From positions 25,112,001 to 25,176,000 of the forward strand of contig CM119372.1 of assembly GCA_051294905.1 (NCBI GenBank): a DNA stretch of 64,000 bases, in the 5' to 3' direction. Position numbers and translations under genes: made by a program. Under the pieces are notes generated by a model that saw nothing but the letters and a program-made list of their open reading frames with translations, was not told where the DNA came from and did not search any database. Below are positions 1-64,000 of this stretch, in pieces. The first letter of the stretch is position 1, and each line of letters begins with the position of its first letter. This DNA comes from Botryllus schlosseri (lineage: Eukaryota).

Positions 1-599
1 TTGCAAGTAATGCGAGACCCGTCAATAATGTTCATGAACTTGGGACGCGGGATTTGGGTTCGCTAGATGCTCGGGGATATTTTGAGTGACATTCGGCAGG
101 GGCTGTATCGCCGCTTGTCTTTGTCAGCAGGTAAACAACGTAACGAATAACTCCCGAGAGCTCTTGCAATCGCTTGTTAGTTAGGGCTATTGTTGTTGTG
201 TTTCCGATGTTGGCGGTTCCGTTCGTCCACCGTCCAGTTAACTTGTTGTTCGGGAATTCCTGTTGTTAGTTTCCCATGTAGTTTCGTAGCGTATTGTATC
301 ACACTGGCCATGTTCGATTTATTTTCGACGCCGTGTGATATTTTTAATCAAACGCTTTCGTTATAGTCTGTAAGCGCAAAAATATTTTGTTATTTCCACT
401 GCGCGATTACTTAACAATAGATGACATCAGTAATTCTGTACAGATATACTTCGATTTTTTTATAGAAGCATTTTAACGTACGTAAATCGGAAGACTAATT
501 ACTCATTACCGCGGTATGTCTTTCCGCTGCACATTCGGATTTTTCCGTTTTAATGAACATATATCATTGAATGAGATTAGATCGCAATCATTAGATTTA

Positions 600-1171
600 T
601 TAGACGGCAACGGCGGGAGAAAGTTGTGCCTTAATACATATTAAGATGATTTGTGAAAACGAGTCTTAAATTGTGTGCCATGCTAAAGCAAATTGCCGCA
701 GGGTGTGCTGACGACGTTTTCGTGTTGTGTTTTGCTGGAACTCGTTTCTAATCGCGACTTAATCGAACCTAGTCAGCATAGATTCGCGCTCATCGCGCTA
801 AAATATAAAGTGCGAGGCCTGTATTAATGCAGGATTTATGTAGGCTCGCATCATATGCAGTGTAGCTTCGTAATAATGACCGTCGCGACGTCAACAACGA
901 GACGAGATACGCGGCGTATTTTGTTATCGCCTTTGTCACGTCGAAAATATGTTGTTTCCTGGATTCGCAACCAGCTCTACTTTGTGTTTGGCCGTTGATT
1001 GATACTGGCCCGTGGGAGATATAAATACTGCGCGGAAGAATGGGGAGTAGGCAGACTCATGAAATCATGTTGCAAGTGATATTCTGATACAAGGATCCCG
1101 GTTGTGTTGTAATAAATAAGGCATAAGCAGTGCTTGGGTAAACGGAGAGTACAGTGCTGTAGCAGTGAAAT
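600..1171 (+). promoter_or_regulatory. Putative promoter / 5' UTR of the XRN1-tail-like gene
   Basis: CpG-rich by eye compared with the CpG-poor, TG/CA-rich introns at 1600-5200. TATAAA at ~1020. In-frame TGA (1166-1168) precedes ATG|gtaagc. Confidence 0.4.
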
Positions 1172-4100
1172 ATGGTAAGCTGTCTATAGTACAGATTCTG
1201 ACGAGTCGTTTTCCCTTTGTTCATTTTCAGTTATTTATATCCACATTACCCTGCGTTTGGAACTTTTGCCAATGCACGCGTGATCAATACACATCGCTAC
1301 TCGGCGTAGCATGCATAGCGTAACGTTGCTGCTAATCGTTCTATACTCGACACCATTGGCCGCCATACTTTGGCACACTCTCAGCGAAAGACTGCCATAT
1401 TATCAACAAACATACTTTCCCAACTGTCGGGAGTCCGAATCACGGCAAAGATCGCTATCATACTTATCGCGATATCATATTTCGAGTTTATTTGGATTTA
1501 TATCGACGCCTATCCAAAGCATTATGACTACCAGATATTGGGATGAGATTGATTGGTATATTCAGGTACTGTCACAGTCATGTTGATTAGCCGTTTTTCA
1601 AGTACTTATTGAAGGATACACATGGAATTGATTGTTTTATTTGTATCTTACATGCGCTCATTGAAATTGCGTTGGTATTGCTGTTGTGAGACCAACTTCC
1701 TGTATCTTAAGTTCTTCAAGCTTGTAACAATATCATCTCACAATAACATTGCCCAAGGAATTGTTACCCATATGATTATTGTTGATTTACTGATTCTATT
1801 CTAATACAGCAGCTCAACCAAGGCTTTTCCAATGCGATCCCATTGTATTTGCCAGAATGTCAATAGATTTAATGCTGTTTGAAATAGGTTATGCACTTGA
1901 TCACTGCTCAGTGCCCATTCATAGGAATTAACGTGTCTTATCTGTGATATTAAAGCCTGCATAATGCCAATTTTCTGACTGTGAATTTAACTTTCAGGAG
2001 GGCACGCAAAAGCTGTGCGAAATGCTCAAACACGAAGAGGATGATAATAACTCATCCAAGTGGTCAGCTGGCGAAGAAGGTATGATAAATATTGATAGTA
2101 GAGGCTGTTGTCTCAGTAAATATTTAAGTTATGTTTTCCTGTTGGCTGTGAAGATTGCAACCCTTTCTCCGTGTGTTGATTCATGCGCGTTTCACTCTGT
2201 CTACTCATATTGCTGATTGTTAAATCTTTGTTTTGTTACAGGCGTTCTGTAAATTAACATATTATAGTATGGTGTCCGCTCTCAAGGCTTGCTGCATAAT
2301 TGCTGGAATTATGTTGAGTTGATCATGATATTCTTCATCAAAATTTTTATTTTAAGATTGTCATGAAATTGCCTGTATAGTTATCATCAGACTTGATGGC
2401 TATAGTTGAAACTCTGCTTGGCTTCTTAGATTTTTTAAGTGTCGGCGCTGTTGTTTCCCATTGCAAATTTCCTGATAGCATGCATGCGATGCAAGGGTGA
2501 AGTTATTTTATATATGTGATGAATTTATACGCAGCTGAGGATGCACCAGAAGGCGCCAAAAACTCAGAAGAAAAAGAAAATCCAAGCACGCAAGAATTGA
2601 CAGACAAAATAGATAAATTGTAAGTTTACAACAGTGCAATATGAAAGCAACATGACAAAATGACCATATGAAGTATGTGCTGTCGGGTATCTTCGATGTG
2701 ATGCAATAGAATCAGTCTTGGGATGCTTCTCTGGCATCATTCTTTGCAGAATAAACTCCCATATTACCCTGGTGTGATTTATCTCGAGATGGCTCGCCTT
2801 GAATAGCTCGTTTTTCTATGAAGGTGGATAATGCGATTTGAATTACGGCCATGTATGCTTTTCAAGTGAATTTATCCCGTCTGTAACAAAATTATTGTAA
2901 GCTATGCATAAGAAATTAGCTTAGTATCCCCATGCCTGTTTGCAGAATCTTACAGTGTAGCAATGATTTCATGCAACCAAAATCTGTTGTTTGTGTTGCC
3001 ACTCCTGATTAATTCCACATCATGCTAATACAAGTCTAGTTCACGTTCTTTATGTGTTTGGTCTGTTTATAAGCCTATGCGTGCTGCTGATTGTGTTCAG
3101 CCTACTAAATATGCGACACATTTGGACTGTGTGCTGCAGTTTAATCGGTGCAGTTATTATCTGTTGGTTTGATCGTATTTATCATTTTAGAACTGTTAAA
3201 AGCGGGTCTGATGCAGACTCCGAGAAAGAAGAACAGGATGAATATATGGAACGTTCCACTTCAGTTGAAGATCAGGGTTCAAGTAAAAACATGAGTTTAT
3301 TGTTTTTTGTAGTCTTTCTTCCATCCAGAAAGTATGACCTCACTTGTTTTTGGGCTTTAACTATTGAGTTGTGTTTCTGAGTAAATAGTAGTATAGTAGT
3401 ATATATATATATATATATATATTGACCATCCGTTGTTTGGTCAGATGATATGGCAATTATAATCAGGCCTTTATTGATATAAAGCCATTGTGAGTGTGGC
3501 CTTGGTACACTGCTGTTGTAGGATTGGTCTACATTGACTGTCGCACAATTAAATGCTGAAGTTTGAAGTAGTTCTATAGAGACAAGGCAGCGCTGATTGT
3601 TTCAATAATATGAATAGTCCAGTCATCAGAAATTTGTACCTTGGACCATGTGGACCATGTTTTTTAACCAAACGGGGGTTTATATTACTTCCATTAAAAC
3701 TGCACGTTTTTGAAGCCAAACTTCTGACTTTGTCGTTTTAGATTCAAAGTTGAAAAAGAGTGTTTCGATATGTTTGTAGGCCTACATCTTTAATAAGTGA
3801 AACCGCCATGACAACTGTGTGATAGGGACCTTGTGTGATGATAACAGATAATCCTCTCCAAAATTGCACCGTTTTCATTGTCATGAGTCATATGTTTGTG
3901 CTGTGGTGCATCTTGCAACTTCCAACACTGGCACCTAGACCAAATCTGTTTCTATAAACTATTTTAGTAATTCTCGCACATTTCGTTCTTTCTTTTAAGT
4001 AGTTTTGGCACTCATTGGCAGACTGCTTCTACAGCAATTAGGTAGAAATTTACTATGTTACTTCGAACACATCTGGTTTGACATCCTCATTGTGATGTCT

Positions 4101-7100
4101 TCAACGTGTGGGAAAGATGGCAATTTTGATGAATGGAAATAACTGTGTGTGATGCGTGTGCCTGATTGTGTAAGTACTAGGTAGTTTTACAGAATATTTA
4201 GCAACTTGAATATTTCTAGATTCTATTCCAACCAACGATGCAATTTTATGACAAATCACGCCACTGTTAGTCCTGACCATCTAGTTAACAAAGTTGCGTG
4301 AGATTTATGCCCACAAATAGCGTGTAGATATAAATCCAATTGCCCATTCCAAAAATATATGACCTTATCAAACCACCGCAACTTCATCGCTAATTTGCCT
4401 TTTCTTTTTTTGTCCCTCTGCCTTCTCATTCACGAGCAACAATCTTTGGTTCAGATATTATCAAAAAGCAAACAAACGTGGAAGAACTCCAATCATTATG
4501 TATCAAGTGCAAGATGATGTCGCCGATATACACTTATTTCACAACTGATGACGTGAGTCCATGTAGCTTTCTAGCGAATATTTCTTTTATTAGCAGTTCC
4601 AAGTTCCAAGTACAATTGATATTGAAATTTGGTACTATGGTAATAATCAATCTATCTTTATGCTTATGTGTGGCTCTGCTTATTGAGAATTATTGCCTGA
4701 TTTTCCTCTGCATTATGATGGTTATTGTATTCTCAATTTACATTCAAAGCAATGCTTTAATGGACCAAACCGGATCTGAAACAATCCTATCGGAAATCGG
4801 CAAGCCGATGATGCGGCTTGTTCCCATTGTTGTTTAACGCAGAGGAAATTGGAATCTAAATGTGTTTTAATGATTTGTCCTAGTAATTTCCCTTTTGCAT
4901 ATTCTCATGGAATTCAGCGGCATGCATTGCTGTGGATGATTCACGTTCAGTGGCTCTATTTTTTGCAAAGCTGCGTCGAGTTGGGCTGATGCTCACCGGT
5001 AATGGTAGTACAATCACATTCCCACTTGTCAATTAAGTGTTGCCGCAATTTCAATTACGTTTTAAATACACACTTGTTGCCTTAGTGGTTTGAATTGATC
5101 AACTAATATAAGAAATTGCTTTGCCCGGTGCTATGTCGCATCTTTGGATTATTAATATTATGGAGCTTTCATTGTACGATGAAAATGAATAACCCCACTT
5201 TCTCCTGCTGATATTGGTCTCTGTTGTCAGTATATCATGTTAGCCTTTCTGTGCATATGCCTTTCCTTCGGCATCTGATTTCATCCTTTTTTCAGGAACA
5301 AGTCGTTTCGACTGTGCAACTGTGGAGTGGTGTGAGATTCAGCTCACGGCCACACAGGAGTAGAGACAAAGCTATGGAGGCGGCCGCGTATCAAGGACTC
5401 GCCTATCTCGTAAGCTATCTTGAGATTTTGAAACTCGGACTTGACTCAGTGGTGAATTGAAAATGACTGGTCTTGACTTTGAGTCAAAGCTGTAAAATTC
5501 AAATTGACTTGTGACTCGGAACCTTGTGACTTGGTTACAACCCTGTTTCAAACCTATACAAATCTAATTCCATTTTTACGAAACGAAAACGTAAAAAATT
5601 GTAGGAGTGGGAGCAGTCTGAAAATATGACCGCTCGAGTAGGCGGTGAAAGTAAGCCAAGCTTACTTGATTACTCTGAAAAAGTGGAAGTACTTTGCCAC
5701 TGACCTGACCACCTCTGGAAAAACTGTGCCGCCGTACTGTTGTCAAGATAATCGATATTATTGTCAGTTTCGCTCCCAAGTCAAGTCGATGCTAATATTG
5801 TCTTGGGCCGTCTTGATGCAGAGCTGCTGATATATATACAATATACACACCCGTCATGGGGTCGTGTTGAAATCCCTTCTCCAAGATGTAGTCGCAGAAA
5901 GTGTGAGAAACTCACCGATGCAGCGGTCAACAAATCCACTCGTTCTCGTATAGCACTACTAGAGGAGCGACTGTTAATGGCGGCGATTTTTCAGAAATAC
6001 GAACTCAAGGAGAACCGCCCGATATCAACGAGTCCGCCGTCTAGTGCGTACGTGACCGTCCACAACGTGGCTCCGAATCAGTACTATGCTCCCCATCCCG
6101 CCTACGGTATGTTGCTTCGCTCGGACGAAAATGATGACCATTGATTTTAGATTAGTTATTAGCTTATCGAAGAGGGCGTGAACAAGTGACATATGAGAGT
6201 GGTGACTTTTTTTTCTTTAGCTTGACCTAATTTTTGAAACACATCGATGGCCCTGTATGTAATAGCAATGTCTGATCATTTCTGCTTGGTGCTCCCTTAA
6301 TCAACAGCACATTGTTCAAACAACGGCATTTTCTTCTGAAAATTGTCAGAACACACACGCGCGCACAGCACACTCATCAACAGCTTATGTGGAATAACAT
6401 ATGTAATATCGAATACGTCATGCATTCGTTTCTCTTGTGATGCCAACCTGCCCCGTCTGTTTTTCAGCCACCCCTTTGTCGTATGCCACGTCGCCGCACC
6501 CTTATTACTACCCGGGTACACCATACCACTTGATGCCAACACGTACCGTTGGACGTCAGGATATCTCGCCGGCGGCCGTCATTCACCCGTCTTACACAGT
6601 GGGCCCAGGGCATCATATGGGCATGCCGCCGTACCAGCCGTTCATGCAATACCCGTACCTGCCCGTCCAGGTCAGCCCCACGCATCATTCAAAGCGAATG
6701 CCGCAGTACGCGAGCCGGCAGCCGCGGACAGAGTTCAAGATTCTCGACAAGCCGCCCGTTCCCAAGGAGACCAATGAGGTTCGTGTGGATGTATCATCCT
6801 GTTATTGACAGGATTGTAATGGACTCGAGTCATTTTTCAAATGCGTAAAATGACTCGACTTGTACTCAAGTCATTGTGCATGACTCGAACCAAGTCATAT
6901 GACTCGAGACTAGGACGATCAAGACATACATTTCATTGTGACTTCGAGGAATAGTAAAATTTCCACATTTATGGTATTTCGTCTATCCTTCCTGATACTT
7001 GGGAAAATAGGCCAGAAACTGTTTGGACTGAGGAAAATTACTATATTATAAATGCGAACCATTCTATATCACCTGAGCATGAGGTAAAAAAGTGGTTTAA

Positions 7101-8406
7101 CCGGATTGAACTGTAAACTGAACACTGAACAGTGAACATAATGACTTATACTCGGGTCAAAACACTATGACTCGGACTCGACCCTCTGCTAGCTGACTTG
7201 GACTCGGACCTGAATCGGTGGTGAATTGAAATTGACTTGTGACTTGGTGACGGTTACACAACCCTGGTTATTGAGTACTTTGGCGCTAACTAGTGGTGGC
7301 TCGGGCTCAAAGATTTAGGTCTAGTAGCGAGTGTGGATTTTTTCGTGTAGCTGAAATACTAGAAGAAGTACAGTAGGGTTGTTCGAAAATGACTGGCAAT
7401 TCACTGATTACATTGATAGGTTGCCTAAAAATTGCTGCACACCAAATTTGACTCGGTTTCCAACTAGTAGATGTGTACTCACAGGAGTAGGAATGTTTCG
7501 AACTTATTATGAAAAAACATTAAAAAATGTTTTCAAATTTTACTGTCAACACCATGAAATGGTTAAGTTGTCTAAAAAAAACGATGATGTACAATTTTTG
7601 CTCACTTCCAACCTCTAGAAGCGTAGTGAATACAGTTGAAAATATTGGATTCGCAAAACTAGCCTGGACTGTGGGTAATCCCAGAATTTTTAATGAAAAA
7701 ATCAAATAACCTCGCTTCTACGGGTTGGAATTGCGTGGAATTTGTTTTGCATCGTTTTTGTAGACAACTCAATAACAGTAAAATTTGAAAAGAATTTTTA
7801 AATTTTTTTGCAATAAATTCAAAATTTTCAAACTCCTGTGCGTTCACAACTGCCAGTTGGAATCGAGCCAAATTTGGTGTGCAGCGTATTTTCAGGCAAC
7901 CTAACAGTTTAATTAGTGAATCCCTGGAATCGGGACAAAAAGTTGTTTTAGAACAACCCTAATGTGCCAGTTATCCTTCGGAGCCATTTCGACAAAATAT
8001 GCTGGCATCGACTTCCTCCTACCTGCTCAAACATTATTCACTTCATTCAATATTTCTCTCATTACTCAAATGCGAGTCGAGTATCAATTTTAATGATTAG
8101 AGTTGAGTAATGATAATGGATTTCTTTGAGTAACGGAAATAGCTGTGGTATATCAGTTGCGTACCAGTGTAATTCCGATACTGCAAGAATATATGAAAGC
8201 CGTTGTGAGTCCAGTCTCGATTTTACTCCGATCTTTTTTTCCAGCAATCCGATCAGTGTGACGCATCCAACAGAGTTGATGGCAAGGCAACAACAACAGG
8301 GGACCAAAAAGACATTGAAAATAAAAATGAAAGGTCAAAGCCACAGAGACAGCAAAGCCAAACGAAACCAAAACTGGCAGTTTCGTTTACCCAAGCAAAG
8401 AAATAA
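1172..8406 (+). CDS. Spliced gene encoding an XRN1 C-terminal-tail-like protein (~352 aa; helical motif, dsRBD-like fold, Pro/Tyr-rich region, terminal KLAVSF motif); no nuclease domain in window
   Basis: Phase-consistent GT-AG exon chain: 1172-1174 (ATG), 1998-2079, 2535-2619, 3191-3282 (or 3276), 4455-4552, 5296-5409, 5995-6106, 6468-6778, 8245-8406 (TAA). Product: MEGTQKLCEMLK...EELQSLCIKCKMMSPIYTYFTTDDEQVVSTVQLWSGVRFSSRPHRSRDKAMEAAAYQGLAYL...YLPVQVS...KPKLAVSFTQAKK*. These motifs are collinear with the vertebrate XRN1 tail as recalled (MKGTRMLKEILK; ELSRIC...EAKEKAALFALQQL; FIPLQVT; RKLAVNF). Confidence 0.72.
4455..5409 (+). CDS. Two exons (4455-4552, 5296-5409) encoding a dsRBD-like alpha-beta-beta-beta-alpha module
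   Basis: LQSLC...P-x-Y...STVQL...F...KAMEAAAYQGLAYL fits the DSRM pattern. The exons join in phase 0 via a gtgagt donor and a tttttcag acceptor. Confidence 0.7.
5430..5545 (+). mobile_element. Right-end fragment of GACTCGAGTC-rich hAT-type MITE
   Basis: Ends ggttacaaccctg and matches the 3' ends of the copies at 6809-7266, 26914-27374 and 33009-33552. Confidence 0.7.
6809..7266 (+). mobile_element. GACTCGAGTC-rich hAT-type MITE
   Basis: TIRs caggattgtaa...acaaccctg; 8-bp TSD gttattga on both sides. Confidence 0.85.
7374..7961. mobile_element. TAGGG-terminal MITE (related to foldback 50609-51263)
   Basis: Termini tagggttgttc...gaacaacccta and internal inverted motifs (ggttgcctaa, caccaaatttg). 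No clean TSD. Confidence 0.65.
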
Positions 8407-9207
8407 CTCGGAACCCCAGTGTCTGTTAGCTGTTTTGAATCGTTATTAATTTACGGGGGCTTGCCTGTCATCGTTTATTTATTCCGATTTGTAGTAGGCG
8501 TTGAATTTCTGTACGTGTACTGTACCGGTTATGCACTATTTATTCGAGACATGTTCATAACTTAAGATTAATCGTGAAAGTCGCAACTCGGTGGTAGTGA
8601 TAGTGAACAGATGTATTCGGTAGTGTATATTTAAGGTGTGTACAGAATATGTAAACTGTGTATTTGGAAAAAAGTAGAGCATAATCAAACTGTAAACCGT
8701 GTAATCCGTTGTAGATTGTAATACCAAAATATTAACTTTTCATTGTTCTCGGTGTGTGCAAACTTGCATTTCGCGGTCTTTTATGTCCACTTTCTACCTT
8801 GACGCTTTTTAAAGTAAAAAGACCTTCCTTCGAAATATTTGTGATTTTTTAGGGTGCCTCAAGAAAGAGATAAGTTTTCATCACATCAGTAATTTAGAGA
8901 ACAGTGCTGTCATAATATCACAAGCACATCCAGGCAGAGCAGAAAGAAAATGTCAATTCACCTACCGTGCCGCCGGAGTAGAATGGGTGTAACTAATAGG
9001 ACAAGTTGTTTCAAATGAATTTGTTCCGACCAGAAAAATACTTGAAAAGATAAGTTTCTGTATAATATGGCATGCCATGATACGATATTTCAGTTCACGC
9101 TTGTGCATTATTCGTACAGTATTACGATAACTCTCCTTCAAATGTATTTCTGAACAACCCTGCTCTTCGCGCATTTTAATAAACCACGTAAATATATTGT
9201 GAGCAAT

Positions 9208-9325
9208 CAGTTTTTATTAATATTTTCATCATTTCAAAACATCACAAAACTGCGATACAATGAAAATGTAGGAAGGTGTCGAAACAACTTGGAGTAGCCT
9301 TTAAGATCAGACACCCACCTTAGCA
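9208..9325 (-). mobile_element. 3' UTR-only fragment of the CR1/L2-group LINE
   Basis: Reverse complement of ~11010-11130. Confidence 0.8.
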
Positions 9326-9714
9326 CCAGAAAAGGCACATGAATTGTCACTATGTACATTGGTTTTCGCATTGAGATTAGTCGCCGGAAATGTGGTATGT
9401 TGTTACCACGGCGCTCCCAAAAGCTCGCCAGGTCTGTTTGATTGTAATTACTTTTTGACTCCGAACAAACTACGGATTTGATACGAGATATGATTCAACT
9501 ACAGAAAGGAAAACCGGTATTCTATTCTGTGAAGGCCCGCGAGCAATTAGCATGCAAGGGCATCAGAATATTCTGCGACTAGCTACGACACCATTGTGTC
9601 ATCATCTTTTAAATATCACACGTTCAACCCAATAAATTACAGAAGAGTATACATGGCTCTAACAGGCATGAAGAGCAGAGACGGTGTTTCGCGTGATTGG
9701 GGTGCTGGTTACTT

Positions 9715-11138
9715 CGATCGCAATCTCCAACAGTGGCTGAACAGTACTATGACATCTTGGAGAAACGAAGTGTGGGATGTAGCATTTTTCTTGATCTTAA
9801 AAAAGCATTTGACTGCGTCGATCACAGTATTCTTCTCTCAAAATTGGCGCGCTACGGGTTCCGGGGTCCACAACTAGAGCTCATGAAAAGCTACCTGACT
9901 GGGAGATATCAAATGGTTTCGATATCCAACACTTTGTCCTCCCCCCACCTTGTTACCTGTGGTGTTCCGCAAGGCTCTGTTCTTGGACCTGTCCTTTTTA
10001 CTTTATATGTCAATGATATCTTTGAAACCTCATCATTGAATACCACACTCTTCGCTGACGATACTCACCTCCTATCTCACGCACCTACTACCGCAAGCTT
10101 GAATGCCGTCACCAGTGATCAAATGCCCAAAGTGCATGAGTGGACGTCCCAGCCTTCGGGTTAACGCTGCGAAATCCCAATTATTGGTCGTGAACTCCTG
10201 CGATAACCTAACCGTTGACATCGCTGGCCAACCAATTTCCAACACTAAAAATGCCAAATACCTTGGTGTTTTACTGGATTCGGACATGTCCTGGAAGAGT
10301 CACATACAATCACTCAAACCACGACTATCGAAGATATGTGGTCTATTTCGCCGCCTTAGCTACATTCTGCCAGTCAGCGTGCTGTTGATACTCTTCAACT
10401 CTCTATTCCTATCAAAGTTACAATACGGAATTCTTTGTTGGGGTGCTGCCTGCAAGAATACAATTGACCCACTGCAAAAACTTCAACATCGGATCATCCG
10501 TATCATTGCCAAAGCCCCACGGGGGCCTGGATGTGCAACTGATAAATCGCTTCTCAAAAGATTTGGTGTTCTAAACTTAGAAGATATCAGGAAGCTAGAA
10601 ATTGCCAAGTTTATGTATCAGTTCCATTGCGGTCAATGTCCCTCAAATTTCAAGGACTACTTCACCTCGGAGACAAAAGCGCACAAGTACAGCACACGCG
10701 CGTCAACGAAGAACAACTGCCACATGATCAGGACTGAATACAAGAAAACGCATTGCTCCATCAAGTATGCCGGACCCCAATTGTGGAACAGCATCTCGCC
10801 GGCTATCCGACAGTCGTCGAGCATGTCCGCATTCAAGTCGAAATACAAGCAATTTCTTCTAAATCAATACTAGCCAGTCTTCAGGATTACCGGACCACGA
10901 CCTAACATCGACCTCGCCCTCCGCCACATGCCACCCCATTTTGTCGCTTGCGTCTTATATTCTCTGCATTACTTTTCATTCAGTGTGCATGCCTCTTATT
11001 TACTTCGCCTAGGCGAAGGTGGGTGTCTGATCTTAATGGCTACTCCAAGTTGTTTCGACACCTTCATATCTTTTCATTGTATCGCAGTCTTGTGATGTTT
11101 TGAAACGATTAAAATATTAATAAACCTGACTGACTGAA
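9715..11138 (+). mobile_element. 5'-truncated CR1/L2-group (Crack-like) non-LTR retrotransposon, RT with frameshift
   Basis: RT motifs FLDLKKAFDCVDH, GVPQGSVLGP, FADDT, KYLGV. Frameshift at ~10150. C-terminal SIKYAGPQLWNSI...FKSKYK, stop at 10873. The 3' UTR ends aataaa + (ctga)n. Confidence 0.93.
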
Positions 11139-11539
11139 CAGAATGGCCTTCTGAGATGAAATATCCTACTGTGCAGACTCATTATAATTGCTAAATTGTC
11201 AATAGCCTAGGCTACTGATACAAACATTTTGCTGTTTAGAGATGTTTTCTTGGGGATTGTGGAAAAAAAGTTGGATAAGTAAAGTCAATCATGGTGACTT
11301 CGAAATGTTTACAAAAATCCACTTTCTCCTGTGATATACATAGGCTAACCCAGGGATATCTAGATATCCCTGACATAACTATTTTCCATAATAACTTCAA
11401 GATAAGCTGCCAGATAGAAATGACCAGGCTTGACGTTATATGTTCATTAAAAAAATACTTTGCCAATTTTATTGGCATATTTGTTGCGATCATACCGAAA
11501 TGTGTCGTCTGAAACGTTACGCGTTATTATTACATTCGC

Positions 11540-13461
11540 CACCACCTATATTGTTTGCGGTAATGATCAATGATTTACCGAGCTCGTTAGGTCATCGGTC
11601 TGAACATGCGGTGTTCGCAGATGACTGCGCTGTTTGGGATAGCGGTCTTCTTATCCAGCCCCTCTTGTCTTCCATTCAATCATCACTTGATGTAATAAGC
11701 GACTGGTGTTCCAGATGGGGATTTACCATCAGCAAGGCAAAGACCGTAGGCATGCTGTTCACGAAGAAAAGGAAAATTCCTCCACTCATCTTGAAAACTG
11801 GTGACCATGAACTTGAATTTGTCGACACCTACAAATATTTGGGTATCACGTTTGACAAATTGCTTAACTATAAGCAACATATCGATACGATTTCCAAAAA
11901 GTGCTCCAACAGACTGAATCTAATCAGAGTCGTGACTGGTACCGCATGGGGAGCGAGTAAAAAACCATTGCTGCAACTTTTCAGGGCGCTGATACGCTCA
12001 CTGATTGACTATGGGTTACCAGCATATTACTTCGCCCCAAAAAAGTATCTGGACAAGTTACGCACCATACGAAATCAAGCTCTCCGCCTCTGCTGTGGAG
12101 CAATGCGTAGCACCCCCATTTGTGCACTGGAAGCATCATGTGACGAGCTTCCTCTCCATCTGCGCCACAAACAGCTTAGCCTTAACTATCGCTGCCACCT
12201 TAGAGGTTACCAGGCTCACGAACACCCAACATTAGGAGTGCTTGAAGACTCTTGGCAGGAGATATATAGCCTCATGAACCCAAAATTCATTACCTTCAAC
12301 ATCGCCACCAATGTCGAGTCTCTGAATAACCTTGTCTTGGAAAGAAAAAGTCTTCCAAATTTGCCTCCATGGCTGATTCAATCACCTAATATTGATTTAG
12401 ACCTTGCAAAAATCATTAAAAAAGATATCGCACCTCTGTCACATAAACCCATAGTCCTGGACTTCATATTCGAACGATATAGGGATGCCACTGAAATATA
12501 CACTGACGGCTCCAAATCAGCAGAGGGAGCCGGTTTTGCCTTTACCATCCCGTCGCTGATGATAAACTTTTCCCAGTCGTGCTCCACTCTTAAGTCAATC
12601 TTCTCCATAGAAGCACAAGCCATTCTCCACGCTCTAAAATGGATCTGCCAGAATGGCTCATACCAACATACATATCTGATTCTATCGGACAGTCTGAGCG
12701 TGCTATCCGCTATGACCAACCTGCAGGCACCGCAAACGCAGAATGTTATATTTGAATGTGGTCGCTTGCTGAATCAAGTGGTCCAGAAAGGCGCCATTGT
12801 TGTCCTGGCCTGGGTACCGGGGCATGCTGATATCGGTGGTAATGAGTTAGCTGATAAATTGGCTTGGCAAGCTGCCAGAACAAATATCGAAAATTCCCCT
12901 TCTCACACGCTTCCAGACAAAATTAGCCACGCTGAGGCGAAAGCCAAAGTACGTCAATACTGTAGAGCGACCTGGAACGTCGAATATCAACGAAATGAGC
13001 GTGGAGGTCACTATCGAAATTTCCATAGATCATTGACTGATGGCCACTTTCCATCGATGCATCGACATAGGCTTTACGAACGAATAATATTTCGGCTTCG
13101 TTCAGGCCATTGCCGCCTGAAAGCGCATTTATATAAAATTGGATGTAGCGACACCGACCTATGCGACCATTGTAAAGTACCTGAAACAGTCGGAGCATTT
13201 TTTGCTGCACTGCAATCGATATGATTTTCATCGGAACTTTTTAATCGACAGGGCGTGCGAGCTCAAAATCACTGCAACACTCGAAAATCTGCTGATCATC
13301 CCCGAAATGTTATCCCATGTTGCAGAATTTGTTATATCTTGTGGCACTTACTTGTAAATCGGTTATTGCCCATATTTTGGTAAATCGCTCATTCTAGTCC
13401 GTGACGCACCTGGCCTTACAGGCGAAAAGCGTCACTCATCTTTTCATCAATAATAATAATA
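11540..13461 (+). mobile_element. 5'-truncated I-group (I/Nimb/Ingi-like) non-LTR retrotransposon with RT, RNase H and CCHC knuckle
   Basis: FADDCA and YKYLGITFD (RT); IYTDGSK, EAQAI, ILSDSLS, WVPGHADIGGNELADKLA (RNase H). CDHC...ETV-EHFLLHC is split by a +1 frameshift at ~13192. Stop at 13357; (taa)n tail at ~13449-13461. Confidence 0.92.
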
Positions 13462-13564
13462 GCACTCGTTCATTTCAAATCGAAGGAGCGGATTTTCAAG
13501 ACACGAGCATTCGAGCACGTTTTCAAGAAATGCAGTTGAAGAATTCGCTTTGAAATAATAGATG

Positions 13565-15300
13565 TCATCATCATCATCATCATCATCATTGGTTTATTAG
13601 CAATTTTATCAGTTCAATAGGGGAGATGTGGTACCGATGGATCAAAAATCGGAAAATGATCGCTGGCCCTGAAATGTTCAGCCGAAAACAACAGATCTTT
13701 TGCTGGCTCAGCACTTTGATACAAGCTCTACCTATCGCGCACATATACATGAATATCCGCCTTTTCAAAAAATATTTATGGGCGTTCAAAATTTGTTGCT
13801 CGAACGTGTCATCGGTCCCCACCAGGTGGGTCCAATGACACACGACCCGGGGACCTATGACACATATACCCTAAAGAACTCAAATGTGACTACTTTTCTT
13901 GCTCAGTATTTTAATCTAAGCTACAGCAAGCCAAAGAAGAATGTTTGGTCGCAACTGTCAAAAAATAGAATAAATATTAACTCAAATGTTGTCATAAAAT
14001 CACGTTTCGATTTAGGCTCGGACTTATAAATTTGAGGGTACATACATATTGTCCGAAAATCGACAGTGTGACTTCCAAATACCTCGTTATAGCGATAAAA
14101 CATCATATGCAATTATTACATAAAGATTTTCTGTACGTAGACATGTTTCATTTGTTTCATGATTAGTATGCTTGATTATTTTGCTTGATTTGGCTATTGT
14201 ATCATCGGTCCCCACCCTACGAATTTTATACATGAATCGAAAAAAAGTCCACTCAAGGAAAGTACTGAAAAAAATAATAGGTGCCATTATATATAGCCTG
14301 ATACAAGTCCTACACTTCACAATAAAAATGATTGCTGGTTTGTTCGTGTTGAAGGTTACAAAGAAAAATGTATATGTCGATATAAATTTAGTTTACACCC
14401 CCTAAAACAAAAATCATCTGTGAGAGACCCCATTGCTGGCGCACGTCGAATTTTTTTGTATGTGAGGAAAGATTTTGCCAGCATGCAATTGTAGACAAGT
14501 TCACGGAGTGTAATCATGGAATTATCATAGAGAATTTTCAAAGTATTTTCGGTCCCAGTGATCCATCGGTACCACATCTCCCCTACACCACAAAAAATGC
14601 GATACAATGAAAGAAAGGAAGATGTCGAAGCGACTAGGTTGTCGATGGAATCTGACACCCACCTTGGCCTAGGCGATGTAAAGAGGAGGCATGCACATTG
14701 CACACTGAATGAAAGTAAAGAAGATAGTATAGAAAAAGAAAGCGACAAGAAATAGGGCGGCATGTTATGGATAGGTCAGTCGTGGTCCGGTAATCTTGAG
14801 GATGGACTGTATTTATTTAGTAGTAATTGCTTGTATTTCGACTTGAATAGGGACATGCTCGTCGACTGTTGGATGGCCGGCGGGATACTGTTCCACACAT
14901 CAGGTCCGGCATATTTGATAGAGCGATGATCTTTTCGGTCGATCATATGATATTTGGACGACGTGGACGCGCGTGTGTTGTACTTGTGCGCTTTTGATTC
15001 AGAGGTAAAGAAGTCATTGAAATATTCGGGGCAACGACCGCAGTGAAACTGATACATAAACTTGGCGATTTCTAGTTTCCGCATATCTTCTATGATTAGG
15101 ACGCCGAATCTCTTCAGCAGCGACTTATTGGATGGGCAGCCAGGCCCCTTTGGGGCCCTAGCTATGATTCGGAGTACTTTATGCTGTAGTTTCTGCAGTG
15201 GCTTGAGTGCAGTTTTACTGGCAGCCCCCCAACAGAGGATGCCATAATGTAACTTCGATTGGATTAAGGATTTAAAGAGTATCAGAAGAACCCATGCTGG
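13565..15300 (-). mobile_element. 5'-truncated CR1/L2-group LINE (second subfamily), interrupted by a MITE
   Basis: ORF 14776-15300 is similar to 10380-10873 (LHYGILCWGAA...SIKYAGPDVWNSIP). The 3' UTR resumes left of the MITE and ends in a (tga)n tail at 13565-13589. Confidence 0.88.
13620..14583. mobile_element. Non-autonomous TIR element with TA TSD (Tc1/mariner/pogo-type)
   Basis: Perfect 25-bp TIR ggggagatgtggtaccgatggatca (13620-13644 / 14559-14583), flanked by TA on both sides. Confidence 0.88.
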
Positions 15301-15674
15301 CATGAAGCGCCCATCACAACATGAATAGTAGGCTATGATCTTATTTTCATGAAAAGTTATTTTATTGGTGTTTATCACTGAGCCTAGAGTTATCACTTGC
15401 ACGAGACAGATAACGATTGCATGATAATTGAGCTAAATTTGAACTGAATCTTCGTGAGGGTCCGCATGGTCCGTGACGGTCCGAAAGGGGTCCGCGAAGA
15501 CAAAAAGGTTGAGAACCACTGTTCTAAGCCAATGCGGATGGTAGGCTATCTGTTTGAAAGACTTCTCCAAATCGCCAAATTCCCCACCTATGAGTGTGAA
15601 ATTCCACCAAGGTCGGAAGCCTCTGCCTGGAACGGTCGTAAATACTCATCCCCAATGATGGATTTTGCATTATC

Positions 15675-15870
15675 TTCGTTTACTTTTCATTCAGTGTGCA
15701 GGTGCACTGTGCAGTGCATGTCTCCTCTTTACATCGCTTAGGCCCGGGTGGGTGTCTTATTTCAAAGACTACTCCAAGTCGTTCTGTCAACCTCCTATCT
15801 TTTCATTGTATCGCAGTCTCGTGGTGTTTTGAATTAATGAACATTATTAAGAAACTGAACACTGAACAGA
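15675..15870 (+). mobile_element. 3' UTR-only fragment of CR1/L2-group LINE
   Basis: Similar to 10970-11138 (ttttcattcagtgtgca...gtgggtgtct...tactccaagt...ttttcattgtatcgcagtct). Confidence 0.75.
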
Positions 15871-18484
15871 TATATGTGACGAAGATTGTCTATTAATTTT
15901 AAAAAATTGTTGCATATATGACATATTGCCTATTGGTCTGTGCCTTACGGTCATTTATATCGTGCAAGAAATGGACCACGGACAATATTGGCGTACAACA
16001 AAAGATACTGCAGGAAATAAGATTTTAGCACTATGAGAAGAGACAATCAAGGCTCATAAATCACAAATGAAAGCAATGGCAGTCTATCTGTCCGAATTGA
16101 TATCGTCTCACTACTGTCCACCACCGCCCACTAGAGGATACAATTATTCCTCGCATGTTATACAAGCGCCTGGAACTGGAGCAGTACTGGGCGCGAGTCG
16201 TGCATCTATCAGGTACGCTTGTTGAATAAGTGGCTCTCACATGCAAACAAATACCCAGTAATGGCTAGAATCCTGCAAATGTAAAATGAGGAATGAACCT
16301 CAAATCTTTAGTCGATACAATAAATATCGAAAATCGAAGTATGGTCGCTGGAAATTCGTGTCACTTCGAATGTGCATGTCGAAAACATATAAATTGATGC
16401 TTCAAACTCAAATCTATATTCATTCCTCGTTGAAAAATATGCGTTCGTGTATGATATATAAATTATATATCATTGCTCTGAGCTGACTGCGTCTTCAGTC
16501 TGACGTCAACGATGCTGGCTAAATTCTACGCGGATTTATTTAATGTTTCGTCTGTAAACTATACGTCAGCGGAAAAGAGAAGATATGCCGCGAACGGCGA
16601 TATGGGCGTCGAGCGAATATCCAGTGATTTTCACACGGAGTTTGTTGTGTCGCCGGGAAGTGTTATCGAAGGGGTATAAATGAGCCCTAAAGTTGAACAT
16701 TCTAGATGGTCAATGTTCATCATAAATAAAAATATATGCCTGCATGCAACGACCAAGAACATGAAAACTTGCTATGCGCCAAATGCCCGTTCCTATGTTC
16801 ATTGCTTCTGTTACCCAACACATACTAGGCGAAATATGTTTGTCTGTAAGGAGATTCGCAAAATTCGGTTCATTTTCTTCGTTTTTCTTTGTATGTTGTC
16901 GATGCGAATGACTTAGGTTTCCACGCAGGCAGAAAGCTCGTGATTTGACAATGTAGCCTACTTTACAATGAGTTTTCAAAGCGAATCCGAACTATTTGAC
17001 TATGACAACTTCGAATAAAAGAAAAACTGATTACTATACTACTATATATGAAACGTGCCATTGGATATATCAAATATCATAAAAAAATTAACTTTGTTGG
17101 TAGGATTTCCAAATGTAAACGGCTTTGAAGCTCGTTATGACAGAGCTTGTATCATCATCATCATAGGGTGATTATGAAATCATCAGTTTCAATGCGATTA
17201 GGTTCCTGCAAGTCAAGAAATAATTGTGTAACCGCGAAATCATTGTTTTTATTTACAAGATAACTTCTGGTTCGTTTTATTGTAAATTCATCATTTCATA
17301 ACATCACTAGGTTGCGATAATGACAAGATAGGAACAGCTATTAATAAATAATCTGTTTTGACTCTCCGCCATTATGGGAAGTATTTGAGCTTGGATTTAC
17401 TGAAAGAACACCAAAACATTTCAGCACTTTTGGTACTGCATCGTTGGTCCTATTATATATTGAAATTTCTATACTAGTCAAAATGTGAATTTACTGATCG
17501 ATGTAAGATTGTAATAAGCTGCGTAGACTATAGTATAAGTGTATTCGATTTGTTTTGATTGGTGTCGTCAATTGAACATTTCTATATGGTAAAAATTGAA
17601 TGAATGATGGTAATTGAACGACCAGAATTTCCACTAGCAATTTCCACGGCGGGGACCGGCTCTTTGATAATCAGGATTCAGGAATAGATGTCAGAGCAGT
17701 TGACTACGTTGTCCTCAATCAACCACTCGTTCTTGTCTCGGGAACTTTGCTGTAATATTGTTCGCATTAGTCATTCCAACGCACGCGTTATTATTGGTCA
17801 AATGAAACAATTATAGCGCATATATCGGTAGGAAAGGAACGAATTAATTTAGGATCTCCATGTCCAACGCATCAGCATCTTATTATGGTTTCGTTTCATG
17901 GATACTGGATAGCCTATTTAGTTTTACCCATATTGACGAAACTACCAAGATACGAACATGATACTTTATTATTCAGTTCTACCCATGTACAAGAGCCGAT
18001 AATTCGATATGAATTAAACAGCATGAGCTCACGTGAATTGCGGAATGAAATCAACAAAACATTCCGCTACAGCAGTGCCAATTTAACAAATGAGATTATA
18101 TGCATAACACTTCACCCACGATAGAATGTAATCTATTCCGTCTCTTGAACGGATATCCAAGAAGCACAAAGATATAACGACACTGCCTAGAATCCAAATC
18201 ATGCATTATTATTTTTATCACTATTTCGAAATGTAAATCGATAGAATAGTGATATCGATGGAATGAAATTGTGAGTAGGAGTCGGTTAGGCGTAATAATC
18301 AAACAACCACCTTTGGCGGATAAATGGAAGAACACGTAAAAGGAGTCATGCACGCAGAATGAGAAGGATAGAAAGATAGCATGAAATGGCGGAGTAATGA
18401 ACTGAAGGGGCACGTGTCGGTACGAAGTAAAGGCGAACTCTATCTCAATATGTAAAAAACGTTATGAGGGATCTCGCGTGCTGT

Positions 18485-18497
18485 TGACCTTTGACCT
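18485..18497 (-). promoter_or_regulatory. Perfect DR1 nuclear-receptor element AGGTCA-A-AGGTCA in CpG-rich region upstream of KDM2
   Basis: tgacctttgacct on + at 18485-18497, about 780 bp upstream of the KDM2 ATG. Function is not demonstrated. Confidence 0.35.
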
Positions 18498-19276
18498 ACT
18501 TTTGATTTTGCGGCGGCGATACTAGCACAATTCGGATTTTATTATCATAACTTAGTTTAGGATGAGGTTTGTTACGCGTGATCCCAGGTTACAGTAGCAT
18601 CGTCGTTTAGAGCATGCATTTTTTCTATATACGACACAGTCCTCATTATACATGCCATTATGAACAGTGACCACCATGAACGTTGTCGTTTATCACAAGC
18701 GGTCGGTCTGATCATTCAGTAAAGCTAGTTGCAGTCTGTTATCAACAGCGCACTATTATTTTAATGTTCATAATTCGACTGTGTTTAACTTCGTAACCAT
18801 TTTAATGGGCATGGTAAACGTTTCTGATTAGTTCGATACGATATAATTTTTCCGATTATAATATTTTCGAATTCTACATTGATTTGTATTTTTGACATTT
18901 AACCGATCATAGAATCGACGTATGTGTTACTGATCCCAGATTTACGAATCTGTAAATAGTTATTTACTGAAAGCATGGCTGAGGGAACCTTTTTGAAATT
19001 TTCGCCGTACCATGGGCGACTTGCTTGAAAATTAATATTTTGAGCGCTGTGTTTACAAAAAAAATTTTCGAGAGTGAGTACTTGTGGGTACTGAACCGTA
19101 ACATATCATACATACATAATTTCAAAGCTATCAACATGACAATGAGACACTTGTTTATTGTTTGTTGTTCCGCAATCAGTATTACTTCTGTCAATCAATC
19201 CAGTATAACATCTTAGCAATTATAACAAAAAAAATCCGAATATTCTCCTACATTGTAACTGCAAAAGTCGAACTGG

Positions 19277-30388
<11,112 letters not shown>

Positions 30389-31895
30389 GTACGGCTGCCG
30401 GTAGGTGCAGACCACTGCCTTGTTTACTATCCTGCCCGTTGCGCTGAGAGCTGTAATTTTCGGAAAACAGTGTGCATTTCATATATGGCCCGAGGTGTCT
30501 TGTACAGCACAATCTGTTATCGTTCTTTTCGTGTATTATGTGACGCTCCTGCATTGTTTTCTTTTCCGGTTGCCCGTTTGTAAGCGTCGACACATTCAAT
30601 TTTTTAATATAGTATCTTCGGACTCTGAGATTCTTGCAGTTGGTGGTGGTCCGGTTTATAACGACCAGATAGTGTAATGATGGAGATTCCGGCATCATGA
30701 TCGGTAGGACGTCGGTTCCATCACTGGAGGGATCAGAGCAAAGACGTGGTCATTAAAACTTATCTGTGCAGAATTGTACAAATGTACAAACTACTCGGTT
30801 AGTTGACGGTCATCGGCTAACTAACTAGCGTTTTTTTTGCGCAGTTGTAGTTGCAGATTTCGAAAAGTGAGTAGTTCTAGTTGCGCATTTTGAAGAGAGA
30901 GAGAGAGAGAATCTTTATTCGTATACATTACACATCAGCATCACACTACAAAAATGTAACAGTGAAATGCGACATGCAAGGTAGACAGGAGGCTCGATAT
31001 GACAAAGTCTTCAGAGCCGAGCCACCCAGGACAGGAGCAATATTCAGTCGATAGATCCAGTAGTTTGTACAAGTTTGTATATGTTGCTTCCGCTTGGTGC
31101 TTCGATAGCATGGAGAGGTGGTGCAAGACTTGGAAAGTCACTCAAGACCATTTCTACACCTTCCTTGTCCACTGGCATATGATCACGCACGCATGGTATG
31201 CATGTGTAAAATGCACAGATCGCGTGTATGTGTACACTGTACAGTACAGAGCGTAGGGTTGTTATACGTCCGGAATTTCCCTGTTCAGACTGCGTCCGGG
31301 AGGAATTTCTAAAATATGCCTACATGTCCGGGATTTTGAAGGCTTAACGTAGGCTCATAATTTATTCGTAAATCAACATTATAACATCATTTTTGGGAAG
31401 ATCTATGCCACATGAAATTTTTCTTCGCGCTGGGCGCGATTTACTTTCACATTTATTGATTTTGATATGGGGACTACCACCCTCGCAAAAACTGCAATAA
31501 CAATAAATGAAAATAACCTTCATTTACTGAAATAAGCCTAATTGCAATCGCAATTCTAGGAGAACGGTATATTCCTAGAGACGGTTAAGGCCGTTTAAAT
31601 GCTTTATTTAGAGATAGTGTTTCTAAACGTGGGGGTCGTTTGCCTTTATTATGTGGTTCGCGAAGATGTTGAACGTAATCAACATCGTCATGTAGCATCT
31701 TTACGGTCGGTGGTCATCATAATTAGAACATTCATTCCGTACCAATGATCTATATCAGTGGTTCTCAACCGGGGGTCCATACTTATCGCTATGAGGAAGG
31801 ATGCAGTTTATTTACGTCTGTACCATCCGTGTGCCCTGACGAAGGAACCGTTGGCTTATCGAGTGAACACCGCCAGTTTTTCCCAGAGCTGTACC

Positions 31896-32157
31896 CAGAG
31901 GTGGTCAGTAACGAAGTACTTCTACTTTTTGAAGTACTTGAAGTAGATCTTGCCTACTCATGCTACTTTGTAAGTAGTTAAGATTTTACACTACTTCTAC
32001 TTCTACTTGACAGTTTTCAGTTTTGTAGGCAAAGATAAGCGTAGAATACCTACTTACTTACTCGTGAACCACCACTCCTACTTCTGCTTGAGTAGAAATT
32101 TCGGCGTTACTTCTACTTCTACTTGAGTAGCGACGGTGACTACTTTGACCACCTCTG
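31896..32157. mobile_element. Short deletion derivative of the CAGAGGTGGTCA (TACTT-rich) hAT MITE
   Basis: Termini cagaggtggtca...tgaccacctctg; same family as 37366-38647 and 62314-63642. Confidence 0.8.
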
Positions 32158-32471
32158 GTACCAAGTCACTAGGTTCTGAGTGACAAGTCAATCTCACTTT
32201 TCTAGTTTTGACTCGAGTCAAGTCGAGTCATTTTCGATATACCACCGAGTCAATTCCGAATCCAAGTCAGCTAGTAGAGGGTCGAGTCCGAGTCATAGTG
32301 TTTTGACCCGAGTTCAAGTCATTATGTTCGATTTTCAGTTAATTCCGGTTAACCCACTTTTTCAACTCTGCTCGAATGATATAGAATGGCTCGCATTCAT
32401 AATATCGTAATTTTCCTCAGCCTTAACAGTTTCTGGCCTTATTGTCGAAGTATGAGGACTGATAGACGAAT

Positions 32472-34144
32472 CGGGGCCGTAACAGCACTTCGTCAGCCTC
32501 CCCCAAAACGTTGGTCTTAGGCCCCCCATAGGGTGATAAACCGAACTTGCGGTGAGGTGTGTTTCAAAAGGTAGGACCCCTCAATAATGATTAAACATCT
32601 TCTGGCGTAACTTCAATAATGATACATCTTCTGGTAGGAACGAAACAGCACTGTGTCAGATCCCCCCCAAATGGGTCTTAGGCTCCCATAGGGTGATAAA
32701 CCGACCCCCTCACGTTGTGCGCTTTTGCCACGAAAGTAGCTGTAGCTGTAGGCTACTGTTTAGTGAGCCAGCGACAAGAGCGAAAACTTTCGATAATTCA
32801 TGATCAAATCGGTCAATAAGATCGGGAATTGCATATATATTGTTATCAATTTATTGTCCTCTCTGCTCACGTTATCAGATTTGCCGGCAGAGCTGAGTAA
32901 GGTGTTTTGGAAACTGTAGGGCCAGTAAAAAATAATTAAACATCTTCAGGCGGGCGGACCCGTTGGCATCATGACTTCGTTACATGATGTTGTTTCGTGA
33001 CCTCTTGTCAGGGTTGTAATGACTCGAGTCACGATTTTCTGATGACTCGACTTGACTCGAGTCATTTTCTCAAAATACGGAAATGACTCGACGACTCGAG
33101 TAAATCTGTGTATTGACTCGACTTGGACTCGAGTCATTGCGCTTGACTCGAACCAAGTCATATGACTCGAGACTCAGACGGCCAAGACCGACATTTCATT
33201 GCAATTTCGAAGAATAGTAAAGGAGCCACACTATTGGGATTTTGTCTATTGGTACTGGTACTTGAGAATGCGACCAGAAAGTATTAAAAGTGAGGAAAAT
33301 TAGAATATTATAAATTCTAAACATTCGATATCACCAAACAGAGTTATAAAAAGTGGGTTTAACAAGACTTTAACTGGAAACTAACTGAGCAGTCAACACA
33401 AAGACTTGGACTCGGACTCATCCTCTTCTTACTGACTTGGACCCGGACTTGACTCGGTGGTGAATTGAAAATGACTGGACTTGACTCGAGTCAGAACTGT
33501 AAAAGTGAGATTGACTTGTGACTCGAAGCCTTGTGATTTGGTTACAACCCTGCCTCCTGTCTGCTATAACAAAAAAAATATAGAATCGTCCAAATGTACT
33601 AAACTAAAAGACGCACACGATTTCAAATTGGTATTTCTTCACTGGTATATATCATTTTTTCCTGCGGGATGGTATTTGTCTTCTGAGGTTCAGATCGCAA
33701 AGACAGTAACATTCGGCGCCAGTCATTTAGGTGCCTTTGGACAATTAAGCCTATATGTGTTTTGTATATATAACGAAGTTTTCGGTCACCGTAAGGGCAG
33801 TCCTTTTCGGCCAAGGTTTTCGCGCTGCCGATCTTTCTGTCACACTTCTTGGAGACGCATGTAATATGTCCTGAATCGTACAGTTATATGTCTTGGTGCG
33901 TTGTGGCGCGGTAATGGTCAACGCCGATATGATATCTTGCGTGTTTTTTTTGGGGAAAGAGTACCAAATAATCAAGACATTTGACAACTTGAAATCGCGC
34001 TCGTCGCGAATTTTTTTTTTTAAAGTTGCATAAATTTTCAAAAAATAATCTGTAATTTATGCTAATTCACGAAATAATTTTGGGCCCCCTTCGAGCTCGC
34101 CCCCCCCCAATTGGGGGGTTTGGGGTGCGGCAGTTACGGTCCTG
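32472..34144. mobile_element. hAT-type non-autonomous element containing nested MITE 33009-33552
   Basis: TIR cggggccgtaac...gttacggtcctg; perfect TSD agacgaat. A related inverted copy lies at ~59730-60451. Confidence 0.85.
33009..33552 (+). mobile_element. GACTCGAGTC-rich hAT-type MITE
   Basis: cagggttgtaa...ttacaaccctg; TSD cctcttgt/cctcctgt. Confidence 0.88.
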
Positions 34145-35980
34145 AGACGAATTACAAAGGATGTTAGGAAAGCCGCGGATACGGATAACCCGGCCGGTGT
34201 GTGAGAATCCATCGCCTGCGATCGCAAGAGCCGCTGAGTGCTCTCCGATCGCGCACTCTCCTTGAATTCGTCACCCTTACGGGTTCCTGTCTTGATTAGG
34301 CTACTATGAGCAATCTGCGACGCAGGCAATTGTGCAGGCCAGAGCATCGGGCGTTTTCGCAAGACGTGAGGTGGTTCCTTTGCTGGTCGTGGTATGAGTA
34401 TTGAGTAGGCTATCATTGTGAAGGCCTTTTGGACGTATGCATTTCAGTTACCTCGTAGGTTATACTACGACAAGTAGCCTATAGGGCAATTCTTAGTACA
34501 GATGGCAGTGGTTCTCAAAGCATGTGTCAATAATCGTCAGCTTATATTTTCATCTGCCCAACGCATTCACACATTGTACAATGCGATATACAAGACACAA
34601 TGCGATGTATTAAACAGATAGGATGCCAAAACGACCAGTGTCGGTCTCTTGATTTGGCATCCATATCGGCCAGGTGCCCGATGTCACAATCTTTTCGATG
34701 TTAATTTTTATTAGTCTGTCCTTTTAGTCGCTCTTACTTTTCTTTCATTCTTCATCGGGTCTTTTTTACTCGCGGGACGAGGAGACCAGAATAGCCTTCG
34801 ATGACGGGCCACCTGCGTACGTGGCGCCAACGTCACCTCATCCGCGTCAGCGGTGTCTTACAAAAGCCTGGAGGTGGGCCGTGCTATAAGTCGGCAGTCA
34901 CGGAAAATAAAAAAGAATATCGGCCTGGTGTAAATGTCCATCGTAGTCGACAAACACCATGAATACCACAAAACAAACAAAGCTCACTACTATGCTATCT
35001 CCCCTTCAAGAAGGGTTAACAAGAAACAACTTCACCATTTGCCGAATTTCTTCCTGAGATCTCTTGGCATGTCGTACATTTCTAATTCCACATTGTTATC
35101 TACTATAGCCAGTAATTAAGTGACACGAGCAAAAAACCCGTTACTACAATATCACCTGATCATAAAATGTGTACCCATTACCCACCCTGTATTACGCAAG
35201 CTGGCATATTGTGAAGTAAGATTTGTCTGCGCGGGTACGCAAGGGAGAAAGAAGTGCCAATTTGCACATGCACAGCCCTGTTGTTTAGTGTCATTGCGTG
35301 GTTTTGTAAAGTCATTGGATAGCGATAACTTCAATGGGTTTATGAGCTTGAAAATTTCCTGCAAGAAGTCATTGAATATAAAAAATCTGGAAACCATTAT
35401 GGATGTTTCTACAATTGTAGGCTACATCTAGCGCATGCTAATTGGAGCTTTTAAAGTGAACCGGAATCTGCTTGTCCCATACATCAATCCCTGCTCGTTT
35501 AAATGAAGGGAATCTTCTATCAGAGTGGAACATGACGTAGGCTAATGATTCTGACTGAAGATGTAAGAGTATGATATCAAAACCATAAAGAAATAATAAG
35601 GTTGTGTAATTCCTTTGACATATAGAACAATGACAAATAATTTACATTTTAAATCAGTGGTTGACCACCGGTCTGTGGTAAGTTTCCTGCCGGCACAAGC
35701 CTACAGGTCCGCAAGGTCAAAGGTTGAGAGTCACTTGCTTAAATATAGTTGTAGTGGAAAGATTGAGATTGAATCAAGATTTCCATGTCTTGAAAAATCA
35801 CTGACAGTTTACTAGAACCCGTCACGTGACAAAAATTTGAATGGAGCTCAATTTGAAATAGCCAGTTTATATTCAGCCAATGTACCTAACTGCATATATA
35901 TGTTTTTGAGCTATCACGGAAAGAGATCATCGATCGGTCAGCATTACTAATTTTAAAAAACGTGCGTGTCTCATAGCGAC

Positions 35981-37276
35981 GATTACCAGAGAACCCGTCC
36001 CTTGGAGAACCCGTCCCTACCAACTCGGCCCTCGGAGAACCCGGCCCTTGGAGAACCCGGCCCTCGGGAAATTTTGCATATCAAGCACGCGTGGTCTACT
36101 TGTGGTATTCACGGTGTTTTTCGACTACTCTGGACCTCGGTGAATGCGGCCCTCGAACAATTTTAAATCAAAATGCAATAAATGTGTACCCGGCCCTCGG
36201 GAAATTTTGTATTCACCGGCAACCCTAACCCTAATATCCTACCCCAACCCTAATATCCCCCTCCCCCAACCCTAATATCCCACCTCCGGCAACCCTAATA
36301 TCCCACCCCCGGCAACCCTAATATCCCACCCCCGGCAACCCTAATATCCCACCTCCACCAACCCTAATATCCCACCTCCGGCAACCCTAATATCCCACCT
36401 CCACCAACCCTAATATCCCACCCCCGGCAACCCTAATATCCTAACCCTAACATCCTACCCCAACCCTAATATCCCCCTCCCCCAACCCTAATATCCCACC
36501 TCCGGCAACCCTAATATCCCACCCCCGGCAACCCTAATATCCCACCTCCACCAACCCTAATATCCCACCCCCGGCAACCCTAATATCCTAACCCTAACCC
36601 TAATATCCTACCCCAACCCTAATATCCCCCTCCCCCAACCCTAATATCCCACCTCCGGCAACCCTAATATCCCACCCCCGGCAACCCTAATATCCTAACC
36701 CTAACCCTAATATCCTACCCCAACCCTAATATCCCCCTCCCCCAACCCTAATATCCTACCTCCGGCAACCCTAATATCCCACCCCCGGCAACCCTAATAT
36801 CCCCCTCCCCCAACCCTAATATCCCACCTCCGGCAACCCTAATATCCCACCTCCACCAACCCTAATATCCCACCCCCGGCAACCCTAATATCCCACCTCC
36901 ACCAACCCTAATATCCCACCCCCGGCAACCCTAATATCCCACCCCCGGCAACCCTAATATCCCACCCCCGGCAACCCTAATATCGATATGTGAACGTCGC
37001 GTTCTCTCCCGCGCTTGGCGCTTGCGCAATCCGTGATCACGTGATCTGATCACGCCGTGACTGCGTTACCTACGCATGCCCTGACCTCCTTACAAGACCG
37101 ACAAATCAGTTGATAATAACATTATTACTTTATTAATTCATATTAATACTTGTGAATACACCTAATTTCTAAATTTCCCGAGAAATTCACCGAGGGACGG
37201 GTTCTCCAAGGGCCGGGTTCTCCGAGGGCCGAGTTGGTAGGGACGGGTTCTCCAAGGGACGGGTTCTCCGGCAACC
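35981..37276. mobile_element. TIR DNA element with ~85-bp modular inverted ends and internal telomere-like minisatellite
   Basis: Left end gattaccagagaacccgtcccttggagaacccg... is the reverse complement of right end ...cgggttctccaagggacgggttctccggcaacc. 8-bp TSD atagcgac (35973-35980, 37277-37284). Confidence 0.85.
36216..36984 (+). repeat. Telomere-like C-rich minisatellite (AACCCTAATATCC + variable spacer)
   Basis: About 35 units, mostly ~19-23 bp, with a constant aaccctaatatcc core and a small set of spacer variants (cacctccggc, cacccccggc, cacctccacc, ccctcccc, tacccc). Occasional (aaccct)2. Confidence 0.95.
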
Positions 37277-37365
37277 ATAGCGACTATTAGAGTTGCTTGA
37301 CTGTCCTCGGGAAACAAGTACCTTCATGAGCATAAAAATTGGTATTCATACAGATGGGTAATAGA

Positions 37366-38647
37366 CAGAGGTGGTCAGTAACGAAGTACTTCTACTTTTT
37401 CGAAGTACTCAAGTAGTTTTCCTCTACTTCTGGTACGTACTCAAGTAGATCTTGTTTTCGCTACTTCTACTTCTACTTCGTAATATTTTGTTACCTACTT
37501 ATTTACTTTTCGCTATTTTCAGTTTGTCAAGTAGAAGTAGTCTAATCCCCCAATGAGAAAGATAGCCTTAGGAATTTCGGGGCTGTTTTCACGTAGGACC
37601 AACATTTAATTTTCATAAATATCATGTAATATCCAAAAATTTTGTTGCGCTTCGCGCACAGTAGATATGGAGTGACAAATATGTTTTAACGAAAGTATCG
37701 CTGGAAAGAATTTAGATACCGGGTTGCGTGGTTCCGTTCACACCGCCTTGTCGCCTATATCAAATATTTCATCACAGTAAGTATGGTCCCCATAACGTAC
37801 GAAACTACCGTTTCCCAATTTAGCAATTACCTATTATACCTAGCAGCCCATGACGTGTCCTAATCTGGGAAAGTGGGCTTTGACGTTTTTTAACGTCAGA
37901 CCTGTTTTAGCAGACCACCGTTGAAACTTTCTGGACAAAAGACATGAAATATGTTTTCTGCTTTTCAGAAGTAGTATTTGTATTTTTCTTTCAATTACGA
38001 GTACTACAAGTTGACTTCTAATTAAAGTTTCAGTTCTTTTGTCTGGAGAACATATATGTTGAAGTATAAAAGCAAGTGTAGTAATGCCTTATATTTTCCG
38101 AAAATAAAGCTATACGCACCATGGCATTTTTACGATCTGCCATATTTTTAATTAACGTATACTAATGGCCCAAAGTGTTAAAGCCGCATCCGTCACAACT
38201 TCTCTGTATTGCTCTTCGACTGAACTATACAGGGGCCTTATAATATGGGGGAGGGCGCCCCGCCATGATATTCTCCAAATCGGGGTGTTCGAGTAAACAA
38301 AGGATTAGTATCGCATTTCCATATCAATACTCTCATTTACATCCCATGATGTGAACGACTGCTTATTCCTTTAAAAATTGACGCCCCCTGGGATGCATCA
38401 ATATGAATCACGCTCTCTACACCTTCCGCATAGCTCCATTTGCAGTTTTTGACAGTCCATGACAAGGAATTACCATTGTTTTCACAACTACTTACTTACT
38501 TGAGTAGATTTAAAGTCAGTCAATTCTACTTCTACTTGACGTAGTTCTAGGTTGCTTATGAAAAAAGTACTTCTACTCGTACTTGAGTAGATTTTTTCGT
38601 CGCTACTTCTGCTTGAGTAGCTTTCTTGACTACTTTGACTACCTCTG
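37366..38647. mobile_element. 1.28-kb CAGAGGTGGTCA hAT-type non-autonomous element
   Basis: TIRs cagaggtggtca...tgactacctctg; TSD gtaataga. Empty site in the paralogous copy at ~44765-44775. Confidence 0.92.
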
Positions 38648-39306
38648 GTAATAGACAGCCCTACGTTAAAAAGTACTTTGAAGCTGTTTTCATTAGGACA
38701 ATCTGAAAATACCTGCAATAGGGCAGTGGTATGTGGCCCCATTCTATGATTAAACTGATTCTACCAATAGGCTACCTTAAAGATTCACCATCGTTTTTAT
38801 ACATATAAAGTCAGACCAGTCATAATGCCAACTTCAACATCAAATTAAATTGAACCAAAAAATTCAAACGGGCTAGTTTGCAGCACCTTAAAAAGCCCAG
38901 AGGAAGAGTGAGCCGAGCTCCGAAGTCGGCAGCAGAGACTTGCAATTAGACGCATGTAATCGAGAGCGAATGGAAGATTAGGAGTGCGCGAGCATGCAAG
39001 TCGTCCCCGGTATACAAAAGCAAAGAAACTGAACTATACGAATGCATTGTCGTGGCGCACAAGGCCTAAACAGGCGATGAGCGCAACTGTCGTTGTCGTG
39101 TCATATTCACCATCGTTTTTGTTCATATAAAGTCAGACCAGTCAAAATGCCAATTTCAACATCAAATTAAATTAAACCAAAAAATACCAACGGGCTGGTT
39201 TGCCAAATACCAATCTCCGAAAACAACAAATGCATCGTGCCATACACAAACAAACACATCAACACCTTGAAACAATTAGGCAAATTCATTGTGGATTACC
39301 TTAAAC

Positions 39307-40510
39307 CAGAGGTCTCAAACACGCGGCCCGCATGCGGCCCGCCAGAGCATTTTGTGCGGCCCGTGACGACATTTTAGATTTTTATTAATTCGACAATATA
39401 TACTTATAAGTGTCACATATATATCTTTTCAGGTTATAAAGTGAAAAGTCCCTCTTAAATTGATCCGAAACCCTTAAACTTACCATCAAACTTCACTATC
39501 ATATCAATTGCAAACGCTACCATGCAGTGGAAGATTCACTGTTTCGCCACATTTCCAATTCATGATGACAAAACCTGATACTTACACGATTCGGGACTGA
39601 AATTTGTGAGTTGGACTTGGATGCGACCTTTCTTAGAATTACTCAGACTCAGGCTAACTCGATGGCAAAATGAAAATGACTCGAGTGGACTTGGAGTGAC
39701 TCGGAATGCCATAAATTTGTTAGAACCATGGACGCAACTAACTATAAGGGGAATAGTAATAGATCAGAAGGTCGCAGCTTGGTATTTCGCTAACTAGAAG
39801 CAAGTAGTTATGGCAACCATTGGCAATCTGTTCGTTTGATCTTTCGTCGCTAGACCATGTTATTAAGGCGACTTAAAGGCACCGAGTACCGTAGGGGTAC
39901 GCTCCAACGATGTAATGGCAATGGGCCGTTCGGCGTTCCGACATTTCAATCGCTAGGACACATTCATTAATACCTTTATATTATATTTCTATTTTTTCTG
40001 CTCCTATATTTGAAGATATTTGGCCATGAGATTAATAGCCTACTTATCAGAAATATACCAGAATCCTGGATTGGAATTACAATCATCAACTTGAAAATGT
40101 TTTGATATCAGATCAGTCTCAATTATCAATCTGGTAGATTCAAAATATTCATAGTAGCTGAGAATTATAACCCGATAGCTTTTATGATGGCATCATACAT
40201 TTGTCCGCCCATATGGTGTCTAAATCTTATAATGATTATACATCAAGTACAACAACAATTCTATTCAAATAGTTATAAATGTGATGATTCTTTTCGTGCC
40301 AGGCCTAAATTGATACAAGAGTAAATCACATTTTGACGATGTGTGTTTACAGTCAGTCTGCTGGATCGGCTCACTTTCAATAGGACAATTCATTCCCGCC
40401 AAATAAGGCCTACTTGGAAAGACATAGAATACCCCTATAAATGCTGTGGCCTGAGGCGTCGTCAAAACTGGAAAATTGGCCCGCAAGCACATTTGAGTTT
40501 GAGACCTCTG
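39307..40510. mobile_element. Charlie-like hAT non-autonomous element
   Basis: TIRs cagaggtctcaaac...gtttgagacctctg; TSD ccttaaac; gcggcccg subterminal motifs. Empty site in the paralog at ~45421-45428. Confidence 0.92.
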
Positions 40511-40841
40511 CCTTAAACCATGTGTCGTAAAGCAGAAGATGCTTCGCTACTTTTCCCAAATAACGAGATTGCAGTTGTATATCAATCCACCCACAATTTG
40601 AAACACGGGACGGGTAATGTCATAAACAAATGTGCACAAAACTTATAGTCGGGACGGAATAACACAACTGACGCATGTAACACCAATAAGACAGCCTTCA
40701 TAACCACAAAAACAGAATCAGGCTTGACACAAATTGTGACTGAAAAAAGAAAATTGCCATGCTCAGTAAAATGTGAAATCACGGACAAAACTACAACTTG
40801 GATTCCTGGCAGGGCACTTGTCTCAGATTTCCCAGAACCGA

Positions 40842-42746
40842 TTATCGGCCCTGCAATAATTCTGATACCAATGGATCAAATATGTGCTTCATTGAGCCTG
40901 CATTACGAATGCGGTGTGACATTGAATTGTGATATGCGGTCAAATGTCGTACATCAGATAACTTTAATAATAGCTTTGGAAATAAGTACGGATCCTGTGG
41001 ATGATTGAATTTTATCAGAGATTCAAGTGCAAATACAACATTGGTTTGAAGTTCTTCAACTTTGTCCGGACATTTCAAATCTGGTCGGTCACGGGATAAT
41101 ATCACAACAGATGTGACAACTGCAAGTTCCTCATCAGTGAGACCCATATTAGCAATTGTTTCTGCGAATCTAAATTGGGATAGAAGAAATTCGCCAATAT
41201 AGTCTAATTTTTTCATAAAATCAAAAGTTACGTATGCGTAAATTGCTGGAATAATAGCGCCATTGAAAAAAACAGTGCACGGCAAAAGGAATGGAATCAC
41301 CTCGAAGCAGGCAAATTTAAGTAAAATGACTTGATCATCGAAGGGTAATTGCGTAAATCCAGGGATGTGTTTTGAGAATTGCGATAGCTCGCCGACAAAT
41401 TTTGCAATTCGTTGTTGTGTCGCTTGATAGTAGTATCTCATTAGTTCTATTACATAGCTGTGATTCTGGGTGCTGGTGACAATAACTGGATGAATATTTT
41501 CCTTTCTGGATTTTTTCAAAATACTCATTAATTCTGATTCAGCTCTTCCTAATTCATGTTCTATGCGTGAGTGGACGTGCATATCGCGCATGAAGTAATT
41601 GAAAGACTTTAATAAAGACATGCCATGCTCTGTTGCATGAAGTTCTATGTCTGATTCTGTGATGCCAGCATGTCGAAATCCAGTTCCAATCTCCGGAACA
41701 TGTTTCAGCAAAAACGCTATTTTGTCAATGGTGACTTTCTGCTGCTGTACACATTCCTCCGAGTCAGCAGTCTGTTTGACAGATGCCAAACTAGATTCCA
41801 TAAAAAAATCAGCATTCTTATCCTTCTCCAATAGCTGAATGATGTCTTTGAAATTCGCGGCGCTTGAAATATCAGTATTGAAACTGTCAAGAGATTGGAA
41901 AATATTACATTTCGTAAGGCAATGCCTGGCAGAAGAGCAGGTAGAACCACTCGTTCCAGAAGCAGAGGATGTGGAAGGACATTCTTCGTTCACTTGATTA
42001 TCAGGGTGCATAGACAAAAGGTCTTCTATAGACTCTATCATAGACAGCTGTGAGTCGGGTTGTGTTCGGTTATCCCATAACCTCTTCATTGCAGCATTTG
42101 TCACTGTTAATTTATTATAGGCAGGTAAAAGAATACCAGTTAGCTTTTTGTACCTCTCTTCTATCTGGACGCTCGCTTGGGACAGATGTTGAGGTAGCTC
42201 TTCGTTGATTTTACTTATGATTTTTTTCTTCTCAACCTTGGTCATTCTACCGAAACGAATAGCATTGTGGGACATGCCGAGTTTGGTGCACTTTTTATAT
42301 CGGCAATACTGACATTTATTCCGGCTTTTGGTAGTTATACGACAATCACTCGAGCACTCCTCGTATTCCAATTTCATTCTAACTGTCCTACGAAAGAAAC
42401 CTTTGCAGCCTTCGCAGGCGTGCACTCCGTAATGAAATCCAGATGCACGATCGCCGCAAATTGAACATTTAATGCCAAGTTCTGACGATTTCCATTCATA
42501 TTTCGGCTTTCTCTTCCTATTTTGCAGTGACGATGATGTTGACTGCGCTAGCTCCGGAGATATGAGGGTTGTCATTACGTTGACGACAGAGGATTGTGAC
42601 ACGACGTTGCAAGCATCTTTTGTAGCCATACCACTTATTCTTATCTGAGAAAAAATTTGCCACCTGCAAAAATCATTGTGCCATATCGTCTCACTTATCA
42701 GCTGCCGCAAATTGTTTTTTTTTTTGGGAAAAGGCTTTGCAACCAT
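40842..42746 (-). CDS. PPAR: PPAR-like nuclear receptor (NR1C), intronless ORF; likely start Met at 42629 (595 aa)
   Basis: [31 protein letters not shown] with the PPAR-type 3-residue D-box (C-SSD-C), RNKCQYCR and [23 protein letters not shown]...DQVILLK...DRPDL...[13 protein letters not shown]...PLVSELL. An acceptor-like ttttttctcag lies 15 nt before ATG 42629. Confidence 0.93.
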
Positions 42747-45700
42747 ACATTAAGCAACAACAAAGTGCGTCACTATCATTTTGTTAATTTGGTTATAGTC
42801 CATAGAAGCATATTTTTGGTGACATTAATTTACTGTTCAGCAGTGCGTTGTCACACTCACAGGTACACTCAGTGATGTTGGTTTGGGCTTTTATTATATC
42901 GAGTAAAGGGTGATTAAAGATAGGCTTTAGTATTTGATTGTACCAGGGGATTTTCAACGTATTCCTGGTGACTTTTCCAATTTAGTGCATGTGGCCAGTT
43001 GTCTCTTTTTAGACAACAGAAGGGTATAGTAAATCCATTGTATTGTGATGAGCACCTTTCTTCCAACATTGCTCTGTTGTTCGCCTACATGGCAATTATA
43101 GGCCATACTGGAAACCGATTTTCCAGAGTTGCAAGATTGCTAATCTGGAATTAACATCTGAATTACTTAAAAGCAGTGCTTCTCAACATTTCTGCAGAGG
43201 ATAAGGTAATAACGGACGTTTCTTCAGTAGAAGCAGTTTTTAGCCATCAAGTACAGGTTCTCATTGCCTGGTAATGACAAATTTCTTTCAAGTGGGAAAG
43301 ATTTTATGGGTAACTGGTGATTGCCAACTTGGCAAGATGCATTCTGCTACTAACACAAAATAACTAATACTGCTGGTTAAATGAGTGTGATCTCTATAGA
43401 TATATTCCATGATTAGCCTATACCGTTTCGATGTTATGACTAATGCACTGATTAAAATAATAATAAATTATAAAGTTTTCTAAACAACATTCTAGTAAGC
43501 AGAACATACTGACTAACTAATTCATGAATAAATGCTGAAGTTGAAGTGGAAACACAGTCTAAAATGTAATTCGCTGAAGCAGTGAAAATGGAAAACAGCT
43601 ACTCCAATCCAATTTGCCCTAAATTAGATTGCAATCAAACATTTGGACTTGACATTACATATCATATTTAGTCCACAGGATCTACTGCCATCACCTCAAT
43701 TATCGTTGAATGTTGCAGAATGCGTTATATCCTGGGGCAATATCATTTAGCTTAATGTAACATATGAACAGTATACACATCACATACCGTGAGGCAAAAA
43801 ACAGCCCACTAATAATGATGTTAATAATAATAATTTGGGGTTAACTTTTACAGGCAACAATCATAAATATTTTTCGACCCTAATTCGGCTCATGATCCAC
43901 TATTTGAGGATCCATACTCTGGGCCATAATAACTATCTGATGCCACCCGGCACTAATAAAATACGGTCTCTATTTCAAGAATATAATAACATCAAATAAA
44001 TAAATAAATTTTAAATCTAATAAAGAAATTCCAATGCTGCTATGAAATTTTTTGAGCAGTAGCAGAAAGGTAGCAATAATGGGATTTGACCGATGAACTA
44101 ATCCCTCCCGCAATAAGCATATCAAGCAGGCCTCAAGTCTGACGAGTGCAACCATTGTAAACCTCATAAATGAAAACACAATATCTCAAATAGGCCTATA
44201 GGATGGACATACCCCATCCGCATAAATCCAATACCTGAGTGGCTAGAAGTAGTCATCTGGTTTCAGCTAAAATTGAACGAATAAAATTAATGTTTCGTGT
44301 ATGTTCCATAGTACGGTGCACCGACGTGAAAAAGGTTCCTCTATCGATTGTATCGGAAGCATGTAATCACATCCCGATTAGTGTGGTATAGATCTGCATA
44401 AATATACATACATACACTAAGCTAGAGGGAAAATGCATCCACGTTGAATCATGCACAGAGGTCCAATCAATTACTGGAAAACAATCAATACACCACATGG
44501 TACAGTCAAAATCAGATTATAACTAGGATCGAGTGAATTAATGTTTCTGCACGAACTAAACTGTTAGCGATTCTAATTTATTTCTACACTGTGCAACATT
44601 GACCAATGAATGACATTGGGATTGATATATTGGTGAATAGGCAGGTACAAGTACTAGTCCATGTTTTGAAAAATCACTAACAGTTTAGTAGAACCCGTCT
44701 GCTAGACTGTCCTCGGGAAACAAGTATCTTGTTGAGCATAAAAAATTGGTATTCATACAGTTAGGTCATAGACAGCCATACGTTAAGGAGTACTTTGAAG
44801 CTGTTTACAATATGCTAATCGGAAAATTCCGGCAATAGGGCAGTGGTATGTGGCCTCATTTTACGATTAAACTGATTCTACCAATAGCCAAAATTGAAGA
44901 TTCACCATCGTTTTTGTTCATATAAAGTAAGACCAGTCAAGATGCCGATTTCAACATCAAATTAAATTAATCCAAAAATTCAAACGGGATGGTTTGCAGC
45001 ATCTTGAAAAGGCCCAGAGAAAGAGTGAGCCGAGCTCCGAAGTCGGCAGCAGAGACCTGCAATTAGACGCATGTAATCGAAAGCGAATGGAAGATTAAGA
45101 GTGCGCGAGCATGCAAGTCGTCCCCGGTATACAACAGCAAAGAAACTGAACTATACGAATGCATTGTCGTGGTTCACCAGGCCTAAACAGGCGATGAGCG
45201 CAACTGTCGTTGTCGTGTCAAATTCACCATCGTTTTTGTTCATATAAAGTCAGACCAGTCAAAATGCCAATTTCAACATCAAATTAAATTAAACCAAAAA
45301 ATACCAACGGGCTGGTTTGCCAAATACCAATCTCCAAAAACAACAAACGCATCGTGCCATATACAAGCAAACACATCAACACCTTATTATGAAACAATTA
45401 GGCAAATTCATTGAGGATTACCTTAAACCATGTGTCGTAAAGCAGAAGAGGCTTCGCTACTTTTCCCAAATAACGAGATTGCAGTTATATATCAATCCAT
45501 CAACAATTTGAAACACGGGACCGGGTAATGTCATAAATAAATGTACACAAAACTAGTCGGGACGGAATAACACAACCGACGCATGTAACACCGATGAAAC
45601 AGCCTTCCAATTAACCACAAAAAAAAAAAAACAGAATCAGGCTTGACACAAATTGGGACTGAAAAAGGAAATTGCCATGCTCTGGAAAATGTGAAATCAC

Positions 45701-45759
45701 GGACAAAACTACAACTTAGATTCCTGTCAGGGCACTTGTCTCAGATTTCCCAGAACCGA

Positions 45760-47989
45760 TTATCGGCCCTGCAATAATTCTGATCCCAATGGATCAAATA
45801 GGGGGGAGATAGCGTAGTGGTGACGATAAGTGCCTACCAAGCAGGCGGACCCGGTTCGATTCCCGTCGGAGGTTCATTTGGGCTTCTCTTCCCCCGCTGC
45901 CCAGAAAAAGACCCGAAGAAAGAAAGCACTCACAAAGAATGGAAAGAACTAATGGAAAGGCTTCAAAAAAGATCAACATCGAAAAAGAACTGTGACATCG
46001 GGCACTCTAGGCCGAGGTGGATGTTTGAGTAAAGGATCGCTACTGATGCGTGTCGTTCGACATCCTCCTATCTGTTAGTTACATTGCATTGTGTCTTATC
46101 GCATTGTACATTGTATGTGTAGCTTGTTCAGATGAAAATTATAACCCAATGTATTGTATTGTATTGTAGGTGTTTCATTGAGCCTGCATTACGAATACGG
46201 TGTGACATTGAATTGTGATATGCGGTCAAATGTCGTACATCAGATAACTTTATTATTAGCTTTGGAAATAAGAACGGATCCTGTGGATGATTGCATTTTA
46301 TCAGAGATTCAAGTGCTAATACAACATTAGTTTGAAGTTCTTCAACTTTGTCCGGACATTTCAAATCTGGTCGGTCACGGATAATATCACAACAGATGTG
46401 ACAACCGCAAGTTCCTCATCAGTGAGACCCATATTAGCAATTATTTCTGCGAATCTAAATTGGGATAGAAGAAATTCGCCAATATAGTCTAATTTTTTCA
46501 TGAAATCTAAAGTTACGTATGCGTAAATTGCTGGAATAACAGCGCCATTGAAAAAAACAGTGCACGACAAAAGGAATGGAATCACCTCGAAGCAGGCAAA
46601 TTCAAGCAAAATGACTTAATCATCCAAGGGTAATTGCGTAAATCCAGGGATGTGTTTTGAGAATTGCGATAGCTCGCCGACAAATTTTGCAATTCGTTGT
46701 TGTGTCGCTTGATAGAAGTATCTCATTAGTTCTATTCTATAGCTGTGATTCTGGGTGCTGGAGACTATGACAAGATGAATATTATCCCTTCTGGATTTTT
46801 TCAAAATACCCATTACTACTGATTCAGCTCTTCCTAATTCAAGTTCTATGCGTGAGTGGACGTGCATATCGTGCATGATGCAAATGAAAGACTTGAGTAA
46901 ACACATGCCATGCTCTGTTGCATGAAGTTCTATGTCTGATTCTGTGATGCCAGCATGTCGAAATCCAGTTCCAATCTCCGGAACATGCTTCAGCAAAAAC
47001 GCTATTTTCTCGATGGTGACTTTCTGCTGCTGTACACATTCCTCCGAGTCAGCAGTCTGTTTGACAGACCCCAAACTAGATTCCATAAAAAATCAGCATT
47101 CTTATCCTTCTCCAATAGCTGAATGATGACTTTGAAATTCGCGGCGCTTGAAATATCAGTATTGAAACTGTCAAGAGATTGGAAAATATTACATTTCGTA
47201 AGGTAATGCCTGACAGAAGAACTGGTAGAACCACTCGTTCCAGAAGCAGAGGATGTGGAAGGACATTCTTCGTTCACCTGATTATCAGGGTGCAGAGACA
47301 AAAGGTCTTCTATAGATTCTATCATAGACAGCTGTGGGTCGGGTTGTGTTCGGCCCATAACCCATTGCAGCATTTGTCACTGTTAATTTATTATAGGCAG
47401 GTAAAAGAATACCAGCTAGCTTTTTGTACCTCTCTTCTATCTGGACGCTCGCTTGGGACAGATGTTGAGGTAGCTCTTCGTTGATTTTACTTATGATTTT
47501 TTTCTTCTCAACCTTGGTCATTCTACCGAAACGAATAGCATTGTGGGACATGCCGAGTTTGGTGCACTTTTTATATCGGCAATACTGACATTTATTCCGG
47601 CTTTTGGTAGTTATACGACAATCACTCGAGCACTCCTCGTATTGCAATTTCATTCTAACTGTCCTACGAAAGAAACCTTTGCAGCCTTCGCAGGCGTGCA
47701 CTCCGTAATGAAATCCAGATGCACGATCGCCGCAAATTGAACATTTAATGCCAAGTTCTGACGATTTCCATTCATATTTCGGCTTTCTCTTCCCATTTTG
47801 CAGTGACTATGATGTTGGCTTCGCTATAGCTCCGGAGATATGAGGGTTGTCATTACGTTGACGACAGAGGATTGTGACACGACGTTGCAGGCATTATCTC
47901 AAAAAAATTTGCCACCTGCAAAAATCATTGTGCCATATCGTCTCACTTATCAGCCACCGCAATTTTTTTGGAAAAGGCTATGCAACCAT
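45760..47989 (-). pseudogene. PPAR: PPAR-like pseudogene (duplicate of 40842-42746)
   Basis: 25-nt deletion removing the likely start ATG (~47894); +2 insertion creating TAG (~47826); deletions at ~47355-47365; -1 at ~47090; CAA>TAA at 46616-46618; -1 at ~46380; SINE insertion at 45801-46168. Confidence 0.95.
45801..46168 (+). mobile_element. tRNA-Gly-derived SINE
   Basis: A-box tagcgtagtgg and B-box ggttcgattccc. The head tagtggtgacgataagtgcctaccaagcag resembles tRNA-Gly(TCC). (gtatt)n tail; absent from the paralogous site at 40881. Confidence 0.85.
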
Positions 47990-48516
47990 TCATTAGCAGG
48001 CAACAACAAAGTGCCGTCGCTATCCTTCTGTTAATGTGGTTAATTGGTTATAGTCCATAGAAGCATAATTTTTGGTGACAATAATTTACTATTCAGCAGG
48101 ACGTTGTCAAACTCACGGGTACACTCAGTGATGTTGATTTGGGCTTTTATTATATGGAATAAAGGGTGATTAAAGATAGACTTTGGTATTTGATTGTACC
48201 AGGGGACTTTCAACGTATTGCTGGTGACTTGTCCAATTTTGTGCATCTGACCAGTAAATCCAGTAAAGGTAAATCCATTGTATTGTGATGACCACCTTTC
48301 TTCCAACATTGCTCTGTTATACGCCTATATGTATAGTTGCATTTAAAACAAACGGTGTTTTAAAACACTTTGTTTAAAACATGTTTGAAACAGTGTTTTA
48401 AACAAAGACCTTTAAAAAAATTGTGTTTTCTTCAAGGTAAAAAAAATTATGCCATAACTATATAATTACTTTCCTAAAACATGTTGTATGAGCCTACAGA
48501 CAGTTACTACCTGATT

Positions 48517-50188
48517 CAGGGTTGTAACCAAGTCACATTGTTCCGAGTCACGAGTCAATCTTACTTTTGTGGTTTTGACTCGAGTCAAGTCGAGTCATTT
48601 TCAATTCATCACCGAGTCGAGTCCGAGTCCAAGTCACCGTTTAAAGGCTCAAGTCCGAGTCATAGCGTTATGACTCGAGTCGAGTCCAAGTCACAGTATT
48701 GAAGTCATGTTCAACTAATGTTTTCAATCCTGAATTAGCTTATAGCTTTTAGAGAATCAACGAATTCATTCTACATGCTATCTGATATAGAACCGACGAA
48801 TTCACGTCTAGATACCAGCTGATAGAGAATCAACAGATGCATGTTTATGTAGACGTACATTTTTCTCTCACATTATCAGGTGTTTGACTAAAAAAGGTCA
48901 GCTTTCCTGCTCAGCTCCCGAAATAGCCGCCGGAGCGTTACTAATATGAGAGGAAATTTTGGATTAACTACAAATAGAGATTTTCGAATTTTACCGACCA
49001 CCTCATGATATTGTTATATCGTGTAAAATATGATTCATAGCAAATTTGGCTCAATTCCAACTAGAAAAAGCGAATTTATTAGAGTGGAATATTTTGGATA
49101 TGAAAAAATAGTCGGCTTACTACTAGCATTTAATTATATTATATGAAATAATTTCTCACCAAAAACACTCCCTTAATTTTCAAATAAAAAATTTTCAACT
49201 CTCATATTATTGATTCTACTTTTCAAAATTAAGCCAGATTCAGTGTTCTTTTTATGCAACATAACAATTTTACCAAGTAGCCACCCAGTAAAATTAATAA
49301 GAAGTTATTTTTGAACAACCCTATTGTACAAACATCACACAACATTAGCCATTCATTACTACTCACGTGCACAATGCGCATATACTTAACAAAACGTCAA
49401 ATGGACGGAGTGTATTGTGTGTTTTCACTGACAGCAGATCAAATCAATGATGAGTTACAATTCAAAAATACTAAAGTGGAAAGGAGATCCTCATATATGT
49501 TATAGCGGCATGGCCTTAGAATAAATCCACATCTACTGAAACACGTTCCACTGGTGCACTAGATAAGGAATTGACAAGCATTTTGAACCACATTGAAGAG
49601 CATTGGATACTGATTATTTCTGGTAGACCAATAATGCAAAGAATCATCGCCTTCGAATCTACACATGAGCTTATCAGTCTCTTCCAAGTACTTGACTATC
49701 TGAGTCATTTCATTGCCTCTAATTGAACTTTGCTTCGATTGTTTGCTTGTATAATTGAAAAGCCTCGACTACTTTGATTGCGGAGGATCTATTACCTCTT
49801 CATCACAGGATGATTTTGTACAATGCATTGCTACTATATGTGCCATTGTCTGTTGTTTTTACGGCGGCATATCTGATATCAGACGAGTGCAACGAAAGCA
49901 GTGGCGACAAATAGCGATATCGGCAGAATTCGTCATATGCGTTGATCTAGTCAGTACGAGTCGCAAATTTCTTCATCTTCAAGTCATATAAAATATGCCG
50001 AGTCAATGACTTGGGTCGAGTCATGCGTAATGACTCGAGTACAAGTCGAGTCAATCCAAATATTGACTCGAGTCGAGTCGAGTCATTTTCCCTTTTCAAT
50101 AAAATGACTCGAGTCAAGTCGAGTCACCAAGAATTCGTGACTCGAGTCTGACTCGAGTCGAGTCATGACTCGAATCATTACAACCCTG
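48517..50188 (-). mobile_element. GACTCGAGTC-family hAT element with degenerate transposase C-terminal (dimerization) remnant
   Basis: TIRs cagggttgtaa...ttacaaccctg; near-TSD cctgatt/cctgatat. Minus strand ~49455-49700 reads (with frameshifts) QIVKYLEE...DSLHYW...SSAPVERV(F)SRCGFILRP...LVFLNCN. Confidence 0.8.
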
Positions 50189-50297
50189 CCTGATATAGCC
50201 AACGTATATCGATATGGGATGGTTGGAACCCTCAAAATAGTCGGTTGAACAGCAATAGTACAGATATTTCGTCAAAGGAGCTCTATTTACCCTATAA

Positions 50298-51920
50298 CAG
50301 TGTTGGGATCAAGTCACTACCTTCGAGTCACGAGTCATTTCGAGTCACTGCATATTTTGACTCGAGTCAAGTCAAGTCAATTGATTTTCGAAGGTGACTC
50401 GAGTCAAGTCAAGTCACCCGATCTTTGGAGGTGACTCGAGTCAAGTCGAGTCAAGTCAAGTCAAGTCACGAGTCAAGTCACAATTCAAGTCAAGTTGCCT
50501 TTTCGAAGTGGGGCATGATTAGGTCATTGTATTTGCTAGCTGTCTGAAATACAGATTGAGTGGTCATTGATTCTGAATCGATGAATAAATGTAGAGTTAA
50601 ATATACACTAGGGCTCTTCAAAAATGACTTTTTTTCTCAAATCGTACTGGCTACTTGATAAAATTGTTAGGTTGCCTAATTTAAGCCTACACACAAAATT
50701 TGGTTCAATTCCAGCCAGTAACCGCTTTGCTAAGGAGAAGAAAGTTTCTATTTATTATAAAAAAATAAATAATAAAAAAATTTGAAAATTTTCTGTTCAC
50801 CCCATGAAAGTGTTAGGCTGTCTATAGAAACGATGCTCACCAAATTTGGTTCAATTCCAACCAGTGGAAACGGAGTTATTGCCGTCGAAAAATTTGGATT
50901 TGAATAAAACAGTATTTACGGTTAACACAACTTTAATAAATAAACAAAGAATCGGTCACCGTAAATACTATTTTATTCAAATCCAAATTTTTCGACGGCA
51001 ATAACTCCGCTTCCACTGGTTGGAATTGAACCAAATTTGGTGAGCATCGTTTCTATAGACAGCCTAACACTTTCATGGGGTGAACAGAAATTTCTTTTAT
51101 TATTTATTTTTATATAATAAATAGAAACTTTCTTCACCTGTAGCAAAGCGGTTACTGGCTGGAATTGAACCAAATTTTGTGTGTAGGCTTAAATTAGGTA
51201 ACCTAACAATTTTGTCAAGTAGCCAGTACGATTTGAGAAAAAAGTCATTTTTGAAGAGCCCTAATATACACGCTGTATCGCTCACATATATGTAGATCTG
51301 TTAAACTACGTAAGTAATTGCATAGCCTCAGTTTATAGTTCCCAACAGAATAGAGAAACGAATTGATAAGATGCAATACATTACTCACTTACAAATTGAT
51401 ATGATCCAATTTCAGCCCGTGCCAATGGTTGAGAACTATAGGCTATAAACTATATTCGAATTCAATATAAAAAAAAACAAAAGGTTTGATTAAGGCAAGA
51501 ACAGAAATAGACATTTTGCTGTTGAATTACTTTACTAAATTAGTTTACGACAACGTAAGCTGTAAGTTTCGATCACCTCGTTTGCGGTTAATTTATTTGT
51601 GAGAGAACAATGGAGGCTCATTAAATCATTGAATCATTCAATGATTGCTCAGTGCTCACTCTCACGGTTTACGCTGGAGTTTCGCGAACAATCCGACCAT
51701 ATGCAAGATACAGTGATTTTTATCGACACCGATTACTTGATGACTTGAAATTGACTCGTGAATTTTGCTCCGAGTCACGAGTCAATCCACATTTCTGATA
51801 CCCCGAGTCAAGTCAAGTCAAGTCATTTTAGCAAAGTGACTCGAGTCAAGTCAAGTCATACGAAAAAGGTGACTCGACTCTGACTCGAGTCAAGTCATGA
51901 CTCGAGTCATCCCAACACTG
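50298..51920. mobile_element. hAT-type element with GAGTCAAGTC subterminal arrays
   Basis: TIRs cagtgttgggat...atcccaacactg; perfect TSD ccctataa. Confidence 0.9.
50609..51263. mobile_element. 655-bp foldback (near-perfect palindromic) MITE
   Basis: Arms of ~310 bp (tagggctcttcaaaaatgac... / ...gtcatttttgaagagcccta) around a ~30-bp spacer; perfect TSD atatacac. Confidence 0.93.
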
Positions 51921-54900
51921 CCCTATAATTTCAATTGTCAATGCCAATTCACTATAACGTCAGAACTGAATATTCGTGACGTCATGGCTTAAAAAAACAA
52001 AAAAAAAAAAACAATAAAAAACATGTTTTTAACAAGGGGCTTGATTTAAACGTGTTTGTTTTAAATTGATTTTTGTATTAAATGCAACCCTACGTACATG
52101 GCAATCATAAGCCTACTTGAAACCGATTTTCCAGAGTTGCAAGATTGGTAATCTGGAATTAACATCTGAATTATTTGAAGGCAATGCTTCTCATCATTTC
52201 TTCAGAGGATAAGGTGATAAAGGACGTTCTCCAGTAGAAGCAGCTTTTTAGCCATCAAGAACAGGTTCTCATTGCCTGGTCATAACAAATCTCTTTCACC
52301 AAGTGGGAAAGATTTTATGGGTAACTGGTGACTGCCAACTTGGCAAGATGCATTCTGCTACTAACACAAAATAACTAATACTGCTGGTTATATGAGTGTG
52401 ATCTCTATAGATATATTCCACGACTAGCCTATACCGTCTTGATGTTATGACCGATGCACTGATTAAAATAATAATAAATTATAAATTTTACTAAACAAAG
52501 TTCTAGTAGTAGATAGAACATACTGACTGACTAATGTAATTCATGATTAAATGCTGAAGTTGAAGTGGTAATACAGTCTAAAATGCAATTCACTAAAGCA
52601 GTGAAAATATAAAACAGCTACTCCAATCCAATTTGCCCTAAATTAGATTGCAATGAAACATTTGGACTTGACATTACGTATCATATTTAGTCCACAGGAT
52701 GTATTGCCATCACCTCAATTATCGTTGAATGTTGCAGAATTCGTTATATCGTGGGGCAATATCATTTAGCCTAATGTAATATATCAACAATATACACATC
52801 ACAGACCGTGAATCAAAAATCAGCCCACTAATAATAATGATAATAATAATTTGGGGTTAACTTTTTTAGGCAACAATCATAAATATCTTGAGACCTTAAT
52901 TCGGCTCATGATCCACTATTTGAGAATCCATACTCTGGGCAATAATAACTATCTGATGCCACCCGGCACTAATAAAATAGGGCTCTATTTCAAGAATATA
53001 ACAACATCAAATAAATATATAAATTTTACATTAAATAAAGAAATTCCTATGCTGCTATGAAATTTTTCGAGCAGTAGCAGACAGGTAGCAATAATGGGAT
53101 TTGACTGATGAACTAATCCTTCCCACAATAAGCATATTAAGCAGGCCTCAAGTCTGAAGAGTGCAACCATTGTAAACCTCATAAATGAAAACACAATATC
53201 TCGAATAAGCCTACAAGATGGACATACCACAACCGCATGAATCCAATACCTGAGGGGCTAAAAGTAGTCATCTGGTTTCAGCTGAAACTAAAAGAAACAA
53301 AATCAATGTTTCGTGTATGTTCCATAGTACAGTGCACCGACGTAAAAAAGGTTCCCATCGATTGTATTGGAAGCATATAATCCCATCCAGATTAGTGTGG
53401 TATAGATCTGCATAAATATACATACACACACTGACCTAGAGGGAAAATGCATACACCTTGAATCATGCACAGAAGTGCGATCAATTACTGGAAAACAATC
53501 AATACACCACATGGTACAATCAGAATCAGATTATAACTAGGATCGAGGGAATTCATGTTTCTGCATGAACATCTTTCTACACTGTGCAACGTGGACCAAT
53601 GAATGACATTGGGATTGATATGTTGGTGAATAGGCAGGTACTATTTTGCATAAGAACACAATATAATTACTGTTTTGCAGTAGGCCTATGCAATTGTAGT
53701 AGGAAATTCAAAGAATCCTGACTGGATTAACAGATACCTCGGCATTTGTGAAATTGCCATTGGATTTATATTAGATTTTACTATTGTAAAAGCGATTCAT
53801 CAACTTTGCATCATTAAACTCAGAAATTAATATTCTTGCTTAGGCGTTAAATGAAGAAATGTCGATATCATATAACCAAGTAGCACTTCTTTCCGATGGG
53901 AGGATGAAGGAGCGCCTCCACAAGAGATGTCGGTTGATTGAAATTGTTAAGTTGTCTAAAAAAGGATGCTTAACAATTTTTTCACCCTTCCCACCGGTAG
54001 AAGCGAAGTTATTACAATTGAAAATTTCGGATTAAAAAATATCCCGATTGGTGGGTAATCATTAATTATACTGGGCAACAATTTTGAACGAAAAATTTGT
54101 TGACTTTGATTTTGCACTTGATTTAGGCTAATTTTGGCTGATTCCCAAAATGCCACTGGTTTTCTTCTATCGCGTCAAGTTTTTGATCTACGACATATGC
54201 CCAAAATATGCAAATTTTCACGAATTTAGCCATATTACTTTTCCATACCATTTAAAAATCAACACTTTTACCATATAATAAGTTATATAGCCAAGGGCGC
54301 TCGATTGAATTATTAAGAAAAAAGGTACCGTTATCGATCTAAGCCGATGCTTTCACCCATTTTTGGTTGGAGGATGCAACCATCCGAGGATATTTTACAC
54401 GCATATTTGATGCAAACTGCAGGATATGGCAAGAAAAATAAACATTACATTTACTATCAGCTAGGTCCGATGCGCCATTCAACTTACCCAGTGTAACTTT
54501 AAACTGCTATATGCTCGATAATTTGGATCAAGATGAAGATCTTAGGTATAGCAGGCCTAATGATGAAGATTTTGAAATCGAAGATGATTCAGAACGTAGA
54601 GTAGTCCAATAACTCAAGTTATTGATCTGACATAAGCTTTGGGACTTGGAATAGAAATTTTCGGAACTTTTACCATCCTTACGAAGGGAGAAAAGATTAC
54701 TTGGCAAGGTAGAGAAGGCATCTCACTTTCGATCAGGAGAATCAGCCTTTTCTTCGTCGGCCTACTTTCGGTAGCTTTTTGTATTGCCGTGATACTGGCA
54801 TATTGGCATGATATACCGTCGGCATGGATTACTGGAGAAGTTAGGAATCCCGATTTACATCTCAAGGTAATGGCAAATGCCTATAGGTAGCTCGATAGGA

Positions 54901-55520
54901 TCCTAAAGTGTGGCATTCTCCAAAATGGCAACGTCTTAGGTACAGCAACAATTGCACACTCGGTGAGTCTTCGCGAATAATACAAAATATTGAGAATAAT
55001 GCAGAAACATTGAATTGATGCAATATCACGAGAACGATTGGATCATTGTATCAGCTTTGAAACATTGTGTTTTCTTTGTGGTCAGACAATAAGGATGCAC
55101 AGCACATGCAACCCTGATACACATTCGCCACTGCCATATGTTTATGTCGGACAGCAGACATTAAAAAAAACTAAAATATCTTAATAATTTTCCTGAAAAC
55201 CTTGACATAGTCAGAGATGGGCAAGGAGAAAATGGCGATAAGATACCAGAGTAGATTGGAGCTTGCATATGTTAGCTGACTATTGCTCGAGTATCAAACT
55301 AGGCAACCTGCAGAATTATGGGTTATTAGCGTAAATTTGGACTCTGAAACTCGCACATTATTTGTACTGTAGAAGCAATATCAGTTTAAATCAGTGGTTC
55401 CCAAACAGTGGTGAATTCCCCACTGGTGGGGAATTCAATGGTTTCTGGTGGGGAATAGACGGATTTGTTCAAAATTATATACAGGACAGTCTACATATTC
55501 ATGGAGACATATATGCGCAG

Positions 55521-57186
55521 TAGGGTTGTCCATAATTGGGAAAATCTCAAAAAAGATGCGTATCCATGTCTCATTCTGTAGATTATTGATAAAAAACATC
55601 AATGAACCTGCAATAAGCTCATAGGAAAGTCGTTAACATTTGTCTAAATGCGTTTGAAAGTAGATGCCGTAGAGTGGGCGTGTTAGCGACCATAGAACGG
55701 CGAGAAGACTAGTAATCACGAAATCATGTCTCTTGATTGGTTAATCAGCTATGCTTCAATGGTCACGACCACAGCGGCTTGCTGATTATGTGCTTTTACT
55801 AGTTCAAGAAGTTCACTAACGGCAATGATTCTGTAATCACATTGTACGTTGGTGATTTAATAATAACATGAGACATCTGGTCATTGAATGTTTTAGTGTT
55901 AAAACTAGGTACCGATAGCTTTATTGCAACAATAACCTATTGCATGCATGAAAGAGGCGAAACAGCGAATAATTATGAACTTATAGAAGTAAGTATAGAT
56001 ACCAGAAATAGCCTACATATCTGATAGGCTTGAGATTACACCAAGTGGTCCTGTTTTCTGGGTGCAGGTAAGGTACATTAGACATCGCCAAACTGGTGCA
56101 GCATAACATGTGATATGGATTCTGGACACAATCCTGTATGCTCAGAAGATATGTGGGTCGACCAGGTTGCTTACATTGGATTTCTGAAGAAGAGTGTAAC
56201 CACCACACCAATTCAATACATAATTTTTATGTCCATGTCTGTTATTGATTCAAGCATTAGTCGTGACGCAGCCGGTAATGATCTAAGATTCATTAAGGAC
56301 ATGCTAAGCAATGCAAGCAAACCGTCTTTTTTCTGGTCCTACCAGCATAGTCAGTGCTTATCTTTATACCTCTTTTCGCGGCATCATTGAGGACTTTGAC
56401 AGCACTTGTGGGTATGATTCATTATGCTGCAATAATCTGACGAGTGCCAAGCATAAATAACAGATTCATCCAGCTCTTACAGCATTCAAGACTTCAATTA
56501 TATACCACGACAACAGCCCAATAAGATCAGACAAAGTAGTGTCAATGTCAAGCTTTATATTTGTATTCAATGATGGTACATCCCTCTGAAACTAGAAGTT
56601 CGTTTGCCACTTGCATAAACGCCTTTGCAATATTTTTCCACTTGTTTTTGTGCTTTCCATTAATGACATCAAGGCATACAGGCTACAACGGTTACCTTCA
56701 CAATAAGCCATGTCATGTCATGTCATGTCATGTCATGTCATGTCATGTCATGTCATGTCAATCATGTCATGTATTTAAAGATATTGTGAAGCAGCTGTTC
56801 TTATTTCATCATGTGTTTCGTTGCTCAACATGTTCTGAATTAATCCTTAATCATGATTGGCGGACCAACCGACAATGCGCTCACAGAATCACCGCCGTTA
56901 GCCGATTCCTTGACCAGCTGATCAACAAGCCGCCAATCTCGTGATCATTGAAGCGTAGCAGATTAGCTAATGAAACGCTGTGATTTTGTGATTACAAGTC
57001 TGCTTGCCGTTCTATGGTCGCTGACACGCCCACTCTACGGCAGCTACTTTCAAACGCATTTAGACAAATGTTAACGACTTTCCCGTGAGCTTATTGCAGG
57101 TTCATTGACGTTTCTTAACTATAATCTATAGAATGAGACATGGATACGCATAAATTTTGATATTTTCCAAATCATGGACAACCCTA
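55521..57186. mobile_element. Long-TIR (~230 bp) hAT-type element
   Basis: tagggttgtccat...atggacaacccta; TSD atgcgcag. Contains a (tgtca)n microsatellite at ~56709-56771. Confidence 0.88.
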
Positions 57187-58117
57187 ATGCGCAGTTACCG
57201 TTACCAGTTAACTCAGTGGTTCCCAACCGGTGTGCCGCGGCACACTAGTGTGCCAATTGGACTGCTCAGGTGTGCCGCGAGCAAATGTGGTAAACTATGT
57301 CGAAGTATAACAAAAATCTCAATTTTTATGTGTGTCATTGTTGGTTTTTGTATTGAATTTACCCGATCAAGACACGCGATGCACAATCCGATGCAATGAA
57401 CAGATATAAGGATGCCGAGGCGACCGTAGTTACGGTATCTCAATCTAGTATTTCAAACAGGCATCCCCATTAGGTCATGGATTGAGTCTTTCTCTGGACT
57501 TTTTATTGTAAAGACGCTCTGAGCACAGCAACGTATAGGGGCGGATAATCTAATAAATCTGGAACGCTTTGTTACTTGCTACTGCACTGCCATGAATCAA
57601 ACTGGGGCCTCCACCGTCAATGGGTGTGATATGCTAGTTTGCCCACATAGTAGCATTTAGGACGGTGATAACTAAACTCGGGTAATTGGACCGTGATATT
57701 GAGGTGTGGCCGAAGTGTTCAGCTTTTACTTGTCACCCCCATCACAACCGGAGGCAGAACAGGGACATGACGCAGGTTGATGACCTTTTTATGCTTCTAT
57801 TTGTAGTCGTATTCTTGCCATGTCTTCGTCATCGATGATCACTTTACACCATGCCGATATTACATATTTTGATTCCTGAGAGGCCAACTTATAGCACGGC
57901 CCACTTTTTGTAAGACACTGCTTTTGCAGATCGTAGGACGAGTAGGAGCCTACATAAACCTCCAACACCTATGAAGGCATTCTCACCATCGAGAAATGAA
58001 CTCATTTGAAAGTGATGTTCACCTTTAAAAATTAGAATTGCCAACATAGCCATTCAAATCTCGATTGTTAGGTAGAGTGCCAGCACTGCAGTTAAAATGA
58101 AGGCTCAGTGCGCAATG

Positions 58118-58391
58118 TCAGTCAGTCAGGTTTATTAGTATTTTCATCGTTTCAAAACATCACAAAACTGCGATACAATGAAAAGATAGGAAGGTGTCGA
58201 AACAACTTGGAGTAGCCATTAAGATCAGACACCCACCTTAGCCTAGGCGAAGTAAATAAGAGGCATGCACACTGAATGAAAAGTAATGCAGAGAATATAA
58301 GACCCAAGCGACAAAATGGGGTGGCATGTGGCGGAGGGCGAGGTCGATGTTAGGTCGTGGTCCGGTAATCCTGAAGACTGGCTAGTATTGT
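58118..58391 (-). mobile_element. 3' UTR-only copy of the CR1/L2-group LINE
   Basis: Near-identical reverse complement of 10865-11137, including the (ctga)n tail. Confidence 0.9.
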
Positions 58392-58601
58392 TATGTTATG
58401 TTGCAGGCGACAAATTCGAGAATTGAGAAGTAAAGTTGATCAAATTATATCAGTTACAAATTTCCCCTCCGCTGAGGTTTATTATCCCGATTTGTTGGAA
58501 CTACAATTGAACTGCGGGGGGCTGCCAGTAAGACTATTGAGGTATACTATCCTCACAGGTGCTATTACACTATCTGCGTGGAAATGCGTTTGGCATCCAT
58601 G

Positions 58602-58980
58602 TATATTGTATAATACACCTCAGTATTTGTTAGTGGCGATCGTGATGGACTCTTCGATGCGACGGTTAATTATTACATCGACAATGCGGTAGTGGGCGGA
58701 CTTCATTGTCAAGTCAATCTTATGAAATTAAGCTGAACCTGAAGTTTGAACGATATCTCAGCAGGCCAGTTATGTGGTAACATATATTATATATATATAC
58801 TATATTGTATAATACACCTCAGTATTTGTTAGTGGCGATCGTGATGGACTCTTCGATGCGACGGTTAATTATTACATCGACAATGCGGTAGTGGGCAGAC
58901 TTCATTGTCAAGTCAATCTTATGAAATTAAGCTCAACCTGAAGTTTGAACGATATCTCAGCAGGCCAGTTATGTGGTAAC
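58602..58980 (+). repeat. Tandem duplication of ~180 bp
   Basis: tatattgtataatacacctc...gttatgtggtaac at ~58602-58781 and 58801-58980, separated by a TA-rich spacer. Confidence 0.9.
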
Positions 58981-61636
58981 AGAGGTAATAGCTGATAATT
59001 CAAAACCTCACATGGAAACGGAGAAAGCTCTTCTTCCGGCCTGCAATAAAATTGTAAAAAAATGTTTGGGAAGAATTGAAAACGAGGCCCATGTCAAATG
59101 ATACCATTCGTAGACGTATTTGTGAGATGTCCGCAGAGATAAAAGAAAACTCAAGCAGAGAAACGCCAACTTGAGTGCTCCGAAAAGGTAGCAGTACTTC
59201 GTCAGTGACCACCTCTGTAAAACTATGGTTGCTGCTGTACGCATTCTGGTAGTTGTCTGTGCCGTATAAGCCAAAAGAGTTCGGAACCACTGTGCTAGTG
59301 TGCCGCGAACTATTTTTAATTTCGAAGTGTGCCGCGAGGTCAAAAAGGTTGGGAACCACTGAGTTAACTGCTCGGGAATGTATGTATCGAAAATGATATT
59401 GCGTGTTGTTCACAAAACCTCATTTTCAACTCAGGATGGCCAATGATGGCGTCACAAACGCATCCAGCACGACTAGTTTGACGTGCAACAACGCTTTCAC
59501 GAAATTTTGAGCGTTACTGGTATCGGTTCACAATACGTTTTATATTGCAGTTATAGGCGATTGCCTTGCGTACTGGTGTGGTTGTGTGTCTTGTGTAGTA
59601 CGGTACGGTATTATGTTAAATTTATGCCACTTTTTCACAATCTTTTCGCGATGGGTACGCGATTTAATATTGCTGGATATCTGATTATTGGGTACCCTTA
59701 CCCCAGGAAAATACGTAGAGTTTATAGAAATGGCGACTTCGGCGTCGGCCATTACTGCGCCACGTCGCACCAAGGCATATGAAGTTATAGGCCATGTAAT
59801 TTGCAACTCCGAGAAGTGTGCCAGAACGATCAGCAGCGAGAAGAGCTTGGCCGAGAAGAAATGCCCTTGTGGTGACCCAAAACTTCGATATACATATATG
59901 TTTAATCGGCTAAACGACTGGCGCCGAATGTTCCTGTCCTGGCGATCTGAACCCCACAGGACAAATGCCATCCCGCAGCGAAAATTTTTTTGCCAGTAAA
60001 ACAATGCCAATTTGAAATCGTGTGTGCCTTTTAGTTTTGCCGATTTTCATATCTTTTAACATAGCAGATATAGGCGGTCACGAAATAGCATAATGTAACG
60101 AAGTCAATATACCAACGGGTCCGCTCGAAAATGTTAAATTTTTGTTTAGGGGTCCTATCATTTTCCAACACACCTCACACAGCTCTACAGGTAAATCTGA
60201 TTACGTGAGCAGAGAGGGGGTAAAACATTGATAGCAAAATACATGCAATTCCCGATCATATTGGCCGATTCAAACACGAATTATATAAATTTTTCGCGCT
60301 TCGCGCGTTTAGTCGAAATAAGGCCACGCACTAAACAGTATACCCAATGTAGCTATTAGTTGCAGGGAAGAAGATTACAGGCTCAGCGGGGGTTCTGGGG
60401 GCCCACGACCAACGTTTTTTTGGCGGGGCTGACAAAGTGCTGTTACGGCCCTGGTGGGGAATGAAGGCTCGGAATAAATCTGAAGTGGGGAATGAAGACA
60501 AAAAGGTTGGGAACCGCTGGTTTAAATCAACCAAATAAAGCATTGCAAACGCTTATTTGAAGTCTATTGATTTACTTTCGACGGCTTGTAGATTTTGAAA
60601 CGTTTTATGCAGTGAACACAAAATATTCAAAGAGGTGCCATTATGTGGGTTATGAGACAATGTAGGGGGTGCCTAACCCAAAAACTTGACGTGATAGAGA
60701 AAAACGGAAGTCATTTTTGAATTCACCGCCCAAAAGTTAGTCAAAATCAATTGTCTGATCAAAGTCAACAAAAATTGTGTTGATCAGTGATTGCAAAACT
60801 CACATGACTTCGCATCTACAGGTTGGAATTGTGTCAAATTTGTTTTGCATAATGTTTGTGAACAACTCAACAATTTCGTGAGCTTGACAGTAAAATTTGA
60901 AATTTTTTTATAATAAATTCAAAATTTTCAATATCCTGTGTCTTTACAGCTACCAGCTGGAATCGAGCCAAATTTGGTGTGCAGAGTTTTTTTCACGCAA
61001 CCAAAGAATATAATCAGCGAATCCCCGGAATCCGGAAATTTCGAACAACTCTAATGGTCATTGATCAATTGTACCATCTGCGAAAGCAATTTTTAAAAAG
61101 GAAAAAAAAGATACCAATTTGACTGCTCAAAGACATCGCTAGGATTATATTGTCATTACATTGATGAAATTTTCATTTTCGAGTTTATTATTACGATGCT
61201 GAGTAATAACATTATTATTAATAAATAATAGTATATGCATGTTTACTGGTGATCGCATTTAACAAGTGCCGAGTTCACCGGTAACCTTGAACATAGCAAT
61301 AGTTACACTTTCGAGTATAAAGTAGGAAGTAATGTTTCATCCATCAAATATAGCAGCATGAATTATCACAAAATATTTTGTATATCGATTCATGAAAAGG
61401 CCATTTTGGACATTCTGATATTTGAAACTATTCACAACACTCTCGATAACAGACAGTATTGAATTGATATTGTGCATGGAAAGCGGGATTGAAATTATTG
61501 AATGTTAGCCTGCGCAATGCTAGACTTCATATTGGCTGTCATAAACAACAGATACCGACTGCATAGCAATTAGCGATGAAAGTTCGATAACAATTACAAT
61601 TCCTACATGCTAAAAATATCAAATTACAATGACAAT

Positions 61637-61831
61637 CAATGTTCCCTTTAATTTTTCACGAGTGTGCGCGCACTCCCCAACTCACTGCGCGTTCCCCTGG
61701 ACAACAGTGCGTAACGACTAAAACAAACGGTCATCACTTCGGATTTTTTGTGCGCAGCTTAGATTTTCTGTACGCAGAGATCGTGTCAGCGCTGAGCAAT
61801 TGCGCACGCGCCCAGCTTAGAGGGAACCTTG
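61637..61831. mobile_element. 195-bp hAT-type MITE (copy of 24149-24342)
   Basis: caatgttccct...agggaaccttg; TSD atgacaat. Confidence 0.88.
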
Positions 61832-62313
61832 ATGACAATTACTGTTAAACTTGTAATTGATTGATCATAAATTCAACTTCTGAAGAGAGCTGCTTTTTGA
61901 CAACCGTAGCGACGTAATTAGCAACTATCACAAGTCAAGAAAGTTAGTCAAGTACAATTAGAAGTAGCGAAGCGAAAATCTACTCGAGTACGAGCAGAAG
62001 TAATCCTTTTAAAAGCCGCCTAAAAGTACTTGAAGTAGAAGTAGAATTGACTGACTGACTTAAAATCTACTCAAGTAAGTAATTAGTTGTGAAAACGGTC
62101 GTAATTCGTTCGTATGGACTGTCAAAAGTTGCAAATTGGGTTATACCAGTGGTTCTTAACCTTGTCTCCAGCGCCCCCAGGGGGAGATTTGTATTTTATA
62201 GGGAGCGGAAACGCTCAGGGGCGATATGGGGTGCGCTGGGCTCGGGGGGCGGTATGGGGGGCGCTGAACAAAATGGCCTCGCAGTAGCTGGTATAGTAAT
62301 GATATATGATTCT

Positions 62314-63642
62314 CAGAGGTGGTCAGTAACGAAGTACTTCTACTTTTTCGAAGTACTCAAGTAGTTATCCTCTACTTCTGTTACTTACTCAAGTAGATCT
62401 GATTTTTGCTACTTCTACTTCGTAATATTTCGTGATCTACTTACTTACTTTTCGCTATTTTCAGTTTGTCAAGTAGAAGTAGTTCAATCTTCCAATCAGG
62501 AAGATAGCATGAAGAATTTCCGGGCTGTTTTCACGGAGTATCAACATTTAATTTTCATAAAAATTGAGTAAAGCCCAGAATTTTCGTCGCGCTTCGTGCG
62601 CAGTGGATACGGAGTTACCAGTATGATTTCACGAAAGTATCGATGAATCTAATTTAGGTAGCGGTTGGCGTGGTTCCGTTCACACAGGGATATATAGAAT
62701 TAGATATCTCGGTATCCTGGCGCTCACACCACATTGTCCTCCTTCGCCCTATGAAAATTCATCCATGTACATATGCATCATCATAACGTTTGAGACTGAT
62801 GTTTCGCAATGTAACATTTACTTGTCATATCGCAATCTAGCATGTCCATGGCGCGGCCTAACCTGGATAAGTGGACTCTGACATTTTTTGTTAGTTTAAG
62901 AGCTATTTTAGCATACCACCTTTGAAACTTTCTGGACTAAAGGCATGAAAAACGTGCTCCGCTTTTAGAAGTAGTATCTACGTTTCATTTTCAATTTCCA
63001 GTATCATATACTTTGAGTTATAATTAATATCAGTTCTTTTGTCTGGATAACATACATGTTGAAGTATAAAAGCAAGTGTAGTAATGCCTTTAATTTCCGG
63101 AAATAAAGCTACACAATATCGCATTTTTACGGTCCACTATATTTTAGATTAACGTCTACTAATCGCGCAAAGTGTTTACACCGTATCCTATACAACTTCT
63201 CCGTATTGCTCTTCGACTAAACTACGCACCTTATAATATGGAGGATGGCGTTATACCATGCTATTTTCTAAAACGTGCAGTTCGAGAAAACAGAGGTTAA
63301 GTATCGCATTTCCATATCAATCCTGTAATTTTCTTCCCATGCAATGGAATGCTTATGCTATCGAAAATTGGATGCCTGCTGGTATGCATCAATATGAATC
63401 AAGCTCGTCACCTTTCGCATTGCTCAATTTGCACCTTTTTACAATCCATGTGAACGAATTAGGATCGTTTTTACAACTACTTACTTACTTGAGTACTTTT
63501 AAAGTCAGTCGATTCTACTTCTACTTCAAGTAGTTTTAGCGTGCTTATGGAAGAAGTACTTCTACTCGTACTTGAGTATATTTTTACGTCGCTACTTCTA
63601 CTTCTACTTGAGTAGCTTTCTTGACTACTTTGACCACCTCTG
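62314..63642. mobile_element. 1.33-kb CAGAGGTGGTCA hAT-type element (copy of 37366-38647)
   Basis: TIRs cagaggtggtca...tgaccacctctg; perfect TSD atgattct. Confidence 0.92.
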
Positions 63643-64000
63643 ATGATTCTATACAGTAGAACAATAGTTCTATATATCGCCGAGTACTCATTGCAAACTG
63701 ACCTTCGACATAATCTGTCAAATCACGACGTTTTTCGTCGCGCGCCGGGCGCAATGTACATAGGGTTACCATACGTCCTCTTTTTTTGACTTTTTTGAAA
63801 GTGTCCTCGGAGGACACCCAAATGCCCTCTTTATTTGAGATTTTGTCCTCTTTTTGAGAATTTTGGTCAGATATAGGGCTAAATTCGATAAGTCAGCACT
63901 GCAGCAACGCTCCGGCGGCTATTTCGGGAGCTGGACCAGAAAGTTGACCTTTTTTAGTCAAAAAACTGTATTTTCGGAAGTTGACCTTTTTTCAACCGAC

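Follow-up and report, generated by a model that had tools for sequence, protein, structure and literature searches.

The window analyzed here, a 64,000-nt stretch of the Botryllus schlosseri genome (assembly GCA_051294905.1, CM119372.1:25,112,001-25,176,000, forward strand; positions below are in window numbering unless otherwise stated), carries exons for the C-terminal tail of the exoribonuclease XRN1, and the tail has a messenger by itself, separate from the nuclease core. Our preferred reading, to which we assign a probability of roughly 0.6, is that 1231-8805 is a transcription unit within the tunicate XRN1 locus that gives a separate nuclease-free tail product, its tail exons probably being shared with full-length XRN1. 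The corresponding tail-only protein is predicted, and is likely conserved in at least one other sea squirt. An initial annotation of this DNA had proposed that the tail is expressed on its own, which at the messenger level is borne out by a spliced-leader mRNA that starts at 1231 and holds tail coding sequence only.

RNA evidence was drawn from a single raw-read run (X23, of which ~6% of the reads were sampled) and from unstranded contigs of three further runs (X7, X14, and X5). Seven of the eight introns in the nine-exon model of the initial annotation were recovered as joints in X23 reads and X7, X14, and X5 contigs (2079>2535, 2619>3191, 3282>4455, 4552>5296, 5409>5995, 6106>6468, and 6778>8245; table 1). 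The first exon of that model was not recovered, as 1998 pairs with a donor at 1565, a joint found in 15 X23 reads and in X7 and X5 contigs; the downstream joints have 3-20 X23 reads each. Read depth in X23 is ~30-34 over the private first exon (exon 1'), ~35 over exon 2, and ~8 to 41 over later exons. The RNA-supported exons give a frame of 351 aa from 1998 to the stop, in agreement with the ~352 aa originally claimed. Exon 1' is single copy in the genome and has stops in every frame (1281-1283, 1307-1309, and 1321-1323 in the ORF table), so no upstream reading frame can cross it. Exon 3 has a variant in X23 and X5 in which its first 17 bases are swapped for 23 others, a net gain of 6 that keeps the frame; together with 9 synonymous changes among 16 listed SNPs of the tail coding sequence, this in-frame indel indicates coding constraint on the tail.

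Table 1. Features of the XRN1 tail transcription unit of B. schlosseri (window numbering)
Feature	Position	Strand	Evidence
TATAAA, candidate core promoter of the tail unit	804..809	+	Sequence; promoter role putative
Putative outron, lost on trans-splicing; contains the unused ATG gtaagc (1172-1180)	835..1230	+	Low-depth collinear contigs
AG of the spliced-leader trans-splice acceptor; mature mRNA from 1231	1229..1230	+	20 X23 reads
First exon (exon 1'), absent from the initial annotation	1231..1565	+	Contigs 1229-1560 (X7), 1193-1560 (X5), 1291-1512 (X14); joint 1565>1998
Three-codon upstream ORF, ATG CAC GCG TGA	1272..1283	+	Sequence
Start of the 436-aa ORF: ATG 1311, hydrophobic residues 3-21, then RYWDEIDWYIQ (1533-1565)	1311..1565	+	Translation, blastp
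Exon 2, opening with EGTQKLCEMLK (1998-2030)	1998..2079	+	Joints 1565>1998, 2079>2535
Exon 3	2535..2619	+	RNA joints
Exon 4, acidic, YMERSTSVED	3191..3282	+	S. clava alignment, RNA joints
Exon 5; dsRBD first half from about 4478	4455..4552	+	S. clava alignment, RNA joints
Exon 6, dsRBD second half	5296..5409	+	S. clava alignment, RNA joints, dsRBD profile/fold
Exon 7	5995..6106	+	S. clava alignment, RNA joints
Exon 8, P/Y-rich, YLPVQVS (6656-6676), EFKILDKPP	6468..6778	+	Alignment, RNA joints, motifs
Last coding exon; KLAVSF 8371-8388, stop 8404-8406	8245..8406	+	Sequence, alignment, RNA joint
3' UTR	8407..8805	+	X7 contig reaches 8805; X23 depth drops in 8701-9000

The 5' end of this mRNA is made by spliced-leader trans-splicing. 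In the 20 X23 reads that define the acceptor, the loose 5' part ends at 1229-1230 and its last 23 letters are those of the "Chordata 1" spliced leader (PMC3795323, Table 1); a polypyrimidine tract precedes the acceptor. The leader consensus at 1231 has an agreement of 0.82, so a minority of these reads could be other than leader. The leader 21-mer has 513 dispersed copies in the genome (0 in the reversed control), none of them falling in the 114-kb locus. An operon layout, with a same-strand upstream gene less than 100 bp away, was not found: Ciona operon genes are described as abutting at <100 bp (PMC11155486, PMC2760879), whereas the nearest recognizable upstream exon in B. schlosseri ends 19.3 kb away. 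Nor does X23 contain a transcript ending just before 1231, its depth being 0 over 301-1200. There is an AATAAA at 1112-1117, which has no supporting coverage.

A transcription start belonging to the tail unit is suggested by three observations taken together. The Ciona leader, as described in PMC11155486, preferentially joins the first functional acceptor; a TATA box lies upstream of 1231; and contigs extend from 840 and 871. These contigs (840-1191 and 1193-1560 in X5, 871-1047 in X7) are unspliced and strandless, and X5 and X7 have no other depth over 601-839. The tail unit thus probably has its own promoter near 800-840, as judged from the TATA box and unstranded contig ends, with an X14 contig lying farther upstream at 530-688. 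Such a start implies an outron of ~395 nt, close to the 458-bp median of Ciona outrons (PMC11155486), and the leader is the chordate consensus, resembling trans-splicing in Ciona (PMC11155486, PMC2760879). The CpG-rich region noted at the outset is also present, with an observed/expected ratio of 1.6-1.7 over 1-1000 that falls to 0.43 at 1501-2000. On our preferred reading, a pre-mRNA would begin at this promoter and receive the leader at 1231, and the observed mature mRNA of ~1.8 kb consists of exon 1' followed by eight tail exons.

The spliced-leader mRNA does not encode an XRN1 exoribonuclease polypeptide (XRN_N, XRN_M, D1, D2/D3, and SH3-like). Its 436-aa frame would begin at ATG 1311 and specify, in order, a hydrophobic N-terminus, a predicted helix that crosses the exon 1'/exon 2 junction (RYWDEIDWYIQ/EGTQKLCEML), an acidic linker, a dsRBD fold, a P/Y-rich low-complexity region with YLPVQVS, and the terminal KLAVSF. 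The hydrophobic segment is possibly a membrane anchor, and could also be a cleaved signal peptide. Such an N-terminus is unexpected in a cytosolic decay factor.

Comparison with XRN1 proteins places the tail in this family by way of another tunicate. Of 29 XRN1 proteins searched with phmmer, one matched the 351-aa tail, that of Styela clava, whose last ~375 residues align with it at E 7.8e-76; exon 2 is 70% identical to residues 1604-1633. A vertebrate-tail HMM scored the S. clava tail at E 1.1e-5 and gave no significant score on the window tail (E 0.28, a score exceeded by 1 of 2000 shuffles). Homology of the window tail to vertebrate tails accordingly rests on S. clava as a bridge and on the motifs, which the initial annotation had named correctly. 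In eight of nine vertebrate XRN1 proteins surveyed, MKGTxxLKE(M/I)LK lies 311-345, FIPLQVT 93-118, and KLAVNF 6-7 residues from the C-terminus; in the window tail, EGTQKLCEML, YLPVQVS, and KLAVSF occur in the same order, 341, 87, and 5 residues from the end. The likeness to the metazoan C-terminal region therefore extends to (E/K)GTxxLxE(M/I)L, a dsRBD-fold block, (F/Y)(I/L)P(L/V)QV(T/S), and a terminal KLAV(N/S)F at similar C-terminal distances. The B. schlosseri tail differs in covering roughly the last 340 residues only of the vertebrate tail, in being carried without a nuclease on its own spliced-leader mRNA, and in the hydrophobic N-terminus and RYWDEIDWYI added by the private exon.

What had been described as a "dsRBD-like" block is a dsRBD by profile and by fold. 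A profile (A1) of eight XRN1 blocks matched R2D2 (6.5e-5), DRB2 (0.003), and TARBP2 (0.0047) in the PDB. An AF2 model of the S. clava block (pLDDT 85.6), to which the window's block aligns with a gap-free core, has the alpha-beta-beta-beta-alpha order, and its best Foldseek match had E 1.7e-3, probability 1.00, and TM about 0.7; all 46 entries listed among ranks 1-50 were dsRBDs or dsRBD-containing proteins. KLAVSF resembles the EDC4-binding end of vertebrate XRN1 and is a candidate EDC4-binding motif because residues 1650-1706 of human XRN1, which follow the CIR (1174-1649), are described as the EDC4-binding motif (Chang et al. 2019, PMC6753473).

Three stand-alone proteins resemble the 436-aa ORF at 27-37% identity. 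Ciona savignyi H2ZAV2 (P0061, "Uncharacterized protein", 384 aa) matches by blastp at E 8.6e-28, in an alignment that begins at ORF residue 61, ahead of the next in-frame ATG (1524); P0110 (435 aa) and P0067 (536 aa) match at 2.4e-16 and 1e-7 and sit on ~2-kb contigs, the size of the B. schlosseri tail mRNA. All four proteins have, in succession, a single hydrophobic segment within the first ~40 residues (KD15 2.2-2.35, elsewhere <=1.19), RYWDE(I/L)DWYI(K/Q)E across what is the exon 1'/exon 2 junction in B. schlosseri, and a dsRBD. The three relatives also share KL.E.L after this motif, the acidic linker, a P/Q/Y-rich region, and (E/N/Q)(F/Y)xxxDxP. H2ZAV2 ends in TLAISF, like KLAVSF, whereas P0110 and P0067 are without a recognizable KLAxxF end.

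At the level of the locus, the description "without the exonuclease" does not hold. A genome search located the sole XRN1 core 26-45 kb upstream on the same strand (catalytic exons at C2:25067673-25086849), and this core and the genome's only tail are collinear, in the order of the single 1979-aa S. clava XRN1 model. If the core also splices to 1998, a single locus gives two products; if not, the case is true gene fission. For the shared tail exons of our preferred reading, full-length XRN1 would probably use a ~20-kb intron from the donor AGG/GTGAGT at C2:25093883 (L009:1883). This strong donor closes the last recognizable upstream exon in phase 0 and exon 2 begins in phase 0, so that a core-to-1998 splice is compatible with the reading frame. 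In the XRN1 records of S. clava (a predicted model) and Phallusia, the core is joined straight to EGTxKLCE.

Complete fission, in which the core mRNA stops short of the window and the tail exists solely as a stand-alone gene, is in our judgment a possible but distinctly less probable account. It draws on the X23 data, where read depth over exon 1' matches that of the tail exons and the count for 1565>1998 equals those of the downstream joints, so that a full-length mRNA with the tail is at most minor in that run; among the loose ends listed for X23, the least supported having 12 reads, none lies before 1998. A leader at 1231 implies that the tail pre-mRNA starts separately, and the 19.3-kb gap differs in CpG observed/expected ratio (1.28, n=19) from both the core (0.96, n=26, p 6e-7) and the tail unit (0.81, n=7, p 6e-6). 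The C. savignyi annotation likewise has a core-only XRN1 (H2ZAS5, 1261 aa) beside its 384-aa tail protein, and the fused tunicate models may be prediction artefacts, given that pipelines are reported to merge neighboring tunicate genes (PMC2760879). Against fission stands the donor that reads straight into 1998, as does the interval between core and tail, where 0 of 43 ORFs of at least 80 aa match Pfam and neither another terminal exon nor an intervening gene turned up. The X7 and X14 contigs that begin exactly at exon 2 suggest a second upstream partner for this exon, and the fused form is seen in millipede, hemichordate, and vertebrates. A functional extension of the split, in which core and tail are separate proteins in tunicates and a membrane-anchored tail protein with a tryptophan-rich helix (RYWDEIDWYI) would hold decapping and deadenylation factors, and possibly dsRNA via its dsRBD, at a membrane surface, either apart from the nuclease or competing with it, we regard as similarly doubtful.

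The opposite view, that 1998-8406 is the ordinary 3' end of full-length XRN1 only and that exon 1' transcripts are non-functional by-products arising from use of a cryptic acceptor within a long intron, agrees with the collinearity and with the single core and tail in the genome. We find it improbable, as exon 1' matches the tail exons in X23 abundance, its coding end and N-terminal layout are kept in three other stand-alone proteins, one of them from a distantly related ascidian, and the contigs of P0110 and P0067 match this mRNA in size. The exact model of the initial annotation, a 352-aa protein from the ATG at 1172-1174 spliced 1174>1998, is rejected as virtually untenable. The ATG does precede a good donor consensus (gtaagc) and follows an in-frame TGA at 1166-1168, but the joint is absent from all four RNA runs, X23 has no depth there, and the donor falls within the stretch removed by trans-splicing.

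The preferred reading, an internal transcription unit of the XRN1 locus, has a parallel in kidney-specific WNK1, where the locus of a large enzyme is likewise described as yielding a short product that lacks the enzyme and that starts internally, on a first exon of its own (PMC6014176). The protein is unrelated and the comparison is an analogy only; in B. schlosseri, spliced-leader trans-splicing forms the 5' end.

In humans, partners of the XRN1 tail are EDC4, CCR4-NOT, and PatL1. The B. schlosseri product would likely engage such partners as a nuclease-free scaffold or competitor, perhaps at a membrane. The tail in human and fly is described as linking deadenylation, decapping, and 5'-3' decay, and parts of it over-expressed without the nuclease are reported to be dominant-negative (PMC6753473). 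If our reading is true, the decay network would have an endogenous regulator or localizer in a naturally occurring, conserved tail protein that lacks the nuclease, and the private first exon and possible membrane anchor would add to its interest. Junction peptides would distinguish the two forms, DWYIQ/EGTQK for the stand-alone protein and GIVQR/EGTQK for the full-length one. Gene models of tunicate XRN1 may contain false fusions or false splits, and spliced-leader trans-splicing can turn the 3' module of a large gene into an independent cistron.

Two kinds of RNA data were aligned to positions 1-9000 of the window (C2:25112001-25176000, + strand): reads of a raw-read run (X23, ~6% of reads sampled; 839 reads placed) and contigs of three other runs (X7, X14, and X5). 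The initial annotation had proposed a stand-alone, nine-exon gene for the XRN1 tail. Its exons 2-9 are right: seven junctions are confirmed by RNA (see table), and translation of the RNA-supported exons between 1998 and the stop codon (8404-8406) gives 351 aa, in agreement with the ~352 aa expected. Its first exon requires replacement. The sequence does contain the proposed start codon (ATG, 1172-1174), with gtaagc immediately following and a TGA before it (1166-1168), as described; the junction 1174>1998 occurs in 0/4 RNA runs, and X23 depth is zero across 301-1200. Instead, 15 X23 reads and contigs of X7 and X5 join 1998 to a donor at 1565, defining a first exon, here called exon 1', at 1231-1565. 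Contigs cover this exon without differing letters, and X23 depth, computed from binned values, is ~30-34 in exon 1', ~35 in exon 2, and 8-41 in later exons. Exon 1' is single copy in the genome, which rules out its being a repeat or transposon exon. Among 16 SNPs listed for the tail coding sequence, 9 are synonymous.

Two further features of the transcribed region were observed. The initial 17 bases of exon 3 (2535-2551) are swapped for 23 others in X23 (13 reads) and X5, with the reference form in X7 and X14; this is an allelic difference and in frame (+6). Intronic repeats at 5433-5546 and 6830-7240 reach summed RNA contig depths of 1,800-11,800 and 340-3,800, respectively, with numerous loose ends and back-joints linking both places; they resemble copies of a short repeat that is abundant and expressed, e.g., a MITE.

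Features of the gene model and of its surroundings in the window
Feature	Window position	Strand	Details
TATAAA	804-809	+	Read from sequence; second TATAAAT at 1020-1026
Junction	2079>2535	+	GT..AG; 13 X23 reads, all with variant exon-3 start
Junction	2619>3191	+	GT..AG; 3 X23 reads
Junction	3282>4455	+	GT..AG; 20 X23 reads
Junction	4552>5296	+	GT..AG; 8 X23 reads
Junction	5409>5995	+	GT..AG; 4 X23 reads
Junction	6106>6468	+	GT..AG; 13 X23 reads
Junction	6778>8245	+	GT..AG; 20 X23 reads
dsRBD block	4478-4552 + 5296-5409	+	Vertebrate counterpart ~194-250 residues from XRN1 C-terminus
Retroelement (RVT_1, RNase_H)	9697-13221	+	
KDM2-like gene (JHD, CXXC, F-box, LRR)	22012-30385	+	
Two nuclear-receptor ORFs (zf-C4; one with ligand-binding domain)	40845-42749, 47288-47806	-	

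At position 1229, a loose 5' part (median 51 letters) is attached to 20 X23 reads and ends in a spliced leader (SL); the letters preceding the leader are probably library adaptor. The last 23 letters of the loose part, together with an AG coincident with the genomic AG, reproduce the 'Chordata 1' SL consensus (PMC3795323, Table 1). A 21-mer of the leader has 513 copies in the genome and none in a reversed control, and is absent from 114 kb around the locus with up to three errors allowed. Mature mRNAs therefore start at 1231 by SL trans-splicing. Among the 513 copies, the six inspected are preceded by ATT (6/6) and in part followed by GT (3/6), with TGGACC...GGTC ~45-60 nt downstream in 4/6 and otherwise unrelated flanks; rather than SL RNA genes, many of the copies may represent pseudogenes or retroposed sequences that carry the leader.

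In Ciona, the leader is preferentially added at the first functional acceptor and the outron has a median length of 458 bp (PMC11155486). Low-depth contigs collinear with the genome cover 840-1191 and then 1193-1560 (X5) or begin at 871 (X7); these contigs are unstranded, and bin sums give no other depth over 601-839 in either run. With the TATAAA at 804-809, these contig ends suggest that the pre-mRNA begins near 835, giving an outron of ~395 nt that would contain the ATG|gtaagc of the initial annotation. Caveats are the unstranded contigs, a contig of X14 further upstream (530-688), and a second TATAAAT at 1020-1026. The CpG-rich region noted ahead of the gene was borne out, with CpG observed/expected dropping from 1.6-1.7 over window 1-1000 to 0.43 at 1501-2000. 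The 19.3-kb gap separating exon 1' from the nearest recognizable upstream exon (C2:25093884-25113230) is likewise CpG-rich (1.28; all 19 consecutive 1-kb windows at least 1.0), exceeding the XRN1 core (0.96, n=26, p 6e-7), the tail unit (0.81, n=7, p 6e-6), and the rest of the window (0.94, n=55, p 2e-8). An operon was rejected, as this distance of 19.3 kb contrasts with Ciona operons, in which genes are reported to abut, <100 bp apart (PMC2760879).

The stand-alone tail protein had been predicted to begin at 1172. An SL mRNA carrying tail coding sequence only does exist; its predicted start codon is the ATG at 1311, in frame with the tail (436 aa) and preceded by a three-codon upstream ORF at 1272. 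Translation from a later in-frame ATG (1524) would yield 365 aa. Searching 1.84 billion representatives with an XRN1 dsRBD-block profile retrieved 173 matches with E <= 0.001; among the best 150 of these were three short proteins whose alignment to the 436-aa ORF extends well past the dsRBD: P0061 (E 8.6e-28; ORF residues 61-242 on P0061 16-186), P0110 (E 2.4e-16), and P0067 (E 1e-7, from ORF residue 31). P0061 is the Ciona savignyi 'Uncharacterized protein' H2ZAV2 (384 aa), and P0110 (435 aa) and P0067 (536 aa) come from contigs 1943 and 2068 nt long, approximately the size of the 1.8-kb mRNA. All four proteins, counting the predicted 436-aa product, contain RYWDE(I/L)DWYI(K/Q)E(G/S)(T/A)xKLxExL, which in the window straddles the 1565|1998 junction, as well as a dsRBD, an (E/N/Q)(F/Y)xxxDxP motif, and one hydrophobic segment in the first ~40 residues (hydrophobicity measure KD15 2.2-2.35, and <=1.19 past residue 80). 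H2ZAV2 also has TLAISF at its C-terminal end. By these alignments, exon 1' appears to be coding and conserved. RYWDEIDWYI is missing from the XRN1 records of Styela clava and Phallusia, in which unrelated sequence leads into EGTxKLCE. For P0061, P0110, and P0067, Pfam searches produced a single sub-threshold match, dsrm on P0061 (E 0.22), and metagenome scans for P0110-like loci yielded no confirmed locus. An AF2 model of H2ZAV2 built on three aligned sequences has low overall quality (pLDDT 49.7); its usable parts are a helix at 32-61 (the RYWDE motif) and the dsRBD at 123-187.

The similarity to XRN1 tails, originally proposed from motifs, holds under protein search: the only match of the 351-aa tail among 29 fetched XRN1 proteins was that of S. 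clava (phmmer, E 7.8e-76), residues 1604-1975 of which fall on the window exons in order (tblastn). A profile of 21 vertebrate tails matches the S. clava tail (E 1.1e-5); against the window tail the vertebrate HMM is not significant (E 0.28; 1/2000 shuffles scored higher). The motifs named in the initial annotation are real, each being present in 8/9 vertebrate XRN1 proteins examined: MKGTxxLKE(M/I)LK 311-345, FIPLQVT 93-118, and KLAVNF 6-7 residues before the C-terminus, compared with EGTQKLCEML, YLPVQVS, and KLAVSF at 341, 87, and 5 residues from the end of the window tail. The block between these motifs aligns across tunicates and vertebrates, and its description as dsRBD-like can be sharpened to dsRBD. 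A profile of the block from eight XRN1 proteins matches dsRBD chains in PDB (R2D2, 6.5e-5; TARBP2, 0.0047); another profile, A2, yielded no more than R2D2 at E 0.89. The AF2 model of the S. clava block (pLDDT 85.6) forms an alpha-beta-beta-beta-alpha unit, for which all 46 Foldseek matches listed among ranks 1-50 either are dsRBDs or contain one (TM ~0.7, probability 1.00, best E 1.7e-3); ESM Atlas returned nothing but dsRBD leads, all <0.9. Chordate XRN1 tails are thus predicted to contain a well-folded dsRBD. The XRN1 C-terminus is termed 'predicted to be unstructured' in a 2025 paper (PMC11982291).

The exonuclease, which the initial annotation left out of the gene, is present at the locus. 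In Pfam searches of the whole 496-Mb genome, the same strand carries XRN_N, XRN_M, D1, D2/D3, and the SH3-like domain within C2:25068434-25086780. The SH3-domain exon is 80% identical to S. clava XRN1 (P0001, 1979 aa) and 65% to Phallusia mammillata XRN1 (1934 aa); with ascidians as its nearest protein relatives, the organism is a tunicate. Residues 1-1228 of S. clava XRN1 align exon by exon over C2:25067673-25086876, and residues 1313-1365 and 1451-1553 match two more exons (C2:25091263-400 and 25093563-838). Of 29 whole-genome matches to P0001, 27 are collinear on C2, and the other two (residues 1-619 only) fall in an XRN2-like ORF on contig C8; a single XRN1 core and a single tail thus exist in the genome, ~26 kb apart. 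The C8 ORF is intronless and 962 aa long (C8:13145497-13148385, +; XRN_N E 6e-100, XRN_M E 5e-153). Single-exon XRN genes are unusual in animals, and this one may be a retrogene.

The last recognizable upstream exon ends at L009:1883 (C2:25093883) in AGG|GTGAGT with its codon complete, and exon 2 begins at 1998 with a complete codon, so that a direct splice of ~20 kb would read ...GIVQR|EGTQKL... in frame. Core and EGTxKLCE are likewise joined in frame in the S. clava and Phallusia records. A frame entering exon 1' from upstream would terminate within 93 bases, since stops occur in all three frames (1281-1283, 1307-1309, and 1321-1323). No Pfam family was found with 48 queries comprising single tail exons and the 43 ORFs of at least 80 aa in the 26-kb interval from the SH3-like exon to window 1231 (0/43). 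Word-indexed protein searches gave no scoring candidate, either for the largest tail exon (6470-6778; 11 candidates among longer proteins) or for the last XRN1 exon upstream (L009:1551-1883; 29 candidates), and hence no transcript-derived protein of the species showing the sequence after this exon.

We consider it probable (approximately 0.6) that one locus makes two products, the stand-alone tail and a full-length XRN1 sharing the tail exons. Shared exons are supported by the strong, phase-compatible donor and by the single core and single tail in the genome, and fused core-tail records are found in two ascidians, a millipede, a hemichordate, and vertebrates. Contigs of X7 and X14 begin precisely where exon 2 does, a sign that this exon may have a further upstream partner. 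The reading in which gene fission has left core and tail as separate genes seems unlikely to us. It draws on X23, in which nearly all tail transcripts include exon 1' and no loose end occurs before 1998 among the rows listed (the least supported having 12 reads), on the CpG-richness of the gap between core and tail, and on the C. savignyi annotation, which has two genes, the XRN1 model (H2ZAS5, 1261 aa) comprising core domains only. Annotation pipelines are also described as fusing adjacent tunicate genes (PMC2760879).

Elsewhere in the window, a 23-bp minisatellite (33.5 copies, 36227-36984), the unit of which contains the telomere-like AACCCTAA, has inverted tandem arrays of a 16-bp unit on either side (35989-36064 and 37193-37269). 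Minisatellite and arrays account for a GC-skew dip at 36-38 kb and together may be a transposon.

XRN1 tail motifs and SL trans-splicing are already known, and a C. savignyi gene model for the stand-alone protein exists, labelled uncharacterized. A literature search found no description of a stand-alone conserved XRN1-tail protein having a first exon of its own, a tail-only XRN1 isoform, or a dsRBD in XRN1, which is not proof of absence. The CIR of human XRN1 (residues 1174-1649) is reported to bind CCR4-NOT and PatL1 and, over-expressed alone, to block deadenylation, an effect not seen with CIR plus the EDC4-binding motif (1650-1706) (PMC6753473). The predicted Botryllus protein differs in corresponding to approximately the last 340 residues of the human tail with a private N-terminus. 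Most likely it would act as a nuclease-free scaffold or competitor for CCR4-NOT, PatL1, and EDC4, and its conserved hydrophobic N-terminus suggests that it may do so at a membrane.
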